In this document: positions 1-64,000 of the stretch, one piece after another | Position numbering within the stretch: position 1 is the stretch's first letter | Layout: the number at the start of each line of letters is the position of its first letter | Source of the DNA: Thermoplasmata archaeon | GTDB lineage: Archaea > Thermoplasmatota > Thermoplasmata > Thermoplasmatales > ARK-15 | DNA: 64,000 nucleotides | Assembly: GCA_038729465.1 (NCBI GenBank) | Contig: JAVYRZ010000001.1 | Location: forward strand, 101,361-165,360 | Reading direction: 5' to 3' | Translations under genes and position numbers: made by a program | Notes under the pieces: generated by a model | Told to the model about the DNA's origin: nothing | Seen by the model: only the letters and a program-made list of their open reading frames with translations | The model's database searches: none

Positions 1-1
1 A

Positions 2-598
2 GAGATACTGAAAACATATAAAATTCCAGTGCCAGCATATAAGATAATAAAAGGAGATTATATAAATCCAAATTTAAATTATCCATTGGCAATAAAGGTA
101 TCTGATCCAGAAATTTTGCATAAGACTGATGTAGGCGGAGTAATTTTAAATATAAAAGATGAGGCAGAGTTAATAAATAAATTTAATATTTTAAAAACTA
201 AGTTTCCAAGATCCAATATTTTGATAGAAGAAATGCAGAGGCCTGGTGTTGAGATAATAATAGGAATAATAAAAGATCCCACGTTCGGATTATCTATAAT
301 GTTCGGAATGGGCGGAATATATGCTGAGCTATACAAAGATGTGACATTCAGATTAATTCCAATAAGCAGAATCGATGCCGAAGAGATGTTAGAAGATATT
401 AAGGCAAAACAAATTTTTTATGGATTTAGAGGAATGAAGGTATACAGAGATGGAGTGATAGATTTATTATTGAAAATATCTAAAATTGCAGAAGATCTAA
501 AACAGTATATAAACCAGATGGATCTAAACCCTGTGTTTGTAAGAGAAAATGATATAGTAGTTGTAGATGCAAAAATGATAATTAACAGCAAAAAGTAA
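2..598 (+). CDS. ADP-forming acetyl-CoA synthetase (acetate--CoA ligase), ATP-grasp/beta domain; 5' end lies outside the window
   Basis: The frame is open from base 2 (EILKTYKIPVPAYK...), so the track start at 29 is internal. PLAIKV..ILHKTDVGGV and MDLNPVF segments are typical of the archaeal ACD ATP-grasp domain. Confidence 0.7.
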   Translation, partial: EILKTYKIPVPAYKIIKGDYINPNLNYPLAIKVSDPEILHKTDVGGVILNIKDEAELINKFNILKTKFPRSNILIEEMQRPGVEIIIGIIKDPTFGLSIMFGMGGIYAELYKDVTFRLIPISRIDAEEMLEDIKAKQIFYGFRGMKVYRDGVIDLLLKISKIAEDLKQYINQMDLNPVFVRENDIVVVDAKMIINSKK

Positions 599-637
599 TG
601 ATAAAGTTTTTAATCAGATGCAAATATCTCTTTCTCG

Positions 638-1930
638 ATGAATGATCGAGAATCAATAGTAAAGTATCTGATACGGGAAGGAAAGATCCCAGATCCTGAG
701 AGTATCGAGCAGGTCAGGAAGGAATGGAATGGAGAAAAAGATGAGAATGAGATTAAGGTTTTATCTGAAGACCCAGAGAATTTTATAGGGGGGAATCCGC
801 TTGAAAACTTTAAAAAGCTTTTTGCGGACAGATTTACAAATATCAAGAGCATAATTACCAGAAAGGCGGGATATGCTGGCGTAATGGATATAAATTATAT
901 TTTAAATACAGACGGAGAAGTAAGATTTGTGGGCATTGTGGACAATGTACACGAAACTAAGTATGGGTTTGCAATCGAATTTGAAGATCTTTCTGGCTCG
1001 ATTACAGGTTACTGTTCTCGAGATTTTAAGACTTTACCTATTAAAGATGATATAGTTGGGGTTACTGGAAACTTTAGAGCTGAGAAAAAAACATTGCAGG
1101 TAAGAAGCATAGATTATCCGAACATAGATAACTATTCAAAAAAGGAAAAAGTATTAGATGCAGATACTGTAATTGCTATGATCTCAGATATTCATGTGGG
1201 TAGCAAAATGTTTTTAGAAGAAAAATGGAACAAATTAATAGAATGGATAAATAGTAACAAAGATACCCCCAGTAAATTAAAATATATACTTATTGCGGGA
1301 GACGTTGTTGATGGTGTTGGAATATACCCAGATCAGAATTATGACCTTTTAATACTGGATATTTATGAACAGTATCAGAAACTTTCAGAGTATTTAAAAA
1401 AAATACCAGAAAACATAAAGATAGTTATTATTCCTGGAAATCATGACATAGTGAGGGTAGCAGAACCTCAACCATCCTTGCCAAAAGAGGTCCAGAGTAT
1501 GTTTAGTGAAAATATTATGTTTTTACCAAATCCAGCATATATCTCTATAGAAGGGTTAAAGATACTTATGTATCATGGTGGTAGCTTAAATGATATTGCA
1601 GAGCTTATACCAGGAATGAAATATAATGTTGCAGATAGAATGATGATGGAACTCATAAAGAGGAGGCATCTAGCACCGGTATATGGGAACAAGGTACCTA
1701 TCGTGCCTATGAGCAAGGATCTTATGGTAATAAAAGAGATACCTGATCTATTTATTACGGGTCATATACATACTTATTCCGCCAATGTTTTTAATGGAAT
1801 TGAGATAGTTAATGCATCAACATGGCAAGCGCAAACAAATTACCAAAAAATGCTTAATTTTAATCCAGATCCAGGGAAAGTTGCTATTAAGCAATTAAAC
1901 AAATTAGGAATCAGCACAATAGAATTTTAA
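638..1930 (+). CDS. polB: DNA polymerase II (PolD) small subunit DP1
   Basis: 430 aa with calcineurin-like phosphoesterase motifs ISDIHVGS, AGDVVDG, PGNHD and GHIH, preceded by an OB-fold-like region. This is the archaeal DP1 architecture. Confidence 0.85.
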   Translation: MNDRESIVKYLIREGKIPDPESIEQVRKEWNGEKDENEIKVLSEDPENFIGGNPLENFKKLFADRFTNIKSIITRKAGYAGVMDINYILNTDGEVRFVGIVDNVHETKYGFAIEFEDLSGSITGYCSRDFKTLPIKDDIVGVTGNFRAEKKTLQVRSIDYPNIDNYSKKEKVLDADTVIAMISDIHVGSKMFLEEKWNKLIEWINSNKDTPSKLKYILIAGDVVDGVGIYPDQNYDLLILDIYEQYQKLSEYLKKIPENIKIVIIPGNHDIVRVAEPQPSLPKEVQSMFSENIMFLPNPAYISIEGLKILMYHGGSLNDIAELIPGMKYNVADRMMMELIKRRHLAPVYGNKVPIVPMSKDLMVIKEIPDLFITGHIHTYSANVFNGIEIVNASTWQAQTNYQKMLNFNPDPGKVAIKQLNKLGISTIEF

Positions 1931-1942
1931 AAAAATAAATAG

Positions 1943-2872
1943 TTATTGTATCGAACCGATCTTAATTATGTACTCTTTGTATTCTTTTGCTATATAGGAT
2001 TCTTGAAATATTTCTTTTGCCTCTTTTTCCAGCTTGTAAAGGTCATCTGATAATTTGTATCTTGGACTTATGTGCGCAAGCAATAACATTTTACAATTTG
2101 CTTTTTTAGCAATCTCCGCTGCCTGCCTTGAAGACGAATGACCATAATCATTAGCCTTTTCTTCAAACTCAGAGCCTGTAGTGGAATCATGCACTAGAAT
2201 ATCACAATTCATTGCGAAGTTAGCCAAATCTGCCATTGGAGCAGTATCTCCTGTATAAACAATTTTTCTACCGGTTCTCGTGCCAGCTATTATATCTTTA
2301 AAATATACTTTTCCATTATTTTTTAAAATATATCCTTGGTCCCTCAGGACCTTTACTTCTTTGCTTTTAATGTTGTACATATCCATTTTTTCCTTAGAAA
2401 TCTTGAGTTGGGATTTCTCTTCAACAGAATAAGCAAGGGTAAATACCGGATGGAACACTCTTTTTGTTTTAACAGAATAACTTCCAAAGTCCAGCTCTTC
2501 ATTATCAGATAACTCTATGATTTTAATATTGAATGGCAAGCTATAGTATCCAATCTGCAAGAAAGAAGATATCATGTTGATAGCATTTTCCGGGCCGTAT
2601 ATTTCCAGATCATTTTTCCTGTTATTAAGAGCCATTGTCTGTATCAACCCAGCCAACCCCAAAAAGTGATCACCGTGAAAATGAGATATGAATATTTTTG
2701 ATATTTTCATAAAACTCATTGAAGAACTCATAATCGCCTTTTGTGTGCCTTCTGGGCAATCAAATAATAAAATCTCGCTATCTATCTGCACTCCTAATGA
2801 TATTAAATTTCTCTCAGGTACTGGCCAAGAACCGCCTATTCCAAAAAACACCAGCTTGAATGTAGATACCAT
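1943..2872 (-). CDS. rnz: Ribonuclease Z (tRNA 3' endonuclease), metallo-beta-lactamase fold
   Basis: 309 aa with an HFHGDH motif, FGIGGSWP N-terminus and LLAHISPRY C-terminal motif. Confidence 0.85.
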   Translation of the reverse strand: MVSTFKLVFFGIGGSWPVPERNLISLGVQIDSEILLFDCPEGTQKAIMSSSMSFMKISKIFISHFHGDHFLGLAGLIQTMALNNRKNDLEIYGPENAINMISSFLQIGYYSLPFNIKIIELSDNEELDFGSYSVKTKRVFHPVFTLAYSVEEKSQLKISKEKMDMYNIKSKEVKVLRDQGYILKNNGKVYFKDIIAGTRTGRKIVYTGDTAPMADLANFAMNCDILVHDSTTGSEFEEKANDYGHSSSRQAAEIAKKANCKMLLLAHISPRYKLSDDLYKLEKEAKEIFQESYIAKEYKEYIIKIGSIQ

Positions 2873-2965
2873 ACAGAATGGTAATGTGTCTCTTTATAAG
2901 AACATTTTTAGTTTTTATGATTATGCAGATAAATCTTTAAATATAAAGTTGTAATTGTGAAATTA

Positions 2966-3065
2966 CCCGGCTTAGCTCAGAGGTAGAGCGGCGGACTGTA
3001 GTGTTGGCATAGAAATTTCCGCCGCAGAAATCCGCTTGTCCCCGGTTCGACTCCGGGAGCCGGGA
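2966..3065 (+). tRNA. tRNA-Tyr (anticodon GTA at 2998-3000) with a 28-nt intron at the canonical 37/38 position (about 3002-3029)
   Basis: Hand-folded cloverleaf: acceptor cccggct/agccggg, D arm gctc/gagc, anticodon stem gcgga/tccgc restored only after removing tgttggcatagaaatttccgccgcagaa, T arm cccgg-ttcgact-ccggg. Confidence 0.85.
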
Positions 3066-3163
3066 CTATTTTAAAAATCAACTTGCTTTGGCAATATTTG
3101 AATAAAACATTATAATGATCATAAAAAAGTTACGCATCTTATTTAAGATGCTATATTTAAAAA

Positions 3164-4573
3164 TTAAGAAGGTACTTCTATGACTAACTTTTCATTTGAA
3201 GCATCTTCCAGAGATTTTCTCATAGGCTCTTTCAAAAAGAATGATGTTATACCTCCAATAATCGATATCACGCCCAGCAACAGCAACAGTTCCTTTATGC
3301 CGATTACCAACAAGAGAGTAGGGAAAAGGAAAGTGCTTATTGCTGCACCCGTTTTTCCAGCTGCTGCAGATAAGCCATGTCCAGTGGTTCTGTATCTTAC
3401 TGGGAAAAGCTCTGCGGGCAATATGAATGTGGTTTGATTTGGTCCAAAATCTATGAAGAAAAATGTAAGTGAATACAGTAAAAATGCTATATCGACAGGT
3501 ATAATAAATCCCACAACCTTAACTCCTTTAGTTATCATCACAGAAGATACAATAATATATAAGATAGCCATCATAAAGAACCCCTGGATCTGAATGGTCT
3601 TTCTTCCCATCTTATCCAGAAGTGCTACAGCAGTAAAATAACCAAAGAATCCGACCATGAACGGCAATCCAGCAATCAATACTTTCATTGGTAAACTTGT
3701 TGAAGGAAGTATGCTGGAAACTATAGGACTTGAATATATACCCGTGCCATAAAAAGCCATATCTAGCATAAACCAGGTGCTCATAGTTATTACAAGTGTT
3801 TTCCAGTAAGATCTAATAAAGATTGAGAAAGTAGACACTTTTGTAGACGCTTTAATATTTTCAGCATTTTTTACGCCCACTACTTCTTTGGCTTTCTCAG
3901 TTATATCTTTGTTATTATTAACGAGCAAAGAATATCTCGGTGTTTCAGGCAGCTTTCTTCTTAAATATATTACCGTAAAAGCTGGAATTGCCCCAAAAGC
4001 CAGCATGAATCTCCAAGCAAAATCTGCAGGTAAAGCAATAACAGAAATAACCCCAACAGCCACTGCAACAACGGATCCTATGCCTTGGTTTGCAAAAACC
4101 AATCCTATAAGTTTACCACGATCTTTAGTGTTAGAATATTCGCTCATTATAGTTGCGCTAACTGGATAGTCTCCGCCAATCCCAATACCAACTAAAAATC
4201 TGGTAAGGAAGAGAAAAATAAAGCTTGGAGAAAAAGCGCTCAATACAGCGCCTATGGCCAATATAGTAGCTTCAATGCCATAAACCTTCTTTCTACCGAA
4301 AATATCAGCAATTCTTCCAAATAATAGCTGCCCGATTACAGCGGCAGCTATGGCAGAAGTTCCTATAAGGGCAGCCTGTATAGTATCTAGATGGAACGTT
4401 GTGGAAAATGGTCCAGTAAGAAGTATCAGAACTATTCCGATAATAAATAGGTCATATGCGTCAGTAAAAAAACCCATGCCTGATGTAAACCATATTTTAA
4501 GATGTCCCATGTTCAATCTTACAGAATCGACATCTTCAAATGGACTTTTTTCATTCATATTTTTAATCACCAA
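3164..4573 (-). CDS. MFS transporter of the Pho84/PHT1 (PHS) phosphate:H+ symporter type
   Basis: 469 aa, about 12 TM. N-terminal SGMGFFTDAYDLFIIG signature, GRIADIFGRKK loop, PETPRY motif. Divergent from a PhoU-domain gene. Confidence 0.75.
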   Translation of the reverse strand: MVIKNMNEKSPFEDVDSVRLNMGHLKIWFTSGMGFFTDAYDLFIIGIVLILLTGPFSTTFHLDTIQAALIGTSAIAAAVIGQLLFGRIADIFGRKKVYGIEATILAIGAVLSAFSPSFIFLFLTRFLVGIGIGGDYPVSATIMSEYSNTKDRGKLIGLVFANQGIGSVVAVAVGVISVIALPADFAWRFMLAFGAIPAFTVIYLRRKLPETPRYSLLVNNNKDITEKAKEVVGVKNAENIKASTKVSTFSIFIRSYWKTLVITMSTWFMLDMAFYGTGIYSSPIVSSILPSTSLPMKVLIAGLPFMVGFFGYFTAVALLDKMGRKTIQIQGFFMMAILYIIVSSVMITKGVKVVGFIIPVDIAFLLYSLTFFFIDFGPNQTTFILPAELFPVRYRTTGHGLSAAAGKTGAAISTFLFPTLLLVIGIKELLLLLGVISIIGGITSFFLKEPMRKSLEDASNEKLVIEVPS

Positions 4574-4677
4574 TAAATGTAAAGTCTACAAATTATATAT
4601 ATATTTATTACATAATCTATATACCTATATATATAATATATAAAAATGTAATGTTTATATAGGAAAAAGAGATTATT

Positions 4678-5685
4678 ATGTTTATGGAATACAGAAAACT
4701 CCAAAAAACTGGCGGAGCAACATATATTTTATCTCTTCCAAAAAAATGGATCACAACAAATAATCTTAAAGAAGGGGACATGTTAGGCATAGATATCATG
4801 TCTGGTGGAGAATTGCGAGTTCACACAAAAATTAATACTGTGGAAGAATTGCGAGAGATAACTTTATTTATAGAAGAAGGGCAGAATGAAAATCAGGTTA
4901 TACGAAAACTTATCGCTCTATATTTAGCTGGGTATAATATTGTAAAGATTGTTACACAAAAGGTAATTACTGAACAAACGAGGAAAGCGATAAAAAAGTT
5001 TTGTGCCTTAGTAATTGGTGTAGAAATAATAGAAGAAAAATCAAATACGATAGTGCTTCAGGACCTATCTAATACTGTTGAATTGCCCATGAACAAGATG
5101 CTGAACAGAATGTATATTATGTGTGAAAATATGGTTAATGACAGTAAGACATGCTTTGCGCAATATGATGAATCTTTTGCAAAGGAAATTATTGAAAGGG
5201 ATGTTCAGGTAGACAGGATTTACTGGCTTATTTCCAAACAATATAATTTGTCACTTCGAAGCCCAAGTTTTGCTGAAAAAATGAATATTAACTTAATAAC
5301 AGCACTTAACACAAGATCCGTGGCAAAATCTATTGAAAGAATAAGTGATCATGCAGAAAATATAGTATCTATAATTAACACAATACGACATTTTGACATT
5401 AAAAAAGAACAAATAAAAGAAATAATTTCTTTATTTGACAGAGCAATAGATATACTAAAAAAATCATACAGATCATATATTTTAAAAGATGGAAACATGG
5501 CAAATGAAGTCATAGAAAATGCAGAAATATTCTCTTTTGAAGCGCAGAAGAATATTAATGAGCTTGAGGAAAAAAGATACAAAAACTTTGTTGCACTTTC
5601 ATTTATTATAGAAAGCCTCATAAGAATATGTATGTACTCAGCAGATATCTGTGAAACGGCTATTAATGAAGATATAAGAGAATAA
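4678..5685 (+). CDS. Phosphate uptake regulator, AbrB/SpoVT-like N-terminal domain fused to PhoU repeats
   Basis: N-terminus LQKTGGATYILSLPKKWI..LKEGD (AbrB/SpoVT swapped-hairpin type), then PhoU-like helical repeats (RDVQVDRIYWLI, ERISDHAENI). Confidence 0.75.
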   Translation: MFMEYRKLQKTGGATYILSLPKKWITTNNLKEGDMLGIDIMSGGELRVHTKINTVEELREITLFIEEGQNENQVIRKLIALYLAGYNIVKIVTQKVITEQTRKAIKKFCALVIGVEIIEEKSNTIVLQDLSNTVELPMNKMLNRMYIMCENMVNDSKTCFAQYDESFAKEIIERDVQVDRIYWLISKQYNLSLRSPSFAEKMNINLITALNTRSVAKSIERISDHAENIVSIINTIRHFDIKKEQIKEIISLFDRAIDILKKSYRSYILKDGNMANEVIENAEIFSFEAQKNINELEEKRYKNFVALSFIIESLIRICMYSADICETAINEDIRE

Positions 5686-5706
5686 ATCTCACAGTGAGTA
5701 TTGGGG

Positions 5707-6345
5707 ATGAAATTAAATATGTATGATTTGATTGAAAAAATAAAAGAGTTAAAAAAATCAAAGCTGAATATAGAGATTGAGAACAGAATAAATGAATTTG
5801 AGAATATGCAAAAAAAAGATTCTAGATGTTGGTTCTCAGAGCTTTGTTTCTGCATATTAACCGCTAACTCTTCAGCAGAAAGTGGCATAAAAGCTCAAAA
5901 AAACATTAGTAAAGACGGGTTTTGCACATATTCTTTTGAGGATTTGAGAGAAAGATTAAAGAGTATAGGGTACAGATTCTACAATAAGAGAGCTGAATAT
6001 ATAATTGAAAACCAAAAATATTGCGATAAAATAAAAGAGAATTTGTTGAGTTTAGAAGATAGCGATAAAAGAAGAGCATGGCTTATCTCGAACGTGAAGG
6101 GGATTGGTTATAAAGAAGCATCTCATTTCTTGAGAAATATTGGATACAAAGACATGGCCATTATTGACAGGCACATTTTAAACATACTTCATGAAAGCGG
6201 GTACATAACAAGTAAAAAAATAAATGCAAAAAAATACATAGAGTATGAGAACATATTGAAAGAAATAGCTAAAAAATGCGAATTAGATCTGGCAAAATTG
6301 GACCTTTATCTGTGGTATATTAAAACAAAAAAGATTTTAAAATAA
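5707..6345 (+). CDS. ogg: 8-oxoguanine DNA glycosylase/AP lyase, archaeal Ogg2 type (HhH-GPD)
   Basis: HhH-GPD segment VKGIGYKEASHFLRNIGYKDMAIIDRHIL. ATG at 5707 preferred over the TTG at 5701. Confidence 0.75.
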   Translation: MKLNMYDLIEKIKELKKSKLNIEIENRINEFENMQKKDSRCWFSELCFCILTANSSAESGIKAQKNISKDGFCTYSFEDLRERLKSIGYRFYNKRAEYIIENQKYCDKIKENLLSLEDSDKRRAWLISNVKGIGYKEASHFLRNIGYKDMAIIDRHILNILHESGYITSKKINAKKYIEYENILKEIAKKCELDLAKLDLYLWYIKTKKILK

Positions 6346-6347
6346 AT

Positions 6348-7799
6348 CTATCTGTAGAATGGAGTGCATGGTATGTCTTTGTGTTGTGCTTCTTTTATTT
6401 CACTACAAGCCTCTTCCCATTCTGGTTTTTGAATTTTCCTGTACGTCATATTAAAATATTTTAATATTCCTTCAACTGCTTTATTTCCATCCGCCACAGC
6501 TGTAATAAAGTCCTTGGTTTTGTTAACAGCATCTCCCCCTGCAAAAATCTTTGGATTTGAAGTTTGACCAACAGAATTTACAATAATTTCATCATGTTTG
6601 ATATCTACAGTTTTTAATAGTTCAGGAGGTAATAGAGACGAATCAAAAACCTGACCAGTAGCCTCAATGACATAGTCTATGTTTATAAAATACTCGGTAT
6701 CTTTTATTGGCACGGGTGAAGCACGCGTTCCTTCTTTTATCATTCTGTTTTTCCAGTACTTAATTCCCACGATCCTATCATTTTCTTTCACGTATTCGAA
6801 GGGGGTAACTTCCCACATAAATTCCACACCTTCTTCCAAGGCCTCTTCCAGTTCTTCCTCAGCATTGCTGGTGCCATAACCAGGTCTGTCTACTTCTCTT
6901 CTTCTATACATGATCACTACTTTTTTTGCACCAAACCTCAAAGCAGTTCTTGCCGAGTCCATTGCCGTAAATCCACCACCTACTATCGCCACGTTTTCCC
7001 CAATTTCCAGGCTTTCTCCAAGATTTGCTTTTCTTAAAAAGTCTAGGGCATGGGAAAAATTTTTTGCATCAGAACCTTTAGTGCCGGTAAATCTAGGTTT
7101 CATTGTACCGCCACCAATATACACTGCATCAAAGTTGTCTAATAAATACTCAAACGTTATATCTTTTCCAATTGTTACATTATACTTAATGTCTATCCCT
7201 AATGAAAGTATAAAATTTACATCTTTCATTATCTTCTCAAATGGTAATCTATATTTCGGTATGCCCAGCATAAGCATTCCTGCAGCTACAGGAGCAGCCT
7301 CAAAAATTGTGCATTTTACGCCATACAAGGTCAGATAATATGCTACAGTAAGTCCTGAAGGACCGGCTCCAACAATCGCCACTTTTTTACCAGAATCTGG
7401 AGCTTTTACTAAATTTAATGCTTTTCCATAATCTTCTACATGTTCGGCCGCAAATCTCTTTAAATGCCTTATTGCTATTGGCTCTTTATAAACGCAGGCA
7501 TCTTCGCAGTTATGTGTGCAAATATATCCGCATATGAGGGGTAATGGTAAGTCTCTGAATATTATTTTTATTGCAAGATCATTGTCATGCCTCGCGATGG
7601 CTTTAACATAACCAGGAATGTCTAATCTATCAGGACAACCTTCTATACATAGACCGCATCCAAGGCATCTTTTAGCCTCTTCATATCCTTCTTCATCTGT
7701 GTAAGCAAGAATGACAGGCATTTTAAAATCTGAAATCCTTTTTTTAGGATCTTCAGTTTTTATTTTAACTCTTTCAAAATCTAATTTTTGGTCTAACAT
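6348..7799 (-). CDS. GltD-like NAD(P)H-dependent FAD oxidoreductase with N-terminal Fe-S domain (glutamate synthase small-chain family)
   Basis: 483 aa with CxxCxxC..CP cluster motifs (CLGCGLCIEGCP), two dinucleotide folds VAIVGAGPSG and VAIVGGGFTAMD, and GGDA motif. Confidence 0.75.
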   Translation of the reverse strand: MLDQKLDFERVKIKTEDPKKRISDFKMPVILAYTDEEGYEEAKRCLGCGLCIEGCPDRLDIPGYVKAIARHDNDLAIKIIFRDLPLPLICGYICTHNCEDACVYKEPIAIRHLKRFAAEHVEDYGKALNLVKAPDSGKKVAIVGAGPSGLTVAYYLTLYGVKCTIFEAAPVAAGMLMLGIPKYRLPFEKIMKDVNFILSLGIDIKYNVTIGKDITFEYLLDNFDAVYIGGGTMKPRFTGTKGSDAKNFSHALDFLRKANLGESLEIGENVAIVGGGFTAMDSARTALRFGAKKVVIMYRRREVDRPGYGTSNAEEELEEALEEGVEFMWEVTPFEYVKENDRIVGIKYWKNRMIKEGTRASPVPIKDTEYFINIDYVIEATGQVFDSSLLPPELLKTVDIKHDEIIVNSVGQTSNPKIFAGGDAVNKTKDFITAVADGNKAVEGILKYFNMTYRKIQKPEWEEACSEIKEAQHKDIPCTPFYR

Positions 7800-7921
7800 T
7801 GAGATGGTAATAACTCATTAATATAAAAAATTTGTAGTGGTATGCAAAATTATAATTATTGGTTATACAGTTTAAAAATATTATATAAAGATATGTTAAA
7901 TAGCAATAAAATAACGTTAAA

Positions 7922-9115
7922 CTATGTTTTAGCAACGATCTTTATAACATCTCCGTCTTTTAAGATGTGGTCACTACCAATAATTTTCTTGGTTTTTGCA
8001 TCTATGCCACGTATAAAGTTTTCACCTAGATCTGTATGAACTTTGTACGCGAGATCTATTGCAGTAGAACCATTCTTTACTAGATATACGTCTGGAAGAA
8101 CATTTCCATTTTTGTCACACCATTTACTTTCATCTTCGACAGGATAAACAGATATCAGATCCAGCAGAGTAAAAGTTGTATACTCTAAGACAGATTGAAC
8201 ACCAGTACCTCCAAACCTGCTCATATACTCTGAAATTCTGTCAAGTGCTTTTTTTTGTTGGTCTGTAAGTGAATCAGGCCTTAATATTTTAAAATCTTTT
8301 GCACCAGGATAATATTCAATAAGGCCAGCCTTCTTTGCTTTCAATAGGGCCAGTTCATAATCTGCTGAAGTAGGTATAATCTTATAGTCACTATTTTTAA
8401 ACTTTTTAATAAACTCCTCTGGAGTTTTATCCGCCTTATTTGCGGCGATGAGTATGGGCTTAGAAAGGTGCAGAATATTCTTGGACAACCTCAAAAAGTC
8501 TTCATCTTTCCATTTTGTAGGAGCATCCAGGTAAGAATCTTTTACAGCTCTGATCACCTCATTTTCTGAGATTCCAAGTCCAGTCAACTGTTCGTATATT
8601 ACGGTCTCTATTTTTATGTTTTCAGACTCTATTTTCCTAGCCATCTTTTTAAAATTGCTTTCAATTATGTCTTTAATCCAGTAAGATATTTCATTTTCCA
8701 GAAAAGAGATGTCATCCATAGGATTGTGAGATCCTAGATCCACAGTATTTCCCTCAAAATCAGTGCTTCCAGAAATATCTATAATATGTATTAATGCCTT
8801 GGCATTTCTCAGATCATCCAGAAATTTATTTCCCAGCCCTTTTCCTAAATGTGCATTTGGAACTAAACCCGCCACATCAATTAATTCTACAGGTATGTAA
8901 CGTACATCATTCTGGCAAATTGAGTTTCTTGGGTTGCATGGTTTTCCTAAAATAGTATGGGCACAAGGTTTTCTTACATAACCGATGCCACGATTTGCAG
9001 AAATGGTTGTGAAAGGATAGTTTGCAATAGGAACCTCATGCATAGTAAGTGCCGAAAAAAAAGTAGATTTCCCCACATTTGGCTTACCTACTAAACCAAT
9101 CTGCATAGTTACCAT
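7922..9115 (-). CDS. OBG/YchF-type GTPase with C-terminal TGS domain (Ygr210/MJ1332-like)
   Basis: G1 GKPNVGKSTFF, G3 DVAGLV, NKAD G4 motif, TGS-like end DGDVIKI. The start could be the ATG at 9106. Confidence 0.8.
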   Translation of the reverse strand: MVTMQIGLVGKPNVGKSTFFSALTMHEVPIANYPFTTISANRGIGYVRKPCAHTILGKPCNPRNSICQNDVRYIPVELIDVAGLVPNAHLGKGLGNKFLDDLRNAKALIHIIDISGSTDFEGNTVDLGSHNPMDDISFLENEISYWIKDIIESNFKKMARKIESENIKIETVIYEQLTGLGISENEVIRAVKDSYLDAPTKWKDEDFLRLSKNILHLSKPILIAANKADKTPEEFIKKFKNSDYKIIPTSADYELALLKAKKAGLIEYYPGAKDFKILRPDSLTDQQKKALDRISEYMSRFGGTGVQSVLEYTTFTLLDLISVYPVEDESKWCDKNGNVLPDVYLVKNGSTAIDLAYKVHTDLGENFIRGIDAKTKKIIGSDHILKDGDVIKIVAKT

Positions 9116-9543
9116 TTTACATGCACTTTTACAAGATCTAGCCCCTTAGGGCAATCAATTTTTTCGCCAACATCTATAATTGTAATTTTCATGCCATCTT
9201 TGAGACCCAACATTTTACAAAAGCTGTAATTATCACAGTCAATATTATCACAGTTGAGTTCAGAGTATGTAATTATGCCCCCATCAATCGCTTGTTTCTT
9301 TGGCAAGTTCAATTGGGCAGGAATCTCCTCTATCTCAATGCTTACCACTTTATTATCCTGGTACAATATACAAGCATGTTCTTTCGCTCTTAATCCTGTA
9401 ATTCTGTAAAATTTTCCAAAATCTAGGTCAAAGCATACATTTTTTAAAGAACAATCTTTGCAATCTACCAGAGGCCCCAAAAACTGAAAAACAGTTCCGG
9501 GTTTAGCAAGTTTTTTACTAATTAAAGTTACGCTAACTTTCAT
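9109..9543 (-). CDS. Conserved archaeal Cys-rich protein, UPF0179-like
   Basis: 144 aa with several conserved Cys. Tightly overlapped between egsA and the GTPase gene. Family assignment is from memory of the UPF0179 size and pattern. Confidence 0.5.
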   Translation of the reverse strand: MKVSVTLISKKLAKPGTVFQFLGPLVDCKDCSLKNVCFDLDFGKFYRITGLRAKEHACILYQDNKVVSIEIEEIPAQLNLPKKQAIDGGIITYSELNCDNIDCDNYSFCKMLGLKDGMKITIIDVGEKIDCPKGLDLVKVHVKW

Positions 9544-10598
9544 GAAATCACTCCAGTATTTCTGGCTGCTTTCTCAGCAGCATCTTTTGATAGCCCCTCA
9601 TCTCCAAGTATCGTATATCTATTTCGAATCTTATGGGCAATGGTCAAAGCATATACTACCTCCTCGTCCTTTAAATTCAGGTCTTTTGCAGTGGTAGGCG
9701 CACCAATTCTCTGGAGCGTATCTTTCACTTTTTGCCAGTCTTGCCCTTGCAAATAGCTCATTATTATAGTCCCTACTCCAACAAGTTCTCCGTGCAAAGA
9801 TCTGTTATCTGTACTTTTTTCTATTGCATGAGCAAATAAATGTTCACTACCACTAGCAGGCCTAGAAGATCCAGCAATGCTCATTGCCACACCTGAAAAT
9901 ATAAGATTTTTGACAATGATCCATACAGAGTCCTCATCATTAGGCTTGATTTTTGTGCTGTATTGGAATATCTCTTCTGCAGCATATTTAGCCAGAGCAT
10001 AAGCAGAACTACTAAATTCTTCGTTTTTAATTTTCTCTCCAAGCTCCCAATCTTTTACAGCTGTATAATTTGCAATTAAATCTGCTGCACCTGCAATAAG
10101 GTTTCGATATGGTGCTTTTACTAATATAGCAGTGTCTGCAATAATTCCAATAGGTACTGCAGCTTCCAGTGATATTGGACTATTATCATCTCTCAGAGAT
10201 GCTCTTGGACTTACTATTCCGTCATGAGAAGCTGTGGTAGGTATACTTATAAATGGCTTACATAGGTCATATGCTGCTTTTTTTGCAAGATCTATCTTTG
10301 ATCCCCCGCCAACTCCAATCAAAAAATCAGCCTTTATTTCTTCGCCATACTTTTTTATTTTTTCTAAGTTACTTAAATTTGCAATGTCCACGCTTATTAC
10401 TGATACATTAAATCCTGAATTCTTCAATATTTCCTCCACTGCTTTTCCTGCAATAGTGTATGAGATAGGGCCAGTAACAATCAACACATTTTTTTTCAGT
10501 TCGAGATGTCTGCATACATTATCCAGCTTTTCCAGTGCATTATGCCCTGCATATATCTCTCTCGGCAAAACCATATGCTTTGATTTGCTAAATTCCAT
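9540..10598 (-). CDS. egsA: Glycerol-1-phosphate dehydrogenase [NAD(P)+] (archaeal lipid backbone)
   Basis: 352 aa of the iron-dependent ADH/DHQS-like fold. GVGGGSKIDLAK, TTASHDG and SGSEHLFAH motifs are typical of EgsA. Confidence 0.85.
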   Translation of the reverse strand: MEFSKSKHMVLPREIYAGHNALEKLDNVCRHLELKKNVLIVTGPISYTIAGKAVEEILKNSGFNVSVISVDIANLSNLEKIKKYGEEIKADFLIGVGGGSKIDLAKKAAYDLCKPFISIPTTASHDGIVSPRASLRDDNSPISLEAAVPIGIIADTAILVKAPYRNLIAGAADLIANYTAVKDWELGEKIKNEEFSSSAYALAKYAAEEIFQYSTKIKPNDEDSVWIIVKNLIFSGVAMSIAGSSRPASGSEHLFAHAIEKSTDNRSLHGELVGVGTIIMSYLQGQDWQKVKDTLQRIGAPTTAKDLNLKDEEVVYALTIAHKIRNRYTILGDEGLSKDAAEKAARNTGVIS

Positions 10599-10776
10599 TT
10601 TAGAAAGATAAGTATATAATGGTTAATTAAAATTATGCTTTTTGATATTTTAATATAAAGATAATATAAAAATACGAGTATATTTAAAAAACAATTTCTC
10701 ATACCAAAGAAAAGTTAAGGAAAGATAAAAAAATTAAAATAAAGATATACTTTATCAATAAGATGAGCTGATATAT

Positions 10777-12231
10777 GTGGAGCTTAGTAACGTAGAAAAA
10801 ACTGTATTATTGCGCATTAAAGAAAGAAATGGCAAAAGTGTTTTGGTATCTGAGCTTTTAAAAGAAGGATTCAAGTCTATGGTAGAGCTAATGAACGCAC
10901 TATCTTGGCTGAAAATGAAAGGACTTTTAAAACTTGATGAGGTTATCAAAACAGAATATATACTTACTGATGATGGAAAATATGCCATAGAAAATGGTCT
11001 GGCAGAAAGAATAGTGTTTGATTACATAAAGGATAATGAGATCAATACGATTGAAAACTTAATTCAAAATATAAATAAGAAGATAGTGACATTAGGTATC
11101 TCTCATTTAAAAGATCTAGGATGCAGAATAGCTAATGGAAGAATTGAAATATTGGATCCTGCAAAAGTGGATATGAAAATAAGGGAAAGAGAATTATTTT
11201 TAATGAATTTTAAAACAGAAAAAAATGAGGAGTTACTTAAGCATTTTTTAAAAAGAGGTATACTAGAAAAGAAAGATATAGTAGAAAGAACAGTTACTTT
11301 AACTGATAACGGAGTAAAAATAATAAATGAAGGTATTGAGCTAAAAGAAGAGATTTCTCAGATCACATCTGAACTGATACAGTCAGGCAGATGGAAAGAG
11401 GTTGAGTTTAGAAAATACGATGTATCTCTGTTTGCGCCGAAAATATATCCCGGGAAGATTCATCCAATCACTAGCTTTATTCAACAAATACGATCTATTT
11501 TCTTGAGAATGGGATTTGAAGAGATAACGGGGGAGTATATACAAAGCGCATTTTGGAATATGGATGCTCTGTATATTCCTCAGGATCATCCGGCCAGAGA
11601 GATGCAGGATACGTTCTATTTATCTTACAAAAACTTTGAGTTGCCAGAGTATAAAAATACGGTCAAGTCAGTGCACGAAAATGGTTTTAAAGAGTCGATA
11701 GGATGGGGGTATAAATGGAATGAAGATATTGCTAAAAAGCCATTATTAAGAACCCATACCACGGTTAACTCTATCCATTACTTATTTGAAAATAGGGAAA
11801 AAGAGGCGTTTAAAGTATTTACCATTGGCAGAGTGTTCAGGAGAGAGAATATGGATCCCACCCATCTCCCTGAATTCACGCAGATAGAAGGAATATTGAC
11901 TGAAAAAAATGCAAATTTATCTATGTTAATGGGACTAATAAAGGAATTTTACAGGGCTATGGGGTTTACAGAAATTAAACTTAAACCCTCATATTTTCCG
12001 TACACGGAACCTAGTGTTGAAATAGATGTTAAATATAATGATAAATGGTTAGAACTTGGAGGTGCTGGAATATTTAGAACCGAAGTTACAGAGCCGCTGG
12101 GCGTAAAAACACCAGTACTTGCCTGGGGATTAGGATTAGAGAGGCTAGCGATGCTATACTTTGGTATTGAGGATATAAGAGAACTATACGTCAGCGATAT
12201 TGAAAAACTTAAAAATTTAAAAGTTTTATGA
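10777..12231 (+). CDS. pheS: Phenylalanine--tRNA ligase alpha subunit
   Basis: 484 aa with class II motifs (HPAREMQDTFY, LLRTHTT, FRRE, GAGIFRTEV..GLGLERLAM). GTG start. Confidence 0.9.
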   Translation: MELSNVEKTVLLRIKERNGKSVLVSELLKEGFKSMVELMNALSWLKMKGLLKLDEVIKTEYILTDDGKYAIENGLAERIVFDYIKDNEINTIENLIQNINKKIVTLGISHLKDLGCRIANGRIEILDPAKVDMKIRERELFLMNFKTEKNEELLKHFLKRGILEKKDIVERTVTLTDNGVKIINEGIELKEEISQITSELIQSGRWKEVEFRKYDVSLFAPKIYPGKIHPITSFIQQIRSIFLRMGFEEITGEYIQSAFWNMDALYIPQDHPAREMQDTFYLSYKNFELPEYKNTVKSVHENGFKESIGWGYKWNEDIAKKPLLRTHTTVNSIHYLFENREKEAFKVFTIGRVFRRENMDPTHLPEFTQIEGILTEKNANLSMLMGLIKEFYRAMGFTEIKLKPSYFPYTEPSVEIDVKYNDKWLELGGAGIFRTEVTEPLGVKTPVLAWGLGLERLAMLYFGIEDIRELYVSDIEKLKNLKVL

Positions 12232-12354
12232 CCTACCAGCCCTGCAGCTATCACAGATATTGTTTCTAATATGATCTTTACAGGCAGGTCTACCACATAT
12301 CATACAAATCTCAGTGGCAGGTTTTCCACAAATATGGCAGAGTCCGACAATCAT
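12226..12354 (-). CDS. Small Cys-rich zinc-finger protein (42 aa), not in the ORF track
   Basis: Translation MIVGLCHICGKPATEICMICGRPACKDHIRNNICDSCRAGRS (CxxC-x7-CxxC-x4-CxxH-x5-CxxC). Its ATG overlaps the queC stop in an ATGA arrangement. Confidence 0.5.
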   Translation of the reverse strand: MIVGLCHICGKPATEICMICGRPACKDHIRNNICDSCRAGRS

Positions 12355-13058
12355 TTTTGCCTCACATATTTTATATAGAAATCTGGGTAGTAAGCATAAT
12401 CGATAGGATCTTGCTTGCCGGCTTCCATAAATCCTTTAAGTCTTAATAAACAAGAATCGCATTTACCGCAAGCTTTTTTCTTACCTTCATAACATGACCA
12501 GGTAAGGTTGTAAGGAACCTTTAACTTGGTTCCGAGTTTTATTATCTCCGCCTTGCTCATGTTTAATAAAGGGGCCTCAATTTTTATCTTAGATCCTTCA
12601 ACTCCGGTTTTGGTTGCAAGATTTGCAAGTTTATTAAATTCTCTGAAATATTCAGGTCTGCAATCTGGATATCCGGAGTAGTCTATTGCATTAGCTCCGA
12701 TAAATATTTTTTTAGCATTTATAACTTCTGCAAAGCCTAAAGCATATGATAAAAATATTGTATTTCTTGCTGGAACATAGGTGACAGGGATCTCATTAGA
12801 CATATCATCAATATCTCTTTGCTGCGGTACTGGAATATTTGAGGTTAAAGCACTACCTCCAATTGCACGCAAATCTAGTTTTATGATTTTCAAAGGCAAC
12901 TTATAAAAATCAGCCACTTTTTTTGCACTATCTAGTTCTTTCTTATGCCTCTGCCCATATAAAAAAGTTAAGGGAAACACATCATAATGTTTAGATAAGG
13001 CATAAGCCGTAACAGTAGTGCTATCTAGTCCTCCTGACAATAAACTAACTACTTTCAT
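12351..13058 (-). CDS. queC: 7-cyano-7-deazaguanine synthase
   Basis: LLSGGLDS PP-loop and C-terminal CGKCDSC zinc motif, 235 aa. Confidence 0.9.
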   Translation of the reverse strand: MKVVSLLSGGLDSTTVTAYALSKHYDVFPLTFLYGQRHKKELDSAKKVADFYKLPLKIIKLDLRAIGGSALTSNIPVPQQRDIDDMSNEIPVTYVPARNTIFLSYALGFAEVINAKKIFIGANAIDYSGYPDCRPEYFREFNKLANLATKTGVEGSKIKIEAPLLNMSKAEIIKLGTKLKVPYNLTWSCYEGKKKACGKCDSCLLRLKGFMEAGKQDPIDYAYYPDFYIKYVRQK

Positions 13059-13543
13059 TTTTTTCCACTTTTAATATTTTTAGAGGTATACGCGCCCTGT
13101 CCTTTTCCCTCTTCTATACCTAACTCTACCTTTTCAATATTAGAACCAAATATGTTTTTGGCAATTAATTTATCTAGTATATACTCTGATAAAGATTCAG
13201 CAGTAGTGACATTCAAGTCTAATAGCGCTACATCTCCAACAGGAAAAACATATTCTTTGTCAGAGAATGATACAATCACGCGATCCTCTATAATCTGAAC
13301 ATTCATAAAATCTGATTTTTTCGGAATAAGTACACGATGATCGATGGTTTCTAGTAAATCTCTCAGTATTTGTTTTATTTCTATAAAATCCATCAACATA
13401 TATTTATCGTTTATGCTACCGTATATTCTAACTATTACTCCGTAATCATGTCCGTGTAATCTAGAGCACTTGCCATGGAAAGGTATAAAATGAGAAGCAG
13501 AAAATCTCAGATTAAGATCCCAACCATTTAACTCTAACATCAT
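13055..13543 (-). CDS. queD: 6-carboxy-5,6,7,8-tetrahydropterin synthase (PTPS family)
   Basis: FSASHF..HGKCSRLHGHDY motif. 4-nt overlap with queC. Confidence 0.85.
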   Translation of the reverse strand: MMLELNGWDLNLRFSASHFIPFHGKCSRLHGHDYGVIVRIYGSINDKYMLMDFIEIKQILRDLLETIDHRVLIPKKSDFMNVQIIEDRVIVSFSDKEYVFPVGDVALLDLNVTTAESLSEYILDKLIAKNIFGSNIEKVELGIEEGKGQGAYTSKNIKSGKK

Positions 13544-13812
13544 ATTAATCCCATATTATATCTATTCTATTTAAATTTAACCTCAGCTCATTTCTAATTT
13601 TTAAGCATCAAAAAATAAAGCAAAGATTGAAAAGATAAAAGTAGGGTTGGTACGGCCAGAATTTATGCCTGTGTATATTGCAACATCCTGCTAATGATAA
13701 AATATATCTGTGCAGGCAGAAGTCGGTCATTGATGCAGAAAACACCGATACATTAGCTTAGGAATAGCTCCATGCAAAATATTATTAATGAATGTAAGTA
13801 TTGAGATATCAT

Positions 13813-14763
13813 ATGATAAAAAAACATCAAAAGAACATAATACTAGGGTTTGAAATTGGTGCCAGCAAAATAATTGGAATTTTAGGGGATCTTAGTGGGA
13901 CCATTAACAAAAAAGTTTATGAAAAAACAGAACATGGAGAAACAATAAGCATATTAATTAGTCAATTATGGAAACTTAAAAATAAAATAGTTAGTGAGAA
14001 AGAATATGAAGAAGTGAACTACATAAGCATTACTTTTCCCGGAATCATAAATGAAGGAACGATTGTATATTCCCCAAACTTACCAAATCTAGCCAATGTA
14101 AAATTTTCAGAACTATTAGAATCTAAGTTTCACAAAAAGATATACATCGAAAATGATGCAAATTCACAGGCTCTAGCACAGAAGATATTTGGAAGAAATC
14201 ATATAAGTAATTTTGTATATATAGCAGTTGGATCTGGTATTGGAGGTGCAATAATTATAAATGATAAGTTATACAAGGGATACAATGGTTGGGCGGGGGA
14301 GTTTGGACATACGGTCATTATGACAGATGGACCATTGTGCGGTTGTAACAGAAAAGGGTGTGTGGAAGCACTTGCTTCAGGGTTTTCTATAACAAGGAGA
14401 GCAAAAGAAAAACTGCCAGATAAGAGATCTATATTAAATACTATATCATTAAGAGAATTAGATGCAAAAGCAATATTTAATGCTAAAAAAGCAGGAGATA
14501 AACTTGCAACAGAGATTGTTGAAGAAACTGCTAAATACATGGCAATTTTTATTGCAAACATAATAAATATATTAGATCCAGAAGCAATTGTAATGGGTGG
14601 TGGAGTTACAAAGAACAATGCTGATTTTATAAAACTGATAAGAGAGAAAGTTAAAACAGAACTAGGATATTATAGAAGGGATGTAAAAATAAGCATAGCA
14701 AGTGAAAAGTTGATTGAGAAAGCACCAATTGCAACAGTAAGATATTTTAAGGAATTACAATAA
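13813..14763 (+). CDS. ROK family sugar kinase (glucokinase-like)
   Basis: ENDANSQALA, GSGIGGAII, GWAGEFGH and CGCNRKGCVE zinc motif. ATG at 13813 preferred to the TTG at 13801. Confidence 0.8.
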   Translation: MIKKHQKNIILGFEIGASKIIGILGDLSGTINKKVYEKTEHGETISILISQLWKLKNKIVSEKEYEEVNYISITFPGIINEGTIVYSPNLPNLANVKFSELLESKFHKKIYIENDANSQALAQKIFGRNHISNFVYIAVGSGIGGAIIINDKLYKGYNGWAGEFGHTVIMTDGPLCGCNRKGCVEALASGFSITRRAKEKLPDKRSILNTISLRELDAKAIFNAKKAGDKLATEIVEETAKYMAIFIANIINILDPEAIVMGGGVTKNNADFIKLIREKVKTELGYYRRDVKISIASEKLIEKAPIATVRYFKELQ

Positions 14764-14798
14764 TAATTTATTTATGTAGAATAGTAATATGGATAATA

Positions 14799-15260
14799 AT
14801 GATAGAAATACCTGCTATTTTGATATATAAGAAGAAAATAAAGGGTTTTGGAAGCGTAGAAGAGTTGATAAGCAGTACCAGTTCAAAAACGTTATATCTT
14901 TATGATTACGACTCTTTTTTAGGCAAAGAATTTAATTTTAAATATTATTCGGATTTAGGGGATATATATAAGCTTTGGATTGAGGCAAATCTAAAGAAGA
15001 TAAGGGATCTGATCGATATTTTAGTAGCAGGTGGTGAAATAGTGGTGCTGGATCCGAAATCAAAATTTTACAGAAAAAACGATGAGATCTTAAAATATAC
15101 AGATCAAGTGGCTATAAAATTAGATGACTCTGTAGATTTAAAAAAATATAAATTGTTTGGTGGCAAATATGTTATATATAATAAAGATCTTGAGGATAGA
15201 GAACTGGAGGTTACAAAGCCTGTATTTTTAAGAGGTGTGATATATGATAGAGAGGTTTAA
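14799..15260 (+). CDS. Hypothetical protein (153 aa), first gene of an overlapping four-ORF cassette
   Basis: ORF only. There is a weak by-eye resemblance to a HisA/HisF-like half barrel (IPAILIY..., LYLYDYDS, VAGGEIVVL), which is not sufficient for a call. Confidence 0.4.
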   Translation: MIEIPAILIYKKKIKGFGSVEELISSTSSKTLYLYDYDSFLGKEFNFKYYSDLGDIYKLWIEANLKKIRDLIDILVAGGEIVVLDPKSKFYRKNDEILKYTDQVAIKLDDSVDLKKYKLFGGKYVIYNKDLEDRELEVTKPVFLRGVIYDREV

Positions 15261-15732
15261 AGAAATAATATACATAGTTTCAAAGAAACTAGATAAAAAA
15301 GAGCTGACCGAGTCTGATTTTAAAAAAAGTCTGGTATACGATAGACAATGGCTTAGCCCAGACCATCTCAAAAAGTTTTTGGACATATGTTTAGAAATCA
15401 GATTATTGCAAAAAGATAACGATACTTATGTACCTACATTCTCTTTCAAGGATATACAGGTGACATTAGACACAAAGATAAGTGATAAAGATATTGATGA
15501 CTATAAACCACCAACAATCCAGAAAGATATTTTTATAGAAATACTGGAATATATAGAGCAAAAAGTAGCAATGCAGAGAAACGAAATTGTAAAAAATGTG
15601 AATAAAATCAAGGGAAAAATGAGATTTGTAACCATAGAGATTGCAGCACTAATTTATGCAAAAGATTTAAATTTGGATATATCTAAATTTTTAGACCCTG
15701 TGAAAGATAAGATTTTGAGTGGTATAAAATGA
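15244..15732 (+). CDS. Hypothetical protein (162 aa), second gene of the cassette
   Basis: ORF overlaps the upstream ORF by 17 nt and the downstream ORF by ATGA. No recognisable catalytic motif. Confidence 0.4.
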   Translation: MIERFKEIIYIVSKKLDKKELTESDFKKSLVYDRQWLSPDHLKKFLDICLEIRLLQKDNDTYVPTFSFKDIQVTLDTKISDKDIDDYKPPTIQKDIFIEILEYIEQKVAMQRNEIVKNVNKIKGKMRFVTIEIAALIYAKDLNLDISKFLDPVKDKILSGIK

Positions 15733-16007
15733 GAATTGTTCGAGCATCTGAAATTTCTGAGTTTGAATTCTGCTCTTTGAAATGGTACTATCGCGTTAAA
15801 GGCATAAAAGTATCAAAAGCGAAAGAAGCAGAAAGAACCTCAGCATTTGAGAGAGGAGAAGCGATGCATAAGAAGATGGGAGAAAGCATTGTTAAAACGC
15901 ATAGATTTGCATCAACATTAAAATATTTGATACTATTTTTAATAATAATATTATTGGTGACATTATGGATCTCTGGAATATTTACGTTTTTATTGCAATT
16001 ATTTTAA
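15729..16007 (+). CDS. Cas4-like nuclease, N-terminal segment (first Fe-S cysteine) ending in a hydrophobic helix
   Basis: ASEISEFEFCSLKWYY plus RGEAMHKKM match the Cas4/RecB-family N-terminus. The C-terminus LKYLILFLIIILLVTLWISGIFTFLLQLF is a predicted TM helix. Confidence 0.55.
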   Translation: MRIVRASEISEFEFCSLKWYYRVKGIKVSKAKEAERTSAFERGEAMHKKMGESIVKTHRFASTLKYLILFLIIILLVTLWISGIFTFLLQLF

Positions 16008-16492
16008 TTTTATTAATCTTCTCAATCTTAGCATATTTACGTTCTAAAAGATCATTAAAAAGAATTGGTTTAAGGGGAAATGAGATATATGCAGACATGG
16101 AAATAAGGGCGACAACATCTTTATATTCAGAGTCTCTAGGACTGGTAGGTAAGCCTGACAGAATTACCAGGCAAGGCAATGAAATCATAGTTTGGGAATT
16201 TAAATCAAGAGAAGCGCCGGCAATTCCTTTTGATAGCCATATAATGCAATTAGCTGCATATGCAATTTTAGCAGAAGAAAAATTTAAAACAAAGGTGAGC
16301 AAAGGGATTATCAGGTACAGTAACAAAACATTCGAGATCGCAATTGACAAAGCATTAAAAGAGAGAGTAACAGAACTGATTAAAGAGATACAGCGATACC
16401 CTCCGGAAGGGCAGGTATATAGAAATCATAATGACAAAGCTCGATGTTTAAAATGTGAATATAGAGAAATATGCAAATATTCTCTTATCTAA
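15965..16492 (+). CDS. Cas4-like PD-(D/E)XK nuclease core with C-terminal Cys cluster, preceded by a hydrophobic helix
   Basis: N-terminal TM IYVFIAIILILLIFSILAY. Nuclease motifs GKPDRI, EIIVWEFKS, QLAAYAIL. CLKCEYREIC cluster. Confidence 0.65.
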   Translation: MDLWNIYVFIAIILILLIFSILAYLRSKRSLKRIGLRGNEIYADMEIRATTSLYSESLGLVGKPDRITRQGNEIIVWEFKSREAPAIPFDSHIMQLAAYAILAEEKFKTKVSKGIIRYSNKTFEIAIDKALKERVTELIKEIQRYPPEGQVYRNHNDKARCLKCEYREICKYSLI

Positions 16493-18353
16493 CCTTTTTT
16501 ATAGATACGTAGGTGGATTGCAGTGCTGTTCCAGATCCATAGCGTTCTTGAACGAGGTCTTCAACCACAAAATTGATGTTTTTTCCATCATTCAGTTTAG
16601 GCCAAGCACCTTTATATGCTGCTACTACACCTTCAGGAATATCATCAGATATTATTGCGGTCATATTCAAAGCACCTGCAGTGCTTTTTACCTCTATCAG
16701 ATCTCCATCTTTAATTCCCAAATTTAAAGCATCGTTTCTGTTGACTCTTAAAGCAGTGTCAAACGAAGTTAAAATATTGAACTGAGAGTGCATGGACTTA
16801 ATATGAGTTAAGCTTAAAAATATAAATTTTCCATCTATGCTATTCTTCTTTAAATCAGTATCTATATAATTAAAATTTATCTTACCACTGGAATTTGGAA
16901 CCTTTATCTTTGCAAAGCCATGGTTATAAAATTCTTCTGTGTTTATATTTAACTGGCTCAGTACCTTTGAGATAATTTCAGATTCAGATTCTATAAGCGC
17001 AGGATCAGGCAATTTCATATGCTTTGCCAGTAAAGTGAATAGTTCATAGTTTGATTTGCACTCTCCTCTTGGCTCTACTATTTTCTGGTTTAAGTTGATA
17101 TAATTGTGAAAATATGAAACTACCAAATCATTTTGCTCAAAAAAAGTAGTGGCAGGCAAAACGATATCTGCAAAATCAGTAGAGTCTGTAAAAAAGAGAT
17201 CATGAACAACAATAAACAAACCGTTTTTGACTGCGTCTCTTAGAGCCTCTTGATTTGGTAAAGTAGCAAATGGATTACTATTGTATACAAACATGAACTT
17301 GATGTTTTTTTCTTTTAATTCTCTTCCGAGCTGAGACTGTTTAATCAGTACTCTATTATCATTTGAGCCTGCAAGATATTTATAATCCAGGTCATTTTTA
17401 AGACTGTATATAAGCCCATTCATGTTACCCAAAAGTGCTGGCAATATAGCAATTGCTTTAACGGTATCTCCACCATGCAAGCTTCTCTGAAATCCATATC
17501 CTATATGTATAATGCTTTTTTTTGTTAGATAAAGCTCTGCCAGAGCTATAATATCCTCCTTTTTAATGCCTGTGATTGAGGATGTATAATCTAAACTGTA
17601 CTTTTCAACCTTAGCTGCAAAATTATCAAAACCGATCGTTGATAGACTTATAAAATCTTTATCATATTTTTTATTTTTTATGATATAATTTGCCAATCCG
17701 AGAGCTAGCGTAATATCTGTTCCTATCTTGATTTTTATATGCCAATCTGCTTTTTTAGACGTTTCAGTAGCTAAAGGATCTATAGCTATCATATATGCCT
17801 TGCTCTTTTTAGCAAGATAATAGCCATGAACATTGGTCCAAACACTGTTAATTCCCCAATATATTATCAATTCAGAATTCAGGATCTCTAATGGATCTAC
17901 GCTATTGAAAGAGCCATACAGTTGTTCCAGTGCTCTAGCACCGGCTTCGTCACATGCGCTATGTAATAGTTTTGCAGTGCCAAGATAATTAAAAAAACGT
18001 TGCGGAAAATAATATGAAATCAAACCTTTATTGCCGGCATATTCTACATTTAATATGCTTTCAGGTCCATAAGTATCCATAGTTTCTTGAATTTTATCAG
18101 AAATGATTTCTAATGCTTTATTCCATTCCAATCTTTCAAATTTACCTTCTCCTTTTTTACCAACTGCTTTCATCGGATAAAGCACTCTTTTTTCTGAGTA
18201 ATATGCGTCCACAAAAAATTTAGATTTATAGCATAAGAATCCATTTGTTACCGGATGTTCTTTATTGCCATTAATATATAGTTTATCATCTAGATCTGTC
18301 CATATAGAACAAGAGTCATAGCAGTCTTTTGGGCATGCACTGAAAAACCTCAT
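16485..18353 (-). CDS. Molybdopterin (bis-MGD) oxidoreductase catalytic subunit, cytoplasmic type
   Basis: 622 aa with an N-terminal 4Fe-4S motif CPKDCYDSCS, a molybdopterin-binding core and a C-terminal MopB_CT-like barrel. No Tat signal. Confidence 0.75.
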   Translation of the reverse strand: MRFFSACPKDCYDSCSIWTDLDDKLYINGNKEHPVTNGFLCYKSKFFVDAYYSEKRVLYPMKAVGKKGEGKFERLEWNKALEIISDKIQETMDTYGPESILNVEYAGNKGLISYYFPQRFFNYLGTAKLLHSACDEAGARALEQLYGSFNSVDPLEILNSELIIYWGINSVWTNVHGYYLAKKSKAYMIAIDPLATETSKKADWHIKIKIGTDITLALGLANYIIKNKKYDKDFISLSTIGFDNFAAKVEKYSLDYTSSITGIKKEDIIALAELYLTKKSIIHIGYGFQRSLHGGDTVKAIAILPALLGNMNGLIYSLKNDLDYKYLAGSNDNRVLIKQSQLGRELKEKNIKFMFVYNSNPFATLPNQEALRDAVKNGLFIVVHDLFFTDSTDFADIVLPATTFFEQNDLVVSYFHNYINLNQKIVEPRGECKSNYELFTLLAKHMKLPDPALIESESEIISKVLSQLNINTEEFYNHGFAKIKVPNSSGKINFNYIDTDLKKNSIDGKFIFLSLTHIKSMHSQFNILTSFDTALRVNRNDALNLGIKDGDLIEVKSTAGALNMTAIISDDIPEGVVAAYKGAWPKLNDGKNINFVVEDLVQERYGSGTALQSTYVSIKKVR

Positions 18354-18439
18354 AGTTTAAAATATATGAATTCTATGATTTATATTTTTGGGAAACTCCT
18401 GAAAAATATTAATAATATGATTTTCATTGTGCATCTTGT

Positions 18440-19357
18440 ATGGAATCAACAGCACCGGCAAAAATAATATTGTTCGGAGAGCATGCGGTCGTTTATGGAG
18501 AGCCTGCCATAGCGATGGCCATAAATATACGAAGTACGGTCAAGTTAACTCAGGCAGATAAGTTTTTGATAAATGGGGAAATTCCCGATTCCAAGTTTCA
18601 TAGCTACATAAAAAAGGCCATAGAACTTTACTGGAAAGAAGGACCTTTGAATGTAACAACAAAGAGCATGATTCCACATGCTTCTGGTCTAGGATCTTCA
18701 GCATCTATTACAGTTTCTACTGTTTCTTCTATTTTAGCGCTGCAGAATGATTGGAGCAAAGAAAAAATTGCAAAAAATAGTTTTGAGATAGAATATTTAG
18801 TGCAGGGCGCAGCAAGTCCTACTGATACATCTACAGTAACTTCAGGCGGTGTAGTTTTGGTATCTAGACATAAACCGGCCCTATTATGGGAAATTGAAAA
18901 AGAAGGAAATAGATGGTATATAAACAATATAGATATCAGCCAGCTATCGTTGATAATAGGTTGCTCAAGCATAAAAGGAGTAACTCATGAGCAGGTAGAA
19001 AAAGTTAGGAAATATGTAAATAACAGCAGTTTTGCAAGAGAGGTTATAAAGGAAATAGGAGATATTACAGTTTCTTCGATTTCAGCACTAAAAAATGGAG
19101 ACTATGAAACATTGGGAAATTTAATGAAAAAAAATCAAAGTTTATTGTCAATTTTGGGTGTCAGTCATCCGCAGATACAGAGCATGATAAACGAAGTTGA
19201 AAAATATTCATACGGCTCTAAAATTACAGGTGCAGGTGGCGGGGGATGCATTATTATACTCACTGATGAAAAGGATGAAGTATCAAAAATATTAAAGGCC
19301 GGGGGTTGGGAAGCATACCAAGTAAAAATGGATAAAGAAGGTGTGAAGGTTTACTGA
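18440..19357 (+). CDS. mvk: Mevalonate kinase (GHMP kinase family)
   Basis: [22 protein letters not shown]-terminus, GHMP motif [21 protein letters not shown]. Confidence 0.8.
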
Positions 19358-21759
19358 TTTGTTTTCAATTTTGTAACTGCGGATACAAAATCATTCTCTT
19401 TTAAGTCAATCAGTTTCACTCCCATTGTCTGTCTTCCCAGTAATGGAACCTCTCTGATCTTAAATTGTATAGTGCTACCATTTCTAGTAATGATAATCAC
19501 TTCATCATCCTCTGTTACAGATAATATGTCCACCATAGCGCCAGTTAAATTTGTAATCTTATGTCCTATAACACCAGTGCCGGCTCTCTTAATTTTTCTA
19601 AATTTATCGATTCTGGACCTTTTTCCTTTTCCAAGCTCTGTCACAGTAAAAATTTCAGTGCCTTCAGAGTCTAGACAACTACCAATTACTTGATCATCTT
19701 TCTTCAGTCTTATGCCACGTACACCCATGCCGGTCCTGCTAAGAGGCCTTATGTCTGCTTCTGAAAATCTAATAACTTTTCCATCTTTTGATCCTATAAA
19801 TATATCGTTTTTGCCATTGGTAAGCTTTATACTCACAATCTCATCATCATCCTTTAAGGTAATTGCAATTTTTCCGCTAATACGTATGTTTTTATAATCT
19901 TCAATATGCGTTTTCTTAACAATCCCTTTCTTCGTAACGATCAGAATGTAAGAGCCCTCAAACTTAGATACACGTATTGTAGCCTGAATCTTTTCATTAT
20001 CCTGCAATTTTGGCAAAAAGTTGACAATAGCCTTACCTTTAGCTCTTCTAGAGACCTGTGGGATCATGTATGTTTTGATGCTGTATACTCTACCCAGGTT
20101 TGTAAAAAATAGAAGATAGTCATGGGTATTTGCAATAAATAGGTCTTTTGTAAAGTCAGTCTCATCGCTGTCTGTCAAAATTCCAGTACCACCTCTTCCT
20201 TGTGTCCTGTATTCTTGCATAGAAATTCTTTTTATGTATCCGTTATTGGTTATCAATATTACCACATCTTCCGATGGGATGAGATCTTCAGTTTCTCTTC
20301 TTTCTATCTCCTCTTTCAAAATCTCGGTTTTTCTATTGTCCCCATATTTTCTTATAAGCTCTAAAAATTCATCTTTCATAATATTATATCTTAGGTTTTC
20401 GTTATTCAGGATATCTTTTAAAGATTCAATGTTTTTTAATAGATCCTTTTCTTCATCGTCTAGATTTTTTCTCTCTAACCCTGTAAGTTTTTGCAGTCTC
20501 ATATCAAGTATAGCTTTAGCCTGAATCTCCGTAAAACCAAATTTGCTCATTAAATTATCTCTGGCAACTGAAGTGTCATTAGATGCTCTAATCAAAGAGA
20601 TGATCTCATCAATGTGATCCAGTGCTTTAATTAGCCCTGATACAATGTGTTCTCTTTCCTGTGCCTTTCTAAGCTCAAATTCAGATCTTTTTATTATAAT
20701 ATTCATTCTAAACTTGACAAACTCTGAAATAAGCTCTTTTAAGTTGAGAATCTTTGGGACATTATCTACAAGCGTGAGATTTATAACATTATACGATATT
20801 TCTAATGGTGTATGCTCAAATAATTGATTTAATATTACATCAGTATTTGCATCTTTTTTTACTTTTATAAGTATTCTAATTCCCTCTTTATTAGATTCAT
20901 CCTTTAAACCTATAATGCCGGTTAAAGTGCCTTCTTTTGATAGTACCCCAATAGCTTTTAACAGTTCTGATTTATTGACTTCATAAGGTATCTCTGTAAA
21001 TACTAGATCCACGTACCCCTCATGTTTTTCTATGTGGTACTTTGATCGTATTTTAAAAGATCCTCTCCCTGTAAGATATGCCTGTTGCATAGAACTATGC
21101 CCAATAATAATGCCGCCAGTGGGAAAATCTGGTCCCTCAATAAAATTTAAAAGTTGTAAAATATCGCAGTCTCTGTTATCAATATAATATATTATAGCAT
21201 TTAAAATTTCAGAAATGTTGTGTGGTGGCATCTTGGTAGCCATCCCTACCGCAATTCCTGAAGTTCCATTAATCAGTAGATTTGGAACTTTGGAAGGCAA
21301 CAGTAACGGCTCCTCGAGTGAGCCATCAAAGTTTAGAACTTTGTCAACAGTATCTTTTTCAATATCCTCCAGCATATCCCCAGAGATCTTTGTCAGACGC
21401 GCTTCAGTGTACCTCATAGCTGCGGCAGAGTCTCCATCAATGCTACCAAAATTACCTTGGCCATCAACAAGTGGATATCTCATAGAGAAATTTTGAGCCA
21501 TATGAACAATAGAATCATATATGGCAGTATCTCCGTGTGGGTGATATTTACCCATAACCTCTCCCACTATTCTAGCACATTTTTTATACGGTTTATCATG
21601 TTCCAAATTCAATTCGTACATAGAATACAATATTCTTCTCTGCACAGGTTTCAGACCATCTCTAACATCAGGCAGAGATCTGCCCACTATTACGCTCATT
21701 GCATAGTCCATGTATGATTTTCGCATTTCCTGCTCAATTGCAGTAATTTTTTCTGGCAT
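19351..21759 (-). CDS. gyrA: DNA gyrase subunit A
   Basis: 802 aa with [31 protein letters not shown] active-site Tyr region and a C-terminal beta-pinwheel. Confidence 0.95.
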
Positions 21760-21772
21760 AACAAATTCCTCC

Positions 21773-23728
<1,956 letters not shown>

Positions 23729-23775
23729 TTATCTAAATATATACTTAATGCTTACATTAAATAAAAATGTTTTGA

Positions 23776-24396
23776 TTAATTTTTTTTAGCTATGTAGAGC
23801 AAAGAATTTTTTTTATATAATTTTTTATTTATAAATCTATCTTTTTCATAAGTTTTTTTCTCTATGATCTCAAAATCTTTTAATAAATTTAGAATCTCAA
23901 GATTTTCAAAATAATGAGTAACTATATTATTTCCCCTTAAATATGTATATTCTTCTACGGGATATCCCTTACCAACTCTGAAATCATTTATATCGAATAC
24001 TTCCAAAAATAACATGCCATCATATTTTAGTAGCTTATAAACAAGATTAATTATTTTTTCTCGTTCGTTTTTCAAAAAATGATCCAATATATGGATCATC
24101 AGAATCTTATCAAAAGTTTCATCTTTAAATGGTGGTGATAAAATATCTCCCTGCACTAATTCAGTATTAGTTTTTATTAGCTTGAGAGCATAAATAGATA
24201 CATCTAATCCTATAATATTGTATCCCTCATCATAAATTGGAGTAAGAGTTTTACCATTGCCACAACCCACATCCAGAATAAAATCGTCATTATTTAAAAA
24301 CATTAAAATGTCATTCAAATTGTAATTTTTGCCTCTCCATAATATTCCTCTTCTACGGTACTCTAGATCCCATGCTCTCTTTGTCTTTAAGTCCAT
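23776..24396 (-). CDS. Class I SAM-dependent methyltransferase
   Basis: Motif I ILDVGCGNGK, 206 aa. Confidence 0.7.
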   Translation of the reverse strand: MDLKTKRAWDLEYRRRGILWRGKNYNLNDILMFLNNDDFILDVGCGNGKTLTPIYDEGYNIIGLDVSIYALKLIKTNTELVQGDILSPPFKDETFDKILMIHILDHFLKNEREKIINLVYKLLKYDGMLFLEVFDINDFRVGKGYPVEEYTYLRGNNIVTHYFENLEILNLLKDFEIIEKKTYEKDRFINKKLYKKNSLLYIAKKN

Positions 24397-24399
24397 AAT

Positions 24400-25122
24400 T
24401 CAATATTCTTTCAATTTTGCAGCAATGTTCATTGCTAGTTCAACATCCTCCATTTCCATCGCCAGGTCTGCTGCAGAATCATAGATATCTGAATATGAGT
24501 TTTTAAAAGCTTTTCTCTCTGTTTTTTTGAGGGATTTAGTATATGAATCTATTAGGTCAATGGCCGACATTAAATATTCCAATGCTTTGTTAAGTTCCCC
24601 ATGCTCTCTCTCTAAATAGCTTATGTTTTGTAATGAAAGGACAAAATTCTCTAAATCTTTGTTTTTTTCAGATATATCTTTGGCTTTTTTAAAATACTCC
24701 ATTGCTTTTTCTTTATCTGACCAGTAAAGTATTCCAAGATGGTTGAATATTTCAGCTTCTATGTATTGGTTTTTATTTTTTAATGCCAGATCCAACGCTT
24801 TTTGCAAATTATCTTCCGCATTTTTCTGGTCGTTTTCAAGATCTATAGTGCTCAGATATATGAGATCTTTAGCTATTTTTAAGTCGTCTCCTTCGTTAAT
24901 ATGTATTTCTAAAGCTTTTTCTGCATATTCTTTGCTCTTAGAAATATCTGCCGGAGAATTATATAGGTAACACTGTGAAATTTTCAAAAGTAAGTTTGAC
25001 AAAAATAAGGCATCATTTTCTTTGTAATCAGAATATATCTGTAAATATCCTTTCAAAGCCCTAGAAAACTCTTCTTTGTCATATAGCTTGTCTGAGTCCT
25101 TTAATAATTTTTCATCTACCAT
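24400..25122 (-). CDS. TPR-repeat protein
   Basis: 240 aa of repeated 34-aa helical units (A..Y..AL.....). No catalytic motif. Confidence 0.55.
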   Translation of the reverse strand: MVDEKLLKDSDKLYDKEEFSRALKGYLQIYSDYKENDALFLSNLLLKISQCYLYNSPADISKSKEYAEKALEIHINEGDDLKIAKDLIYLSTIDLENDQKNAEDNLQKALDLALKNKNQYIEAEIFNHLGILYWSDKEKAMEYFKKAKDISEKNKDLENFVLSLQNISYLEREHGELNKALEYLMSAIDLIDSYTKSLKKTERKAFKNSYSDIYDSAADLAMEMEDVELAMNIAAKLKEY

Positions 25123-25215
25123 ATCTGGGATTATAAATTCTAATAATTTAAATGTAACGCCTTGGAATATAAAAAATTAATATTTATAATAACATTATTA
25201 TTTATATGTAATAAG

Positions 25216-25245
25216 ATTTATTTTTTTTAAATTTATTTTTTTTAA
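25216..25245. repeat. Perfect tandem 2 x 15 nt (atttattttttttaa) inside a 458-bp extremely AT-rich spacer
   Basis: Read directly: 25216-25230 and 25231-25245 are identical. Confidence 0.9.
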
Positions 25246-25580
25246 ATTTTTAAATATTAACTGCGAATTTATATATAATAATATAAAAATATTAATTACA
25301 AAAAAATAAAGAAAATAAAACATAACTAAAAACATTTATCATAAACACTTTTAAAGGTAAATACTTGTAAATTTTATTTTTATATAATTAATTTTTTTAA
25401 AAAAATATTTATATAAAATATATACTATTAATATTATATATGTTGAGCTTGTTAAAATATTTGTAAAAAAATATAAAGAAAATAGGCTAAAAAATAAAAA
25501 ACCTTAAATATGCAAATTTTATCATCGGAATTGTTTTATCAATCATTAAAGAGATAAACCTTTAATGGAGGTTAAAAAAG

Positions 25581-25985
25581 ATGGTAGTTGGAATTCACAT
25601 AATATTGGACTTCTACGGAGTAGACGAAGAGATCTTGAACTATGTAGAGAGCATGAAACCTATATTCGAGAATACAGCAAAAGAGGCTAAGCTTACTAAA
25701 ATATCTTCCGATTATTATCAGTTCAGGCCAAAAGGATGCTCTGGCATAATTTTACTTGCAGAATCTCATTTATCCTTTCACACTTGGCCAGAATATAAAC
25801 TGGTCACGCTAGATATTTTTACCTGCGGGGATCAAAAGCAGGCATATAGTGCATTTTATATTTTAGAAAAATACCTAAAACCTACAAAAGTATCTCAATG
25901 CATAATTGAGAGAGGCACTGATGCACCTGAAAAAACCTATCCTGAAATCTCTACCGAAGAGATAAAAATTTCAGATCTAAATTAA
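25581..25985 (+). CDS. speH: S-adenosylmethionine decarboxylase proenzyme (pyruvoyl, SpeH type)
   Basis: 134 aa with the self-cleavage motif [19 protein letters not shown] is 8 nt upstream of the ATG. Confidence 0.85.
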
Positions 25986-25996
25986 AGGTTATTATT

Positions 25997-26542
25997 ATGT
26001 TTACTATTGTTCCGTCTAAAGTTTTTTTTACAAAAGGAATTGGAAGACATAAAAGTAAATTGGGCTCTTTTGAAAGAGCCCTAAGAGATGCAGAAATTGC
26101 ACAGTTTAACCTGGTAGAAGTCAGTTCGATATTTCCACCTAATGCAGAGATAATATCTAAAGAGGAAGGATTGTCAGTCTTAAAGTCTGGACAAATCCTG
26201 TTTTTAGTACTTGCACAAAATTCTTCTGATGAACTTAATAGATTAATATCTGCTGCTGTAGGATTGGCGATTCCTAAAGATAGAAAAATGTACGGTTATT
26301 TAAGTGAGCATCATAGTTTTGGAGAAACTGAACAGACAGCAGGAGAGTTTGCTGAAGATCTAGCAGCAGAGATGCTGGCATCTACACTTGGAATAGAATC
26401 ACATCTGGTATGGGATGAAACTAAAGGTATTTACAAGCTTGATGATAGAATATTACTAACACAACATACTGTAAGTACTACAACTGTAGAGAAGCCATCA
26501 GAATGGACCACTACATTGGCCGCCGCAGTACTCATTCCTTAA
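25997..26542 (+). CDS. pdaD: Pyruvoyl-dependent arginine decarboxylase
   Basis: 181 aa, with a PvlArgDC-family pattern including the [11 protein letters not shown] cleavage region. Confidence 0.8.
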
Positions 26543-27418
26543 ATCTTTAGCAGTGTTGTGAGCTAATTTTATTGGCTCTGGTGAGCCTTTCTTTGTCAGA
26601 TTTTTTATTATTTTGTATGCACTTTCTATAGATATTTTATGGCCGGGGGAAATATAATTTTTTTGTAGGATCTTCCCAACTAAGGCATCATCTAAATATA
26701 TCCTGTTATCTAAAACATTTCCAGTTAAAAGAGATTTTGCAACACCTATTGTAGTAATATCTAGTTTTACCCCAACATAGGATGCTATTCCGAATCTGGA
26801 GGGATGCAGTATTCCATTTCCATCAATAATTAATATCCCATCCTTATCAGCATATTTTAATATCAAATCTCCTTCCCGATACGAAAAATAGGTTGGGATA
26901 TAAGGGAAAGAAACAGTGTCGATATACGTTTTTGTGGATACAATATCCCCGGTTCTTAAATTAAATTTAACAAAGGCTATGAATGATAAATTCCTAAAAT
27001 ATGAAACATCCACCCCAGTAACAAAATATGAATCAATAGAATCTTGCAAAATCACTTTTTTAGATAATTCAATTTGTTCTTTCTTTAACTTTTGAAGTGG
27101 ATAATCGGATTTAAAATCTGTAAAAAGTATGTTTTTAAAGTCTATAATTCTACCTCTGTCTACAGTTACTCCTTCTCTCTTCAAAAGATTAATTTTCTCT
27201 GAGATGCCGTTTGGATGTGTGAACCCACCTAGAGTCCCATCTGAACTAACAACCCTATGGCAAGGAATAATAACTGGCTCGGGATTCTGAGATAACATTA
27301 CTCCTACCGCACGTGCAGCAATTGGGTCACCTAATGCATTTGCTAGCGATCCATAAGTTGATACCCTCCCAGGCGGGATCTGTTTGACGAGAGCATAGAA
27401 AATTGAAAATAAATCCAT
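26498..27418 (-). CDS. Fusion protein: O6-alkylguanine-DNA alkyltransferase domain (N-terminal) + endonuclease V domain (C-terminal)
   Basis: N-terminal half has IPCHRVV active site and GRVSTYG. C-terminal half has EndoV-like [29 protein letters not shown] and GVAKS. Confidence 0.8.
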
Positions 27419-27504
27419 GTTTTATCTTTAGTCTGTTCATCTATTTATACCTTCAATAAGAAATTTTATCAACTTAAAACGCTTCTAAGCATTTGTGATT
27501 TAAT

Positions 27505-28335
27505 GTGATTTTGCTACTATTTTCAGAAGATGACCCTGCATCAATAAATATTTACGAGAACCTTTTGAATTTGACTAGCTTTGATTTTTTTGGTAATTTT
27601 GAAGGAAAAAGAGTACTTAATAATGAAAAATATTTTCTGATAAAGATTGAAAAAGATAAAACATATGCTAATTTTCTTGACCTTAAATTAAAAAAAAGCT
27701 TGAAAATATCATTTGATACAATTATTGTAGCATCTAAACACGAAAGTAAACAGAAAGTAAAGAGTTTGACTGTACATCCAGTTGGCAATTTTAATAATGC
27801 TGATCTAGGCGGTTTGCCTAAGACACTTGTCGGTGCAGAACCATCACTTATGTCTCAAGCTCTAAGAATTATGAAAGAGAATAAAGTTGAAGGATACCAA
27901 ATTTCTCTAGAAGTTACTCATCATGGCCCAGCATTGCAGAATGACACTTTTTTTATTGAGATCGGGGCATCAGAAAAAGAATGGAATGATAAAGATGCAG
28001 GTTTTGCTATTGCAAAGACCATTATATCATTAGAAAAAAATGAGCAGCCCACATTTATTAGTTTTGGTGGAGGCCATTATGCGCCACAAGTAACGGATTT
28101 AGTATTAAAAAATAAGCTTAATGTAGGGCATATGGCATCAAAATATACTATTGAATTCTTAGACAGAGATCTTGTGGATCAAATGATTGAAAAGTCACAT
28201 AATCCGTCATATGCCTACTTTGTGAAAAGCTTGAACATCGAAGAGAAAAAAAAGTTACAGATGCTATTAAAAAACAAAAACATAAAAATTTTAGATCAGG
28301 ATACTAAGGATTGGAACCAGGCACTTGATTTGTAA
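27505..28335 (+). CDS. dtdA: D-aminoacyl-tRNA deacylase, archaeal DtdA type
   Basis: 276 aa with FSEDDPAS N-terminus, HPVGN, VTHHGP and FGGGHYAP motifs. GTG start. Confidence 0.75.
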   Translation: MILLLFSEDDPASINIYENLLNLTSFDFFGNFEGKRVLNNEKYFLIKIEKDKTYANFLDLKLKKSLKISFDTIIVASKHESKQKVKSLTVHPVGNFNNADLGGLPKTLVGAEPSLMSQALRIMKENKVEGYQISLEVTHHGPALQNDTFFIEIGASEKEWNDKDAGFAIAKTIISLEKNEQPTFISFGGGHYAPQVTDLVLKNKLNVGHMASKYTIEFLDRDLVDQMIEKSHNPSYAYFVKSLNIEEKKKLQMLLKNKNIKILDQDTKDWNQALDL

Positions 28336-29726
28336 ATATTAAAATATTCCTCTGAGCTAGCTTTATATTTCAGTGAAGGATCTTTTTTTATAGCCATAAC
28401 TAAAAAATTTTTACAAGCACTTTCATTTTTTTTCCAAGCCATTATCGCTGCCTTGTAATACCATGTAGGCGCATGATCCATTGAAACTTTAAGTATTTCA
28501 TTGAAATACCCTTCTGATCCTCCAATATCCCCTGATTTGAACAAAATATACCCATTATAAAAATTATTTTTTAGATGATCTTTTAATCTACTTGCCAGTG
28601 TTTTTGCAATATCAAAATATTCTATGGATATTAAATATTCTACAATTCTAATAAGACTATTATCAGAAACTTCCAAGTCATTCAATATCTCAGGCAATTT
28701 ATGCAAATTTTCTTTAAAGTCATCTAAATCATGCTCGAGGGTTGCAGAGTCTGATAAGATGGCACTTTTGATACGATCAATATTTTGATTGGATTGAGTT
28801 TCAGTTTCTATTTTTGTAGCATCTGTTTTTGTTTCGAATATGCTTTCAAACATGTTAGATGCAAGCTTATCTTTGTTACTCTCTATTTCTGTTTTATTGG
28901 GATTCATTAATTGATCCAAATTTTCCTTTAAATCAAGTGCTTCTATATTTTCTGGATCAGTGTTTAGAATATTTAATATGATATCTTTTGCATAAGTATA
29001 AAGCTTATCATTTATCAGGAATATTGCCTTTTCTATGAGCAAAGCCTGATTATCTGGATAAAGTTTTAATCCCTCGTCTATATATTTTTCGTCTTTATCG
29101 ATTATAGCTAACTTTTTGTATATCTCAGGCAACTCATCCAATTTGCCTTTAGACTTTAAATATTCTACTTTTTCTAATAGCGCATCTTTATTGTTTTCAT
29201 CCAGTTTTAAGATCTTATTTATTATTTCTAATCTGTCCTCTACCTTGTTAATAATCTCTTTATAAATTTCTAATGCTTTGTCCTTCTCTCCCTGAATCCT
29301 ATAAATATCTGCTAAAAGTATCTTTGCATTTATGTTATCAGGATTATTATTAAAAGCTTCTTTTAAACATATTAGGGCATAGGGTAGCTGTCTGTTTTGG
29401 CTTACTAATACTTTACCAAGGTTAAACCATGCCTCTGCATTTTTAGGGTCTAAAGACTTAGCTTTTTCAAAATAGTCAATAGATGCATCTTTGTCATCTA
29501 ACCTAACTAAGGCAATACCTACATCTGTTAATATTTCTGATATTTTTAAAGCATTTTGATTTAAATCCTCAACATTATCAAATTCCGCGATTGTCGGCAA
29601 TATTTTTTTGTATGTCAACTTTGCTTTTTCAGGATTGGATTGTTCATAATCTTTTGCGTCATTGTACATATTGTTGACCGATTTTAAAAGACTCGAAGCG
29701 GTACTTTTTCTTTTAAGCAATGGCAT
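28296..29726 (-). CDS. TPR-repeat protein (476 aa)
   Basis: Multiple TPR-like units (AWFNLGKVL, ALEIYKEII, and others). The 3' end overlaps dtdA by 40 nt. Confidence 0.55.
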   Translation of the reverse strand: MPLLKRKSTASSLLKSVNNMYNDAKDYEQSNPEKAKLTYKKILPTIAEFDNVEDLNQNALKISEILTDVGIALVRLDDKDASIDYFEKAKSLDPKNAEAWFNLGKVLVSQNRQLPYALICLKEAFNNNPDNINAKILLADIYRIQGEKDKALEIYKEIINKVEDRLEIINKILKLDENNKDALLEKVEYLKSKGKLDELPEIYKKLAIIDKDEKYIDEGLKLYPDNQALLIEKAIFLINDKLYTYAKDIILNILNTDPENIEALDLKENLDQLMNPNKTEIESNKDKLASNMFESIFETKTDATKIETETQSNQNIDRIKSAILSDSATLEHDLDDFKENLHKLPEILNDLEVSDNSLIRIVEYLISIEYFDIAKTLASRLKDHLKNNFYNGYILFKSGDIGGSEGYFNEILKVSMDHAPTWYYKAAIMAWKKNESACKNFLVMAIKKDPSLKYKASSEEYFNIYKSSAWFQSLVS

Positions 29727-29882
29727 ATTTCAAATCACCGATAGAGATTTAAGGAGTATATTGATTAGTATTAATAAATTCTTCTATAATATCTTTTTTG
29801 CATTATATACTAATGCAATTATTAATGTGTAAAGTTTTAATTAAAAAGCTTTAAATAAAATCATTTGATTAATCTATCTATC

Positions 29883-31556
29883 ATGGATATTATTAAATTG
29901 TATAAGAACAGAGCGAGGCAGATTGTAGAAAATAAAATAAAGGCACTATATGGAATTAACTACAATGCGATGATTATAGATGCCAAAGAAGGCTATGGAG
30001 ATTTATCTTTTCCTTGCTTTGAACTAGCTAAGATATTAAAAAAAGATATAAAATACGTTAGTTCTGAGATCGTTAATATAAAAGATGATCTTTTTGAGAA
30101 AGTTATAGCAGTAGGGCCATATATTAATTTTTATATAAACAGTACTCACATCAATAAAATCACAATTGAAACAATTTTAAAGGACAATATGGATTATGGC
30201 ACGTTTGATAAAAAAAATGAAATAATAATACTAGAGCATACAAGCGCAAATCCAACAGGTCCATTGCATATTGGGCGAGCTAGAAACACTATAATCGGAG
30301 ACACGCTTGGTAGAATATTGAAAAAGTATGGATATACTGTGATAATTCATTATTTTGTGAATGATATTGGCAAACAGGCTGCTACCCTGATCTGGGGTAT
30401 TAAGGAATTTATGATAAAGGAAGAGCCAGGGAAGCAGGACAGAATACTGGTTAAGTATTATCAAAAAGCATCAGAATCTGAAAAAAAAGAATTAAATGTT
30501 AGTGAATTAGTAGAAAAATTTGAGGCAGGAGATCTAGAGCTAATACAATATTCCAGGAAATACATCTCTAGAATTTTGAATGGCATAGAAGAAACAGTAA
30601 AAAAACTGAATGTAAGCTATGATCTATTTTTTTATGAATCTGATCTAATTTTGGAAGGATATGTGAAAGATATAAAAGATAGATTAAAGCCATATATAAA
30701 AGATGAGGCAGGCGCCAAATATATTGATATTCCTGAGTTAGAAGGCAAAGAGAAAGTATATTTGTTCAGAGCAGATGGAACTTCATTATACTTAACTCGA
30801 GACATAGCATATCATCTTATAAAGGCCAGAGAATCAAAGTTTTTAATTGATGTATTAGGAGAAGATCATAAAGCCCATGCAGAAACTATAATGAAAATTT
30901 TAAAAAAGATTGAGCCCGATCTAAATATTGTGCCTATTTTTTACTCTTTTGTATCTTTGCCAGAAGGAAGAATGAGCACTAGAAAAGGTAAGGTGATATA
31001 TCTGGATGACTTGATAGATGAGGCGGTTCAAAAAGCTAAAGAAGAGATTGAAAAAAGGAGAGAGGTACCTACAGAACTATTGGATAATATAGCATTTAAA
31101 ATTGGTACAAGTGCGGTAAGATATAATATAATAAAGGTACAGAATGAAAAAGGCATAGTTTTCGACTGGCAAGAAGCTTTGAACTTTGAAGGTGACTCTG
31201 CACCTTTTATTTTATATACATATGTGCGGGCAAAATCAATACTAGACAAAGAAGAAAATTTAAAAGATTTTGAACCAGCGCTGTTAAAAGATCCTCAAGA
31301 GTTAAAATTGATAAAGTTATTAGCAAAATATTCAGAAATAATAGAAATATCCGCTAAAGAGTATAAGCCATATAAAATTGCAATATACAGTTTTGATCTG
31401 GCAATGCAATTCAATCAGTTTTACAGGGACTGTCCCGTATTAAAGGCTGATACCGCAGAGCTGAAAAATGCAAGGTTAGCGCTTGTAAGAGCCTTTAAAA
31501 TCGTAATCGAGAACTGTGCATCATTACTTGGCCTCAATATGCCTGAAGAGATGTAA
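29883..31556 (+). CDS. argS: Arginine--tRNA ligase
   Basis: HTSANPTGPLHIGRARN (HIGH region), MSTRKG (KMSKS-like) and a DALR anticodon-binding end. ATG at 29883 preferred to the TTG at 29865. Confidence 0.9.
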   Translation: MDIIKLYKNRARQIVENKIKALYGINYNAMIIDAKEGYGDLSFPCFELAKILKKDIKYVSSEIVNIKDDLFEKVIAVGPYINFYINSTHINKITIETILKDNMDYGTFDKKNEIIILEHTSANPTGPLHIGRARNTIIGDTLGRILKKYGYTVIIHYFVNDIGKQAATLIWGIKEFMIKEEPGKQDRILVKYYQKASESEKKELNVSELVEKFEAGDLELIQYSRKYISRILNGIEETVKKLNVSYDLFFYESDLILEGYVKDIKDRLKPYIKDEAGAKYIDIPELEGKEKVYLFRADGTSLYLTRDIAYHLIKARESKFLIDVLGEDHKAHAETIMKILKKIEPDLNIVPIFYSFVSLPEGRMSTRKGKVIYLDDLIDEAVQKAKEEIEKRREVPTELLDNIAFKIGTSAVRYNIIKVQNEKGIVFDWQEALNFEGDSAPFILYTYVRAKSILDKEENLKDFEPALLKDPQELKLIKLLAKYSEIIEISAKEYKPYKIAIYSFDLAMQFNQFYRDCPVLKADTAELKNARLALVRAFKIVIENCASLLGLNMPEEM

Positions 31557-31561
31557 AACAA

Positions 31562-32752
31562 TCACGCGAACATCTGACCAGATACTATGTTTTTATTATT
31601 TTCTTCCTGCGTAGATACTTTTTTAATTGCTTTCTCAAAGTCGTACATTGTGATATAATCTCTTTTTTCACGAATAGCAAACATTCCTGCTTCTGTGCAA
31701 ATCGCTTTTATATCTGCGCCAGACATATTATTGGTTTTTTTGCTTAAAACCATAAAATCTATGTTTTGTAAATTCATTTTCTTTGTATGAATCTTAAAAA
31801 TTTGGGCCCGAGCATCTTCATTTGGGGCTGGAATATCTATAATTCTATCAAATCTGCCAGGTCTAATCAGGGCCTCGTCTAAAATATCAGGTCGGTTAGT
31901 GGCAGCAACTATTTTTACGTTTCCTAACGGATCAAATCCGTCCATTTCTGCCAATAATTGCATCAAAGTTCTCTGGACCTCTCGATCTCCAGAGGTAGAT
32001 GCATCCTGTCTTCTTGCACCAATTGCGTCAATCTCATCAATAAACAAAATTGAAGGAGCCTTCTCTTTTGCAAGATCAAACATTTCACGAACCAATCTTG
32101 CACCTTCTCCTATATATTTTCTTACAAGTTCAGAACCCACTGTTCTTATGAACGTAGCATTTGTATTGTTTGCTACAGCTTTAGCAAGCAAAGTTTTGCC
32201 AGTTCCTGGTGGCCCTATTAACAGCACACCTTTTGGTGGATCTATTCCCACTTTTTTATATATATCAGGGTTTAAAAGTGGTGTTTCAACAGTTTCTTTT
32301 ATTTCAAGAATCTGTGATTCCAAGCCCCCGATATCTTCATAGGAAACTCCAGGTTTGGTAATTATTTCAGCAGCGATCACTGAAGGATCATAGCTCTCAG
32401 GTAATACTCCAATAACTGCTAAAGTAGTTTTATTCAAAGCAACTCTTGCCCCTGCCTTAACTTTTGTAGGAGCTATGAACTCGCTTAATCCAACCACAAA
32501 AGACGGTCCAGTAGTACTCTTTACTACCGCTTTCTTATCGCTTAAAACATCCTCAACATATCCTAACAAAAGAGGCGGTGCCCTCATCCGGTTAAGTTCT
32601 CTCTTTGTCCGCTCAAGCTCTATTTGTAAACGTTTTAATTCTGCCTCTAAAAACTTTTTTTCATCCTCTGTAATCTTTAACTGTCTACTCAATTCAATTT
32701 TTTCTTCATCGAATCCTAATTCTCCATCTGTAATAGATTCATCTTTTACCAT
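31562..32752 (-). CDS. pan: Proteasome-activating nucleotidase (AAA+ ATPase)
   Basis: N-terminal coiled coil, OB domain, [16 protein letters not shown] and SGAD. Confidence 0.9.
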
Positions 32753-32821
32753 CTTAAGACCTCACATAAACAATAAACAATATATTTATCTTCTGTATAT
32801 ATCTTTTTTGGTAATGGAAGT

Positions 32822-33307
32822 ATGAATTGTGAAATTTGTGGTAAAGAAATAAAAAAAGCGAATAGAATAATCATAGAATCAACAATATTAAACGTTTGTG
32901 ATGATTGTAAAAAGCTTGGTAAGCCTGTGGAAGCTGCAACCGCAGAAGAGCTTCCTTTTTTGCCGCCCGAAATAATACAACAACGCTTGAAGACAGTGAA
33001 TAAACCGGCAAGAGATGAGCTTGATGCAACAGAAGTTCTAGTTGAGGATTTTGGGGCAAGAATTAAGAAAGCCAGAGAAGCAAAAAAATTGACAATTGAA
33101 GATCTGGCAAAAAAGTTACTTGAAAAGAAGACATTGCTGTCAAAAATAGAAAGACAAGAAAGTAAACCTGATGATAAACTAATCAAAAAAATTGAAAAAG
33201 AACTGAACATCAAGCTCAAAGAAAAAGTTGATTACATCAAGGCTGTAGGTGCTAAAAAAGAAGGAAGCATGACTTTAGGAGACTATATCAAAAAAAAGAA
33301 AAGTTAA
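32822..33307 (+). CDS. Archaeal MBF1-type protein (N-terminal zinc ribbon + Cro/C1 HTH)
   Basis: MNCEICGKEI...CDDC, followed by an HTH region IKKAREAKKLTIEDLAKKL. Confidence 0.75.
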   Translation: MNCEICGKEIKKANRIIIESTILNVCDDCKKLGKPVEAATAEELPFLPPEIIQQRLKTVNKPARDELDATEVLVEDFGARIKKAREAKKLTIEDLAKKLLEKKTLLSKIERQESKPDDKLIKKIEKELNIKLKEKVDYIKAVGAKKEGSMTLGDYIKKKKS

Positions 33308-33897
33308 TCTAACAACTGCGCGCGAATCAAAGATCTTACTTTTACACCATTTATTATATCCTTCCCTGTTTTGTTTACTATAGCCATTGCTAAAACTGTT
33401 TCTCCGCCATTTTTCTGTACATCTTCTATCGCTTTGCTCATGGTTTCTCCGGTACTTACCACATCATCTACAATTATCACTTTCTTGTTTTTTATAGAAG
33501 CAAAATTTGAGCTAAACGAACCATCTTCTCTAGTGGGATGTGGCCTGTAAACTGCGAGTTCTCTATCAAGCGTTAAGGATATTAGCGTTGCTAATGGTAT
33601 ACCATTTATTGCTATTCCTACAATTGTATCGACATCTATACTTTTGCTCTGTGTCTCTTCCACGATTATGTCACTCATCATGTTTGTCAGGTTATCTATT
33701 CTTGAAGAGTATACTCCTATTGATTTCCAGCCTATTTTTATGTCTTTAGGCTTCTCAGTTACAGTTTTGAATCCCCTGGATAATAACCATATTACAGTAT
33801 TCGTAGAGAGATGCAGATCAGTAGCAATTTCCTTATCACTCAATCCTTTCTTTTTTAGTTCTAAAGCTTGATTTGCTAGATCATCTATGTTTTTCAT
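33304..33897 (-). CDS. PyrE-like (phosphoribosyltransferase domain) protein with N-terminal HTH, GfcR-type regulator
   Basis: HTH segment GLSDKEIATDLHLSTNTVIWLL plus the PRPP motif VIIVDDVVSTGET. Confidence 0.7.
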   Translation of the reverse strand: MKNIDDLANQALELKKKGLSDKEIATDLHLSTNTVIWLLSRGFKTVTEKPKDIKIGWKSIGVYSSRIDNLTNMMSDIIVEETQSKSIDVDTIVGIAINGIPLATLISLTLDRELAVYRPHPTREDGSFSSNFASIKNKKVIIVDDVVSTGETMSKAIEDVQKNGGETVLAMAIVNKTGKDIINGVKVRSLIRAQLLD

Positions 33898-34053
33898 ATA
33901 TTATTCACCTGCCGGTTATGGTATCATAAATCTACTGACATCCTCTCTCCGCTAAAGCGTTTGAGGTTCCTGCTTCATAGACCATATACTTCGTTATTTC
34001 CTAACTATCTCGAGGTCTCTCGAAATAATTTCTATTTCCACAGGCGTATATTC

Positions 34054-34068
34054 GGGAATGCCATTCCC
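34054..34068. repeat. Perfect 15-bp palindrome GGGAATGCCATTCCC in the gfcR-like upstream region
   Basis: Read directly from the sequence. Function unknown. Confidence 0.9.
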
Positions 34069-34365
34069 TACTATATATAAGAAAACAAAACAATTATATA
34101 AATATAGCGATTAAAACAGAATCTCCGAATATAAATATCTAAAAGAGTATTTCAAGAGAGAGAATTCAGAAGCAGGATTTTCAGTAGAAAAAAGAGAATT
34201 TGGCTGGAACATAAGTCAAAAAAGAGAAGATAGAATATCGACAGCACAAATATGCATAGGAAGACTTCACAACATTTTTTTGATATGGGAGTAAAAAGGA
34301 CTTATATTCCAGAACCGCATGAATAGAAAAATATATATTTTAATAAATGCTAACTATTCAATGCT

Positions 34366-35847
34366 ATGAAAATGTTAGAACCACTTGAACCAGAATTAAA
34401 TAAGTTTTTTGGATCAGAGTCAGCAATGTCGTTAATACTTGTTGGAGCGGCCGGTACGGGTAAAACTACCTTCGCACTTCAGATTTTAGAATCTTTTAAG
34501 GATAAATATAAAGGCATCTATTTATCAACCAGAGTCGGTGATACAGCGCTATATCAACAGTTTTCATGGATAAAAGAGCTTGAAGAGAAGACTAAGATAA
34601 TAGATGCTGGCAGGCTATTTTTGGATAGCTTAAAGATAGCAGAGCCAGAAATAGAACCAGAGCATGTAGAGGCTGCAAGAGCCCTAGTTAGAAATATATA
34701 TAGAGAAGAGCCTAACAAAGTATCAAGGGTATTATACAACAAATATTTTAAAGATCTTAAGATCCCAGAGCTAAAGCGTATTTATAATGAGGTAGATAAT
34801 AATCTTCCAGGCAGAACAATGATGGTGATTGATAGTATAGAAGGATTGGCAAGCAAATACCGAATCAATGAAGAAGATCTAGTATACACACTCGTAAAAG
34901 ATCTAGTCGAGGGCGGGAATACAAACATCATATTTATTTTAGAAAAGGAGCGATCAGATAAGTTAGAGTATATAGCAGATGGTGTAATATTTTTGGAACA
35001 ATATCTGTATGAAGGGCGCAGAATAAGGAGTTTATCTTTAGATAAATTGAGAGGGATCAGCACGAACTTTAAAAAATACTTATTTACTTTAAATGGAGGG
35101 AAATTCAAAATATTGGCTCCAAAAATAGTGTTTGACTTAAACAAACGTTTTACTACTCCGATCCCTCCAACAGATAGATATTTTAGCACCGGTGTTAAAG
35201 ATCTGGATACTATTTTAGGTGGTGGTTTCAGTTTTGGCACTTTTAATTTGATAGAGATAGGCGAAAATGTGGGACAGGAACATCATTTTTTAACTATGCC
35301 AATTCTGTCCAACGTTGGCTTTTTAGATAGAGGTATAATGGTAGTTTTGGCACTTGGAACATCAATTGAAGAAGTTAGAAATAGGTATAGTATATATATG
35401 GGCAATAAGACGGTGGTAGATACACACGCAATTTTTATAGACTATTCCAAATCCAGCAGTGATAAAAAATATATAATTCCACTTGGTAGTGCTAGTAGGG
35501 AAACATCAATAAAATTGATACAGGAAGGAATAACCAATCTTAAGAAGTTTGGTTCTCCTTTGTTTTATTATTTGGCATTTGACACAATCGAAAGATATAG
35601 AGGGCCCGTGGCAATTCAAGAGGTAGTAAATTTCGTAAATAATATAATAGACAACAAAGACATTGGGATTGGATTATTGTTGCCAGGAAGTGAAATCAAA
35701 GATCAAATAGTGAACATGGCAAGCACGCATGTTAAGGTAGTTTCTATAAATAATACGCTATGTATATATGGAATAGAACCAAAGACAAATATGTATGCGA
35801 TAGAATCAAACGATAAGGAATTTTACAAGTTTGTGCCTATACTCTAG
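34366..35847 (+). CDS. Two-domain KaiC/RecA-superfamily ATPase; first domain with intact P-loop, second domain degenerate
   Basis: Domain 1 has LILVGAAGTGKTTFALQ and MMVIDSIEGL. Domain 2 has STGVKDLDTILGGGFSFGTFNLIEIGENVGQEHH, a KaiC-like lead-in with no GK[ST]. Confidence 0.65.
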   Translation: MKMLEPLEPELNKFFGSESAMSLILVGAAGTGKTTFALQILESFKDKYKGIYLSTRVGDTALYQQFSWIKELEEKTKIIDAGRLFLDSLKIAEPEIEPEHVEAARALVRNIYREEPNKVSRVLYNKYFKDLKIPELKRIYNEVDNNLPGRTMMVIDSIEGLASKYRINEEDLVYTLVKDLVEGGNTNIIFILEKERSDKLEYIADGVIFLEQYLYEGRRIRSLSLDKLRGISTNFKKYLFTLNGGKFKILAPKIVFDLNKRFTTPIPPTDRYFSTGVKDLDTILGGGFSFGTFNLIEIGENVGQEHHFLTMPILSNVGFLDRGIMVVLALGTSIEEVRNRYSIYMGNKTVVDTHAIFIDYSKSSSDKKYIIPLGSASRETSIKLIQEGITNLKKFGSPLFYYLAFDTIERYRGPVAIQEVVNFVNNIIDNKDIGIGLLLPGSEIKDQIVNMASTHVKVVSINNTLCIYGIEPKTNMYAIESNDKEFYKFVPIL

Positions 35848-37765
35848 TCCTGTTTTTTATTTCATCCGGATTAGTGGTAATGATATTGTTTTCAAAGTCA
35901 GTACTGTATATTCTAATTGGCACTTTTACAGATCCAGCAATTAAATAAGCTCTCGAATATCCTTGATACTTTGGATTGATGTTGCTAAGTATAAGTTCTT
36001 CCTCTTTATCGCTCAGTTTATAAAATGCCTTCATGTTCTGGGTGATCTGATTATGTTTAAACAGCACATGAAACACAGCATTCTGTGCTATTGTCCGTCC
36101 TTCTTCATACTCTAAAAAGTCATCCGCTTTCTGTGATATTAATATTACAGAGCATTTCCAGCGTCTGACATGTCTCACCAGCTGTTCTAATAGCATTGCT
36201 GCAGACTTATTTTTAAGCAACTTCCATACTTCGTCAATAACAAGTATCTTAGCCGAGTAATCTTTGGAGATCTGGTTGTAAAGATATTCTACGGTCAAAA
36301 GAACATAGAACATCAGAAGATCTTCATTTACATCTTTAATGTTAAAAACAGTAAAATTATTGTTTAAATTAATAGTTGTGTCGTTATTCAAATTTTTTAA
36401 TGATCCTTCCAAAAAACTTGAAAATAAAATACTTAGTTTGCTTTCATTCAATAACTCAATAAAATCTTTAAATTTAGGGCTCTTACTTTCCTGATATAAT
36501 CTATTAAGATAAACATCAAGTATTGCCAAATCATTTTTATCAAATTCAAATATTGAACTAAATAACAGTTTCAGCCTGGATATTTTGTTAGGAATTGTAG
36601 AATCAAAAAGATCGAAAGGATTAATTACTGTTTTACCAACATCTATCACTGTACCTTTCATGGCATTAGCAAGATCCACAAACTCATTCATCGGGTCTAT
36701 TATGTAAATTTTTGTATCTGGATGATGCAACAATTCTCTCAATATCTGTGTTTTCACAAAATATGATTTGCCAAAACCTGTGGTGCCTGTAACAAGCATA
36801 TGACTTGATGGAAAATACCATCGATTTATAAATATTGGGCTGTTATTTACATCGTTCATACCCCAAAAAATGCCATCTTTCATAGCAATCAGGTCTGTTA
36901 AAAATGGGAACATAGTTGCAAGTGCTTGTGACTGGATATATTTGTCATCTTTATAATTCCTGGTGCCAGAACTTAAAAATGCCAAAAATGCCTGTTTTTG
37001 TAAATATTTAGAGAATGCTGGTTTAAACAGAGATTTCTGTAACTTATTTTTTATAAAATCTGCATTTTTTCGCATATTTTTATAATCTTTTGCTATAGGA
37101 TAGAATATTAAGGTTACTCTGTATACTGTTCCTTTACCAGATACTATATAATTTTGCAAACTTTTAGAACTTTCATACTTTAGCTTCAGATCCATATATC
37201 TAGCCCTGTTTTTTTGTCTTACATTCACCAATTCTGTTTCAATGGTTTCAGATTCGACTTCTAACATTGTTAATAATTTGTTAGAAGGAACATGCTCACA
37301 GGCTATCGAGATATTTGTTGGCATGTCTGCATTCACAAACTCTGAAAAAAATCCATAAACTAAGTTTTTTGGCCATTTTGCTATAATTAGTGGCTGGATA
37401 AAAAGGTCATGAAAAAGGTAATGGTCCTTTTCGAAAACAATCTTTTTATTTGTCAAAATCCTTTTTTGATATTTGTCATTTACCTCCACTTTTTCAAAGT
37501 CTACAATAAGAATAATACTAGTAATCGAACTGAAAAACCAGCAAGTGTGATAGGGATCCAGAATAATTATAAATATTATAAACAATAGTGCTGAAACAAA
37601 TATCCATTTTTTAAGATTATAATTTCTGAGATAATATACAAAGTCTAATAATAATAGTAGCAAAGTAAGACCGAACATAGAACTGTTAAATAAAGTATAT
37701 ATTCCACTTAGAAAAGTTAGAATAAAGAATACCAGCCCCAGATTGTCTGAATTGATAAATTTCAT
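35837..37765 (-). CDS. VirB4/TrbE/CedB-like membrane-anchored P-loop ATPase
   Basis: 642 aa with 3-4 N-terminal TM helices, Walker A LVTGTTGFGKSYF, Walker B ILVIDEVWKLL, VILISQKADDF, and an NPFDLF motif after the P-loop, as in T4SS VirB4/TraC ATPases. Confidence 0.65.
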   Translation of the reverse strand: MKFINSDNLGLVFFILTFLSGIYTLFNSSMFGLTLLLLLLDFVYYLRNYNLKKWIFVSALLFIIFIIILDPYHTCWFFSSITSIILIVDFEKVEVNDKYQKRILTNKKIVFEKDHYLFHDLFIQPLIIAKWPKNLVYGFFSEFVNADMPTNISIACEHVPSNKLLTMLEVESETIETELVNVRQKNRARYMDLKLKYESSKSLQNYIVSGKGTVYRVTLIFYPIAKDYKNMRKNADFIKNKLQKSLFKPAFSKYLQKQAFLAFLSSGTRNYKDDKYIQSQALATMFPFLTDLIAMKDGIFWGMNDVNNSPIFINRWYFPSSHMLVTGTTGFGKSYFVKTQILRELLHHPDTKIYIIDPMNEFVDLANAMKGTVIDVGKTVINPFDLFDSTIPNKISRLKLLFSSIFEFDKNDLAILDVYLNRLYQESKSPKFKDFIELLNESKLSILFSSFLEGSLKNLNNDTTINLNNNFTVFNIKDVNEDLLMFYVLLTVEYLYNQISKDYSAKILVIDEVWKLLKNKSAAMLLEQLVRHVRRWKCSVILISQKADDFLEYEEGRTIAQNAVFHVLFKHNQITQNMKAFYKLSDKEEELILSNINPKYQGYSRAYLIAGSVKVPIRIYSTDFENNIITTNPDEIKNRTRV

Positions 37766-37770
37766 AAGTT

Positions 37771-38547
37771 CTATACACCTTCATTTATAAGGCTATAAAA
37801 GTCCAAAATTTCAGAACCGTTAAGGATATTGCAATCGATTTTTATGTTTTTTAGTGCGTTTATTATCTGTTCAGCTCTGTTGTTCAATATAATACTTACT
37901 TTTTCTAATCGTTCATCTTTAGAAACAGTGCTGAGCTCTAAACTATTCTGCTTTAATATTATGTAATACTTATACAGCACTTGCTCTGTATATAATGACT
38001 TTACAAGTGTTATATATTGATTTCCTGCCTCTTCAAATTTTTCAGAAATATGTAGGTAATGGTCACAGTCAAATTTAGAAGCTATTATCTTTATATCAAA
38101 ATCAAAGTCTATTCCGTTTAAGATATTTATAAACTCTAAATATACCTTTTTCTGTTCTTCTTCACTGTAGAATTTAAGATTTAAGCCAGTAGTTTCGATA
38201 ATTAACAAGTATAAACCCCCCAAATAAACAATATTCTCTTTTATATCATAAATTTCTATAAGCTTTTTAAAATCATTGTCAATATATATTTTTTTACTGA
38301 ATTTATATCTCAAATACTTAAAAAAATAAAGATCAGAATCTTCATTCTCTATTTTAAAATAAACAGCAAATACAGTAATTAAAGATAAAATTATAAGATA
38401 AATAGATAAAAAGATAGTCAAAACAGCAACTATCAATAAATATATTGCAATGCGCATCATCTGATTTAAATCGAAAGGTCCAATTATTGTTCTAACCCCT
38501 AACTTTTCAGGTATATCAACTGATCCGGCCATTAGTCTCTCCTCCAT
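37771..38547 (-). CDS. Membrane protein with VirB3/TcpE-like TM hairpin plus VirB4 N-domain-like segment
   Basis: 258 aa. TM hairpin RIAIYLLIVAVLTIFLSIYLIILSLITVFAVYF. The segment IVYLGGLYLLIIETTGLNLKFYSEEEQKKVYLEFINIL resembles the N-domain of Gram-positive/archaeal VirB4-type ATPases. 5 nt upstream of the ATPase gene. Confidence 0.45.
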   Translation of the reverse strand: MEERLMAGSVDIPEKLGVRTIIGPFDLNQMMRIAIYLLIVAVLTIFLSIYLIILSLITVFAVYFKIENEDSDLYFFKYLRYKFSKKIYIDNDFKKLIEIYDIKENIVYLGGLYLLIIETTGLNLKFYSEEEQKKVYLEFINILNGIDFDFDIKIIASKFDCDHYLHISEKFEEAGNQYITLVKSLYTEQVLYKYYIILKQNSLELSTVSKDERLEKVSIILNNRAEQIINALKNIKIDCNILNGSEILDFYSLINEGV

Positions 38548-38559
38548 AGTTTTAAATTT

Positions 38560-40875
38560 TTACGGAAACTTCTTGAAATATTCTCTAATAGTTTTGAGCG
38601 ATACAGAAAATACTTTTCTGGATCCATCTTCAACGATTAATCTGTCCCCTCCAACAGTGCCTATATTGTATATATCTAAACCATCCATAATTTTTAAGAA
38701 TATTGTTTCATTTTTAGGTTCTACTTCAACGATCCATCTTGTGTTGCTTTCTGAAAAAAGTTTGAAATCAGTTCTCAATATTCCAAGAGGTTTTAAGTTA
38801 ATCTTTGCCCCAATATTTCCGCCAATAGCCATTTCCGCAATTGCTATAGCTAGCCCGCCCTGCGAAATATCATGGGCGCTTCTGATCACTTTTTTATTCG
38901 ATGCTACTAGCATCTTATCTATGCTATCTCTTAAATTTTTAAAATTGCTCTTTGGAATATTTGTACTTTTTATCTGCCTCAAGGCATAGTATTCACTGCC
39001 ACCCATCTCTGCTTTTGTAGCACCTATAACATATAATAAATTTCCATCATCTTTTAGATCTGAGGTCAAACAATATTTTATATTTTCCACTATTCCAATA
39101 GCCATTATTGTAGGCGTGGGAACGATGGATACCCCAAAATTTGCATTGTACAAACTCACATTTCCTGAAACATAAGGAATCTTTAAAAATCTTGCAATAT
39201 CCCCTAGCCCTCTTACTGACTCTTCCAGCTGCCCCATTACCACAGGATCTTCAGGATTGCCAAAATTTAAATTATCTGCAAAAGAATGTGGCCTGGCACC
39301 CACAGAAACCAAATTTCTGACTGCTTCATCTACTGCGGCTATACTTCCCCAGTATGGATCTAGCTCTGTAAGTCTTGGGTTAACATCGGTGGTAACAGCT
39401 AATCCTTTATTTGAGTGATCCAGCGGTTTTAATACTGCTGCATCTCCATGTGTTTCCATGCCAATTTTACCCTGCAGAGGCTTGATAACAGTTCTACCCT
39501 TTACTTCATGATCATACTGCCTGATTATAAACTCTTTACTTGCAATGTTGGAACTCGATAATAACTTAAGAAAAGAATCTTTATAGTTTGTTTCTGAAGG
39601 AAGCATTTCTACTTTTTCCTGCGCTGGATATTTTACAATAGAGGGCCTGCAGTATAAAGGCCCAGAAGTTAAAAAAACGAGATCCAAGTCTAAGATTTTG
39701 ATGCTGCTATAATATATATTCAGTCTTTCAGAATCTATGGTTTTACCAATTACTGTCGCTTCAACATCCCATAAACTGAATATATCTAAGACCTTTTTTG
39801 TATTTTTCTCTGATACCGCCAACATCAATCTTTCCTGAGACTCACTTACCCATATCTCCCATGGAGCCATATTCGGTTCTTTTAAAGGAACTCGATCCAG
39901 ATATACATTAGCACCAACACCCCCTGCTAAACACATCTCTCCTATTACAGAAGACAACCCGCCACCGCCGAGATCCTTCATTCCGGTGATCAATTTTTTA
40001 CTATTTGCTTCCAGTACCGCTTTTATCAAGGGCTCTTTTATTATAGGATTACCTAACTGTACCGCAGTTTTTTCAGACTCACTTTTATTACTTAAAACTT
40101 TAGATGCAAAATTTACTCCATGTATTCCATCTCTGCCTGTTTTACCACCCACAAGTATTAGATTATACCCGACTTTATCTATCCTGCTTCTCACGATATC
40201 TGTTTTTTTTGCAATACCTATACACCCTACATTTACAAGAATGTTATTTAAAAAAGAGCTATGAAAATATGTCATTCCTCCGATAGTAGGTATTCCCACT
40301 CGGTTACCATAATCTCTTATTCCAGCTACAACTCCATTAAACAAATAGATTGGATGCTTCACTCCTTCTTTTAATTTTTCATACGGATAATCCAAGGGCC
40401 CAAAAAAGAGCGGATCTACCAGGGCAATTGGTTTTGCACCCATGTTTAAAACATCTCTGATTATTCCTCCAACGCCAGTAGCAGCTCCACCATATGGTTC
40501 TACAAAACTGGGGTGATTATGTGACTCCATCTTAAAAACGTACGCGTGTGTTTTATCAAATTCTACCACTGCCGCATCATCCTGTATAACTACTATGTTT
40601 TGAGGTGCATCAATACCAAAAATATATTTTTTAAGCAGGTTTTTTGAAGACTTATAACAACAATGTTCGCTCCATGCCTGTGCTATAGCCTGCAGCTCAA
40701 CGTCTGTTGGGTCTCTCTCGAGATCTTTGAAATAGGTCCTCAGCCGATGCAATTCCTCGTAATTCAATCCTAGATTCATCAGCTCATTTAATCTTAATAG
40801 CTCTTCATCACTCAAAGATCTGATATGTATCTCGTAAATCTCAAACGGATAATCTAATTTCTTAAGCATATTCAA
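38560..40875 (-). CDS. purL: Phosphoribosylformylglycinamidine synthase subunit II
   Basis: 771 aa with SHNHPS, duplicated GGGGLS-type AIR-synthase-like domains and an N-terminal linker typical of PurL. Confidence 0.9.
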   Translation of the reverse strand: MNMLKKLDYPFEIYEIHIRSLSDEELLRLNELMNLGLNYEELHRLRTYFKDLERDPTDVELQAIAQAWSEHCCYKSSKNLLKKYIFGIDAPQNIVVIQDDAAVVEFDKTHAYVFKMESHNHPSFVEPYGGAATGVGGIIRDVLNMGAKPIALVDPLFFGPLDYPYEKLKEGVKHPIYLFNGVVAGIRDYGNRVGIPTIGGMTYFHSSFLNNILVNVGCIGIAKKTDIVRSRIDKVGYNLILVGGKTGRDGIHGVNFASKVLSNKSESEKTAVQLGNPIIKEPLIKAVLEANSKKLITGMKDLGGGGLSSVIGEMCLAGGVGANVYLDRVPLKEPNMAPWEIWVSESQERLMLAVSEKNTKKVLDIFSLWDVEATVIGKTIDSERLNIYYSSIKILDLDLVFLTSGPLYCRPSIVKYPAQEKVEMLPSETNYKDSFLKLLSSSNIASKEFIIRQYDHEVKGRTVIKPLQGKIGMETHGDAAVLKPLDHSNKGLAVTTDVNPRLTELDPYWGSIAAVDEAVRNLVSVGARPHSFADNLNFGNPEDPVVMGQLEESVRGLGDIARFLKIPYVSGNVSLYNANFGVSIVPTPTIMAIGIVENIKYCLTSDLKDDGNLLYVIGATKAEMGGSEYYALRQIKSTNIPKSNFKNLRDSIDKMLVASNKKVIRSAHDISQGGLAIAIAEMAIGGNIGAKINLKPLGILRTDFKLFSESNTRWIVEVEPKNETIFLKIMDGLDIYNIGTVGGDRLIVEDGSRKVFSVSLKTIREYFKKFP

Positions 40876-41142
40876 TTATACTCTCTCAATACTTATTGAA
40901 TAGTCATGTATTACAGGATTTGCTAATAATCTTTTACACATTTGTTCAGCATCTTTTTTTGCATCTGATACGTCATCATGATCTAATAATATTTCATACT
41001 CTTTATATACGCTAGTTTTTTTAACATTTTTAAAATTTAGAATATTTAATGTTTTTGTAATAGCTAATCCTTCTGGATCCTCTACTCCTTCTTTTAGTTT
41101 TATTGTTATGAGTAATTTTATCATCACAATAGTGGATTGCAT
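40876..41142 (-). CDS. purS: Phosphoribosylformylglycinamidine synthase subunit PurS
   Basis: IKLKEGVEDPEG motif, immediately upstream of purL. The true start may be the internal ATG at 41124. Confidence 0.75.
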   Translation of the reverse strand: MQSTIVMIKLLITIKLKEGVEDPEGLAITKTLNILNFKNVKKTSVYKEYEILLDHDDVSDAKKDAEQMCKRLLANPVIHDYSISIERV

Positions 41143-41357
41143 TATAGTATTAATAATTTACAGATTCTATTTTTAATAGCATGGTTTATAAATAAGATTT
41201 ATCCTTGCAGTCATGGTTATTCAAGCATAGATTCAAAAAGATTGATGTTTCATTAAATACCACTTATTGTATCAACAAAAGTTGATAAGGTCATAAAAAC
41301 GAAAAATCAATAAACATCTTTGTATTCTTACAGTCGTATTAAAAAGTCTATAAATAT

Positions 41358-41442
41358 GCGGAGGTTGCCGAGCTAGGTTAAAGGTGCAAGATTCAGGGTC
41401 TTGTCTCATAGGAGTTCGCCGGTTCAAATCCGGCCCTCCGCA
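41358..41442 (+). tRNA. tRNA-Leu (anticodon CAG) with long variable arm
   Basis: Acceptor gcggagg/cctccgc, anticodon stem caaga/tcttg with loop ttCAGgg, variable arm tctcataggagttc, T arm gccgg-ttcaaat-ccggc. Confidence 0.9.
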
Positions 41443-41719
41443 CTATATTTTTATAACAGTCTAAAAATTCAGGTAACTTAATATATAAAATACTAATACA
41501 GATATTTATGCCAAAAAAATGCCCATTTAATATAATCTTTACAAAAATCTATTACCGAATATCAAGAAGAGCAGGCAAGAAAATTTCAATTAAGACTTTA
41601 AAAGATAAATAACCTGATAATGCACTGGTCATAAAAGTAGTTATTTTATGATATTAATTTAATATTATTCAATATAATCAATAATTTTAATATACAGTAT
41701 TTATTATCCCTCTGCTATC

Positions 41720-42580
41720 ATGAACTCTACACTAAGAACTGTTGGATTATTCATAATGTTAACTTTGCTTTTCGTATTTGTAGGATATATTATAGGAAAT
41801 TTATACGGTAATATTATAATTACCATGCTCTTATTTCTAGGAATATCCATCATCATAAATGTTTTCAGCTATTTTTATAGTTCTAAGTTAGTATTGTGGT
41901 CATATCATGCCAAAATAATTGACGAGCAAGATAATCCGAGGGTATTTAGGATTGTGAGAGATCTCTCTCTAAAAGCCAATATTACAATGCCTAAGATCGC
42001 CATCGTTTCCACAGACGTTCCTAACGCATTTGCAACAGGTAGAAATAAGAGTCATGCATTTGTTGTTGTAACATCTGGCATATTAAATATGTTAAATGAC
42101 GATGAACTTGAAGGGGTTTTAGGTCATGAACTCGGGCATATTAAAAACAAGGACATGCTATTGATGACTGTTGCAGCGACTATTGTCGGTGCGCTGACAA
42201 TCCTGTTCAGGGTATACTTTTTCGAATCATTATTTGGTGGAAATGGAAAAAAAGAAGGAAACAATATATTAGTGCTCGTAGTTTTAGCATTAGCCGGCAT
42301 AGGTGCCACACTTTTACAGCTATCTATATCTAGGCAAAGAGAGTACAAAGCAGATTATACTGGCGCACAGTTATCTGGCAAACCTCTTGCACTAGCTTCA
42401 GCATTACGTAAAATAGAAGCCTCAGTTTCAAGGAAACCTTTGAAGAAAGGAAATCCAGCTACTGCCAGTATGTTCATAGTTAATCCGTTCAGAGGAGAAC
42501 GATTTGTATCTATTTTTTCAACACATCCAAGTACAGCGTCTAGAATAGAGAAGTTAGTAGAATACTCTAAAAAAATTTAG
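41720..42580 (+). CDS. htpX: M48 family zinc metalloprotease HtpX
   Basis: HELGHIKN zinc motif, 4 TM segments, 286 aa. Confidence 0.85.
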   Translation: MNSTLRTVGLFIMLTLLFVFVGYIIGNLYGNIIITMLLFLGISIIINVFSYFYSSKLVLWSYHAKIIDEQDNPRVFRIVRDLSLKANITMPKIAIVSTDVPNAFATGRNKSHAFVVVTSGILNMLNDDELEGVLGHELGHIKNKDMLLMTVAATIVGALTILFRVYFFESLFGGNGKKEGNNILVLVVLALAGIGATLLQLSISRQREYKADYTGAQLSGKPLALASALRKIEASVSRKPLKKGNPATASMFIVNPFRGERFVSIFSTHPSTASRIEKLVEYSKKI

Positions 42581-42843
42581 ATTAGGGTCATATCTTCAAT
42601 CTCCACATCTCCAACTCCTTTGATACCCCTTATTATCTGCTCTAACTTATCAGATGCACCATCCTCATCTTTTGTTATTAGAGCGATATTTATTGCATTT
42701 AATCCATATGCAATAGGCCTTACTTGAACACCCCTTATCTTTACAACAGGTTCTAAAGTTTGAATGATTCTATTTTTTAGATCTTGAATATCATCCTCTA
42801 CATTTTCAGGCATTATCTTGATTATTATTGATACATTTGCCAT
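42577..42843 (-). CDS. Elongation factor 1-beta (aEF-1B)
   Basis: The 88-aa product starting MANVSIIIKIMPE... fits aEF-1beta in size and pattern. The track ORF (to 42960) has a spurious N-terminal extension that overlaps the upstream zinc-ribbon gene. Confidence 0.75.
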   Translation of the reverse strand: MANVSIIIKIMPENVEDDIQDLKNRIIQTLEPVVKIRGVQVRPIAYGLNAINIALITKDEDGASDKLEQIIRGIKGVGDVEIEDMTLI

Positions 42844-42860
42844 ATTAAAGTCACACCTTT

Positions 42861-43025
42861 TCAAGGACCTACAAAGCCACAGTGAGGGCATGTGTAAGGC
42901 ACACCCATTTCTCTGCAGTTTTTGCATCTCCCTATTTCTGCTTCTCCACAGTTTGGGCATTTAAATACAGTAGTTCCTTCGCCTACCAATCCTTTACCGC
43001 ATGAAGTACAAAACTCAATACTCAT
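42861..43025 (-). CDS. Small zinc-ribbon protein (54 aa) commonly found upstream of aEF-1beta; not in the ORF track
   Basis: Translation [54 protein letters not shown], with four CxxC pairs. Confidence 0.65.
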
Positions 43026-43161
43026 TAAATTCACCTTTTTTATATAGAGAAATAATATTAATAATAAATACTTTTCTTAAATAAAAGAGCAATATCCTTT
43101 TTCATAAATTTTGTCTGATATTTATAGTCTTTCCGAAAATTGTTTAAACGTGGATAGTTAT

Positions 43162-44619
43162 ATGGGAGATGTGAATGAATTTTTAAGCAGAGCAAAATAC
43201 ATTGCTGAGCAGATAAAAAAAGAGAAAAAAGTGAAAGTTGTATCGCATATTGACGCAGATGGTATCTGTGCGGCAAGCATTGCTGTAAAAGCTTTACAGA
43301 ATGCAAATATTGAATATGACGTTCAGTTCGTAAAACAGTTTGACAATGCTATCATTGAGAAATTGAAAAATGAAAACGCACCAATGGTCTGGATCACAGA
43401 CTTGGGAAGTGGAAGCATCCATCTTCTTGGCGGTATAAATGCCGTAGTTACAGATCACCATGCGCCAAGTCAATTAAGCATTGAAGTTCCAAGAGAAAAA
43501 AGAAAAGACCTGAAAACATTTTTTGAAGAAATTGAACGGACTGAAATATTGCATTTAAACCCCCACTTATTTGGTAAAAACGGTGCAACTGACATAAGCG
43601 GAGCCGGAACAACATATCTTATTGCCAGAGAAATGGACAAAAAAAATGTAGAGATGTCTGCCATGGCTATAGTAGGGGCGGTGGGAGATCTACAAGATAC
43701 TGTATATTCTCGTTTAACAGGAACAAATAGAATTATATTGAAAGAAGGGAAGGATCACGGATATATTGATTACTTTATTGATGCCAGGTTTTTTGGTAAA
43801 GAAACAAGACCTATATATAAGATGTTGCAGTACAGTATGGATCCAGTCATTCCAACAATATCCAATGATCAGAATGGAGCTATTCAGTTTTTAGAAAAAT
43901 TAAACATACCTTTAAAAAATAATGAGAACTGGGTTCGTTGGATAGATATATCAATTGAAGATAAAAGAAAAGTTTTATCTGAATTAGCGATATTATTGTT
44001 AAAGATGGGGTATGGATCTTTAACAGTAGAGAGGTTGATAGGAGAAGTATATATTTTATCTAAAGAGAATTCAGGTACCCCGCTCAGGGATGCAAAAGAG
44101 TATGCTACCTTATTAAACTCATGCGGGAGGTATGACCAGGCAGAGATAGGTCTTAACGTTGCATTAGGAGATCGGGAGGAATACTACAAAAAAGCCATCA
44201 CGTTGCTGAATAGGCACAGAAAGACAATAGTAGACAGTATAAATGTAGTAAAAGATGTAGGTATAGTAAAACTTGAAAAAGTACAATATTTTCATGCAGG
44301 CAATAACATACCAGAAACAGTAGTGGGAACTGTTGCATCAATGGCACTCTCTTCAGGCATTGCTGATCCTGACATCCCTATAATAGGATTTGCAGAGACA
44401 GATAACGGAATGATCAAAGTATCTGTAAGAGCTCCTAGAGGAATGGTAGATAGGGGTTTAGATCTTTCAGAGGTAATGAGCTATGCCGCAAAACAAGTAG
44501 GTGGTTATGGTGGTGGTCATAACGTTGCAGCAGGTGCATCTATTCCACGTGGTAGAGAAGAGGAATTCATCACTATTGTAAATATAAAAATAGGCAAAAT
44601 GATTGAAAAAGTTAATTAA
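43162..44619 (+). CDS. Archaeal RecJ-like DHH/DHHA1 nuclease (RecJ/Cdc45/GAN family)
   Basis: DHH motifs VSHIDADGICAA, ITDLG, TDHH and the DHHA1 GGGHNVAAGA. ATG at 43162 preferred to the TTG at 43111. Confidence 0.75.
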   Translation: MGDVNEFLSRAKYIAEQIKKEKKVKVVSHIDADGICAASIAVKALQNANIEYDVQFVKQFDNAIIEKLKNENAPMVWITDLGSGSIHLLGGINAVVTDHHAPSQLSIEVPREKRKDLKTFFEEIERTEILHLNPHLFGKNGATDISGAGTTYLIAREMDKKNVEMSAMAIVGAVGDLQDTVYSRLTGTNRIILKEGKDHGYIDYFIDARFFGKETRPIYKMLQYSMDPVIPTISNDQNGAIQFLEKLNIPLKNNENWVRWIDISIEDKRKVLSELAILLLKMGYGSLTVERLIGEVYILSKENSGTPLRDAKEYATLLNSCGRYDQAEIGLNVALGDREEYYKKAITLLNRHRKTIVDSINVVKDVGIVKLEKVQYFHAGNNIPETVVGTVASMALSSGIADPDIPIIGFAETDNGMIKVSVRAPRGMVDRGLDLSEVMSYAAKQVGGYGGGHNVAAGASIPRGREEEFITIVNIKIGKMIEKVN

Positions 44620-44644
44620 TATTATTGATTTTAGAGATTTTATA

Positions 44645-44717
44645 GGGCCGGTAGATCAGCTGGTAGATCGTTTGCTTCGCAAGCAAAAGGCCTCGGGTTC
44701 AAATCCCGACCGGTCCA
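44645..44717 (+). tRNA. tRNA-Ala (anticodon CGC)
   Basis: Acceptor gggccgg/ccggtcc with the G3:U70 identity pair, anticodon stem tttgc/gcaaa with loop ttCGCaa, T arm tcggg-ttcaaat-cccga. Confidence 0.9.
44699..44717 (+). repeat. attL-like core: last 19 nt of tRNA-Ala (tcaaatcccgaccggtcca)
   Basis: Repeated at 47783-47801 with one mismatch. Confidence 0.8.
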
Positions 44718-45131
44718 TTTAGTAATTATTGGAATAATTTAAGTCTAGATTCTTTGAATATCTTAAAATGATTATCTAGAGTGTAAAAATTATAACAGTT
44801 ATCGATTGCATATATTTTGACCACTTTTTATATACCATTCTACGTGGGCTTATCATTCCTTATAATTTGATATAGTCTTATCAATATATTATGTATTGAG
44901 TATACATCATGTCCTTTATTTGGAAGATAAAGAAACATTCAGGAACACAACTTGAAAAGGTAGAATCTATATTTGAGAATGGACAAACAAGGCAGAAGGT
45001 CTATTACTACATAGGAAAGTAGATTGAAGGAAAGCCTGTTTAGAGAATTGTATCAAAATCCGTCAGAGTGAAGCTTTGGGCGGATCATACGTATGCACCA
45101 AAATGTGTGCATGTTAACTTTTGGTGATTGT

Positions 45132-45404
45132 ATGAACCTCGTGGAACGTTTCGTTATCATCCTCATTTCTTTCATTTCCCTGGGATTTTTTTATCAATAC
45201 AATATTGGAACAAACAACTTACCACTTTATTCAATTTTCCTTAGAATTCTGTGGTTAGAACTAACGATTAGCTTATTAGTATATACCGTATTTAAAATGG
45301 ACACGAAAAGATATCCATTCTTATTAGGCTTATTTACTTTTGGAGGTCTATGGTTTATTATTAAGCACAGAAATAAGCAAGTATGGTTTACTAAGCTAAG
45401 ATAG
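45132..45404 (+). CDS. Small membrane protein (about 3 TM), island cargo
   Basis: Hydrophobic segments FVIILISFISLGFF, ILWLELTISLLVYTVF and FLLGLFTFGGLWFII. The start is uncertain (track start 45093). Confidence 0.4.
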   Translation: MNLVERFVIILISFISLGFFYQYNIGTNNLPLYSIFLRILWLELTISLLVYTVFKMDTKRYPFLLGLFTFGGLWFIIKHRNKQVWFTKLR

Positions 45405-45590
45405 AGCAAAATTCCTTTATAAGGCCCTTTGTCGAAAAGTGTGTAACTTGAATATAAGCCGTTTGATCCGATTTTTATTTGATTTTATGCTTGTCGGTAA
45501 TATTTATATTGAAAACGATTTAAGCAATAAAACGCAGGTTTTATTTCAATTTCTTTGACATTTTCCGATACAAGAAAGTGTATGTAAAAA

Positions 45591-45603
45591 TTTATATATA
45601 AAA
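45591..45603 (+). promoter_or_regulatory. TATA-box-like element (tttatatataaaa) about 26 nt upstream of the 45622 ATG, compatible with a leaderless transcript
   Basis: Position and sequence relative to the ATG only. No experimental support. Confidence 0.35.
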
Positions 45604-45621
45604 TAGTCATATTTATATTGT

Positions 45622-46263
45622 ATGACTTGCAGTAATTGTTTTGATTCAAAGGGAAGGAAAATAACCAAGATAAGTGTACCACATACAGAGACCTATGAGC
45701 TCGGGAAAGCTAAAGCAACTGAGGGAGTTACTGTTGTGCAATTTAAGGAAGGCCCTGCGGCAATCCTCAACTGGAAATATATCATTGAGGGAGAAACTTC
45801 ATCAAACGCTTCAATTACATACATAATACAACACAACGGGAAAACAATAACAAACAAGTTCAAGACAAAGTATGTTGACACTATCAGTGGCAAAAAAATT
45901 GTTCATGTTGAAGGAAGTGGGTTGAGCTCAGATGGCAAAGTTACTATCACAAACAAGAATGTTGCTCTTTCAAACGTGAAATCAGACCCAAACGCTATTG
46001 AATGCCTTATTTGCCACGCACTTGGAACTGTGCTTTGTACCATTCTTGCTGATGGAGTTTCAGAAGATTTGGCTTGTGAAGAAGCATCAGCTATTGTTTG
46101 CCTAGAATTCATTGAGGACCCTATAGTTTATGTTGTCTGTTTTGGGGTTGTGGCATCTATCTGCGATGTTGTTCTTCAGACAATAATAGATATCGGTGTC
46201 CATGTGGCTTGCGAATTAGGTGCTGATTATATATGTGAGAAAGCAACGGGGTGCTCTCTGTGA
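45622..46263 (+). CDS. Halocin C8-like archaeocin precursor candidate: beta-rich N-terminal domain + hydrophobic C-terminal domain with 10 Cys
   Basis: 213 aa. Residues about 128-211 (CLICHALGTVLC...ACEE...IVC...VVC...SIC...VAC...YICEKATGC) contain exactly 10 Cys in a hydrophobic 84-aa stretch, resembling the 10-Cys mature HalC8 peptide as I recall it. Confidence 0.55.
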   Translation: MTCSNCFDSKGRKITKISVPHTETYELGKAKATEGVTVVQFKEGPAAILNWKYIIEGETSSNASITYIIQHNGKTITNKFKTKYVDTISGKKIVHVEGSGLSSDGKVTITNKNVALSNVKSDPNAIECLICHALGTVLCTILADGVSEDLACEEASAIVCLEFIEDPIVYVVCFGVVASICDVVLQTIIDIGVHVACELGADYICEKATGCSL

Positions 46264-46306
46264 TACATTTGAATAGCTATACTCACACATAAGAAGGTGT
46301 CTTTCT

Positions 46307-46834
46307 ATGAGGTATAGGTTGGTTTATATAGGTTTAGGCATCGCAATTATGGTTGTTGACACCGTGTTCGCTCTCAGATACCCACGAATCTTAATTTACA
46401 GTTTCTTTGGATCTTATATTGGATTCTTTATACCATTTGGAATAGGTCTATCAACTTTCCTGTATGGTGTATTTAAGGCACGGGATTACGGAATAAACAC
46501 TGCAATGGGGATTTTGGGCTCTGGAGGATTTACAAGGGTCCTGAGACAAAACAGAATACAAGGAACCAGAACATGGAAAACTGACCATGATATCCTCTCT
46601 GAACTTCCAGGTGCAGTAAAATCACCCGACGGAAAAACTGTAGAATACAGTAATCTCTTCATTAGAAAGCCCTATGGAACAACAAAATATTCAAGAAGAC
46701 TTAACGAAGCCGCTAATAAATACCTAAATGGTGAATTGGATGATGAAGGCTTTTATAAGTACATCGGAAAGCACGGTTCAAAAGAGGAGCAGATGCTCGA
46801 TTTCATTAAGAAATTTAAGAATGCTTATAAATGA
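46307..46834 (+). CDS. Membrane protein (3 N-terminal TM + about 90-aa basic soluble tail), island cargo
   Basis: ORF with the hydrophobic segments LVYIGLGIAIMVVDTVFAL, ILIYSFFGSYIGFFIPFGIGLSTFLYGVF. No recognised domain. Confidence 0.45.
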   Translation: MRYRLVYIGLGIAIMVVDTVFALRYPRILIYSFFGSYIGFFIPFGIGLSTFLYGVFKARDYGINTAMGILGSGGFTRVLRQNRIQGTRTWKTDHDILSELPGAVKSPDGKTVEYSNLFIRKPYGTTKYSRRLNEAANKYLNGELDDEGFYKYIGKHGSKEEQMLDFIKKFKNAYK

Positions 46835-46843
46835 AGTGGTAAA

Positions 46844-47092
46844 ATGGTTAGATTTCATCCAGTAAACCGGACAATGACAATTGGTACGTTCATGTTTATC
46901 GTATCTTTGATCGTGCTGGCAATTGGTTCTATATCCCATACCAATGGAACAGTCTTAGCTTACTGTTTTCTGTACGGAGGTCTTGCTTTCCTAGTCTCCT
47001 TAATCTTGTTGACAATAGGCTTAATACTGGGGGCTAGAAGCGGAAAGTTGCAAAGGAGAGGCAGTGATATATTCCACAAAGAGAAGAAATAA
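46844..47092 (+). CDS. Small 2-TM protein, island cargo
   Basis: 82 aa with hydrophobic segments TIGTFMFIVSLIVLAIG and AYCFLYGGLAFLVSLILLTIGLILGA. Confidence 0.45.
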   Translation: MVRFHPVNRTMTIGTFMFIVSLIVLAIGSISHTNGTVLAYCFLYGGLAFLVSLILLTIGLILGARSGKLQRRGSDIFHKEKK

Positions 47093-47130
47093 AATGTTTG
47101 TTAAGCATGTTAGAATAGCTTGGTGATAAA

Positions 47131-47388
47131 ATGAAAGATAAACTAGGTGAAGATGTTAGTCCTGTAAAGATAGGATTTTTCATTGCATTTGTAGTTGTAC
47201 TTGCCTTTGGACTAATTTCTGTGTTTATATTGCATTCACATATACTTGCTTTCATTACAATTCCTTTGATTTTCATACTCTTCATCATAACGGTCATTTT
47301 TCAATATAAAGATGTAAAAAGTGGTGCTTATCAGAGAAAGATGGACAAACTCTGGCAGAACACAAAGGATAAATATTATAGGAAGTGA
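47131..47388 (+). CDS. Small 2-TM protein, island cargo
   Basis: 85 aa with hydrophobic segments IGFFIAFVVVLAFGLISVFIL and ILAFITIPLIFILFIITVIF. Confidence 0.45.
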   Translation: MKDKLGEDVSPVKIGFFIAFVVVLAFGLISVFILHSHILAFITIPLIFILFIITVIFQYKDVKSGAYQRKMDKLWQNTKDKYYRK

Positions 47389-47633
47389 GAATTATGATAA
47401 ACTCTGAAAAAATCCTTTTGAAAGCGGGTATTTATGCCCTTCTCGTATATTCTCTTATTTCTATAGTATCGTATTTTGCACTTTACTTTAGAAAAATAGG
47501 TAATTTTACAAACTTGCTGAATTCTGGTATCGATGTTTTGCTTTTCATTCCGCTGTATGTAATAATTTTAGTATTGTATTTCTCCTACATCAGGGTAATC
47601 GATAGAAATGGTCAACATGGAAAAACTCTGTGA
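47385..47633 (+). CDS. Small 2-TM protein, island cargo
   Basis: 82 aa. 4-nt overlap with the preceding ORF. Hydrophobic segments AGIYALLVYSLISIVSYFALYF and VLLFIPLYVIILVLYF. Confidence 0.45.
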   Translation: MRIMINSEKILLKAGIYALLVYSLISIVSYFALYFRKIGNFTNLLNSGIDVLLFIPLYVIILVLYFSYIRVIDRNGQHGKTL

Positions 47634-47778
47634 AAGCTTAAAAGACGGAAACCTATAAACTCAAATAATAACCTGGAATTTCCATTAATGGATAAGAATC
47701 AGGTCTAAGTGTAATTCAAAATATTTTATTGCTTTATTTTAGGTAATAGATCCTTATTTTTAGTATCCCCTTAAAACT

Positions 47779-48257
47779 TTAATCAAATACCGACCGGTCC
47801 ACACCATCCAGATCCACTAGTTTTTGTACTGTCAGAAAAAAGTTCGATTTTCTCACCTCGTTTATGGCGTCATCTCGAGATGGATGCAGATAGATCTGCG
47901 TACTAGACAGGTTTCTATGCCTAATAATAGAGCAACATAATAGACAGACAGTCCTTTTTTCAATAATTCTGTGGCATAGGTATGCCTGGCCATATGCAGG
48001 TGAAACTTGACCTCAGCTTTTAAGGATATACGTTCGCAGAGGCTTCTGAAATAGTCATACCTCATCTTTCCTATTTTTGTAGTGAAAAGATACTTTTTAG
48101 TAGTGTGTAATCTCACTTTCAGATACTCATCAATTGCATATCTGAATGCGACACACAACATAATGAAAAAAGCAATTTCCGAAGCATTTAGAGGCGGGAT
48201 AGAGAGTATTGGGTTATACCCGCAAAATTTAAGCATCAAAGAGATTATAACTTTCAA
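47779..48257 (-). pseudogene. Tyrosine recombinase (integrase) remnant: N-terminally truncated and frameshifted
   Basis: The track ORF carries HLHMARHTYATELLKKG...LLLG. After an apparent 1-nt deletion near 47919/47920, the adjacent frame reads HRNLSSTQIYLH (box II with catalytic Tyr codon at 47890-47892). That frame continues through the att repeat to a stop at 47779-47781. Confidence 0.75.
47783..47801 (+). repeat. attR-like copy of the tRNA-Ala 3' end (tcaaataccgaccggtcca, 18/19 identical)
   Basis: Direct comparison with 44699-44717. It lies inside the 3' coding end of the integrase pseudogene. Confidence 0.8.
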
Positions 48258-48367
48258 AGATGGCTGTTAACATGGTTAACAAAAATCATAACCTGGTCAT
48301 TGAGAAGACAGGAAAGCATAAAATTAATATTCTCAAAAAGGTTTAGGTCATTGTCAAGTAAACCTTT

Positions 48368-48772
48368 TTGATAGAAGGAAAGAAGATAGATATGACAGGT
48401 TGGTATTTTGATCATTCAAAAGGAAAGCAAGTATTTGGTTTGCAGCTAGTTAATTCTGTTTATTCGGAGGGCTATGGAATATATCCAATAATATTAACAC
48501 CTTACAAAAAAAATAACAGCACAGAGAAATACAGATCAAAAATAGAGAATCAAAAAGATAACATCAAAAAGTGTTTAGATAACAATTTGAAATTTAGCAC
48601 AGTAGTAATGGATAACTGGTATTTTAGTAATGATTCAGTGCAATATATAGAATCATTTAGGGAGAGCAGGGTTGCAGAGACGAAACTAAATCGATTAATT
48701 AACGTAGCTGATGAATTAGTAAAGAAGAGTATTTCAAATGCATATAAATCAACAATGGCGTTAAAAACATGA
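48368..48772 (+). pseudogene. DDE transposase fragment (IS4/IS701-like), truncated
   Basis: 134 aa containing the VVMDNWYFSNDSV-type second-Asp region and a GWYFDHSKGK segment. Full-length enzymes are about three times longer. Out-of-frame debris (LVIEKTGKH) lies upstream at about 48272-48343. Confidence 0.5.
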
Positions 48773-48797
48773 AAAACGCAAAATAGCAGTAAATAAT

Positions 48798-50846
48798 ATG
48801 AAAATTGATGAAATAGACTTACCGGATAATATTCTGGAGATATTCAAAAAAGAGGGTTTAAATGAGCTTTATCCTCCTCAAGTAGATGCCGTGCCTAAAA
48901 TTTTTGAAGGCAAAAATTTAGTGGTTGCAATACCGACAGCAAGTGGCAAGAGTCTTTTAGCCTATTTAGCAATATTGCGTGGATTTTTGAGAGGTATGAA
49001 GTCTATTTATGTAGTTCCATTGAGAGCACTAGCATCTGAAAAATATGAGGATCTCAAAAAATTTGAGGCGATAGGATTAAATGTAAAACTAGCAATTGGT
49101 AACTACGATTCATCTACTAACAGTGTTAAAGATGCAGATGTAGTGGTAGCCACGTCTGAAAAATTTGATTCGTTGATTCGTCATGATTTTAACTATCTTT
49201 ACGATCTTGGAGTTATAGTGATTGATGAAATACATCTGTTAAAAGATCCGGATAGGGGGCCAACATTAGAAATGATTTTAACGAAAATAAAATCACTTAA
49301 TACAAATGCTCAACTAATTGCATTATCTGCCACCATAAAAAATTATAAAGAGCTTGCAAAGTGGCTCAATGCGGAGTATATATATAGTGAATTCAGACCA
49401 GTACCTTTGAAAGTTGGTATCTATGAGCCTGCAGAAGAATTGTTGAGATTTGGTACAGGAGAGATGATAGAGGTAGTACCAGACAAGTTAGTTATTGGGA
49501 ATTTGGTTAGTCGTGCTCTAGAAAACGAAGGACAGGTACTGATATTTGTTAATACTAGAAATGCTGCAGAGAATCTTGCAGAGATGCTAAGGAATAAAGC
49601 AAGCAAATATATCAAAAGCAAGGTAGTTTATGAACCGACTGATGAAAATGTTTATGATGAAAAAATAAAAGAGAATATATCCTATGGTGTTTGTTTTCAT
49701 CATGCTGGTTTGTCTAATAAGCAGAGAAAAGAGATTGAGGACATGTTTAAGGCAAGGAAGATAAAGATACTAACTGCAACGCCTACGCTTGCAGCGGGGG
49801 TAAATTTACCATCAAGAACAGTCATAGTTAGAGACATCACTAGATTTGATGGCGGGAGATCAGTAAGGATTCCTTACATAGAATTAAAACAGATGTTAGG
49901 CAGAGCTGGAAGGCCAAAATATGATAAATATGGAGAGGCAATAATAGTTTCCAAAAAAAGCGACCTAGATTTTGAAGAACTAGAGGAAATAGAGGAAATA
50001 GAGTCATATTTAGGAGATATGACCACATTGAAAAATAACCTATTAGGATTGATATCATCAGGGATGGTAAAGACAGAGCTTGAAATTTATGATTTTTTTA
50101 GAAAGAGTTTTTATGGGCTCAGTGAGGATGTCAAGGTACTAGAGTCACATATTTCTGAATTATTGAGTTTTTTGGAAGAGCATGGGTTCATTGAAAACAA
50201 AAGGATCATAAAGGCCACAGTATTTGGCAAGAAAGTTTCTGATCTTTACATAAGTCCAGATACAGCACTTTTGTATAGAGATTCTTTCGATTATAACTAT
50301 GATCAGTTAAGTGTATTATACACTATATCAGATAGCTTGGAAATGATCCCATTATTCTGCAAAAAGACAGAAATAGAAGGTTTGGATTTTATAAAAAACA
50401 AGAAGATAGAAGAAAAATGCGAGTTTTTTAAGGATAGAGAAATAGATTATAACTCTTTAAAGACTGCGTTAATGTTATCAGACTGGATCAATGAACTAAG
50501 CATTGATCAGATAATATACAGATATGTGATAGGACCCGGTGACATACATTCAAAAGTTGAAATTGCAGAATGGTTACTATACTCTTATCTAGAGCTTGGC
50601 AGGGTTGAAAGATATAAACATTTAGAAAATGTAAAAGAACTGTGGGAGCGAGTAAAATACGGGACATCACGGGAATTAATCCCATTAACTGAAATAAAGG
50701 GAGTTGGGAGAGTTAGAGCAAGAAGGCTGTACGATGCAGGGTTCATAGACTTGCAGGCAATCAAAAATGCCAGTGTTGAAGATCTGGCGAGAATACCTGG
50801 CATTGGATTATCACTAGCCAATAGCATTAAGAAGCAGGTTGAGTAA
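48798..50846 (+). CDS. hel308: Ski2-like DNA helicase Hel308/Hjm
   Basis: 682 aa with AIPTASGKS, DEIH, SAT, HHAGL, TPTLAAGVNLP and QMLGRAGRP motifs and a C-terminal HhH domain (GIGLSLANSI). Confidence 0.9.
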   Translation: MKIDEIDLPDNILEIFKKEGLNELYPPQVDAVPKIFEGKNLVVAIPTASGKSLLAYLAILRGFLRGMKSIYVVPLRALASEKYEDLKKFEAIGLNVKLAIGNYDSSTNSVKDADVVVATSEKFDSLIRHDFNYLYDLGVIVIDEIHLLKDPDRGPTLEMILTKIKSLNTNAQLIALSATIKNYKELAKWLNAEYIYSEFRPVPLKVGIYEPAEELLRFGTGEMIEVVPDKLVIGNLVSRALENEGQVLIFVNTRNAAENLAEMLRNKASKYIKSKVVYEPTDENVYDEKIKENISYGVCFHHAGLSNKQRKEIEDMFKARKIKILTATPTLAAGVNLPSRTVIVRDITRFDGGRSVRIPYIELKQMLGRAGRPKYDKYGEAIIVSKKSDLDFEELEEIEEIESYLGDMTTLKNNLLGLISSGMVKTELEIYDFFRKSFYGLSEDVKVLESHISELLSFLEEHGFIENKRIIKATVFGKKVSDLYISPDTALLYRDSFDYNYDQLSVLYTISDSLEMIPLFCKKTEIEGLDFIKNKKIEEKCEFFKDREIDYNSLKTALMLSDWINELSIDQIIYRYVIGPGDIHSKVEIAEWLLYSYLELGRVERYKHLENVKELWERVKYGTSRELIPLTEIKGVGRVRARRLYDAGFIDLQAIKNASVEDLARIPGIGLSLANSIKKQVE

Positions 50847-50926
50847 ATTATATATATGAAGAATAAACTAATAGAAATATTTATATAGCGATTTGCACTC
50901 TCATGCAATTAGTCAATCATTAATCA

Positions 50927-50946
50927 CGCTGACGCCCCTCCTCCCC
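50927..50946. repeat. GC-rich motif pair cgctgacgc + cctcctcccc (reverse complement of motifs at 62831-62850, in swapped order)
   Basis: Read directly. A 9-mer and a 10-mer are shared with the rfcS/tRNA-Asn spacer. Confidence 0.85.
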
Positions 50947-51097
50947 TTTTTATATTTTGGTATTAAAAAATGTTTTTTTATCGATCATAAAATTGCAGAG
51001 GAAATGTAATAAAGTTTTTTTAGCATTTTTAAAGAGAAGACACAATTTTTCTATATTCATTTAAAAACTTAAATATAAAAACAATTTATACCTGATT

Positions 51098-52501
51098 ATG
51101 GAGTTTAAAAAATCTCAATTTAATGATTGGTACAACGAAGTTATAGAACTTAGTAAACTTGCTGATAAGAGATATCCAGTGAAAGGAATGGACATATGGA
51201 TGCCATACGGTTTGGCTATAATGCAGAATATAGATTCATATTACCGTCTAGTTTTTAACAATTATGGGCATCAGGAATTGAATTTCCCATTGTTAATACC
51301 TAAAGATCAATTTGACAGGGAAGAGGAACATATAAAAGGATTTACAAAGCAAGTGTTCTGGGTAGAGCGAGCTGGCGATGACCGGTTGGACATACCATTG
51401 ATATTAAGACCCACCAGCGAAACAGCAATGTACCATATGTTTTCTCTCTGGATCCGTACACATGCTGATTTGCCTCTTAAATACTACCAGATCGTAAATG
51501 TTTTCAGGTACGAAACCAAACAAACGAGAACATTTATGCGAGTTCGTGAAATACACTTTTTTGAGGCGCATACCGCACACAAAAATTTTAAAGACTCTGA
51601 AAAACAGATAAAAGAAGATCTGGAAATCTGGAAAAAGATATGTGATAAGCTCGCAATACCGTATATCATTAATAAGAGACCTGACTGGGACAAGTTTCCC
51701 GGCGCATTTTATTCTCTAGGTGCAGACACGATAATGCCTAATGGCAGAGCTCTCCAGATAGGGACAATACACCAGTATTCAGACAATTTTGCAAAAGCTT
51801 ATGACATCAAATACAACAATGAAAATGGTGTTCAAGAATATGTCAATCAAACTACATTTGGAATAAGTGAAAGGATATTAGGTGCACTTGTTGGCATACA
51901 CGGTGATGATCATGGACTTATCCTTCCTCCAGAGATTGCGCCAACACAGATCATCATCATTCCAATCATCAGTGAAGATAAAGAGAACGTAATAAAAGAA
52001 TCCAAAAAATTGTACAATAGGCTTAAGAAACGATATAGAGTAAATATAGATTTGAGAGAAGATTACACTCCTGGATTCAAGTTTTATGACTGGGAACTTA
52101 AGGGTGTACCATTAAGAATTGAGATCGGCCCGCGTGACATCAAAAATAATGAAGCTATATGCGTGAGAAGGGATACATACGAAAAAATAAGAGTGAAAAA
52201 AGAAGATTTAACTGCTAGGATAAAAGAGCTGCTTAATGATATTCAGAGCAATTTATATGTTAAAGCAAAAAAGCAAGTTGAATCGTTAGTATTAGAGACT
52301 GATGACCTTCAGTTGCTGAAAGAGCAAGAAAAAATGTTTAAAGTGTCATGGTGCGGCAGAGAAGAGTGCGGCAATAAAATTGCAGAGTTTAGTGATAAAT
52401 CAGTGCTGGGCGTGCCTATTGAGGAAGAGAACAAAAAAGGAAAATGTATTATATGTGGTGCAGAAACTAATATAAAAGCATATGTTGGCAAAACGTATTA
52501 A
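51098..52501 (+). CDS. proS: Proline--tRNA ligase (archaeal/eukaryotic type)
   Basis: 467 aa with class II motifs (LRPTSE, FRYE, GTIHQ) and a C-terminal zinc-binding domain (WCGREECG...CIICG). Confidence 0.9.
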   Translation: MEFKKSQFNDWYNEVIELSKLADKRYPVKGMDIWMPYGLAIMQNIDSYYRLVFNNYGHQELNFPLLIPKDQFDREEEHIKGFTKQVFWVERAGDDRLDIPLILRPTSETAMYHMFSLWIRTHADLPLKYYQIVNVFRYETKQTRTFMRVREIHFFEAHTAHKNFKDSEKQIKEDLEIWKKICDKLAIPYIINKRPDWDKFPGAFYSLGADTIMPNGRALQIGTIHQYSDNFAKAYDIKYNNENGVQEYVNQTTFGISERILGALVGIHGDDHGLILPPEIAPTQIIIIPIISEDKENVIKESKKLYNRLKKRYRVNIDLREDYTPGFKFYDWELKGVPLRIEIGPRDIKNNEAICVRRDTYEKIRVKKEDLTARIKELLNDIQSNLYVKAKKQVESLVLETDDLQLLKEQEKMFKVSWCGREECGNKIAEFSDKSVLGVPIEEENKKGKCIICGAETNIKAYVGKTY

Positions 52502-52677
52502 TCCTTTGATCTACCTAAAAAAATGGTGAGTATACCAAATAGTACAATTACCACGGTCATGGTGTATACTCCAACATCAAAAAACGCATTGTATAACGTA
52601 GCCCAGGCAAAATAAAAAATTAGCCCTAAAGCAAGAAGGAAAAATCCGAAATACTCTATTATTTTCTTATCGTTCAT
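52498..52677 (-). CDS. Possible small 2-TM protein (59 aa), below the ORF-track cutoff
   Basis: Translation MNDKKIIEYFGFFLLALGLIFYFAWATLYNAFFDVGVYTMTVVIVLFGILTIFLGRSKD. ORF and hydrophobicity only. Confidence 0.3.
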   Translation of the reverse strand: MNDKKIIEYFGFFLLALGLIFYFAWATLYNAFFDVGVYTMTVVIVLFGILTIFLGRSKD

Positions 52678-52792
52678 TAAATCTCGGAAGGTAATTGAAT
52701 ATAAAAAACTTATTCAATTTTTTACAAATCATAAAAGTTAAAAGAGATCAAGATAGAAAGTTATATCAATTGATTAAACATATCTTTTGATT

Positions 52793-53479
52793 ATGAATTT
52801 ACAGGACATAGAAAAGCAATTGGCAGCAAGAAGAGCGGTAGAATATATAAAAAATGGGGATTTAGTTGGGATAGGAACTGGGTCTACAGTAAGGTTTGTC
52901 ATAGAAGAGCTGGCAAAAAAAGTAAATGAAGGCCTGAACATTAATACAGTTGCAAGTTCTTATAAATCTGAAGAACTATTAAAGCAGGCAAATATCAAGG
53001 TTTTGAAGTTTAAAGATCAGATATCAGATATTTACATAGATAGCGCTGATGAGGTTGACAATAAATTAAATATGATTAAAGGTGGGGGGGGCGCACTATT
53101 AAGAGAAAAGGTGCTGGCATACAATTCTAAGTATAGGGTCATAGCAATAGATGAATCTAAATTAAAAAACAGGCTCGGAGCCTATCCTTTACCTATAGAG
53201 GTTATACCTTTTTCATATCTATCAGTCATTAAGAATATTGAAAAAATTGGAGCTATTTGTGAGATTAGAAAAGTTACAGGCAAGATATATGTGACAGACA
53301 ACAAAAATTATATTATAGATTGTAAAAATCTTAACTTTGAAAACACAGAAGTATTATATAAAAAGCTAAAATATATTCCTGGCGTAGTAGAAGTTGGCTT
53401 ATTCATAGGTTTTATAGACACCTTATTGATCGGGAAAGAGGATAAAGTGGAAGAGATTTCAGGCTTAAAAACAACATAA
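52793..53479 (+). CDS. rpiA: Ribose-5-phosphate isomerase A
   Basis: GIGTGST, DSADEVD and KGGGGALLREK motifs. Confidence 0.9.
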   Translation: MNLQDIEKQLAARRAVEYIKNGDLVGIGTGSTVRFVIEELAKKVNEGLNINTVASSYKSEELLKQANIKVLKFKDQISDIYIDSADEVDNKLNMIKGGGGALLREKVLAYNSKYRVIAIDESKLKNRLGAYPLPIEVIPFSYLSVIKNIEKIGAICEIRKVTGKIYVTDNKNYIIDCKNLNFENTEVLYKKLKYIPGVVEVGLFIGFIDTLLIGKEDKVEEISGLKTT

Positions 53480-53520
53480 AAATTCTCATAATAAAATTTT
53501 AATAGGGAGAATCATAATGT

Positions 53521-54375
53521 ATGTTTATGCATATCGGAAAAAACATACCAAAAACCATATCAGATACTAAATCTTTCCCTGTTTTTGTATGGATTATATC
53601 CATAATAGTGATCTTATTTTTTGTGGTACCTATAATAAGGCTGATAACTTACGTATCTCCACAGTACCTTTTTAGCCAGTTTATGTCTGCAACAAACATA
53701 GATTCTATTAAGATCACAGTTGTAGGTGCTACCATCTCATCACTAATAGTGGTATTATTTGGATTTCCGCTAGCATATCTCTTAGCAAGGTATAAATTTG
53801 TAGGAAAAAAGATAATGGACTCAATTATAGAAGTTCCTATAATGATACCACATAGCGTAGTAGGTATCGCACTTTTATTAGTGTTTGCAACTGCTGAACC
53901 AGGAGGTAATTTTCTGAACATTTTTAATATATCGTTTGGCTATAATATGTTAGCTGTAGTGATGGCATACATATTTGTTAGTGGAACTTACGCTATTAAA
54001 ACTATGGAAGAGGCAATAAAAAGTATAGACCCAAGAATAGAGCTAGTTGCCAGAACACTTGGCGCGTCACAATGGCAAGTTATTTCTAAGGTAATGATTC
54101 CCCAGACAGCCAGAAGCATTCTTACAGGCACTATACTGAGTTGGGGTAGGGCAATGAGCGAAGTAGGGGCCATACTTATTGTGGCACCTTATATACTACC
54201 AGCGTATCAACAAATTGCGGGAGTGCAAGTATACAACCAGTTTGAAGTTACAGGGTTGACAGGCGCGGTTGGGCTATCTTCAGTATTAATAATAATCTCG
54301 ATTGTAATTTTTATAGTATTGAAAATTGTACAGGGACAACATAAAATATTTTATGTGCCGGGAGTTGAGAGATGA
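53521..54375 (+). CDS. ABC transporter permease, molybdate/tungstate (ModB/WtpB-like) type
   Basis: 284 aa, 6 TM, EAA-loop region EEAIKSIDPRIELVARTLGAS. Confidence 0.7.
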   Translation: MFMHIGKNIPKTISDTKSFPVFVWIISIIVILFFVVPIIRLITYVSPQYLFSQFMSATNIDSIKITVVGATISSLIVVLFGFPLAYLLARYKFVGKKIMDSIIEVPIMIPHSVVGIALLLVFATAEPGGNFLNIFNISFGYNMLAVVMAYIFVSGTYAIKTMEEAIKSIDPRIELVARTLGASQWQVISKVMIPQTARSILTGTILSWGRAMSEVGAILIVAPYILPAYQQIAGVQVYNQFEVTGLTGAVGLSSVLIIISIVIFIVLKIVQGQHKIFYVPGVER

Positions 54376-55331
54376 TCAGAATTGAAGAGATATCTCTGAG
54401 CGTACCAACGTTGACAATCAATGAGGTCAATCTAAAGATACAGGATAATGAATATTTCATATTGTTAGGCCCAACAGGTGCAGGTAAAAGCTTATTTTTA
54501 GATATAATAGCAGGAGCATACCGACCTGATAAAGGGCACATATTTTTAGATGAGGAAGAGATTACTTTTAAAGCACCTGAACTAAGGCATATAGGATATG
54601 TACCGCAGGAATATTCACTATTTAATAATATGAGTGTGAAAGACAACATTACTTTTGGATTGAGAGTCAGAGGCATATTTAAAGCAGAAGCAGAAAAAAA
54701 AATTGCACCACTTACCAAAACGTTGGATCTTGAAAAGTTACTAAATAAAAGGCCGGAAGTGCTTAGTGGTGGTGAAAAGCAAAAAGTTGCGATTGCACGA
54801 GCGCTGGCAATAGAACCCAAATTACTATTGTTGGACGAGCCTTTAAGCGGCCTGGACTTAAATATAAAAGAGAAATTTACTTATGAACTAAAGAGGATAC
54901 ATAAAGAATACGGTCTTACTACTATCCATGTTACACATGAACCTACACAGGCAATAGATTTAGCTGACAGGATAGGAGTATTTAACAGCGGTAAATTAGT
55001 GCAGGTTGGAGATTATAACAGTATAATTTCAAAACCTAATAATGAATTTATAGCTAAATTTATGGGATTGAATAACATAGTTAAAAATCAGGAACTAAAC
55101 AAAAGGTTAGGCATTGGAGAAAATGATAGCATAGCTTTCAGGTCCGAGGACGTGATATTAAGTGAAGAAGGGGATGAAGTTGAAGTAGAACAAATTATAA
55201 AAATAGGGAACAGTTTCATGATTCTAGGTTATTTATTTGGTGAAAAAGTAGAAATAAAAACAATTGATAAAATAAATATTTCAAAAGATATTATAAAAAT
55301 AAAAATAAAAAAATTTACAAAAATATCATGA
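54372..55331 (+). CDS. ABC transporter ATP-binding protein (ModC/WtpC-like)
   Basis: LLGPTGAGKS, LSGGEKQKVAIARAL and LLLDEP. 4-nt overlap with the permease gene. Confidence 0.8.
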   Translation: MIRIEEISLSVPTLTINEVNLKIQDNEYFILLGPTGAGKSLFLDIIAGAYRPDKGHIFLDEEEITFKAPELRHIGYVPQEYSLFNNMSVKDNITFGLRVRGIFKAEAEKKIAPLTKTLDLEKLLNKRPEVLSGGEKQKVAIARALAIEPKLLLLDEPLSGLDLNIKEKFTYELKRIHKEYGLTTIHVTHEPTQAIDLADRIGVFNSGKLVQVGDYNSIISKPNNEFIAKFMGLNNIVKNQELNKRLGIGENDSIAFRSEDVILSEEGDEVEVEQIIKIGNSFMILGYLFGEKVEIKTIDKINISKDIIKIKIKKFTKIS

Positions 55332-56495
55332 AGAGTCACCCATTATGGCAGTATTGCCAGATCCAGTTTGTAAATAAGGAGGCAGTGTTTCTGTAAATGG
55401 TAGCAGCTGAGCCGGAATGCTGCCACCAGCGAATGGTACAGCATATGGGACTGGTATTGGATCAAAATATGTATTTTTAAATATTTGCTGGCCTATCTGG
55501 CTAAGAAGCAACACGACATAGTCTAATGCCAGGCTTGGATCAGGTGCATTTTTTGGAATAGTAACAGCATAAAATATTGGACCGGCAGGACTGCTAGCTT
55601 CAGTGGTGCTGCCACTTAATAAAAGTGGAGCGCCACTGCTGTTTACCTGTGCATAATAGTTTACAGCAGTGCTGTTTATAGATCCTAAGTTTATCTGCCA
55701 AGGAAGCTCTACAAACCCCAATCCATATGATTTAGCAAGGCTCCTGTATGAAATTCCATAATAAGGAGCACCCGTGGCGATCATTGAATCTAAGCTAGCT
55801 TCGATACCAACCGGTCTCAGCTCATTCGATTGTGTTTTATGTATCCATATTTGTTCAAAAATAGCATTTGTATCGTTTATTGGATATCCTAGAACATTGT
55901 GGAACCAATCATTATATGCTTTATTGTTTTCTTGCACCAGATATATGCCAGCAAGTTTCATTGCTTGGATAGCTTGAAAACCAGCAGGATCAGTGCTTCC
56001 ATTACTTACTCCAATAGTAACACCAGGTGCGGTTATAAACATCCACCAGTTAGTAGAATTAATCTGATTTGTGTTATAAGTTACATTGTTAATGGATATT
56101 TTTGCAGTAGAATTTTGTTCATATAATATAGAAATTTCGTTTGTTGCAAAAACAATCATCCAAGAGGCGTATGTGGGTGACAGTACCATTGGTATCACAT
56201 CTGAAGCCGCAGATGCAAATACATCATATTTCTGCCCCAGGTTTGCAATCTGATCTGCAGCTTTAACGCTGCCCATAAATATACCCCCCGTTGAGAGTAT
56301 TGGGTTGTTCGGATAGAGCGCCGACCAGTTTTGTGCAACATCTCTAAAAGCATATCCTAGAGAGCCAGCAGCAATTACTGTTACTCCCTGTTTTGCTTGC
56401 GGAGATGAAGAAATAGTGCTGTACTCAAATCCTGCCATAAAGCCTAAGATTAGTGCAATAACTACTGTTACTGTAACTATTGTTTGTACATTCAT
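55326..56495 (-). CDS. Periplasmic-type substrate-binding protein, molybdate/tungstate (ModA/WtpA-like), membrane-anchored
   Basis: N-terminal TM anchor, VTVIAAGSLGYAF, GSVKAADQI..KYDVFASAA pattern of oxyanion-binding PBPs. Convergent with the ATPase gene. Confidence 0.6.
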   Translation of the reverse strand: MNVQTIVTVTVVIALILGFMAGFEYSTISSSPQAKQGVTVIAAGSLGYAFRDVAQNWSALYPNNPILSTGGIFMGSVKAADQIANLGQKYDVFASAASDVIPMVLSPTYASWMIVFATNEISILYEQNSTAKISINNVTYNTNQINSTNWWMFITAPGVTIGVSNGSTDPAGFQAIQAMKLAGIYLVQENNKAYNDWFHNVLGYPINDTNAIFEQIWIHKTQSNELRPVGIEASLDSMIATGAPYYGISYRSLAKSYGLGFVELPWQINLGSINSTAVNYYAQVNSSGAPLLLSGSTTEASSPAGPIFYAVTIPKNAPDPSLALDYVVLLLSQIGQQIFKNTYFDPIPVPYAVPFAGGSIPAQLLPFTETLPPYLQTGSGNTAIMGDSS

Positions 56496-56768
56496 AATAA
56501 TCCCGATATGTATAATGTTACATAAATATATAAATCTTGTTCAAAATAGATGTGGTCACTTTTGTTGAGACCTAACTATAATTTATCAATTACTGTTTGA
56601 AACATACTCTAAAAGCAGTTTTTATCATAGGCCCAAGTTATTTATTAAATGATATGTCGAAGATAATCAACGAACATTTGCTAACATCTTAAAATTTAGA
56701 GTATATAAAAGATTTTTAAAATGAAAAGCCAAAAGATTATTAAAGGTATAATAAATTCATTATATTGC

Positions 56769-57311
56769 ATGAAAAAAATTGAGATAAAAGAAATAATGTC
56801 TAAAAATCCATTGCTATTAGATCTAGACCTTACTGTTTTGAAAGCAGTAAAAGAAATGATTCATAACAATGTAAGTACCATAATAGTAGCTGAAAACAGC
56901 GAGCCTTTAGGAATAGTCACTGAGCATGATATTGTTGTGAAAGTGGTTTCTGAAAATAGAGATCCAGCTAAGACGCTTTTAAAATCCATAATGAGTTCTC
57001 CGATAGTAGCAATATCCGAAGACGATAAATTAGAGGATTGTGCTAAATTGATGGTAAAAAAGAAGATACGGAAACTACCTGTAATAAAAGGTGGTAAAAT
57101 TATTGGATTGTTATCAGAAAATGACATAGTAAAAATATCCCCCGATCTGATTCTACTTGCAAATGAATGGAATAATATTTCAAATGAGCGTTATATGAAT
57201 GAGATACATGAACATATAACAGGAAGATGCGAATTATGTGGGCGGTTCTCTACATCACTAGAATTTTACAATGGAATGTTCATATGCCAGGAGTGTAAAG
57301 AGTCAAGATAG
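56769..57311 (+). CDS. CBS-domain pair protein with C-terminal zinc ribbon
   Basis: Two CBS units (IMSKNPLLL...VAENSEPLGIVTEHDI; IMSSPIVAI...VIKGGKIIGLLSENDI) and CELCGR...CQEC. The track start at 56721 is also possible. Confidence 0.7.
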   Translation: MKKIEIKEIMSKNPLLLDLDLTVLKAVKEMIHNNVSTIIVAENSEPLGIVTEHDIVVKVVSENRDPAKTLLKSIMSSPIVAISEDDKLEDCAKLMVKKKIRKLPVIKGGKIIGLLSENDIVKISPDLILLANEWNNISNERYMNEIHEHITGRCELCGRFSTSLEFYNGMFICQECKESR

Positions 57312-57407
57312 CGTAGCTATTAAAAACAGAAACGAATGAACATTAACTAAAAAACTAAAAGTTTATAATATAAAAGATTATAAGGATTTAAGAATAGAGG
57401 TGAAAAA

Positions 57408-58115
57408 ATGCAACAAGCACAGATGGCATACGATAGAGCTATAACAGTCTTCTCACCAGATGGGAGATTGTTTCAGGTTGAATATGCTAGAGAAGCAGTA
57501 AGAAGAGGATCTACAACTATAGGTATGAAATTCAAGGATGGAGTTGCTTTAATAATCGATAAAAAGGTGAGGAGCAACTTGATAGAACCAAAAAGCATTG
57601 AGAAGATCTATATGATAGATGAACATATAGGTGCAGCATCTTCCGGCTTAGTGGCAGATGCAAGAATGCTTGTAGATTACGCACGGGTAAATGCGCAGGT
57701 TGAAAAAGTAACTTACAACGAGAAGGTAGGAGTAGAGGTTTTAACAAAAAAAGTAAGCGATTATGTACAGCAATATACGCAGTATGGTGGAGCTAGGCCG
57801 TTTGGAGCATCTTTATTAATAGCAGGTGTAGATGATGAGCCCCATCTATTTGAGACTGAACCTTCTGGAGCATTTTTAGGATATAAAGCAGACTGTATAG
57901 GAGCTGGTAGAGATATAATAATGCCTATTTTTGAAAAAGAGTACAAAGATAACATGAGCATGGATGAAGCAATTATATTAGCACTGAAAGGCTTAAAAAA
58001 AGCTGCAGAAGACCCAAACACACCAATTATTGCACAGATAGGTATTGTTACTAAAGACAAAGGTTTCAGAATATTAGAAGAATCAGAAACAGAGAATTAT
58101 CTAAATAAAATTTAA
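57408..58115 (+). CDS. psmA: Proteasome subunit alpha
   Basis: [21 protein letters not shown]-terminal signature, 235 aa. Confidence 0.95.
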
Positions 58116-58123
58116 AAGATACT

Positions 58124-58822
58124 ATGGTAAAATTAGAAGATTCAATAATCGCAAGATTTGAGAGCCATGGGCATCGATTTGAAATACTTATAGATCCTGC
58201 ACTAGTTGATATTATAAAGGCTGGCAAAGATGTTGATGTTATAGAGTATATGGTAAGTGATACCATTTTTAAAGATGCCAATAAAGGGGACAGAGCTAGC
58301 GAAGAGGTTTTGAAAGAAGTATTTGAAACAGATAACATACAGGAGATAGTCAAACATATTATTTTGAAGGGTCAGGTACAGTTAACTACTGAGCAGAGAA
58401 GAAAGATGCTTGAAGATAAAAAAAGGCAGATTATAATGGAGATTTCAAAAAATGCGATTAATCCACAAACTAATACTCCACATCCTCCTCAGCGAATTGA
58501 GACTGCAATTGAAGAGGCAAAAGTGCATATAGACCCATTTAAAAGTGTGGAAGAGCAGGTTAACACAGTTGTAAAAGCTATAAGACTAATACTACCAATA
58601 AAATTTGAAAAAATAAAAATTGCGGTAAAGATTTCTGGAGAAGATTACTTGAAAAGTTATCAGGATATCACAAAGATGGGTACTGTGTTGAAGGAAGAAT
58701 GGCAAAACGATGGTTCTTGGGTAGGAGTAATAGAGATACCTGCTGGCGTTCAAATTGAATTTTTTGATATATTAAACAAAAAGACACATGGAAATGCACA
58801 GACTAAAATTTTAAAAAGTTAG
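58124..58822 (+). CDS. SBDS-family ribosome maturation protein
   Basis: [20 protein letters not shown]-domain start, 232 aa, in the conserved position after psmA. Confidence 0.85.
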
Positions 58823-58834
58823 GTGATAATAATT

Positions 58835-59503
58835 ATGAAAAGTGTTAGAGAGTTTGTTTTACCGGGAGAAGAAATTGATTTAGGTCAGAATAAACCTGGT
58901 ATAGGTATATACATAGAAAATGAGAAAGCATACTCAGTATATTTAGGCACAAAATCTGAGAAGTCTGGATATCTTAACATTATGCCTCTTGCTGGGAAAT
59001 ATTTTCCAGAGAAGGGTGATAAAGTTATAGGAAAAATAGTGGATCTTACACCTACAAACTGGGTGGTAGATATCAATGCACCATATACAGCGCCGTTACA
59101 CGTAAATGATGTGCCATGGAGAATAGAGTTTGGAGACACATCTAGGTTCTTAAATATTGGAGATGTTGTACTGGTAAAAGTATCTAATATTACAGAATCA
59201 AATCAGATCTGGGTTTCTATGAAAGAGCCTGGGTTGAGAAAGTTAGAAGGTGGATTTTTAATAACAGTATCCCCAACAAAAGTATCCAGGATCATTGGCA
59301 AAGAAGGCTCTATGATTAAGCTTTTAAAAGAAGAGACACACACAAAGATCTATGTGGGTCAAAACGGAGAAATATGGATTGACGGGGAGCCAAAGCAGAC
59401 TTTAGAAGTGATCAAGACTATACGAATTATTGAGCGAGAAGCGCATACAATAGGATTGACAGACAGAATTAAGGCTTATTTGGAAGAGTTAAATAGGAAG
59501 TGA
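58835..59503 (+). CDS. rrp4: Exosome complex RNA-binding protein Rrp4 (S1 + KH)
   Basis: VLPGE start, S1 segment GDKVIGKIVD, KH segment GKEGSMIKLL. AGGTGA is 8 nt upstream of the ATG at 58835. Confidence 0.85.
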   Translation: MKSVREFVLPGEEIDLGQNKPGIGIYIENEKAYSVYLGTKSEKSGYLNIMPLAGKYFPEKGDKVIGKIVDLTPTNWVVDINAPYTAPLHVNDVPWRIEFGDTSRFLNIGDVVLVKVSNITESNQIWVSMKEPGLRKLEGGFLITVSPTKVSRIIGKEGSMIKLLKEETHTKIYVGQNGEIWIDGEPKQTLEVIKTIRIIEREAHTIGLTDRIKAYLEELNRK

Positions 59504-59509
59504 ACAGAA

Positions 59510-60250
59510 ATGAGTGGTATGAAAACAGATATTAAGTTAATAGATGAAAACGGGATAAGAACAGATGGTAGAAAGTTTGATGAATTGAGACCAATAAAGA
59601 TAGAAGTAGGTTTATTAGAGAGAGCAGATGGATCGGCATATATAGAATGGGGCGAAAACAAGATTTTGGCAGCGGTTTATGGGCCAAGGGAAGTATTTCC
59701 AAAGCATTTGCAGGATGCAAGTAAGGCAATAGTAAGAGCTAGATATAATATGGCCGCATTTTCTGTGGATGAGAGAAAAAGGCCCGGGCCAGATAGAAGG
59801 AGTGTAGAACTATCAATGGTAATCTCCAACGCATTAGAAAGTGTAGTTTTAGCCGAGCAGTTTCCGAGAACATCTATAGATGTGTTTATAGAGGTTCTAC
59901 AATCTGATGCAGGTACCAGAATTGCAGGCTTAACAGCGGCATCTGTGGCGTTAGTTGATGCCGGGATACCAATGCGAGACCTCATAGCTGGATGTGCAGC
60001 AGGTAAAATTGGTGGGCAAGTAGTTTTAGACCTAAACAAAGACGAAGACAATTTTGGGGAAGCAGATTTACCAATTGCTATAATTCCGAGAACCAAAGAG
60101 ATAGTACTTTTACAAATGGATGGTAATATGTCATTGGAAGAATTAGACAAAGGGATGGATCTAGCATACAATGCCTCTATGAAAGTTTATGAACTGCAGA
60201 AAGAGGCACTTAAAAACAAATACTTAAAAGTATTAGAAGAGGGTGAATAA
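59510..60250 (+). CDS. rrp41: Exosome complex exonuclease Rrp41 (RNase PH fold)
   Basis: [26 protein letters not shown] and [11 protein letters not shown] motifs. Confidence 0.9.
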
Positions 60251-60253
60251 TCC

Positions 60254-61051
60254 ATGTCAAGATTTACTGAAGGTGTAGTTTCTGAAATCAAGAAAAATTA
60301 CATACAAAAGCTTGCAGCTGGAGGCCTGAGAATTGATAATCGAGGATTGGAAGAGTATAGAAATATAGAGGTAATTAGAAATTTTGTGACGAGGGCCAAT
60401 GGCTCTGCGCTCGTCAAGATAGGCAATACTCAGGTACTTGCAGGAATAAAGATTGAACCTGGAGAGCCATTTCCTGATACCCCTAATGTAGGCGTGATAA
60501 CCACGAATGCAGAATTAGTACCTCTTGCATCTCCTACATTTGAATCAGGGCCACCCGGAGAAGATGCCATAGAGCTTGCGAGAGTGGTAGATAGAGGATT
60601 GAGAGAAAGTAAAACCATAGACTTAGAGAAGCTGGTAATAAAGGAAAACGAGCTGGTATGGATTATATTTATAGATCTTCATGTTCTCGATTATGATGGG
60701 AATCTGTTTGATGCATCGTCTTTGGCATCAATGATCGCACTTACTGAGGCAGTAGTGCCTGCATCAAAGTATGGTTATGGAGAGGACTTTAAGTTGCCAG
60801 TGAATCATTATCCAGTGGAGATTACGGCTGTAAAAATTGATAATTCAATATTGATAGATCCTAACCTAGACGAGGAAAATATATCTAGCGCCAGATTAAC
60901 TGTTGCATCAAATGAGCTTGGCAACGTGAATGCTATGCAAAAAGGATCAACAGGTTCATTCAGTATTGAGGAAATAAAGAAAATTATTAATACTTCAATT
61001 AAAATAGGGAACGAGATTCGAGAAAAATATATAATTAAAAAAGGTGAGTAA
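60254..61051 (+). CDS. rrp42: Exosome complex component Rrp42
   Basis: RIDNRGLEEYRNIEV, ANGSALVKIGNTQVLAG, RNase PH-like, 265 aa. Confidence 0.9.
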   Translation: MSRFTEGVVSEIKKNYIQKLAAGGLRIDNRGLEEYRNIEVIRNFVTRANGSALVKIGNTQVLAGIKIEPGEPFPDTPNVGVITTNAELVPLASPTFESGPPGEDAIELARVVDRGLRESKTIDLEKLVIKENELVWIIFIDLHVLDYDGNLFDASSLASMIALTEAVVPASKYGYGEDFKLPVNHYPVEITAVKIDNSILIDPNLDEENISSARLTVASNELGNVNAMQKGSTGSFSIEEIKKIINTSIKIGNEIREKYIIKKGE

Positions 61052-61053
61052 AA

Positions 61054-61314
61054 GTGTCTAATAGAACGAAGAAAGTTGGCATAGCTGGCAGGTTCGGGCC
61101 AAGATATGGTGTAGCGGCCAAGAAAAAATGGAAAGAGACTATGGAATTAAAGATAGAAGCATATACCTGCCCCAGATGCAATCATAAAACCGTTTATAGG
61201 AAATCTACTGGTATTTGGCAATGTCGCAAGTGCGGTTATACATTTGCTGGTGGTGCATATACTCCTGAAGTAAAGAAAGAGATAAAAACTGCTGAAACAG
61301 CAGGGGAGAGCTAA
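61054..61314 (+). CDS. rpl37ae: 50S ribosomal protein L37Ae (eL43)
   Basis: TKKVGIAGRFGPRYG and zinc ribbon CPRC...CRKC. GTG start. Confidence 0.9.
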   Translation: MSNRTKKVGIAGRFGPRYGVAAKKKWKETMELKIEAYTCPRCNHKTVYRKSTGIWQCRKCGYTFAGGAYTPEVKKEIKTAETAGES

Positions 61315-61315
61315 G

Positions 61316-61450
61316 ATGGTATATAGATGTGCAGTATGTGGCAGACCATATACTGGCAAAATGACAGCATATGATTTGAGTTGTGAATGTGGTTCTACCA
61401 TATTTTTTAAAGAGCGCCCAAACATAGAGAAAGAAGTAAAAGCGCGATAA
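61316..61450 (+). CDS. rpoP: DNA-directed RNA polymerase subunit P (Rpo12), 44 aa; not in the ORF track
   Basis: Translation MVYRCAVCGRPYTGKMTAYDLSCECGSTIFFKERPNIEKEVKAR. Zinc ribbon, in the conserved position after rpl37ae. Confidence 0.75.
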   Translation: MVYRCAVCGRPYTGKMTAYDLSCECGSTIFFKERPNIEKEVKAR

Positions 61451-61734
61451 AAGCACTTATTTTTTTATTTTTTTATAGATTTAGATGTAATTTTAAGATC
61501 TTTAGAGCGGAGCTACACGTAATTTAGTCAATAAAAATGTTTAAATATAGTTTTGCTATAATAAGAAAATAGCGTAGATATCCAGCAATAAAGTACCTAT
61601 TTAAAGTGGGGTGTTTAAGCCGGCAAAAGATCACTGAACATTTGAATATGTATAAGACTATACAGAGAGAACCTCCACACTTTGGCTTAGACAGAGTGAC
61701 ATTAACATTAATAAATATATAGAGTGAATGTATT

Positions 61735-62697
61735 ATGGAAGACTTGTGGGTAGAGAAATACAGGCCAAAAAATCTCAGTGAAGTGGTAGGACAAGATGAG
61801 ATAGTGGCACGTCTGAAGGCTTATGTTGCAGAAAAGAACTTACCGCACATGATATTTTCAGGACCCGCCGGGACTGGAAAAACTACTTGTGCCATAGCTC
61901 TAGCTAGAGAGCTTTATGGAGATCAGTATCGCATGAATTTTTTAGAATTAAATGCAAGTGATGCGAGAGGAATAGATGTTGTTAGAGATGACATAAAGGA
62001 ATATGCAAGATCATCTTCGCTGACAAATGCAGAATTCAAGATCATATTTCTCGATGAGGCAGATAACTTAACCTCTGACGCGCAGTCAGCATTAAGAAGA
62101 ACTATGGAACGGTACTCTCAAACATGTAGATTCATTCTATCTGCGAATTATCCATCAAAGATAATAGAACCTATTCAGTCCAGATGCGGAATTTTCAGAT
62201 TTAAGGCCATTGACAAAGAAATGATAAAAAACAGGATAAAACACATCGCTAAGCTTGAAAAACTAGAAATTACAGAGCCAGCACTGGAAGTAATCGAACA
62301 TCTTTCAGAAGGAGATTTAAGGAGGGCAATTATAATTTTGCAAACTGCAGCGGTATTTTCTAAAAATATAGATGAAACTACAATATATAATGTTACTGGA
62401 AGTGCTAGTAAAAAAGATATTGAAATTTTGATAACTTCTGCATTAAAGGGGGATTTTAGTAAAGCTAGGAACATGCTTGATAAAATGCTTATAAATGGTG
62501 GAGTTACAGCACCTGACCTCATCAGGGGGATACACAGAACTGTCCTAGATCTGACTATTGATGATAGAATAATAATTAAAATAATAGAAAAACTTGGAGA
62601 AATCGACTTTAGAATAAATGAAGGTGCTACAGAAAAGATACAGCTGGATGCGTTACTGGCATATCTTTACTTGATAGGGTCCGAGACAAAGCTTTAA
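61735..62697 (+). CDS. rfcS: Replication factor C small subunit
   Basis: WVEKYRPK, GPAGTGKTT, FLDEAD and SRC motifs, 320 aa, no intein. Confidence 0.95.
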   Translation: MEDLWVEKYRPKNLSEVVGQDEIVARLKAYVAEKNLPHMIFSGPAGTGKTTCAIALARELYGDQYRMNFLELNASDARGIDVVRDDIKEYARSSSLTNAEFKIIFLDEADNLTSDAQSALRRTMERYSQTCRFILSANYPSKIIEPIQSRCGIFRFKAIDKEMIKNRIKHIAKLEKLEITEPALEVIEHLSEGDLRRAIIILQTAAVFSKNIDETTIYNVTGSASKKDIEILITSALKGDFSKARNMLDKMLINGGVTAPDLIRGIHRTVLDLTIDDRIIIKIIEKLGEIDFRINEGATEKIQLDALLAYLYLIGSETKL

Positions 62698-62830
62698 ATG
62701 CAATTTCATACTTTATGGCCCAAGCACTCACAATTAATTTGAAAGATAAGATATACTGAGCGCACTTAGAAGCTAGATCTAAAAAAGATAAAGTTGCATC
62801 TTTTTTAACCTTGCGAGCGAGAATTCCCTT

Positions 62831-62850
62831 GCGTCAGCGAGGGGAGGAGG
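62831..62850. repeat. GC-rich motif pair gcgtcagcg + ggggaggagg; partly forms the hairpin cccttgc-gtca-gcgaggg (62826-62843)
   Basis: Read directly. Both motifs recur in reverse complement at 50927-50946. Confidence 0.85.
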
Positions 62851-62978
62851 TCACTTTACCATGCTTTCAAAGTATATTGATATCACTACAAAATTTTTCA
62901 ACGAATAATTGACAAGATCATCTCTTTGAAAAATATAAATAGTGCCTTAACATAATGGTTTTTATTATAAAAAAATGT

Positions 62979-63051
62979 GCCGCCGTAGCTTAGTAGGTGG
63001 AGCGCTCGGCTGTTAACCGAGTGGTCATCGGTTCAAATCCGATCGGCGGCG
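62979..63051 (+). tRNA. tRNA-Asn (anticodon GTT)
   Basis: Acceptor gccgccg/cggcggc, anticodon stem ctcgg/ccgag with loop ctGTTaa, T arm atcgg-ttcaaat-ccgat. Confidence 0.9.
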
Positions 63052-63104
63052 CCTATAATATCAAAATATATCATTTAATCAAATTTAGCGGGCCGGGATC
63101 AATT

Positions 63105-63710
63105 ATGCAGATTTTGAAAATAAATGAAGATGATATACATATACTAGGAGAGTTTATTAAAAATGACTTTGCGGTAGTTCCTACAGATACATTATATGCA
63201 CTTTCAATTTCTATATATTCAGAAAATGCAGCAAAAATATACAATGTAAAAAACAGATCGGATAATGTACCCGTGCCTATCGCTGTAAATTCTATAGAGA
63301 TGATGTACAATCTGGCAGAAGTGCCGGACCTGGCAATAAAAATTTTAGATAATACCCCAAAAGGAACAATAACATTAGTTTTAAAGAATAAGAAAGTACC
63401 TAGATATTTAGTAAGTGATACTGTTGGTATTAGGATCCCGAATTCTGATGTTATTTCAAAACTTGTAGAGATAGCCGGCCCCATCACTATTACCAGTGCT
63501 AATATACATGGAGGTAAAGCTCCAAATACTTTATCAACAGCTATTGAAGAATTGAAAGATAGGGTGCATATGTTTTTAGATGGTGGTATTTTGTCTGGAA
63601 TACCTTCAACAGTAATTAAAGTTAATGAGAACAATATTGAGCTTGTAAGAGAAGGTGTTTTTGAATTTAAGAAAATCATAAATATTGTTAACGAATATAA
63701 AAGATTATAG
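63105..63710 (+). CDS. tsaC: Threonylcarbamoyl-AMP synthase (YrdC/Sua5 family, YrdC domain only)
   Basis: VVPTDTLYAL, GIRIPN and ITSANIHG motifs. The track ORF start (62997) lies inside tRNA-Asn, so the ATG at 63105 is used. Confidence 0.8.
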   Translation: MQILKINEDDIHILGEFIKNDFAVVPTDTLYALSISIYSENAAKIYNVKNRSDNVPVPIAVNSIEMMYNLAEVPDLAIKILDNTPKGTITLVLKNKKVPRYLVSDTVGIRIPNSDVISKLVEIAGPITITSANIHGGKAPNTLSTAIEELKDRVHMFLDGGILSGIPSTVIKVNENNIELVREGVFEFKKIINIVNEYKRL

Positions 63711-63846
63711 TTAGAAAAAGCGATTATATATACTACTGTATGATAAGATATTAACAATGAAAACTAAGGGATGAAAGGACTTATAAAAATAGGATCATTA
63801 TTGCATTGTTGTTCAAAAAGAAAACACCATTTAATTGAGATGTATT

Positions 63847-64000
63847 ATGAAAGTTAAAAGAACAGAGCAGATCCAGATTTGTGAAAATGATGAACTTCGA
63901 AAACTTACACATCTCTCTAAAAATCTTTACAATAAAGCTAATTATATAATAAGGCAGGAGTTTTTTCATAATAAATGGTGGATCAGATACAATGATCTTG
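63847..64000 (+). CDS. TnpB-like (IS200/IS605 OrfB / IS1341-type) protein, N-terminal 51 codons; continues beyond the window
   Basis: Open frame MKVKRTEQIQICENDELRKLTHLSKNLYNKANYIIRQEFFHNKWWIRYNDL. The L..LS..LYN.ANY..RQ.F pattern is typical of archaeal TnpB N-termini. Confidence 0.5.
   Translation, partial: MKVKRTEQIQICENDELRKLTHLSKNLYNKANYIIRQEFFHNKWWIRYNDL

Follow-up and report, generated by a model that had tools for sequence, protein, structure and literature searches.

Whether a Cas4-like nuclease that is divided between two overlapping genes, each encoding a hydrophobic helix, is a genuine two-subunit enzyme is the question raised by a locus in a 64-kb stretch of DNA from a hot-spring Thermoplasmata archaeon (hereafter, the window). 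Cas4-family nucleases are known as soluble enzymes that are involved in CRISPR adaptation and DNA repair. The present analysis indicates that the genes at 15729-16007 and 15965-16492 probably encode two subunits of one membrane-anchored nuclease of this family (RecB-like PD-(D/E)XK, 4Fe-4S). A sequence-only reading of this DNA had proposed a membrane-tethered, two-piece Cas4-like nuclease with one shared Cys4 site, and this proposal is supported by the conservation of the split and of the helices, by purifying selection and by charge asymmetry around the helices.

The four plus-strand ORFs of the locus overlap successively by 17 nt, 4 nt (ATGA) and 43 nt, and the ORF coordinates agree in full with the earlier description of this arrangement. 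The two nuclease genes are referred to below as the N piece and the C piece. The features of the locus are as follows:

14799..15260, + strand: 153-aa ORF without an assigned family, from the ORF call; overlaps the next gene by 17 nt
15244..15732, + strand: stand-alone DUF2240 protein of 162 aa (PF09999); ends in the ATGA overlap with the N-piece gene
15729..16007, + strand: N-subunit gene, 92 aa, with the Cas4 N-terminal helix and a C-terminal membrane helix, from Cas4 profiles, invariant residues and dN/dS
15771..15773, + strand: codon of Cys15, predicted first 4Fe-4S ligand; an invariant column that aligns with the region of the first cluster Cys in 8d3l and 4r5q
15867..15869, + strand: codon of His47 (G-x3-H), predicted catalytic metal ligand; an invariant column that aligns with GxxlH of solved Cas4
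15924..15995, + strand: N-subunit membrane helix, approximately residues 66-89; Kyte-Doolittle 2.99 over 19 residues, retained in all N pieces
15956..15960, + strand: Shine-Dalgarno-like GGTGA within the N-piece ORF, 4 nt 5' of the C-piece ATG, read from the sequence
15965..16007, + strand: 43-nt stretch read in two frames, encoding the N-subunit tail and the C-subunit start, from the ORF call; indel-free in independent assemblies
15965..16492, + strand: C-subunit gene, 175 aa, in which a membrane helix at the N-terminus precedes the RecB-like nuclease core and the three cluster Cys, from TIGR00372, PF01930 and dN/dS
15980..16036, + strand: C-subunit membrane helix, approximately residues 6-24, followed by the K/R-rich RSKRSLKR; Kyte-Doolittle 2.98
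16115..16477, + strand: nuclease core, residues 51-171, with D65 (GKPD), E78-F-K80, Q95-x3-Y99, C161, C164 and C170, invariant in aligned C pieces

The two pieces together account for a whole Cas4. The C piece exceeds the curated cut-offs of both TIGR00372 (79.0 bits; cut-off 65) and PF01930 (48.3 bits; cut-off 22.7), and its profile matches the Cas4 structures 7mi4 and 8d3l. It covers positions 59-179 of the TIGR00372 model, and the N piece covers positions 3-57, albeit as a weak match (E 0.021, 14.7 bits, against the same cut-off of 65). The N piece is also recognized by a PADLOC Cas4 model (E 2.4e-5), and the top two PDB matches of its profile are Cas4 N-termini, 8d3l_I and 4r5q_A, with G43 and H47 aligned to the GxxlH motif of these structures. 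All motifs pointed out in the sequence-only reading were recovered, namely EFCSLKWYY and GEAMH in the N piece and GKPDRI, VWEFKS, QLAAYAIL and CLKCEYREIC in the C piece. The RecB-like catalytic motifs D, ExK and QxxxY are all present (GKPD65, E78-F-K80 and Q95-LAA-Y99), as are the four cluster cysteines, which are spread over the two polypeptides (C15 in the N piece; C161/C164/C170, in the form CX2CX5C, in the C piece).

Residues D65, E78, K80, Q95, Y99, C161, C164 and C170 are invariant in alignments of 8 and of 32 C pieces, and S7, C15, W19, G43 and H47 are invariant among 19 diverse aligned N pieces. Both pieces evolve under purifying selection, with dN/dS of 0.04-0.14 for the C piece and 0.12-0.17 for the N piece; the earlier reading had made its case dependent on conservation of the N-terminal ORF, for which these five residues and the dN/dS values speak. 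The spacing after the Cys (32 residues here, 31 in SSO0001) suggests that His47 is equivalent to His62 of SSO0001, a named metal ligand (PMC12501428, PMC13621843).

The membrane helices were assessed using the best 19-residue Kyte-Doolittle window, for which the usual threshold is 1.6. The best windows of the N piece (2.99, from residue 67) and the C piece (2.98, from residue 6) are both close to 3.0, in line with the helix that had been noticed on each ORF. The N-piece helix is nearly terminal, with about 3 residues following it. Lysines and arginines are distributed asymmetrically: N pieces have on average 2.68 of them among the 15 positions preceding the helix and 0.32 following it, and C pieces (n=117) have 0.13 preceding the helix and 3.69 among the 15 positions that follow. 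By the positive-inside rule, such a charge pattern puts the soluble parts of both pieces at the cytoplasmic face. The same-side placement envisaged from the sequence is thus supported by the charges and also by the even helix numbers in fused homologues (see below).

An HMM scan covering 48 genome loci (Thermoplasmatota, Woesearchaeota and Chloroflexota) located the N piece directly upstream of the C piece at 41 of them; the alignment with which these loci were found biases the set towards those with the SHIMQ and VGKPD patterns. Seven of the 48 loci have no N piece within 4 kb, and at one locus the N piece lies 2.5 kb off. The adjacency is thus not universal, and some C pieces might work on their own. 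The profile search yielded 2796 representative clusters at E <= 1e-3, the weaker of which probably include ordinary Cas4 proteins, and 119 clusters at E <= 1e-30; among the closest 150 clusters, the split form dominates. The junctions differ between loci, with overlaps of 1-55 nt and gaps of 8, 9 and 48 nt, and most relatives show ATGA-type coupling of the two genes.

In fused relatives (profile E-values from 1e-29 to 1e-34), the insert is located at the same position, and 2, 4 or about 8 helices separate the same two parts, according to a crude hydropathy count that also returned some odd numbers. The N part is kept in every fused form. The two-helix type is exemplified by the 266-aa protein of Methermicoccus shengliensis (WP_052353351), and the forms with 4 and approximately 8 helices are metagenomic sequences. 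The AF2 model of the Methermicoccus homologue (pLDDT 86, pTM 0.81) contains a long helical hairpin (39-84/88-119), and its top PDB match in Foldseek is Cas4 8d3l_I (E 6e-8, TM 0.68); the evidence for the Cas4 fold comes from the model of this fused homologue, not from the two proteins of the window. Dna2 and AdnAB are also among the structural matches of the fused model. A maximum likelihood tree requires at least 6 changes between the split and fused states, of which the well-supported branches force only one.

With regard to genomic context, the pair is a solo-Cas4 in a housekeeping chromosomal setting and not a component of CRISPR adaptation. Neither an Rfam CRISPR repeat nor a spaced or tandem repeat array was found within the 64-kb window, and a Pfam scan of ~30 kb around the locus detected no cas genes; for the window and the surroundings of the locus, the absence of cas genes and repeats that had been noted is thereby borne out. 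The neighbours within ~15 kb are housekeeping genes; the housekeeping context here and in relatives comprises PheRS, QueC/D, ROK, mevalonate kinase and gyrase, and relatives at 78-91% identity have a syntenic neighbourhood of this kind in common. The DUF2240 ORF matches PF09999 over positions 7-143 of 144 (E 1.8e-28), and this domain is the N-terminal helical bundle of archaeal Rpa1 (PMC10122647). For the 153-aa ORF, which is lineage-specific, model searches gave no family match, only close orthologues (81-97% identity) were found, and the AF2 model (pLDDT 39) is unusable.

The four ORFs had been described as an overlapping cassette, and the overlaps hold. As a conserved module, the cassette was rejected: co-occurrence of the 153-aa ORF and the DUF2240 gene with the nuclease is confined to close Thermoplasmatota relatives, and other lineages have unrelated housekeeping neighbours. 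In many Chloroflexota, SSB, DUF3467 and a translin-like gene are located upstream instead, within a stable chromosomal setting of conserved synteny; hhalign comparison of the two upstream proteins of the window with these Chloroflexota proteins indicated no relationship (probabilities 0.1-0.3). The Rpa1-type DUF2240 gene here and, in many Chloroflexota, the ssb and translin-like genes are a weak hint that SSB/RPA-bound ssDNA may be processed at the membrane, a link that is based on synteny, mostly in related Anaerolineae and one archaeal clade.

The split itself is genuine and conserved. The region 15600-16500 is spanned by contigs from independent runs with zero indels; this evidence consists of assembled contigs, in which rare indel variants or recoding at the RNA level could go unseen; they are indel-free at the junction both in run X1 (depth 115) and in another independent assembly at 77x. 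A different strain (X3) shows 71 substitutions and 0 gaps across the junction region, and substitutions in the 43-nt overlap are mostly synonymous in the N frame. Metatranscriptome X7 contains contigs over the N and C pieces alike. Five close orthologues (78-91% identity) have C pieces of 175 aa and N pieces of 89-92 aa, relatives at 38% identity have pieces of 92 and 174 aa with an ATGA overlap, and over close and distant relatives, the sizes are 74-93 aa for N and ~175 aa for C. Thus, comparison of orthologues, which the sequence-only reading had suggested, shows that the two-gene form and the hydrophobic helices persist from Thermoplasmatota to Chloroflexota and a Woesearchaeote. The AT-rich junction with its T runs had made a sequencing or assembly frameshift, or a recent pseudogenizing indel in a single gene, worth considering, and the earlier reading named such an error as its alternative. 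Because the independent assemblies are free of indels and at least 5 diverged orthologues, as well as members of distant phyla, have the same architecture, this explanation is excluded; the strong purifying selection on both pieces also opposes it, leaving it next to no chance of being correct. Programmed -1 ribosomal frameshifting in the overlap, which would yield one two-helix protein, alone or beside the separate pieces, is very improbable. At 39 of the 42 loci compared, the frame of the C ORF is -1 with respect to that of the N ORF, the overlap is T-rich, and fused two-helix homologues are known, but the -1 relation arises from the common ATGA overlap alone, and of the three loci with gaps, two have the C ORF in frame 0 behind a stop codon. 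Furthermore, inspection of the final 30 N-ORF codons at 18 loci revealed no canonical slippery heptamer (X_XXY_YYZ), the N-piece tail is conserved in its own frame as far as the stop codon, and the C ORF starts with a separate ATG preceded by GGTGA.

It is also conceivable, but quite unlikely, that the C piece is a functional Cas4 core with a single-pass membrane anchor, and that the N piece is either a vestige that can be done without or a small membrane protein of no relation to it. The loci without an N piece within 4 kb would fit this explanation, as would a Methanosarcina mazei solo-Cas4 mutant that stayed active without the Fe-S cluster, according to the passage of PMC13621843 that cites it. 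However, the N piece is under purifying selection, its Cys15, Trp19 and G-x3-H are invariant across phyla, the three partner cysteines of the C piece are kept without exception, and the N part is never missing from fused forms; moreover, at one locus (L052), an N piece exists but is unlinked, so that the "missing" ones may be elsewhere in the genome. As to function, an anti-phage or anti-plasmid nuclease that attacks DNA on its entry through the membrane, rather than one for DNA maintenance, seems unlikely to us. Nucleases of the Cas4 family are indeed found repeatedly in defence systems, as illustrated by DruK and by Argonaute-associated Cas4-like matches, and a position at the membrane suits the interception of incoming DNA. 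Against this stands the housekeeping, syntenic context in this genome and in relatives: no known defence genes were found nearby, PADLOC gave only generic Cas4 and DruK-type nuclease matches for the two pieces and no match for the two upstream ORFs, and the stable conserved synteny in Chloroflexota is typical of solo-Cas4 (PMC5704561), unlike that of defence islands.

Under the favoured interpretation, that of two subunits of one membrane-anchored nuclease, the N and C genes would be translated separately, with GGTGA as the putative ribosome-binding site of the C piece here and ATGA-type coupling in most relatives. The N piece would be inserted as a tail-anchored protein and the C piece with its N-terminus outside, and the two helices would pair as an antiparallel hairpin, which would leave both soluble parts on the cytoplasmic face. 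There, the N and C parts could assemble a single Cas4 fold. Given that C15 and H47 are on the N piece and D65, E78-x-K80, Q95-Y99 and C161/164/170 are on the C piece, the 4Fe-4S site and the metal site are probably common to the two polypeptides. One predicted 4Fe-4S cluster would be ligated across the subunit interface, much as in the AddB 'iron staple', and both subunits would likewise contribute to the catalytic metal site. Homology predicts that the enzyme is a Mn/Mg-dependent nuclease with ssDNA or DNA ends as its substrates.

Several known systems resemble this pair. Structures of Cas4 include those of SSO0001 (4IC1), Pcal_0546 (4R5Q), type I-C Cas4 (8D3L) and Cas4-Cas1 (7MI4). With CRISPR Cas4 (PF01930/TIGR00372/COG1468), it shares the N-terminal Cys helix, G-x3-H, D...ExK, QxxxY and the C-terminal CX2CX5C, with the C piece above the curated cut-offs and the model of the fused homologue superposing on 8D3L. 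It differs in that the chain is interrupted, and here cut, by membrane helices placed after the G-x3-H helix and ahead of the first core strand, and in the lack of cas1, cas2 and a CRISPR array nearby. Instead of the single soluble polypeptide of ~160-220 aa expected of Cas4, the locus has two ORFs in different frames with a helix on each. In the RecB-like nuclease domains of AddB, Dna2 and AdnAB, a 4Fe-4S cluster, bound by one Cys ahead of the core and three behind it, pins the domain together. The same 1 + 3 arrangement is found here, but theirs belongs to large soluble helicase-nucleases, whereas in this pair, two small membrane-anchored subunits would be connected by the staple. The fused membrane-embedded Cas4-like proteins belong to the same family and have the insert at an identical position; they differ from the pair in being single chains with an even helix number, the form in the window being cut in the predicted extracytoplasmic hairpin loop. 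Like solo-Cas4, the pair is located outside CRISPR-cas loci and mobile elements in a conserved chromosomal context in archaea and Chloroflexota, and a Chloroflexota solo-Cas4 clade has been noted previously (Hudaiberdiev et al., 2017; PMC5704561). The characterized solo-Cas4 proteins are soluble single chains, in contrast to the two membrane-anchored pieces here; that of M. mazei is a 30.7-kDa soluble oligomer (PMC12501428). Neither membrane helices nor a two-gene form is mentioned in the solo-Cas4 papers PMC5704561 and PMC12501428, and a search of the literature outside subscription journals turned up no account of a Cas4 that is split or inserted in the membrane.

The locus thus presents an arrangement that differs from that of the soluble enzymes: a single Cas4 catalytic domain passes through the membrane and is divided between two genes in the majority of close relatives. 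The 175-aa piece is labelled "CRISPR-associated Cas4" in JGI and NCBI, as is one 91-aa N-piece orthologue in JGI; such labels can mislead CRISPR surveys of genomes that are perhaps devoid of CRISPR. If the site is indeed shared, the family offers a natural test of whether a cluster can hold two polypeptides together as an 'iron staple'. We suggest, as a tentative possibility that is at present more doubtful than probable, that the family is an old, unrecognized DNA-maintenance device, the split members of which are obligate heterodimers built by an inter-subunit iron staple and a two-helix hairpin. Loading or loss of the cluster could switch the nuclease on or off at the membrane, and SSB/RPA-type partners (ssb and translin-like in Chloroflexota; DUF2240 here) might recruit it to sites of contact between DNA and the membrane, as in DNA import or export or at chromosome regions attached to the membrane, where it would process ssDNA or DNA ends. 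Given that the family is large, whatever function such a DNA nuclease proves to have on the inner side of the membrane in Thermoplasmatota, Chloroflexota and other lineages would apply widely.

The Cas4-like nuclease of the window (34% GC, AT-rich) is encoded by the last two of four ORFs which, as the sequence-only reading had described, are chained on the forward strand by overlaps of 17 nt, ATGA and 43 nt:

14799-15260, + strand: 153-aa ORF
15244-15732, + strand: 162-aa ORF, stand-alone DUF2240 protein (E 1.8e-28)
15729-16007, + strand: N piece, 92 aa; weak TIGR00372 match and PADLOC Cas4 model match
15956-15960, + strand: GGTGA ahead of the C-piece start
15965-16492, + strand: C piece, 175 aa; TIGR00372 and PF01930 matches

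All quoted nuclease motifs were recovered in the translations. The C piece matches positions 59-179 of TIGR00372 (79 bits, curated cut-off 65) and PF01930 (48 bits, above the curated cut-off), and the N piece weakly matches positions 3-57 of TIGR00372 as well as the PADLOC Cas4 model (E 2.4e-5); between them, the two ORFs amount to one complete Cas4. Both contain a strongly hydrophobic segment (Kyte-Doolittle 2.99 and 2.98 in 19-residue windows), in agreement with the membrane helices proposed from the sequence. The closest genome match of the C piece comes from a Thermoplasmatota metagenome-assembled genome (91% identity), and the sequencing runs that contain the locus are of hot-spring origin.

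A frameshift or sequencing error splitting a single gene had been raised as the alternative. Contigs from independent sequencing runs span 15600-16500 with zero insertions or deletions in the assembled sequence, although rare variants may occur beneath it; they include a near-identical independent assembly (depth 115) and a diverged strain (depth 77) that differs by 71 substitutions but shows 0 gaps, and contigs of a hot-spring metatranscriptome cover both pieces. Among orthologous clusters of 78-91% identity, the C piece has 175 aa in all five and the N piece 89-92 aa, with the 43-nt overlap and the neighboring genes in common. In pairwise comparisons, dN/dS lies at 0.12-0.17 in the N piece and at 0.04-0.14 in the C piece, and most substitutions in the overlap are silent when read in the N frame, which indicates that the tail of the N piece is translated up to its stop codon. 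Given the indel-free independent contigs, the shared architecture of the orthologues, which are likewise split, and the low dN/dS, sequencing error and pseudogene are excluded. A different possibility is that -1 frameshifting joins the two ORFs into one protein, as the C ORF lies in the -1 frame relative to the N ORF in 39 of 42 loci; this relation, however, is a plain consequence of the ATGA overlaps. Moreover, in 18 loci the final 30 codons of the N ORF contain no X_XXY_YYZ site, the junctions vary between overlaps of up to 55 nt and gaps of up to 48 nt, and GGTGA precedes the C-piece start in the window. Several points thus speak for separate, probably coupled, translation of the two pieces.

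The split, with a helix at the break, recurs in close and distant relatives, which is the comparison that the sequence-only reading had called for. Relatives at 38% identity possess genes of 92 and 174 aa with an ATGA junction and one helix per gene at the break, and in other lineages the two genes are separated by 8 nt or overlap by 55 nt. When one genome per species was scanned, 48 loci emerged (2 Thermoplasmatota, 1 Woesearchaeote and 45 of the Chloroflexota type, one of these labelled Klebsiella); an HMM of the N piece located it immediately ahead of the C piece in 41 of these loci, and in 7 it was absent within 4 kb. The two halves can be unlinked, given that in the Anaerolineae locus L052 the N piece adjoins the translin-like gene and is separated from the C piece by about 2.5 kb (L052:1082-1477 and L052:3944-4459); in the related loci L044, L049, L051 and L056, no N piece was found within 4 kb. 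This split is both old and widespread.

A search of 1.84 billion representative proteins with the C-piece profile yielded 2796 matches at E <= 1e-3 (119 at E <= 1e-30). Among the best 150 of the 2796, about 118 to 133, depending on the counting method, are split forms (scored as about 170-190 aa with one N-terminal helix and without the N-terminal Cys motif) and about 17 are single chains with 2, 4 or about 8 hydrophobic helices between the N part and the core, by a crude hydropathy count that also gave some odd numbers. The 2-helix fused protein of Methermicoccus shengliensis (WP_052353351) is annotated merely as Cas4; its AF2 model (pLDDT 86, pTM 0.81) shows a long hairpin of two helices (39-84, 88-119) that separates the N-terminal helices from the core, and its best structural match is Cas4 8d3l_I (E 6e-8, TM 0.68), with Dna2, Cas4-Cas1 7mi4, SSO0001, AdnAB, ACE1 and MGME1 among the further top matches. 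Trees built from the soluble core show clustering of the split and of the fused state; the ML tree implies at least 6 split/fused changes, of which well-supported branches force only one. Two further split sequences join the window clade, which is nearer to fused archaeal forms than to the main Chloroflexota group, with weak deep support.

In C pieces (n=117), the K+R count is 0.13 ahead of the helix against 3.69 over the 15 residues that follow it, and in N pieces (n=19) it is 2.68 over the 15 preceding residues against 0.32 past the helix; about 3 residues lie beyond each helix. Under the positive-inside rule, this asymmetry would place both soluble parts in the cytoplasm with the two helices antiparallel, a topology to which the mostly even helix numbers of the fused forms also point, in line with the original proposal that both nuclease parts face one side of the membrane. 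Such an antiparallel pair would reproduce the hairpin of the fused forms.

The conserved Cas4 residues are distributed over both pieces: S7, C15, W19, G43 and H47 are invariant in 19 diverse N pieces, and D65, E78, K80, Q95, Y99, C161, C164 and C170 in 32 C pieces. The top two PDB matches of the N-piece profile are the Cas4 N-termini of 8d3l_I and 4r5q_A, with which its Cys and GxxlH motif align. The N subunit would contribute Cys15 to the 4Fe-4S cluster and His47 to the catalytic metal site, to which the C subunit would add Cys161/164/170 and D65/E78, respectively. In SSO0001, the metal is bound by His62, Asp99 and Glu113 (PMC12501428, PMC13621843); from the alignment and the Cys-to-His spacing, we infer that His47 is equivalent to His62. 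Given that the predicted cluster and metal ligands fall on both pieces, these are likely to form an obligate heterodimer.

The sequence tests place the enzyme in the Cas4 family, but it is neither the single soluble chain nor the cas-linked gene expected of Cas4. As had been noted, no CRISPR repeat family or array was found in the window and no cas gene in roughly 30 kb around the locus, where the neighbors include PheRS, QueC/QueD, a ROK kinase, a molybdopterin oxidoreductase, mevalonate kinase and gyrase A/B; the enzyme qualifies as a solo-Cas4 as PMC5704561 uses the term. The literature searched, mostly outside subscription journals, yielded no description of membrane helices within Cas4 or of a two-gene Cas4.

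Elsewhere in the window, a 306-aa ORF (26498-27418, -) fuses two DNA-repair activities, the DNA-binding domain of 6-O-methylguanine-DNA methyltransferase (PF01035) and endonuclease V (PF04493), and a 335-aa protein (4678-5685, +) combines an N-terminal MazE/AbrB-type domain (PF04014) with a PhoU domain. The tRNA match at 2966-3065 (+) spans 100 nt for the full 71-position model, which suggests an intron.

The DUF2240 domain, encoded directly upstream of the N piece, makes up the helical bundle at the N-terminus of archaeal Rpa1 (PMC10122647). Among three relatives (the window, L001 and L010), this protein shows roughly 6-8 differences in 162 residues, and the nuclease genes vary more (C piece 9-10%, N piece about 8%). 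About two dozen Chloroflexota loci, most of them from Anaerolineae, have the pair downstream of ssb, DUF3467 and translin-like genes; the same-strand order ssb (PF00436), DUF3467 (106 aa), translin-like (about 215 aa; PF01997, E 1e-5), N piece, C piece is seen across L012-L048 (e.g., L012:1-2235; also L003:1881-3897). On comparison, no relationship was found between these genes and the archaeal upstream genes. Chloroflexia-type loci (L028, L029, L030, L033, L041, L045, L055), among them those of Roseiflexaceae and Herpetosiphonaceae, have a PDZ-containing M50/RseP-like membrane metalloprotease of 367-393 aa directly upstream of the N piece. Fused archaeal forms have varied housekeeping surroundings; about 1 kb downstream of the M. 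shengliensis gene are an XPB helicase gene and a DUF790 gene (L058:5718-8514); with DUF790 as the Bax1 nuclease family, these two would be a nucleotide-excision-repair pair. Given that the 153-aa ORF has close orthologues only and the neighbors in other lineages are unrelated or varied, the cassette is lineage-specific: the four chained ORFs stand, but they do not form a general module.

The recurrent nearness to proteins linked to ssDNA binding is a weak functional hint. Defence against incoming DNA would be the main rival to the role to which we commit, that of a membrane-tethered nuclease that would serve DNA maintenance by acting on ssDNA or DNA ends.

Follow-up and report, generated by a model that had tools for sequence, protein, structure and literature searches.

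Genes and features downstream of purSL

The window, a 64-kb stretch of DNA from a contig of at least 165 kb, carries on its minus strand two adjacent genes with purS and purL directly upstream (38560-41142, minus strand, confirmed by Pfam). The spacers are 12 nt between purL and gene 1 and 5 nt between gene 1 and gene 2; both gaps, both open reading frames and every motif quoted in the initial annotation of this DNA were found again in the sequence. Housekeeping genes flank the pair on either side. The features considered below are the following:

40876-41142, minus strand: purS (Pfam PurS, 6e-25)
38560-40875, minus strand: purL (Pfam AIRS, AIRS_C, FGAR-AT linker)
38538-38544, minus strand: GGAGGAG, Shine-Dalgarno-like motif 7 nt 5' of ATG 38532, read from sequence
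37771-38547, minus strand: gene 1 (258-aa ORF)
38362-38475, minus strand: gene 1 transmembrane (TM) hairpin, PrgI/VirB3-like (residues 25-62, two TM segments by hydropathy)
37774-38286, minus strand: gene 1 soluble domain, TrsD-like or VirB4-N-terminal-like (residues ~88-258)
35837-37765, minus strand: gene 2 (642-aa ORF, membrane-anchored VirB4 core)
37481-37765, minus strand: gene 2 N-terminal TM helices (residues 1-95, 3-4 helices)
36866-37468, minus strand: gene 2, rest of the VirB4 N-terminal domain (residues ~100-300)
35840-36865, minus strand: gene 2 RecA-like ATPase domain (residues 301-642)
36758-36796, minus strand: Walker A LVTGTTGFGKSYF (gene 2 residues 324-336)
Gene 2 residues 382-387: NPFDLF motif
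36215-36247, minus strand: Walker B ILVIDEVWKLL (gene 2 residues 507-517)
Gene 2 residues 541-550: ILISQKADDF
36116-36169, minus strand: RRWKC...ISQ of gene 2
47862-48257: tyrosine-recombinase fragment, 9.3 kb from the gene pair

The likelier start of gene 1 is ATG 38532, giving 253 rather than 258 aa, as this ATG was also chosen by gene callers on three other contigs and homologues start at the same position. The GGAGGAG motif before it is consistent with gene 1 being an internal gene translated from a purS-purL transcript. No terminator-like site was found between purL and gene 1, and the purSL operon probably supplies the promoter from which both genes are read through, judging from spacing and Shine-Dalgarno-like motifs only.

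Domain make-up of the two proteins

The product of gene 2 is a VirB4 by sequence profile, by sequence search of solved structures and by fold. Among NCBIfam models it matches CD1110-type VirB4 at 3.1e-61, VirB4_plasma at 7.4e-51 and TraC-F at 4.7e-32, with weaker matches to CedB (5.5e-13) and HerA (0.008). In addition, AAA_10, P-loop_TraG and DUF87 lie above the Pfam cutoff, and VirB4 in PDB 4AG5 was matched at 1.8e-12. With the AF2 model (pLDDT 79), the top 17 Foldseek matches are all VirB4, R388 TrwK scoring 6e-22 against ~1e-11 for HerA, and the TM-score to target for the T. pseudethanolicus VirB4 C-terminal domain is 0.79. The CD1110 match begins at residue 88 (profile position 175), and the TrwK alignment takes in the N-domain region. 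N-terminally, hydropathy gives three TM segments in residues 1-70 and the AF2 model four helices in residues 6-92. The Walker A, Walker B and arginine motifs are intact, with G330, G332, K333, S334, D511, E512 and R534 invariant across 27 homologues. The motif order originally noted in the 642-aa protein was confirmed.

The ATPase domain also resembles HerA-like or defence-type ATPases (e.g. MADS mad8, HerA-Sir2-like), which would remove it from the secretion ATPases: PADLOC mad8 matches it at 2.4e-20, HerA models at ~1e-5 and HerA structures at the level given above, and DUF87 is the HerA central domain. The VirB4 profiles, however, match 40 orders of magnitude better and extend across ~500 residues, the N-domain among them; gene 1 is homologous to the N-terminal part of VirB4, and sister clusters contain VirB2-like and VirB6-like genes, while NurA, Sir2 and other MADS genes were not found nearby. 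Profiles and Foldseek thus favour VirB4 over HerA or another non-VirB4 clade; at family level a HerA or defence identity is refuted by the VirB4 profiles and the top 17 structures, and we consider it highly improbable.

The initial annotation saw in the upstream protein a VirB3-like hairpin followed by a segment like the VirB4 N-domain, and the gene-1 family agrees with this: 11 of its 13 members match VirB4_plasma, eight match PrgI and six TrsD. The best Pfam PrgI match in the family is 1.1e-4. For the window copy, Pfam gives TcpE alone, at 0.53, and the protein itself falls short of the NCBIfam TrsD model; it matches VirB4_plasma over profile positions 35-275 of 894 (E 1.6e-9). The segment LLIIETTGLNLKFYSEEEQKKVYLEF forms residues 114-139 of the 258-aa protein, and the AF2 model of this protein is unreliable (pLDDT 45). 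VirB4 is tethered to the membrane by VirB3, and fusions of the two have been described.

One VirB4 profile (VirB4_plasma, Mbov_0397) is covered by both proteins, gene 1 taking positions 35-275 and gene 2 positions 290-848. The HMM of the gene-1 family picks up residues 2-254 of the 1071-aa VirB4 P0025 (1.4e-13) as well as the N-termini of the VirB4s P0028, P0029, P0030 and P0031, and in the unsplit P0025, P0028, P0030 and P0031 the downstream residues match gene 2 colinearly. At the level of sequence, gene 1 and gene 2 together are one VirB4-type ATPase in two polypeptides. The split is ancient and common to all Thermoplasmata relatives and Patescibacteria; at ~70 Patescibacteria loci, the ORF directly upstream of VirB4 matches the gene-1 HMM over ~85-248 (1e-9 to 1e-18). 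A separate membrane ORF of ~92-110 aa lies just upstream of VirB4 at L001, L003, L005, L006, L016-L018, L019 and L021. The TM region of gene 2 aligns colinearly with this ~95-aa protein at 18-26% identity; given an HMM E of just 0.014, which is not significant, the homology is positional only, and by position the TM protein of sister lineages appears to be fused to VirB4 in gene 2.

Both genes are held by purifying selection on par with their housekeeping neighbours, with dN/dS of 0.095 (gene 1) and 0.080 (gene 2); the values for purL, HtpX, EF-1beta and a KaiC-like gene are 0.055-0.115. Two adjacent ORFs that jointly cover one profile might be taken for a decaying pseudogene, a VirB4 cut in two when a frameshift or stop arose. 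This is refuted by the ancient shared split, the dN/dS of ~0.09 and the intact catalytic motifs; each piece also has its own TM anchor and Shine-Dalgarno-like motif, and we give decay next to no credence.

Chromosomal setting and the ancestral neighbourhood

Six further contigs show the order purS-purL-258-642, three from full-length relatives (L004, L014, L015) and three partial (L106-L108), with proteins 89-100% identical. Since the genes lie on the chromosome, keep their synteny from species to species and evolve under purifying selection (dN/dS 0.08-0.10), 'domesticated', as they had been called, is a fair label.

In ~40%-identical Thermoplasmata, at least 10 distinct contigs carry a five-gene cluster in the order VirB2-like pilin, polytopic VirB6-like channel protein, TrsD-like, ~95-aa TM protein and VirB4, with the conserved flanks GcvT ... 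EndoV-MGMT, PvlArgDC, AdoMetDC and Ogg. Six of nine pilin-like proteins of these clusters match Pfam TrbC/VirB2 and four match T4SS_pilin; a distant VirB6-like family member matches TrbL/VirB6 at 8.7e-4. The more distant locus L105 keeps the same gene order, its pilin being annotated TrbC. At the one conserved housekeeping locus occupied by the sister clusters, no relaxase, coupling protein or integrase was found. The description of the window pair as 'orphan' therefore applies locally, with no partners in 64 kb, but not beyond, as VirB2/VirB6-like genes adjoin the pair in these sisters.

The window retains AdoMetDC, PvlArgDC and EndoV-MGMT at 25.6-27.4 kb and Ogg at 5.7 kb. Because the first three of these ancestral neighbours sit only 8-10 kb from the gene pair, the adjacency to pur is explained by a local rearrangement. 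In L001/L002 the pur operon adjoins the cluster as well, but convergently. Of the purine linkage pointed out initially, the adjacency stands (a 12-nt gap in the window, and the same gene order in seven contigs, the window included), whereas nothing points to a functional coupling; the link appears to be a side effect of rearrangement within an ancestral neighbourhood that the lineages share.

These comparisons bear on whether the pair belongs to an integrated conjugative element or a plasmid remnant beside purL. VirB4 is the signature of conjugative elements, the best profiles are ICE-type families (CD1110, Mbov_0397), GC dips slightly at 36-38 kb (0.304 vs ~0.34), and an integrase fragment lies 9.3 kb off. 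The latter is an exception to the earlier statement that no coupling protein, relaxase, pilin, integrase or repeats occur within 10 kb, which otherwise holds: coupling protein, relaxase and pilin were found neither among the annotated genes at 25.5-52.5 kb nor when every ORF of the window was searched with family HMMs, and no att-like repeats, relaxase or T4CP were found around the pair. The tyrosine-recombinase fragment, however, is part of a separate tRNA-Ala insertion missing from the relative L014. Moreover, housekeeping genes lie on both sides, the full-length relatives have the same order, sister lineages keep the cluster at a single chromosomal site, dN/dS equals that of the neighbours, and a search of viral/mobile contigs gave no match. 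Related genomes thus hold the genes at a fixed housekeeping locus rather than within a conjugative element, and the mobile-element reading is largely refuted, with only a very slim chance of being correct.

Comparison with known systems and candidate role

TrsD, a separate protein homologous to the N-terminus of VirB4, is abundant beside VirB4 in relaxase-less chromosomal T4SS of Patescibacteria (PMC12102498). The staphylococcal pGO1/pSK41 system (MPF_FATA, pGO1 subclass) likewise encodes a VirB3-like small protein, TrsD and VirB4 in order as TrsC-TrsD-TrsE (PMC12102498). It is plasmid-borne and conjugative, with relaxase and coupling protein, whereas the window genes are chromosomal, with the VirB3-like hairpin and the TrsD-like domain joined in one protein and an additional TM module fused to VirB4. 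The closest non-archaeal relatives are Patescibacteria VirB4s (24-28% identity, tblastn E ~1e-49 to 1e-58), which show the same split, with a ~570-aa VirB4 lacking the N-terminal piece and a TrsD-like ORF directly before it. These systems, for which no substrate is known, are likewise chromosomal and relaxase-less, with VirB2-, VirB3- and VirB6-like genes; one strain cannot grow epibiotically without its system (PMC12102498). They differ in being bacterial and in that their TrsD-like ORFs match the soluble domain only (HMM ~85-248).

The domesticated VirB2/VirB6/VirB4 systems Ced (Sulfolobales/Desulfurococcales) and Ted (Thermoproteales) import DNA (PMC9905601). Like the genes studied here they are archaeal, chromosomal and relaxase-less, and their content of pilin, channel and ATPase is exactly that of the sister clusters. 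However, the CedB model reaches 48 bits against a cutoff of 700, over the ATPase core only, and the window differs in lying in Thermoplasmatota, in its split VirB4 with a TrsD-like partner and in its pilin and channel genes not being adjacent. In Cuniculiplasma divulgatum, a chromosomal cluster (CSP5_1185-1189 / CPM_1190-93; arCOG05340, arCOG04034 VirB4, arCOG05369) is treated as intact (PMC5155288); compared by description only, this Thermoplasmata cluster consists of VirB4 together with a multipass and several small membrane proteins, whereas the window has the ATPase genes only. The initial view that no such system had been defined in the lineage is therefore correct in part, as the Cuniculiplasma cluster was listed, but without analysis. 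In R388 TrwM(VirB3)-TrwK(VirB4), TrwK is the best structural match of gene 2 (~590 columns); it differs in being a single ~820-residue chain that itself lacks TM helices, belongs to a diderm conjugative machine and has 12-15% identity to gene 2.

Taken together, the pair is probably the two-piece VirB4 motor of a small T4SS-like system, minimal, chromosomally fixed and of the MPF_FATA kind, in a group of hot-spring Thermoplasmata, split from its pilin and channel genes by rearrangement. Gene 1 contributes the PrgI/VirB3-like hairpin and the TrsD-like domain (the first ~250 residues of an unsplit VirB4), and gene 2 three or four more TM helices, the remaining N-domain and the RecA-like ATPase domain, both proteins probably assembling at the membrane into a VirB4-like oligomer. 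Local rearrangement would have separated the pair from the genes for pilin and channel and left it 3' of purL, probably read through from the pur promoter and still under selection.

Alternatively, the pilin and channel genes may have been lost from the lineage and the two-piece VirB4 kept for another membrane-associated task, be it a different translocation process or, given its place behind purS-purL, a role in nucleotide economy. No VirB2-like or VirB6-like gene was found in the 64-kb window by tblastn and HMM, nor was a homologue from the window lineage found in either protein search (word-indexed; full HMMER); the pair is under strong purifying selection despite its absent neighbours, and is tightly packed 3' of purL in all seven contigs. 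However, VirB4 without VirB6 has no known function, and 64 kb of the contig were surveyed. Furthermore, the word-indexed search is insensitive: it missed P0049, scored 1.5e-62 by the full HMMER search, and the absence of partners is therefore not established. We consider such co-option unlikely, though worth keeping in mind.

For the favoured VirB4 motor, the likeliest role would be powering the assembly of a pilus or channel and the transfer of DNA between cells, by analogy with Ced/Ted; the transfer role is inferred only, and DNA as the substrate is pure analogy, the CedB similarity being weak. For such a role, VirB6- and VirB2-like partners would have to be encoded at other sites of the genome. 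A metagenome scan found no further P0049-like loci. P0049 itself is a stand-alone VirB6-like gene with 33-37% identity to the sister clade; it lies among metabolic genes on contig L093 (GC 0.33) and shows that dispersal occurs. The tetranucleotide profile of L093 correlates best with the window (r = 0.984), and this link, by base composition only, is suggestive of a dispersed partner in the window lineage, so that the partners may simply lie elsewhere in the genome.

Identity of the two proteins behind purL

The initial annotation described two open reading frames packed directly behind purL, and we recovered both at the positions read, with every quoted motif in the claimed order. The coordinates also confirm the spacers of 12 nt between purL and the first frame (gene 1) and 5 nt between gene 1 and the VirB4-like frame that follows it (gene 2).

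Gene pair and motifs in the window
37771-38547, minus strand: gene 1, ORF of 258 aa
35837-37765, minus strand: gene 2, ORF of 642 aa
38560-40875: purL, Pfam-confirmed, as is purS
Gene 1 residues 114-139 (258-aa product): LLIIETTGLNLKFYSEEEQKKVYLEF
Gene 2 residues 324-336: Walker A, LVTGTTGFGKSYF
Gene 2 residues 382-387: NPFDLF
Gene 2 residues 507-517: Walker B, ILVIDEVWKLL
Gene 2 residues 541-550: ILISQKADDF

The start region of gene 1 reads ATG-GAGGAGAGACTA-ATG, with GGAGGAG 7 nt ahead of the second ATG (38532), which is where its homologues start; a 253-aa product is annotated by gene callers on three other contigs. The ATG of gene 2 is preceded at 9 nt by AGGTG. Gene 1 carries a two-TM hairpin at residues 25-62, and residues 1-92 of gene 2 contain three to four TM helices by hydropathy and in the AF2 model.

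Gene 2 is a member of the VirB4/TraC/TrbE superfamily of T4SS ATPases, with a RecA-like P-loop domain that carries Walker A and Walker B and active-site motifs that are intact. Its strongest NCBIfam match is the CD1110-type VirB4 (3.1e-61, residues 88-594 on profile positions 175-717 of 752), alongside Mbov_0397 VirB4 (7.4e-51), TraC-F (4.7e-32) and VirB4_CagE (1.1e-22), and it exceeds the Pfam cutoffs of AAA_10 (50.8 vs 27.5), P-loop_TraG (43.4 vs 25.8) and DUF87 (43.5 vs 23.2). A PDB sequence search returned a single match, the Thermoanaerobacter VirB4 C-domain 4AG5 (1.8e-12). When the AF2 model of gene 2 (alignment of 27 homologues; mean pLDDT 79) was searched with Foldseek, the best 17 matches were all VirB4, among them R388 TrwK (6e-22 over ~590 columns) and 4AG5 (TM-score 0.79, TMt). 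HerA and HerA-Sir2 structures came next at ~1e-11, ten orders of magnitude weaker than the VirB4 structures, and CedB reached only 5.5e-13 in NCBIfam. Because VirB4 profiles and structures lead and CedB and HerA are far weaker, the VirB4-like identity first proposed stands, and placement in HerA or another non-VirB4 clade does not. That gene 2 is instead a HerA or defence ATPase is highly improbable: the PADLOC mad8 model does match at 2.4e-20, but over the P-loop domain only and far more weakly than the VirB4 models, and its companion genes are missing, with no other defence-model match among the neighbours tested. A HerA-NurA system is opposed by the HerA model itself (E 0.008 over 49 residues) and by the lack of a NurA neighbour. 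Within the VirB4 superfamily, gene 2 lies below the curated whole-protein cutoffs of the NCBIfam equivalogs (CD1110, Mbov_0397, TraC-F, VirB4_CagE, TrbE; scores of 207.6 vs 325, 172.8 vs 590, 110.8 vs 567 and 80.1 vs 643) and is a member of no such named subfamily.

The VirB4-specific N-terminal domain is present and divided over the two genes, as on the 894-position Mbov_0397 VirB4 model gene 1 covers positions 35-275 (1.6e-9) and gene 2 positions 290-848. A gene 1 family HMM built from nine members (the window copy with three close homologues, plus five relatives of ~245 aa) matches the N-terminal ~250 residues of unsplit VirB4s that had been retrieved as gene 2 homologues (P0025, P0028, P0029, P0030 and P0031), for example residues 2-254 of the 1071-aa P0025 at 1.4e-13. 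The downstream residues of P0025, P0028, P0030 and P0031 are colinear with gene 2 residues ~100-636. When the 13 gene 1 family members were scanned one by one, 8 matched Pfam PrgI, the Gram-positive VirB3, 11 matched NCBIfam VirB4_plasma and 6 matched NCBIfam TrsD/TraD (NF041427). The best PrgI match is 1.1e-4, while the window copy matches TcpE alone (E 0.53); the position and topology of its hairpin fit a VirB3-like partner next to VirB4. For TrsD/TraD the best family match is 4.3e-4 and window gene 1 falls short of E 0.1; it does match the VirB4 N-terminal region (1.5e-9), and the position upstream of VirB4 fits. TrsD, a protein of unknown function remotely homologous to the N-terminal part of VirB4, is known from the pGO1 subclass of MPF_FATA, and no other T4SS component is as abundant in Patescibacteria (PMC12102498). 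Together, the family matches and the colinearity with the VirB4 N-terminus argue that gene 1 joins a VirB3/PrgI-like hairpin to a TrsD-like domain and is the missing VirB4 N-terminus, in agreement with the hairpin and VirB4-N-like segment noted originally. A PDB sequence search with gene 1 gave no match, and its AF2 model, on a four-sequence alignment, has a pLDDT of 45, too low to be of use.

The same division is found in Patescibacteria, where ~570-aa VirB4s begin at the equivalent of gene 2 residue ~101 with a TrsD-like ORF just upstream; the split VirB4 architecture is therefore common to both domains. In nearly every Patescibacteria VirB4 locus fetched (L022-L092), the upstream ORF matches the soluble domain of the gene 1 family at 1e-9 to 1e-18, these TrsD-like ORFs ending ~100-300 nt before position 10001.

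Inheritance and the purine neighbourhood

The pair is chromosomal and vertically inherited, and both genes are under purifying selection. It is surrounded by genes for a TPR protein, ArgRS, PAN, an MBF1-like HTH protein, a PRTase, a KaiC/GvpD-like ATPase, purL, purS, tRNA-Leu, HtpX, EF-1beta, a RecJ/GAN-like protein and Hel308. The order purS-purL-gene 1-gene 2, followed by the convergent KaiC/GvpD-like gene, is complete in three close relatives, a JGI contig (L004) and the GTDB species representatives KM4364-13 (a Thermoplasmata isolate, L014) and TVZ.SD19.217 (a Thermoplasmatota isolate, L015), with 89-94% protein identity. The housekeeping flanks and this conserved order bear out the chromosomal location originally suggested. 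Three further contigs (L106-L108) hold part of the same order and encode a gene 1 protein identical to that of the window. Constraint extends over all three sub-regions of gene 2, the TM part included. Both the age of the split and dN/dS contradict the reading as a frameshifted pseudogene, in which the two frames would be debris of one broken gene, and we give it almost no credence.

dN/dS between the window and L004
Gene 1: 0.095
Gene 2: 0.080
purL: 0.069
HtpX: 0.055
EF-1beta: 0.115
KaiC-like gene: 0.066

The two-domain KaiC/GvpD-like ATPase gene (34366-35847, plus strand; GvpD_P-loop 2e-18, KaiC 7e-16) overlaps the 3′ end of gene 2 by 11 nt and is kept in L004, L014 and L015; it is probably unrelated to the VirB4 pair, since it is missing from the clusters of sister lineages.

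Between 25.5 and 52.5 kb the window consists of housekeeping genes except for a separate insertion at tRNA-Ala, and no att-like repeats were found flanking the pair. The pair shows none of the hallmarks of a conjugative plasmid or ICE: no replication genes, integrase, relaxase or type IV coupling protein accompany the MPF genes, and presence among close relatives is not patchy. The viral-contig scan found no relatives of the pair, and PHROGs gave generic P-loop matches only. Synteny, context and selection all speak against a remnant of an ICE or plasmid, which we regard as very unlikely. The earlier statement that coupling protein, relaxase, pilin, integrase and repeats are lacking nearby thus holds for the flanks of the pair, but not for the tRNA-Ala insertion, which contains an integrase fragment (47862-48257).

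This strain-specific insertion occupies 44645-48790. The tRNA-Ala 3′ end (44699-44717, TCAAATCCCGACCGGTCCA) is repeated at 47783-47801 with 18/19 matches, bounding ~3.1 kb that encode three small two-TM ORFs, a Cys-rich 213-aa ORF and a 175-aa membrane ORF; the small two-TM ORFs (45-47.6 kb) have no similarity to TrbC or T4SS_pilin. Past the repeat lie the tyrosine-integrase C-terminal fragment (minus strand) and an ISC1217-like transposase scrap (48368-48772). In L014 the RecJ-like and Hel308 genes that flank the insertion site are only 113 nt apart.

Several neighbours of the sister-lineage clusters are retained in the window, where EndoV-MGMT and VirB4 are now ~8.4 kb apart with other genes between.

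Ancestral neighbours retained in the window
5701-6345: Ogg
25581-25985: AdoMetDC
25997-26542: PvlArgDC
26498-27418, minus strand: EndoV-MGMT

In two sister loci (L001 and L002) VirB4 and EndoV are separated by a convergent purQ-purL-purS, whereas in the window purS-purL is upstream of the pair and co-directional, and purQ is absent. Given the retained neighbours and the convergent pur genes, the adjacency is best read as reshuffling inside a shared neighbourhood rather than as a functional operon newly invented. The pair is nevertheless likely to be read through from the pur promoter, as judged by the 12-27-nt spacer, SD-like motifs and the lack of a terminator-like element. A sigma-70 promoter and terminator scan gave counts equal to those of shuffles and is uninformative for an archaeal host.

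The lowest GC of the window (0.276, 24001-26000) spans two unannotated minus-strand ORFs (23776-24396 and 24400-25122) and the intergenic region ahead of AdoMetDC. An Rfam tRNA spanning 100 nt (2966-3065, plus strand), uncalled by ARAGORN, suggests an intron-containing archaeal tRNA, and the ARAGORN tRNA-Leu at 41358-41443 is below the Rfam gathering score.

The cluster of sister lineages and its partners

Next in similarity among the VirB4 relatives are proteins of other Thermoplasmata MAGs (38-43% identity). In every sister locus with enough flank, VirB4 is the last gene of a compact, co-directional cluster.

Genes of the sister-lineage cluster
Pilin-like: 110-115 aa, signal peptide, two hydrophobic helices around a charged loop
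VirB6-like: 334-347 aa, polytopic membrane protein
Gene 1 homologue: 235-249 aa
TM protein: 92-110 aa, overlaps the VirB4 start
VirB4: 513-553 aa

The pilin-like protein matches Pfam TrbC/VirB2 in six of nine members (best 6e-4, full-length) and T4SS_pilin in four of nine. The VirB6-like family is tiny, with 29 clusters among 1.84 billion representatives (full HMMER); a distant member matches Pfam TrbL/VirB6 at 8.7e-4 over the homologous region, and a larger locus (L105) encodes a TrbC-like pilin, a VirB6-like protein, a 262-aa protein and VirB4, in that order. PDB sequence searches with the VirB6-like and pilin-like profiles gave no match.

Across species the clusters occupy one chromosomal site, between GcvT with two ~80-aa genes upstream and the EndoV-MGMT fusion gene, PvlArgDC, AdoMetDC and Ogg downstream, and they contain no relaxase, coupling protein or integrase. 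The possibility, raised at the outset, that related genomes would show the pair inside an integrated conjugative element is therefore not borne out. In content and context the sister cluster is like Ced/Ted, a domesticated minimal T4SS, but it differs in its Thermoplasmatota host and its MPF_FATA-type split VirB4 (PMC9905601). With the CedB model NF041017, gene 2 reaches 48.4 bits where the cutoff is 700, and only residues 293-552 match, which does not place gene 2 in Ced; no HerA, ParA or Rad50 gene, frequent Ted neighbours, adjoins the pair.

The two conserved ~80-aa genes, one per strand, precede the pilin-like gene (L001 7047-7505; L003 2125-2613; L007 9038-9526) and have no homologues in the window; the minus-strand one (…SIGIKRGTKEILNKIS…) resembles a ribbon-helix-helix regulator. 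In several sister species the fusion gene, of O6-alkylguanine-DNA alkyltransferase and endonuclease V, is co-directional and 16-35 nt after VirB4, and Ogg glycosylase lies two or three genes beyond. This DNA-repair neighbourhood is reminiscent of Ced/Ted loci, a link that may be coincidental.

Alkyltransferase-endonuclease V fusion gene in sister contigs and the window
L003: 6818-7717
L006: 4336-5253
L007: 13731-14630
L011: 13522-14436
Window homologue: 26498-27418, minus strand

By tblastn and HMM, no ORF of the 64-kb window matches the pilin-like, VirB6-like or ~95-aa TM proteins of the sister lineages. The N-terminal 95 residues of gene 2 occupy the place of the separate TM protein (92 + 546 ~ 642) in a colinear alignment with 18-26% identity. 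Since the nine-member TM-protein HMM reaches a non-significant E of 0.014 on this N-terminus, with strong composition bias, a putative fusion of the TM protein to gene 2 is argued from position and topology only.

The pair could be a co-opted remnant left after true loss of pilin and channel, which we think unlikely. Another possibility is that the partners are dispersed. Among the new VirB6-like clusters the strongest match to the profile is P0049 (356 aa, E 1.5e-62), which shares 33-37% identity with its sister-clade counterparts and so diverges to the same degree as window genes 1 and 2. Its gene (10001-11071 of L093, a 15.6-kb ENA contig of 33% GC) stands alone in a metabolic context, flanked by genes for an aminotransferase and a Lyase_1 protein, with no pilin, TrsD-like or VirB4 gene anywhere else on the contig. 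The tetranucleotide profile of L093 correlates with the window at r = 0.984, against at most 0.969 with every sister-clade locus; the 0.984 comes close to the lower end of the range for the window's own relatives (0.986-0.993). L093 and the window share no genes, and the contigs with the exact gene 1 protein of the window derive from other samples. A metagenome scan found no P0049-like loci, and a word-indexed search with a concatenated pilin and VirB6 profile returned sister-clade proteins only, missing P0049. The composition of L093 is no more than suggestive of P0049 as a dispersed partner in the window lineage.

Candidate function and significance

We consider it probable that the pair works as the motor of a minimal T4SS that has been domesticated, and that it has become separated from the partner genes. 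The proteins of genes 1 and 2 would assemble at the membrane into a VirB4-type oligomer, which would supply the energy for assembly or for transport by way of a VirB6-like channel and a VirB2-like pilus. DNA exchanged between cells may be the substrate, as for Ced/Ted; given a functional motor, DNA transfer as its role is a tentative proposal that we hold at somewhat below even.

Thermoplasmata have no cell wall and recombine frequently in nature by a mechanism that is unknown. The relaxase-less VirB2/VirB6/split-VirB4 cluster, conserved at a fixed chromosomal site, is a concrete candidate in this setting. Its split architecture, a TrsD-like piece and a short VirB4, links the archaeal systems to the T4SS of Patescibacteria, itself enigmatic and partly essential, and results in one group should therefore inform the other. 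The window lineage offers a natural experiment on whether the motor can be kept apart from, or without, pilin and channel. Domesticated conjugation-derived DNA-transfer machines in archaea are experimentally known from Thermoproteota only (Ced, Ted), and the authors of that work were aware of no other case (PMC9905601). It is tempting to speculate, although we doubt it, that hot-spring Thermoplasmata hold a third, independently domesticated archaeal T4SS (VirB2-like pilin, VirB6-like channel and split VirB4, nearest to the Patescibacteria chromosomal T4SS and not Ced/Ted), with its motor, in the window lineage, wired into the purS-purL transcription unit so that DNA-uptake expression would track purine demand and imported DNA would serve as nucleotide source and repair template.

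In the literature searched, the only traces of the Thermoplasmata cluster are single lines in genome descriptions (PMC5155288, PMC10354927); neither its likeness to Ced/Ted nor the split VirB4 nor the Patescibacteria kinship was found to be analysed. VirB4, the TrsD-like protein and the PrgI-like hairpin are already known kinds, and the detached, pur-embedded motor of the window is a further variant.

Follow-up and report, generated by a model that had tools for sequence, protein, structure and literature searches.

How did 4,080 bp of DNA come to separate tRNA-Ala(CGC) from hel308 in the 64-kb window (the whole stretch of DNA that was analysed), and what does this block carry? It appears to be accessory, leftover mobile DNA that accumulated when elements integrated site-specifically into the tRNA 3' end on two or more occasions. 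Taken as a whole, tandem integration together with a toxin-immunity cargo is the best explanation and one that we consider probable. The block is delimited and split by the following features:

43111..44619, + strand: RecJ-like DHH/DHHA1 protein, left housekeeping flank (Pfam DHH_CID 6.6e-29, DHHA1 1.1e-14)
44645..44717, + strand: tRNA-Ala(CGC), the integration target (ARAGORN; Rfam tRNA 70 bits)
44699..44717, + strand: proximal 19-nt core (attL), the tRNA 3' end, sequence TCAAATCCCGACCGGTCCA
47783..47801, + strand: distal 19-nt core, read as attR of a mini-element and old attL of an older element
48798..50846, + strand: hel308, right housekeeping flank (Pfam DEAD, Helicase_dom4_arc, HHH_5)

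The original observation of a second copy of the final 19 nt of tRNA-Ala at 47783-47801, differing at one position, was confirmed: the core 19-mer has only two matches in the window at ≤3 mismatches (0 of 100 dinucleotide shuffles), and the distal copy deviates by a change from C to A at position 7, a variant also present in the genome G033. A third degenerate copy, for which a search had been proposed, is therefore absent at this stringency, and no right-hand core copy for the older element was found in the window at ≤3 mismatches. Housekeeping genes resume with hel308, as had been stated, and the anticipated empty site, in which hel308 directly adjoins the tRNA, is present in both same-genus genomes (2/2, among 41 genomes searched) with a tRNA-hel308 distance of 6-11 nt. 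G001 has CTATCAAAAAT between the tRNA end and the hel308 ATG, and on contig C7 of G002 the gap is 6 nt. These sister species lack the whole 4,080-bp block, and the RecJ-like flank gene shares 92-94% nucleotide identity with both of them. The compositional shift that was to be looked for did not appear: the GC content is 0.342 compared to 0.338 for the window (50th percentile), and the tetranucleotide distance reaches only the 93rd percentile.

The 3.07 kb between the two cores were described as cargo of small, same-strand, non-housekeeping ORFs only. This was borne out: the interval contains six ORFs on the + strand (103, 213, 175, 82, 85, and 82 aa), all of them open, and no housekeeping gene.

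44718..47782, + strand: integrase-less mini-element, 3,065 bp (empty sites in G001/G002; element-type right end)
44718..44740, + strand: left end of the mini-element, weakly similar to the sequence after tRNA-Ala in G033, G036, and G031
45093..45404, + strand: p103, small membrane protein, ORF; no family match, ~90% likeness in X4 contigs
45591..45598, + strand: TATA-like box, ~28 nt before the p213 ATG, read from the sequence
45622..46263, + strand: p213, predicted halocin-C8-like precursor (TIGR04449, ten Cys, AF2, and saposin matches)
46307..46834, + strand: p175, candidate immunity or processing partner, always after type A toxin genes
46844..47092, + strand: p82a, two-TM protein, candidate cognate immunity protein, after 9/9 intact p213 genes
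47131..47388, + strand: p85, distant p82a paralogue, candidate orphan immunity gene (hhalign probability 74%, E 2.8e-5)
47385..47633, + strand: p82b, small membrane protein, ORF; 84% identical homologue in G064
47760..47782, + strand: right arm of the mini-element, contains GTATCCCCTTAAAACTTTAA; same arm before distal cores in G033 and at sites in G132

In three stretches of G033, all 12 of the distal copies examined match the right arm together with the core (47760-47801) at 83-95%; the arm is also found at five sites in G132 and occurs a single time in the own genome. At the left end, BLAST matches continue from the tRNA to 44739-44740, and the likeness to the arm of the autonomous elements is weak (~17/23) in AT-rich sequence. 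Core copies amount to 13 in G033, arranged in two arrays, and to six in G036. G033 is a distant relative from another family, with tandem arrays of full-size, 19-kb plasmid-like integrative elements that share the three-gene cassette of the mini-element and belong to an element family of this archaeal order. Its tRNA-Ala(CGC) is followed on the same strand by a 430-aa tyrosine integrase starting ~50 nt past the tRNA and by homologues of p213, p175, and p82a (87, 79, and 66% amino-acid identity, respectively). Next in order are an AAA_10-like ATPase, ParA, a resolvase, and an Orc/Cdc6-like AAA protein, and the distance to the following core copy is 19.2 kb. No integrase or integrase remnant was identified inside 44718-47782, and none specific for tRNA-Ala is encoded elsewhere in the own genome by the 430-aa integrase family, whose single intact copy there sits at tRNA-Leu(TAG). 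Parts of the mini-element recur elsewhere: positions 46285-47780 have a 92% nucleotide match in G064, and contigs of run X4, ~90% alike, cover 44714-45590 and 46289-47802. The runs that contain the stretch are labelled as hot-spring metagenomes; an excised or empty form was not found among contigs of the run in which the stretch is best represented, a type of data that drops rare variants.

The cargo gene p213 looks like an archaeal bacteriocin precursor with a halocin-C8-like C-domain. In the protein, a linker joins an N-terminal beta domain (residues 1-116) to a C-terminal domain (~125-213) with ten Cys and a predicted saposin fold. It covers the full TIGR04449 profile (1-69) with 22.2 or 24.3 bits at a cut-off of 24. 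Within its family 12 of 13 members match this profile (best E 6.6e-11), the type B paralogues reach 55 bits against the same cut-off, and only Haloferax volcanii was positive among 14 control genomes. The family profile matches saposin A and prosaposin (E 8e-4), and a Foldseek search with the AF2 model (pLDDT 76.7) retrieved saposin A with a probability of 0.98 and a TM of 0.76. When the predicted structure of residues 123-213 was compared using VIA-align, caenopore-5 (Z 8.2, rmsd 2.6, 80/81 aligned), granulysin (Z 7.8, rmsd 2.7, 74/74 aligned), and NK-lysin (Z 6.3, 77/78 target residues) were matched, with Z values in the range that the tool warns helical bundles can give. The ten Cys of the C-domain are invariant across the family, which in combination with the saposin-like fold suggests an extracellular protein locked by disulfides. 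Among the Pfam matches of p213, the HalI immunity domain (PF22862) is absent. The TATA-like box might represent an archaeal promoter giving rise to a leaderless mRNA; contigs from an RNA library stem from a relative with a toxin-deleted copy and not from the present organism.

Candidates for self-protection are found downstream. Besides following 9/9 intact p213 genes, p82a is paired with a domain-only p213 homologue in G022; p175 has a soluble C-domain preceded by two TM helices at the N-terminus (poor model, pLDDT 58), and one of the nine intact type A loci (G092) has a run of N within it. At four further loci the toxin gene is deleted or truncated and p175 and p82a are full length, and in contigs of three other runs the same toxin gene is deleted at two or three further breakpoints. 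This retention suggests that p82a and p175 are immunity genes, as far as a comparative pattern among related, non-independent loci can indicate. A p85 homologue follows the type B halocin-C8-like gene in 5/5 type B loci, and the own genome possesses the p85-type gene without its type B toxin. No relation of p82b to p82a was found. Most likely, the p213 precursor would release its C-terminal ten-Cys domain, which would permeabilise the membranes of competing archaea. The producer would be protected by p82a, perhaps with p175, and p85 might serve as an additional immunity gene, directed at a related type of toxin not encoded in the own genome. The cassette seems to be of horizontal origin: a halocin-like gene is present in 15 of the 169 genomes of the order and in none of 15 further genomes from the family to which the window belongs, and the cassette shares 89-92% nucleotide identity with loci from two other families, whereas same-family housekeeping flanks match at only 65-70%.

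Alternatively, the cassette might act inside the cell, either as a toxin for plasmid addiction or abortive infection that is paired with a membrane antitoxin, or as a lysis system with p82a and p85 as holin-like proteins. It contains no transporter gene and is carried by plasmid-like elements, no signal peptide was seen on the type B proteins or on p213 (inspected by eye only for a Sec or Tat signal at the N-terminus), and p82a (E 0.0075) and p85 (E 0.037) show weak matches to Phage_holin_3_6 that do not reach the cut-off. This alternative is unlikely in view of the invariant Cys and the predicted fold of p213. Moreover, loss of the toxin with retention of the small membrane genes (four loci and the contigs of three further runs) is what one would expect of immunity to a toxin from outside and would be difficult to account for in a holin or antitoxin without its partner, and the p85-type gene in the own genome likewise lacks its toxin type. 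An exported archaeocin remains the preferred interpretation of p213.

Beyond the distal core, the block contains remains of a different kind:

47779..48135, - strand: XerA-like tyrosine integrase remnant, C-terminal third only (PF00589; NF040815 1e-11)
48140..48295, + strand: IS200/IS605 tnpB 3' end and sequence past its stop, cutting off the integrase remnant
48368..48772, + strand: IS701-family transposase fragment (NF049921 E 1.8e-17, profile 76-185 of 318)

An integrase remnant had been placed at 47779-48257. It is real (PF00589, E 2.6e-7, 31 bits at a cut-off of 27.1) but shorter than proposed: homology begins with the stop codon (47779-47781) and reaches ~48135, a frameshift is located near 47913-47920, and 48140-48257 is antisense to the TnpB 3' fragment. 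The core supplies the last codons of the integrase, and the frame ends within it. What had been summarized as IS debris does comprise IS pieces, which are however two unrelated fragments. The tnpB fragment is 86-88% identical over its full length to four other places in the own genome (G000) and partially to three more (75-91%), and the ORF of one full-length copy of this tnpB end matches PF07282 (2.8e-10). The transposase fragment at 48368-48772 proved to belong to the IS701 family, with a score far below the full-length NF049921 cut-off. Similar integrase remnants adjoin tRNA-Ala(TGC) and tRNA-Ala(GGC) in the same genome with nothing in between, and relatives of the remnant are tRNA-adjacent in 6/8 loci, among them an intact 287-aa gene in G143 that overlaps tRNA-Ala(GGC).

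We infer that 47779-48772 represents the wreck left by an older element with a XerA-like integrase, which would have entered the tRNA 3' end first and decayed. Subsequently, an element with the 430-aa integrase, or a small derivative moved in trans, would have recombined with the regenerated tRNA and displaced the wreck downstream. The integrase of the mini-element might have been lost or never have been present, leaving an att-bounded, non-autonomous mini-element. The first of two scenarios proposed originally, a decayed older integrase element plus an integrase-less cargo, is supported by the empty sites, by the mini-element's own right arm, and by the bare remnants elsewhere. The opposite order, in which the mini-element came first and the XerA-like element later entered the distal core instead of the tRNA, is improbable: the distal core is also a valid target and either order leads to the same geometry, in which the integrase reads into the core, but the integrase element is truncated, frameshifted, and accompanied by two IS fragments, whereas the six cargo ORFs are open. 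Stronger decay fits the wreck being the older of the two, although decay rate is a weak clock. The second original scenario, one rearranged island in which remnant, IS pieces, and cargo were once together and the inner core copy was placed by rearrangement, would explain why all parts lie together and are all missing from the sister genomes and why no right-hand core marks the older element as separate, but is very improbable, because the inner core is preceded by the family right arm as at true element ends elsewhere, the remnant is XerA-like and at the opposite end from the tRNA-adjacent, same-strand 430-aa integrase of the autonomous relatives, of which the window holds no trace, and both kinds of element have already been seen alone, the XerA-like remnant at two other tRNA-Ala genes without cargo.

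The tandem integration proposed here resembles the tandem accretion of integrative elements at tRNA genes, and the mini-element resembles the cis-mobilizable elements (CIMEs) at Streptococcus thermophilus ICE sites, which are att-flanked derivatives without integrase. Common features are the insertion at a gene 3' end, successive elements separated by cores, att sites kept without recombination genes, and a decayed neighbour. The present locus differs in its archaeal host, the tRNA target, and plasmid-like autonomous relatives with a 430-aa integrase, and mobilisation, whether in cis or in trans, is here putative. Archaeal tRNA-targeting integrases comprise a non-partitioning (pNOB8) type and the SSV type, genes of which are split by integration. 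Both kinds of integrase at this locus likewise use and duplicate the tRNA 3' end. The 430-aa integrase resembles the pNOB8 type in being an intact ORF when integrated; in contrast to the SSV type, neither integrase gene is split, and the last codons of the XerA-like gene overlap the core. Passages on islands of acidophilic Thermoplasmatales describe an association with tRNAs, integrases, and IS elements, little GC contrast, and a mobile gene pool common to several genera (PMC5155288, PMC12302457), and in these respects the present locus is alike. The same passages report a bias to tRNA-Leu and tRNA-Val and describe neither tRNA-Ala arrays nor bacteriocin-like cargo, and the terms "halocin" and "bacteriocin" do not occur in PMC12302457.

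The tRNA hotspot itself is ordinary, and the toxin-like cargo is the main result, which is moderately novel. Saposins possess six cysteines, and halocin C8 itself has ten. The predicted fold of p213 residues 123-213 is like that of the SAPLIPs caenopore-5, granulysin, and NK-lysin, but sequence identity is only 15-19% and p213 contains ten cysteines. In the halocin C8 precursor ProC8 of Natrinema, according to the passages of a preprint dealing with it, the N-terminal part is the immunity protein HalI and the mature halocin corresponds to the C-terminal 76 aa (bioRxiv 10.64898/2026.07.27.741052). Compared to ProC8, p213 lacks a visible Tat signal and a detectable HalI Pfam domain, and its locus has small two-TM proteins downstream instead of halR, halU, and ABC transporter neighbours. 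Its hosts are non-halophilic and the gene is carried by integrative elements. p213 matches the whole TIGR04449 profile and shares with ProC8 the organization of a two-part precursor with a low-confidence linker.

The block between the gene of a RecJ-like DHH protein on the left and that of Hel308 on the right is better read as the product of two successive integrations at tRNA-Ala(CGC) than as the single rearranged element that the original prediction had offered as the other possibility. It consists of an att-bounded unit whose right end is that of a family of elements and, beyond the distal core, of a layer with a decayed integrase:

44645-44717, tRNA-Ala(CGC), found by ARAGORN
44699-44717, proximal copy of the core TCAAATCCCGACCGGTCCA, the last 19 nt of tRNA-Ala(CGC)
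44718-47782, mini-element with six ORFs, all on the + strand, of 103, 213, 175, 82, 85, and 82 aa (in this order p103, p213, p175, p82a, p85, and p82b)
47763-47782, right arm of the mini-element (about 20 nt), GTATCCCCTTAAAACTTTAA
47783-47801, distal copy of the core, with a single C-to-A change
about 48135 down to the stop codon at 47779-47781, - strand, C-terminus of a tyrosine integrase (PF00589, XerA-like)
48140-48295, 156-nt piece of a tnpB gene
48368-48772, fragment of an IS701-family transposase (NF049921, 63.7 bits against a cut-off of 250, profile positions 76-185 of 318)

The hotspot with its 19-nt repeat, proposed from the sequence alone, is real: despite the one mismatch, no core match was obtained in any of 100 dinucleotide-preserving shuffles of the window, and none of the six ORFs between the two copies is a housekeeping gene. 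An empty site in which tRNA-Ala is followed by hel308 had also been foreseen, and a search of 41 genomes (40 relatives and the window's own) with 43800-49800 revealed it in both same-genus genomes, G001 and G002, from which all 4,080 bp are absent. In G001, the tRNA end is followed by CTATCAAAAAT and then by the ATG of hel308, with the flanks adjacent, and on contig C7 of G002 hel308 begins 6 nt after the tRNA. Another G002 contig (C82, L002) contains the RecJ-like gene, stops one base before the tRNA-Ala gene is complete, and overlaps C7 (L027) by approximately 126 nt. We infer that this break represents an assembly-graph branch at the insertion point; a population in which some members carry an insert and others do not may lie behind it. 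Two further checks that the original prediction had proposed gave negative results. The GC content of the mini-element shows no shift (0.342 versus 0.338 for the window, at the 50th percentile of like-sized windows; its tetranucleotide distance is at the 93rd percentile), and a third, degenerate core copy is absent from the 64-kb window at up to three mismatches; no right-hand core of the distal layer survives. A scan for sigma-70 promoters and terminators, using models that are not suited to archaea, remained at chance level.

The integrase remnant of the distal layer matches PF00589 above the cut-off (31 versus 27.1 bits), only at profile positions 75-155 of 172, and its best NCBIfam match is archaeal XerA. 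Compared with a 287-aa relative it is missing the N-terminal two thirds, and its HxxR box and catalytic-tyrosine segment lie in different frames, with a shift near 47913-47920; the remnant is a pseudogene. The core itself supplies the last seven codons of the remnant. Similar remnants lie directly against tRNA-Ala(TGC) (L014, contig C2 of the window's genome G000, 603-940) and tRNA-Ala(GGC) (L015, contig C7, 1410-1664), so that all three tRNA-Ala genes of this genome bear an integrase scar. All of these remnants run antisense into the tRNA-Ala 3' ends, the post-core flanks of the TGC and GGC remnants are nearly identical to that in the window, and the remnant at tRNA-Ala(TGC) is common to G001 and G002. 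Relatives of the XerA-like integrase were found beside tRNAs at six of the eight loci examined, one of them being an intact gene of 287 aa whose 3' end overlaps tRNA-Ala(GGC). The count of integrase matches in the order is uninformative by itself, because the search also catches chromosomal XerA, which it detects in almost all genomes (162 of 169).

The 156-nt piece truncates the remnant at 48140 and comprises the last codons of tnpB and the conserved sequence just after its stop. The 62-aa ORF within the piece has no Pfam match in the window's copy, and one other genomic copy encodes a C-terminal part that matches PF07282 (2.8e-10). The piece recurs in the window's genome at four other full-length places (86-88%) and three partial ones (75-91%; L016-L021, L023), several copies being stand-alone 3' ends without the rest of tnpB, and similar pieces are present in other genera (73-85%). 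Since an Rfam scan of 44000-49000 found only the tRNA, this multi-copy repeat of about 160 nt corresponds to no known RNA family.

In our reading, the 3,065 bp of 44718-47782 are a non-autonomous derivative of an element family that is exemplified by genome G033. None of its ORFs encodes an integrase, and tblastn with the 430-aa integrase of G033 finds nothing anywhere in the window; without an integrase inside its repeats, the unit is thus non-autonomous. The stretch 45581-47073 has nucleotide matches in three genomes from other families within the order, G033 and G036 (76%) and G031 (73%); those in G033 and G036 lie near tRNA-Ala. In G033, an intact gene for the 430-aa tyrosine integrase is located 50 nt after tRNA-Ala(CGC) on the same strand, followed by homologs of p213, p175, and p82a (87, 79, and 66% amino acid identity) and, after this cassette, by genes for an AAA_10-like ATPase, ParA, a serine resolvase, and an Orc/Cdc6-like AAA protein; the next core copy lies 19.2 kb on from the tRNA gene. 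At up to two mismatches, the core is present 13 times in G033, six times in G036, and three times each in G031 and G000, and the 13 copies of G033 are arranged in two arrays that start at tRNA-Ala(TGC) and tRNA-Ala(CGC). These regions of G033 (contig C1, 56305-99776 and 1711488-1763504; L064-L066) are long tandem arrays of att-bounded units, many of only 0.7-2 kb, each of which has kept the right arm.

The right arm precedes all 12 distal cores in the three stretches of G033 that were examined and forms five arm-plus-core sites in G132. In the window's own genome it is unique; a second arm-like match with two mismatches, inside a coding stretch and accompanied by neither core nor tRNA, was taken as chance. 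The C-to-A variant of the window's core also occurs in one distal copy of G033, and the mismatch may have come with the attP of the element rather than arising later. At the left end, the 23 nt after the tRNA bear a weak likeness to the same place in G033, G036, and G031 (about 17 of 23), and 44850-45039 in the left region, which includes a 37-aa ORF (44909-45023), has a 73% nucleotide match in G024 (L068 3706-3892). G064 has a counterpart of 46285-47780 (92% identity) that stops 2 nt short of the core position; there the arm gives way to different sequence, with no tRNA or core within 20 kb. Downstream of the G064 cassette, the ORF translations of 13498-14610 on contig C8 (L067) contain numerous repeats of a single short peptide, pointing to an array of DNA repeats, and Cas-like ORFs appear to follow. 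Contigs from the sequencing run X4 match 44714-45590 and 46289-47802 at about 90% likeness and then continue into a different flank. No excision joint across 44718-47782 was found in the contigs of X1, the run in which the stretch is best represented, although contigs cannot show rare forms. The mini-element may have shrunk in place or may have arrived small. As for integrases elsewhere in the window's genome, one intact member of the 430-aa family (426 aa, 62% identical) adjoins tRNA-Leu(TAG), and two copies in the vicinity of tRNA-Arg and tRNA-Val are broken. The intact gene directly follows its tRNA (L038, contig C14, 9722-11149) on a contig that ends 1.5 kb later, and another, perhaps active, element may be located there.

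Horizontal acquisition of the cassette formed by p213, p175, and p82a is evident from its patchy distribution, together with 89-92% nucleotide identity to its nearest relatives, which belong to two other families, as opposed to 65-70% for housekeeping flanks within the same family. A profile of the p213 family detects a gene in 15 of the 169 genomes of the order and in none of 15 further genomes from the family to which the window belongs. In G132, the cassette is present as a tandem duplicate with a period of 1,992 nt (L055/L040, contig C8), and contig C89 carries a third copy.

The first gene of the cassette probably encodes a halocin-C8-like protein. Over the complete TIGR04449 profile (1-69 of 69), p213 scores 22.2 bits as a whole ORF and 24.3 bits in a six-frame genome scan, the cut-off being 24. 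An exhaustive profile-free search yielded 16 representative proteins (E <= 0.001), nine of which were aligned with p213 and three close homologs; 12 of these 13 family members match TIGR04449 (E <= 0.01, best E 6.6e-11), and ten cysteines are invariant in all 13, the number also present in halocin C8 itself. A second type of halocin-C8-like paralog (type B, about 206 aa; in G033, G036, G031, G151, and G156) reaches 55 bits. Of 401 genomes sampled from the whole phylum, three matched TIGR04449, all of them from the order to which the window belongs; in a control scan of 14 genomes, Haloferax volcanii alone did. An AlphaFold2 model of p213 based on the 13-sequence alignment (pLDDT 76.7) consists of an eight-strand beta domain (residues 1-116), a linker of low confidence, and a five-helix C-terminal domain. 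For the latter, Foldseek retrieved saposin A (4uex_A, probability 0.98, TM 0.76, rmsd 2.4), and VIA-align superposed it on caenopore-5 (Z 8.2, rmsd 2.6, 80 of 81 residues aligned), granulysin (Z 7.8, rmsd 2.7, 74 of 74), saposin D (Z 7.0, rmsd 2.9, 77 of 77), and NK-lysin (Z 6.3, rmsd 3.0, 77 of 78), with Z values of a size that can arise for helical bundles. The family profile matched prosaposin and saposin A in the PDB (E 8e-4), where a search by single sequence returned nothing. Relying on the agreement of these three methods, we consider that the modeled C-terminal domain resembles the saposin-like proteins (SAPLIP). For the N-terminal domain no fold is claimed, its matches being generic beta-meander hits to pieces of barrels. 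In PHROGs only the integrase was matched and none of the cargo, and p213 alone had no relative among viral contigs.

The partners of p213 were analyzed at 19 loci examined with the window's cargo proteins; these loci are kin and not independent trials. Nine cassette copies contain a full-length, stop-free gene of the p213-like toxin type (type A; in G000, G156, G151, G033, G092, copy 1 of G036, and three times in G132). All nine type A genes are followed by a p82a homolog, and p175 is full length in eight of these cassettes, the gene in G092 being interrupted by a run of N. At four other loci (G073, G064, G031, and copy 2 of G036) the toxin gene is truncated or deleted and p175 and p82a are full length; what is left of the toxin are residues 1-130 in G073, residues 1-56 with a stop in G064, and a version with an in-frame internal deletion in G031. 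G022 has a domain-only p213 homolog followed by a p82a homolog (contig C46), G144 a p82a-like gene adjoining a toxin remnant, G021 remnants only, and G081 a divergent homolog; a second G022 locus (contig C21) and G068 had no cargo match. Contig joints that remove most of p213 were also found in three sequencing runs (X4, 45590 to 46289; X2, 45782 to 46285; X3, 45783 to 46279), and those in X2 and X3 may be one event. The toxin-gene deletions have at least four distinct endpoints, and at the loci examined the toxin was lost with the small membrane genes kept, never the reverse. This loss pattern is the signature expected of immunity genes, and the retained membrane genes are candidates for that role. 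X3 is an RNA library, and its contigs over p175, p82a, and p85 (about 90% likeness) are a weak hint that these genes are transcribed in a relative.

A p85 homolog follows the type B gene at all five loci with such a gene. By hhalign, p85 is a distant paralog of p82a (probability 74%, E 2.8e-5), with which it has a basic C-terminal motif in common; p82b and p103 are unrelated to either. Both p82a and p85 have weak sub-threshold matches to holins. If genes of the p82a/p85 type confer immunity, p85 would be an orphan immunity gene against a toxin type that the window's genome lacks. The relatives of p175 fall into 36 clusters, all annotated as "hypothetical," with source names that include Thermoplasma, Acidiplasma, and Ferroplasma. 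Its AlphaFold2 model has a pLDDT of 58, and a search of the ESM Atlas gave no usable match. One p175 homolog with 88% identity (P0039) is encoded on a 236-kb contig source-named Metallosphaera, which belongs to another phylum, and reflects either transfer between phyla or an error in binning.

The locus thus contains a unit that is bounded by att sites, lacks an integrase, and carries a probable archaeocin accompanied by candidate immunity genes. That elements integrate at the 3' ends of tRNA genes is long established, and the hotspot, ordinary and well preserved, adds one more well-documented archaeal example, in which the empty site, the tandem layering, and a conserved end of the element can all be seen. 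The added value lies in the recognition of the unit and its cargo. To our knowledge, archaeal antimicrobial proteins have been found almost only in haloarchaea and Sulfolobales, and to these the present locus adds, from another archaeal order, a halocin-C8-like domain for which a saposin fold is predicted, carried on mobile elements and accompanied by candidate immunity genes. As many members of this order have no cell wall, a toxin acting on membranes could plausibly serve as a weapon among them. It is conceivable, albeit rather doubtful as a whole, that the 3-kb unit is a "toxin-immunity mini-island" that could be moved by integrases from elements of its own family, whether resident or newly arriving, and that spreads a leaderless saposin-fold archaeocin and mix-and-match two-TM immunity genes across families of the Thermoplasmatales. 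If this were true, the repeated loss of the toxin with immunity kept would be a record of the dynamics, within archaeal populations, between producers and resistant or sensitive cells, and tRNA-Ala genes would act as storage arrays.

Islands of acidophilic Thermoplasmatales have been described as tRNA-linked with a bias to tRNA-Leu and tRNA-Val, and halocins are not mentioned in the passages of these studies that were consulted (PMC5155288, PMC12302457). The literature searched links halocins neither to Thermoplasma nor to the Thermoplasmatales, and halocin C8 not to the saposin fold; some of these points may already be treated in the survey of Makarova et al. (2019). According to a recent preprint, halocin C8 is synthesized as a Tat-secreted precursor, ProC8, which comprises the immunity protein HalI in its N-terminal part and the toxin in its C-terminal 76 aa (bioRxiv 10.64898/2026.07.27.741052). 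Unlike ProC8, p213 has no detected HalI domain (PF22862 is absent from its Pfam matches at E <= 0.1) and, by eye, no Tat or other signal peptide, the N-termini of both type A and type B proteins being polar without a hydrophobic stretch. Like ProC8, however, p213 is built of two parts, and the low-confidence linker between them (residues 118-124) is the sole hint of a comparable cleavage.

Follow-up and report, generated by a model that had tools for sequence, protein, structure and literature searches.

A halocin-C8-like precursor gene with candidate immunity or release partners on a tRNA-Ala islet of a Thermoplasmata archaeon

A 213-aa open reading frame in the genome of an uncultured Thermoplasmata archaeon is a real, strongly conserved gene, and its product is, as judged from sequence, a distant relative of haloarchaeal halocin C8 (HalC8). 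The gene lies in a window of 64,000 nucleotides, the whole stretch of DNA analysed here (contig JAVYRZ010000001.1, positions 101,361 to 165,360), and the features of its surroundings are collected in Table 1. We put the probability that it encodes an archaeocin precursor of the halocin C8 superfamily, with membrane proteins as immunity or release partners, at roughly 60%.

Table 1. Coordinates of the 213-aa gene, its parts and its neighbours in the window
Feature	Position	Strand	Basis or remark
tRNA-Ala (anticodon CGC), integration target	44645..44717	+	ARAGORN
attL, 19-nt tRNA 3' end, TCAAATCCCGACCGGTCCA	44699..44717	+	direct repeat D1
Small 37-aa ORF, MSFIWKIKKHSGTQLEKVESIFENGQTRQKVYYYIGK, no assigned function	44909..45022	+	read from sequence; homologous ORF similarly placed in the M. 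cuprina islet (L035 4668-4826)
orf103, predicted membrane protein	45093..45404	+	hydrophobic segments; kept in the M. cuprina islet (L035 4907-5212)
TATA-box-like element, TTTATATATA	45592..45601	+	about 25 nt 5' of the ATG; read from sequence
HalC8-like 213-aa precursor gene	45622..46263	+	ORF list, NCBIfam profile match, homologue alignment, dN/dS
Basic beta-meander N-terminal domain, residues 1-122	45622..45987	+	AlphaFold2 strands; candidate carrier, masking or immunity part
Asp122-Pro123, flexible inter-domain linker	45985..45990	+	candidate acid-labile cleavage site; pLDDT, survey of Asp-Pro pairs
10-Cys hydrophobic, acidic, helical HalC8-like domain, residues 128-211	46003..46254	+	TIGR04449, invariant Cys, AlphaFold2, dN/dS
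orf175	46307..46834	+	two or three N-terminal hydrophobic segments and a soluble basic C-terminal part
orf82a, 82 aa, two predicted membrane helices	46844..47092	+	candidate immunity/release protein
orf85, small hydrophobic protein	47131..47388	+	hydrophobicity; sub-threshold holin-like Pfam matches
orf82b, two predicted membrane helices	47385..47633	+	hydrophobicity; homologue in the M. cuprina islet
attR, 18/19 copy of the tRNA-Ala 3' end, right islet boundary	47783..47801	+	direct repeat
Tyrosine recombinase fragment, 131 aa, outside the islet	47862..48257	-	Pfam Phage_integrase E 2.5e-7, profile 75-155 of 172; PHROG integrase E 1.7e-9
Possible transposase fragment, weak ISC1217-like match	48368..48772	+	Pfam DDE_Tnp_2 E 0.004, under cut-off

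Results

A conserved gene with a cysteine-rich end

The frame begins with an ATG, and the initial annotation was right that its last 84 residues (128-211, CLICHALGTVLC...YICEKATGC) hold exactly 10 cysteines, which our ORF check and cysteine count found spaced by 2, 7, 12, 7, 12, 7, 15, 7 and 5 residues. With the cysteine frequency of the 44 window ORFs of at least 200 aa as background (0.77% of residues), at least 10 cysteines in 84 residues has a binomial P of about 1e-9; elsewhere in the six frames of the whole window, 84-aa stretches contain 8 cysteines at most. This end of the protein is also as strongly hydrophobic as had been claimed (GRAVY +1.22 vs -0.34 for the N-terminal 120 residues). 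CxxC motifs occur at residues 3-6 and 128-131. The gene is the only HalC8-like one in the window.

Purifying selection is evident in all three islet genes tested, with omega between 0.01 and 0.3. For the 213-aa gene, eight distinct alleles gave a dN/dS of 0.02-0.15 overall and of 0.01-0.02, at saturated dS, for the C-terminal domain; the N-terminal domain has values of 0.04-0.14 where dS suffices for an estimate. The other two genes, orf175 and orf82a, have values of 0.04-0.14 and 0.1-0.3, respectively. Dozens of contigs in several genera bear intact copies of the 213-aa gene, including orthologues 89% identical to the window protein in Thermoplasma volcanium GSS1, a cultivable type strain, and in isolates of Cuniculiplasma divulgatum; several truncated alleles exist elsewhere than in the window. 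The Thermoplasmata-like character of the host, proposed from the letters alone, agrees with the neighbouring HtpX and RecJ-like genes, whose 90% clusters, where named, all belong to "Thermoplasmata archaeon" MAGs. Going by general knowledge of archaeal promoters, the distance from the TATA-box-like element to the ATG suggests that the transcript may be leaderless.

Family membership of the C-terminal domain

The HalC8-like nature of the domain, the central claim of the initial annotation, was upheld by HMM search, at a borderline score. The NCBIfam profile TIGR04449 (halocin C8-like domain, length 69, curated cut-off 24 bits) aligns with the isolated domain from end to end (positions 1-69 of 69) at about 25.2-25.6 bits (E 1.9e-5), and scores 22.2 bits, under the 24-bit cut-off, against the whole window protein. 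All 10 family members scanned match the profile (best E 5e-12). The relatives P0039, P0029, P0034, P0038 and P0037 reach 45.2, 43.0, 36.2, 35.6 and 25.8 bits, in every case across all 69 profile positions, and P0029 and the window protein align from end to end (E 2.2e-17). HalC8-like membership thus follows by transitivity, because the window protein's own family passes the 24-bit cut-off. That cut-off narrowly misses the subfamily of the window protein, which is why the orthologues are still named "Predicted metal-binding protein" (UniRef) or "hypothetical protein" (NCBI). One of ten shuffles in which the cysteines were held fixed reached 18.7 bits, the maximum among them, and the score of the window protein therefore owes much to its cysteine framework. 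All 10 cysteines are invariant in the family, across relatives of only about 30% identity. Relatives with 12 cysteines carry C-x3-C-x3-C on both predicted helices 2 and 3, and in the window's subfamily the middle cysteine is missing from both.

Halocin C8 is made by Natrinema sp. AS7092 as a precursor, ProC8, that consists of HalI followed by HalC8. The window protein resembles ProC8 in that a hydrophobic 10-Cys domain ends a larger precursor, and it resembles HalC8 in the order of the cysteines, in the full-length profile match and in a proline conserved in the central hairpin loop. Compared with the HalC8-like protein of Haloferax volcanii (spacings 2, 7, 3, 7, 13, 7, 8, 8 and 6; GRAVY 1.16), seven of the nine spacings agree within one residue, and in a single pairwise BLASTP comparison with a haloarchaeal HalC8-like protein the C4-C7 hairpin aligns in register at 39% identity (36 aa, E 0.002). 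Unlike HalC8, the window domain contains two insertions (C3-C4, 12 vs 3 residues; C7-C8, 15 vs 8), is strongly acidic and has relatives with 12 cysteines. Direct similarity to the haloarchaeal proteins does not reach clear significance: the family HMM gave no signal against two haloarchaeal HalC8-like proteins (2.7 and -2.5 bits), and hhalign of the family with a three-sequence haloarchaeal profile gave a probability of 1.3%. In an index of 5.8 billion proteins, a profile of the C-domain alignment found nothing beyond known family members, and the haloarchaeal HalC8 alignment returned one protein. The link to genuine haloarchaeal HalC8 is a remote one. No significant Pfam match exists for the 213-aa protein; a TIG match (E 0.0015) is under the cut-off and straddles the domain border, and was rejected as an identity. 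A PHROG search with the protein and its neighbours gave nothing useful apart from the integrase match.

The AlphaFold2 model of the 213-aa protein (mean pLDDT 80.8, pTM 0.72) places seven strands between residues 13 and 115 and five helices between residues 123 and 209. Along the predicted helices 13 Asp/Glu are spread, unlike in ordinary membrane-spanning ones. Segments 124-147 and 155-195 exceed the Kyte-Doolittle threshold of transmembrane type. In the model, cysteines are predicted to recur at helical i, i+4, i+8 spacing within the hydrophobic helices.

The N-terminal domain and the linker

The two parts of the protein carry opposite charges, +7 (pI 9.35) for the N-terminal and -13 (pI 4.05) for the C-terminal part. 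The seven predicted strands and the negative GRAVY agree with the hydrophilic, beta-strand-like domain described before; the same domain is found in P0026, P0027 and P0029. An immunity role of this part is at best tentative, and kinship with HalI was not supported: no similarity to the Hfx. volcanii precursor was found beyond the Cys domain, and Foldseek returned no match at E <=0.001, either for the full-length model against PDB and BFVD or for the N-terminal domain against PDB. LacZ, NTF2-like, Bet v 1-like and BPI-like folds came up as weak top matches only and were dropped. Judging by these comparisons, the window N-terminal domain is unrelated to HalI, a difference from ProC8.

The initial annotation recognised no Tat or Sec signal, and we agree: residues 1-120 contain no hydrophobic stretch and no RR motif, unlike the Hfx. 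volcanii homologue with its twin-arginine sequence RRSFVRR. A hidden N-terminal extension is impossible, because the stop-free frame opens only five codons upstream of the ATG. The two domains are joined by a flexible linker with pLDDT <50 at residues 121-123, which includes an Asp-Pro pair. Mature HalC8 begins six residues before its first cysteine. An Asp-Pro pair 5-6 residues before Cys1 is present in 7 of 12 lineages, and would offer a candidate cleavage point comparable with the HalC8 maturation site. Its value as a dedicated cleavage mark is weakened, since another Asp-Pro (residues 166-167) falls inside the toxin domain.

An islet integrated at tRNA-Ala

The cassette was shown to be carried by integrative elements that are specific for tRNA-Ala(CGC) and pass between acidophilic archaea. 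In the window, the repeat of the tRNA 3' end has two matches only at <=3 mismatches (0 expected from shuffles), and the two copies enclose 3.08 kb. This DNA is 89-91% identical to an islet in the crenarchaeon Metallosphaera cuprina, and the homology stops at 47802, the right att boundary; 41 nt at attR recur in loci L021 and L032. The mobile islet that had been conjectured is thus borne out by att-like repeats at a tRNA gene and by this crenarchaeal counterpart, and on this sequence comparison the islet has moved between archaeal phyla (Thermoplasmatota and Sulfolobales). The same tRNA-Ala(CGC) gene also stands 5' of the related elements of T. volcanium, C. divulgatum and M. cuprina, and the first two species share a larger element with 95-97% identity along 7.2 kb.

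No integrase gene is present between the att repeats, and the tyrosine recombinase fragment beyond attR is the remnant of an adjoining element. In related elements, a 429-aa integrase-like gene separates the tRNA from the 213-aa gene. In complete elements the 213-aa gene always adjoins the integrase and lies near ParA, resolvase and AAA ATPase genes, and reduced islets still keep the cassette.

Partner genes and loss of the toxin part

Next after the 213-aa gene invariably comes orf175, a 175-aa membrane protein that has no Pfam or PHROG match. We consider orf82a the best candidate for an immunity or release protein, as judged by its conservation and position: a homologue (52% identity, E 7e-28) lies directly 3' of the distant HalC8-like gene P0039 in locus L032, and its 90% cluster contains WP_048057427.1 of M. 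cuprina. Small membrane proteins with two predicted helices are also found 3' of HalC8-like genes in locus L030 and in Halobacterium, so that the arrangement is like that of some haloarchaeal loci. Holin-like Pfam matches of the small membrane proteins (E 0.007-0.04) are under the cut-offs; we took them to be a composition effect and rejected the identity. Neither the ORF list nor Pfam revealed an ABC transporter or other transporter gene near the 213-aa gene.

Acidiplasma, Ferroplasma Type II, I-plasma and M. cuprina have each lost, by separate deletions, either the toxin domain or all of the gene, and keep orf175 and orf82a, a pattern that, read from the sequences, would be typical of toxin loci. 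In M. cuprina the 213-aa gene is lost and a second HalC8-like gene is degenerate, yet the islet persists; as this islet looks decayed overall, orphan immunity is not the sole reading of that locus. Islets vary in which HalC8-like gene they hold and in its position. Locus L026 encodes three proteins with different Cys-rich hydrophobic C-terminal domains, two of which share the preceding linker KEAxGLSKLVxKQLQEYD.

Discussion

If the protein is an archaeocin precursor, disulfides would staple the helices of its C-terminal domain of about 90 aa into a compact bundle, in which helices 2 and 3 would be held together as a hairpin and helix 1 would be fastened to helices 4 and 5, and this bundle might attack the membrane of competing wall-less acidophilic archaea. 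Within the producer, the basic N-terminal domain may hold the toxin soluble and harmless. Asp-Pro bonds are known to hydrolyse spontaneously in hot acid, and the two halves would separate at the exposed Asp122-Pro123 linker; outside the cell, the 13 Asp/Glu would become protonated and the peptide membrane-active. Immunity, release or both would be provided by orf175, orf82a, orf85 and orf82b, a role we assign to these membrane proteins because neither a signal peptide nor a transporter gene is present. The opposite charges of the two parts count in favour of this reading. The missing export route counts against it, and so does the strength of purifying selection on the C-terminal domain, which would be unusual in an arms race.

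That same selection (omega 0.01-0.02) would fit a protein that works for the mobile element rather than as a diffusible weapon, with its Cys-rich domain in the carrier's own membrane; it could exclude related elements, take part in vesicle or particle formation, or act as the toxin of an addiction module, with the small membrane proteins as antidote. The lack of a signal peptide, the two segments of transmembrane type and the constant place beside the integrase, in the company of ParA, resolvase and AAA ATPase in complete elements, are all compatible with such a role, and reduced islets retain the cassette as addiction modules do. We nevertheless regard it as rather unlikely. Acidic residues run all through the helices, unlike in ordinary membrane-spanning ones, and the domain appears homologous to that of a secreted toxin. 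Moreover, the toxin domain has repeatedly been lost without loss of the element, which therefore does not need it, and the M. cuprina islet has outlasted both of its HalC8-like genes.

An improbable alternative is that the protein binds or detoxifies metals, as its UniRef name and its two CxxC motifs might imply and as would suit hosts that inhabit metal-rich acid waters (PMC5155288). HalC8 is the only significant family match, no metal-binding family in Pfam or NCBIfam was hit, and cysteines at i, i+4, i+8 in hydrophobic helices suit inter-helix disulfides and not a metal cluster; the joint absence of the middle cysteine from both helices also argues against it. Even less credit is due to a chance ORF or decaying relic, for which one could cite the degraded islet, with integrase and transposase fragments beside it, and the truncated alleles elsewhere. 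A dN/dS of 0.02-0.05 at saturated dS over eight alleles has in practice already refuted it, and intact copies on dozens of contigs in several genera and 10 cysteines invariant at about 30% identity point the same way.

The archaeocin reading can be extended in one direction that we think doubtful, namely that the integrase-less, att-flanked 3-kb islet, crossing phyla, bears a signal-less archaeocin armed by the environment. At cytoplasmic pH, the basic beta domain would mask the acidic toxin domain and keep the precursor inert. At pH 1-2 and 45-60 C, Asp122-Pro123 would hydrolyse without an enzyme and the 13 carboxylates would be protonated, so that the peptide might become membrane-active against wall-less competitors.

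In polymorphic toxin cassettes the N-terminal part is conserved, the C-terminal toxin domains are swappable and immunity genes lie downstream. The shared linker of L026 with its differing C-terminal domains, the islets that differ in their HalC8-like gene and the small membrane proteins downstream are reminiscent of this design. Unlike such cassettes, the window has a single HalC8-like gene and neither an RHS, YD or other trafficking domain nor an array of orphan toxin tips. Sulfolobicins are toxins of thermoacidophilic archaea; together with one viral toxin they are, to our knowledge, the only thermoacidophile toxins known, and we know of no sequence relationship of either to the HalC8-like protein. 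That viral toxin, from chronic Sulfolobus spindle-shaped viruses, is carried on a mobile element and was itself likened to HalC8 self-immunity (PMC8628083). The window's candidate is similar to both in being a putative killing factor on an integrating mobile element that would protect its carriers, and differs in being, as predicted, a Cys-stapled helical peptide, which they are not.

We know of no archaeocin demonstrated in Thermoplasmatales. From its sequence, the window protein would be a divergent variant of a toxin family already known outside halophiles, and the 89% identical orthologue in the cultivable T. volcanium GSS1 offers an experimental handle. If it is active, the HalC8 scaffold would function at pH 1-2 on tetraether membranes, and tRNA-Ala elements would be carrying weapon-and-immunity cassettes from genus to genus and from phylum to phylum in acid habitats.

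Makarova et al. reportedly catalogued HalC8-domain proteins outside Halobacteria in 2019. Differences from the HalC8 locus lie in the acidophile hosts, in the location on tRNA-Ala integrative elements and in gene content: the HalC8 neighbourhood outlined in a 2026 preprint (10.64898/2026.07.27.741052) has halR, halU and ABC transporter genes, whereas no halR, halU or halT1-3 (ABC transporter) genes adjoin the 213-aa gene. Its supplementary Table S2 includes entries for HalC8 homologues from Cuniculiplasma divulgatum, Thermoplasma volcanium GSS1, I-plasma, UBA509 and Metallosphaera cuprina. The novelty claimed by the initial annotation is thereby reduced, since homologues in Thermoplasmatales are already tabulated; its statement that no such toxin has been characterised there still appears to hold. 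In the passages of the preprint consulted, Thermoplasmata are named only with halocin H4 and the Thermoplasmatales HalC8 matches are not discussed. None of the accessions in Table S2 could be linked to the 213-aa subfamily; the C. divulgatum entry (WP_148690163.1) differs from the 213-aa orthologue (WP_148690135.1), and the number of the M. cuprina entry (WP_048057428.1) adjoins that of the orf82a homologue.

The 213-aa gene encodes a constrained two-domain protein

The initial annotation described an ORF whose last 84 residues are strongly hydrophobic and contain exactly ten Cys, behind a hydrophilic, beta-strand-like N-terminal domain with no recognisable Tat or Sec signal, and all of this was borne out. 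The ORF has 213 codons and an ATG start. Its C-domain (residues 128–211, CLICHALGTVLC...YICEKATGC) has the ten Cys at spacings of 2, 7, 12, 7, 12, 7, 15, 7 and 5. At the Cys frequency of the 44 long ORFs of the window (0.77% of residues), ten Cys in 84 residues have a binomial P of ~1e-9, and the maximum in any other 84-residue stretch of the window, in any frame, is eight. The segment has a GRAVY of 1.22, yet holds 13 Asp/Glu and a single Lys (charge −13, pI 4.05), while residues 1–120 are basic and hydrophilic (N-domain +7, pI 9.35). An AlphaFold2 model built on a 13-sequence alignment (mean pLDDT 80.8, pTM 0.72) predicted seven long strands at residues 13–115 and five helices at 123–209, with a low-confidence linker at 121–123. 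No fold match was found in the PDB for the full model or the N-domain modelled alone, nor in BFVD for the full model. A hydrophobic N-terminus was not found in the protein, and because the stop-free frame begins just five codons 5' of the ATG, there is no room for a hidden signal peptide.

From eight distinct alleles on related contigs we obtained dN/dS values of 0.02–0.05 between lineages with saturated synonymous sites (dS 1.3–2.8), with 0.01–0.02 for the C-terminal and ~0.05 for the N-terminal domain. The 83–93% protein identity of orthologues across genera therefore largely reflects protein constraint, not recent transfer alone. The ORF is a real gene, and both of its domains are strongly constrained. 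Purifying selection was also seen on the neighbouring orf175 (omega 0.04–0.14) and orf82a (0.1–0.3).

An extra CxxC (CSNC, residues 3–6, window 45628–45639) at the extreme N-terminus is kept throughout the 213-aa orthologues; in its place, the remaining long relatives have a pair of Cys around N-domain residue 100. Upstream of the gene, a 15-nt AT-rich motif, GT(A/C)ATATTTATATTG, occurs twice (window 45497–45511 and 45606–45620), the second copy stopping one base short of the ATG; the pair could be a regulatory site or a mere TATA-like repeat.

The C-domain is a divergent relative of halocin C8

Pfam gave no match for the 213-aa protein. The NCBIfam profile TIGR04449, 'halocin C8-like domain', covers residues 128–211 with positions 1–69 of 69, scoring 25.6 bits for the domain alone (E-value 1.9e-5) and 22.2 bits for the whole protein against a curated cut-off of 24 bits, so the protein is borderline by itself. 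Only 16 matches at E ≤0.001 came out of an exhaustive search through 1.84 billion representative proteins; ten of them have the Cys domain in common, with all ten Cys invariant. TIGR04449 matched all ten family members scanned, and five exceeded the cut-off (P0039 45, P0029 43, P0034 36, P0038 36 and P0037 26 bits). Since the alignment between the window protein and the high-scoring P0029 runs end to end (E 2e-17) and takes in the N-terminal beta domain, the window protein is homologous to the TIGR04449 family by transitivity. When non-Cys residues were shuffled with Cys positions fixed, one of ten sequences reached 18.7 bits and the other nine scored nothing; much of the window protein's score is therefore due to the Cys framework, which does not hold for the 43–45 bits of its relatives.

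Against haloarchaeal HalC8-like proteins, which were taken from plasmids, the family HMM gave no significant score, and hhalign with three of them gave a probability of 1.3%. In one BLASTP comparison the central C4–C7 hairpin aligned without a register shift (36 aa, 39% identity, E 0.002). The Haloferax volcanii protein has Cys spacings of 2, 7, 3, 7, 13, 7, 8, 8 and 6, seven of nine within one residue of those of the window protein, whose two deviating spacings are insertions of 9 and 7 residues. We conclude that the C-domain forms a divergent subfamily within the HalC8-like domain superfamily, at a long distance from the characterised halocin.

Most relatives have 12 Cys, with one C-x3-C-x3-C motif each on helices 2 and 3 of the AlphaFold2 prediction, a spacing (i, i+4, i+8) that places the Cys along one helix face, as would be expected if three disulfides stapled the two helices into an antiparallel hairpin. 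The window protein's subfamily is without the middle Cys on both helices, and this joint absence fits mutual pairing of those two residues. P0025 lacks just one middle Cys and has an additional C-terminal Cys.

The gene is carried by mobile tRNA-Ala elements

The suggestion that the gene sits on a mobile islet held. A repeat of the tRNA-Ala 3' end sets its bounds, giving 3.08 kb, within which a 37-aa ORF, orf103, the 213-aa gene, orf175, orf82a, orf85 and orf82b follow in this order, tightly spaced and all on the + strand. No significant family match was obtained for any of them other than the 213-aa gene. The sequence TTTATATATA lies ~25 nt upstream of the 213-aa gene. There is no integrase between the repeats and no second HalC8-like domain in the window; two fragments just beyond attR are probably what is left of another element that had inserted in tandem at this tRNA.

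Features of the islet and its right flank (window coordinates)
Feature	Position	Strand	Remarks
tRNA-Ala(CGC)	44645–44717
orf103		+	predicted membrane protein
213-aa gene	45622–46263	+	HalC8-like
C-domain	46003–46254	+	residues 128–211
orf175		+	N-terminal membrane helices and soluble part
orf82a, orf85, orf82b		+	each with two hydrophobic segments or a long hydrophobic region
attR	47783–47801		repeat of last 19 nt of tRNA-Ala, one mismatch; 0 matches expected by chance
Tyrosine-recombinase fragment	47862–48257	−	131 aa; E 2.5e-7
Possible transposase fragment	48368–48772	+	weak ISC1217-like match

Window 44645–47802 aligns at 89–91% nucleotide identity with the crenarchaeon Metallosphaera cuprina Ar-4 (CP002656; L035 4424–7744), starting at the tRNA-Ala and ending exactly at 47802. 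Such identity between an uncultured Thermoplasmata archaeon and a member of the Sulfolobales indicates that an islet without its own integrase has recently passed from one phylum to another. The M. cuprina islet cleanly lacks the 213-aa gene, with 12 nt in place of window 45604–46288, and an 800-nt insert 3' of orf82a contains a second HalC8-like ORF, of the P0039 type, whose last Cys is gone.

A complete element is present in Thermoplasma volcanium GSS1, in Cuniculiplasma divulgatum and in several MAGs. Here tRNA-Ala(CGC) is followed by a 429-aa integrase-like gene (PHROG integrase match, E 1.4e-5), the 213-aa gene and genes of 175 and 84 aa, and the next ~7 kb contain further ORFs and then a 591-aa AAA ATPase, ParA and a resolvase. 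Over 7.2 kb this ~10-kb element is 95–97% identical in DNA between T. volcanium and C. divulgatum; the comparison (T. volcanium GSS1 L039 6394–13600 against L005, L019, L037, L038 and L040) covers different Thermoplasmatales genera and thus points to recent spread between them. The cassette is carried by tRNA-Ala integrative elements and horizontally transferred. In the accessible part of the literature we found no published description of this element. One Thermoplasmata MAG has the entire 213-175-82-70 cassette duplicated in tandem (L017 3651–5370 and 5643–7362). The C. divulgatum element (L005) also encodes a second orf82a paralogue (13687–13962, ~50% identity) and a protein similar to the C-terminal part of orf175 (15657–16094, 37%).

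Membrane partners and repeated loss of the C-domain

In locus L032, an 87-aa orf82a homologue (52% identity, E 7e-28) lies directly 3' of the distant HalC8-like P0039, and the window's attR sequence comes right after it. Small ORFs whose products have two predicted membrane helices likewise lie 3' of HalC8-like genes in L030 and Halobacterium. HalC8-like genes and small membrane proteins form a conserved partnership. The toxin part has been lost repeatedly and independently, with the downstream genes kept: the C-domain is deleted in Acidiplasma aeolicum, the gene is truncated after the N-domain in Ferroplasma Type II and another MAG, I-plasma has an internal deletion, and M. cuprina lacks the whole gene. 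In L026 (2–1315, 3004–3384 and 3807–4379), three proteins end in different Cys-rich hydrophobic domains, one with a rhodanese-like N-terminus fused and two with the pre-domain linker KEAxGLSKLVxKQLQEYD in common, a polymorphic-toxin-like trait.

Possible function

The 213-aa protein is a two-domain protein with a C-terminal HalC8-superfamily domain, and we favour, at a probability of roughly 0.6, a toxin-plus-immunity model. The acidic C-domain would be a disulfide-stapled, membrane-active peptide, masked inside the producer by the basic N-domain, from which it may part at Asp122-Pro123. This bond lies within the low-confidence linker, and Asp-Pro is found 5–6 residues before Cys1 in 7 of 12 lineages, all long forms included. 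Asp-Pro bonds are acid-labile, and in the surroundings of cells that live at pH 1–2 the cut could therefore occur spontaneously. A second Asp-Pro in the hairpin loop of the C-domain (166–167) weakens this idea. After a cut there, the disulfides would hold the pieces together. Vesicles, lysis and the small membrane proteins are candidate export routes; holin-like matches of these proteins were weak and below threshold. As T. volcanium GSS1 is a cultivable carrier, the toxin hypothesis is directly testable.

Alternatively, the protein could act in the membrane for the benefit of the element itself or be part of an addiction module, which we consider rather unlikely. Metal binding, which figures in the UniRef name of the 213-aa proteins ('Predicted metal-binding protein'; NCBI has 'hypothetical protein'), seems improbable, and that so constrained a gene has no function is hardly credible.

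The interpretation offered in the initial annotation, a possible archaeocin/immunity precursor on a mobile islet, is partly supported. Halocin C8 is cut from a precursor whose N-terminal part is the immunity protein HalI; in the window protein, no similarity of the N-domain to the HalI part of a haloarchaeal precursor was found. The Haloferax homologue has a Tat signal (RRSFVRR) and the window protein none, and no halR, halU or ABC transporter genes, which belong to the HalC8 neighbourhood described in preprint 10.64898/2026.07.27.741052, adjoin the 213-aa gene. With an unrelated N-domain that also has no fold match, the protein should therefore not be classed among the ProC8-type precursors, even if its mode of action may be similar.

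Relation to described homologues

Makarova et al. are said to have reported HalC8-like domains outside halophiles in 2019. According to preprint 10.64898/2026.07.27.741052, Makarova et al. (2019) described bacterial homologues and a C8/S8 superfamily. Table S2 of the preprint has entries for HalC8 homologues from C. divulgatum, T. volcanium GSS1, I-plasma, UBA509 and M. cuprina, and its accessible main text names Thermoplasmata only with halocin H4. The kind is therefore already known. What appears to be new is the signal-less, beta-domain-fused, acidic subfamily, together with, as far as can be seen, the small membrane protein conserved as its partner and its transport by tRNA-Ala elements that cross genus and phylum boundaries. 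The Cuniculiplasma genome paper (PMC5155288) does not mention the 213-aa gene, and the C. divulgatum accession in Table S2 differs from that of the 213-aa orthologue.
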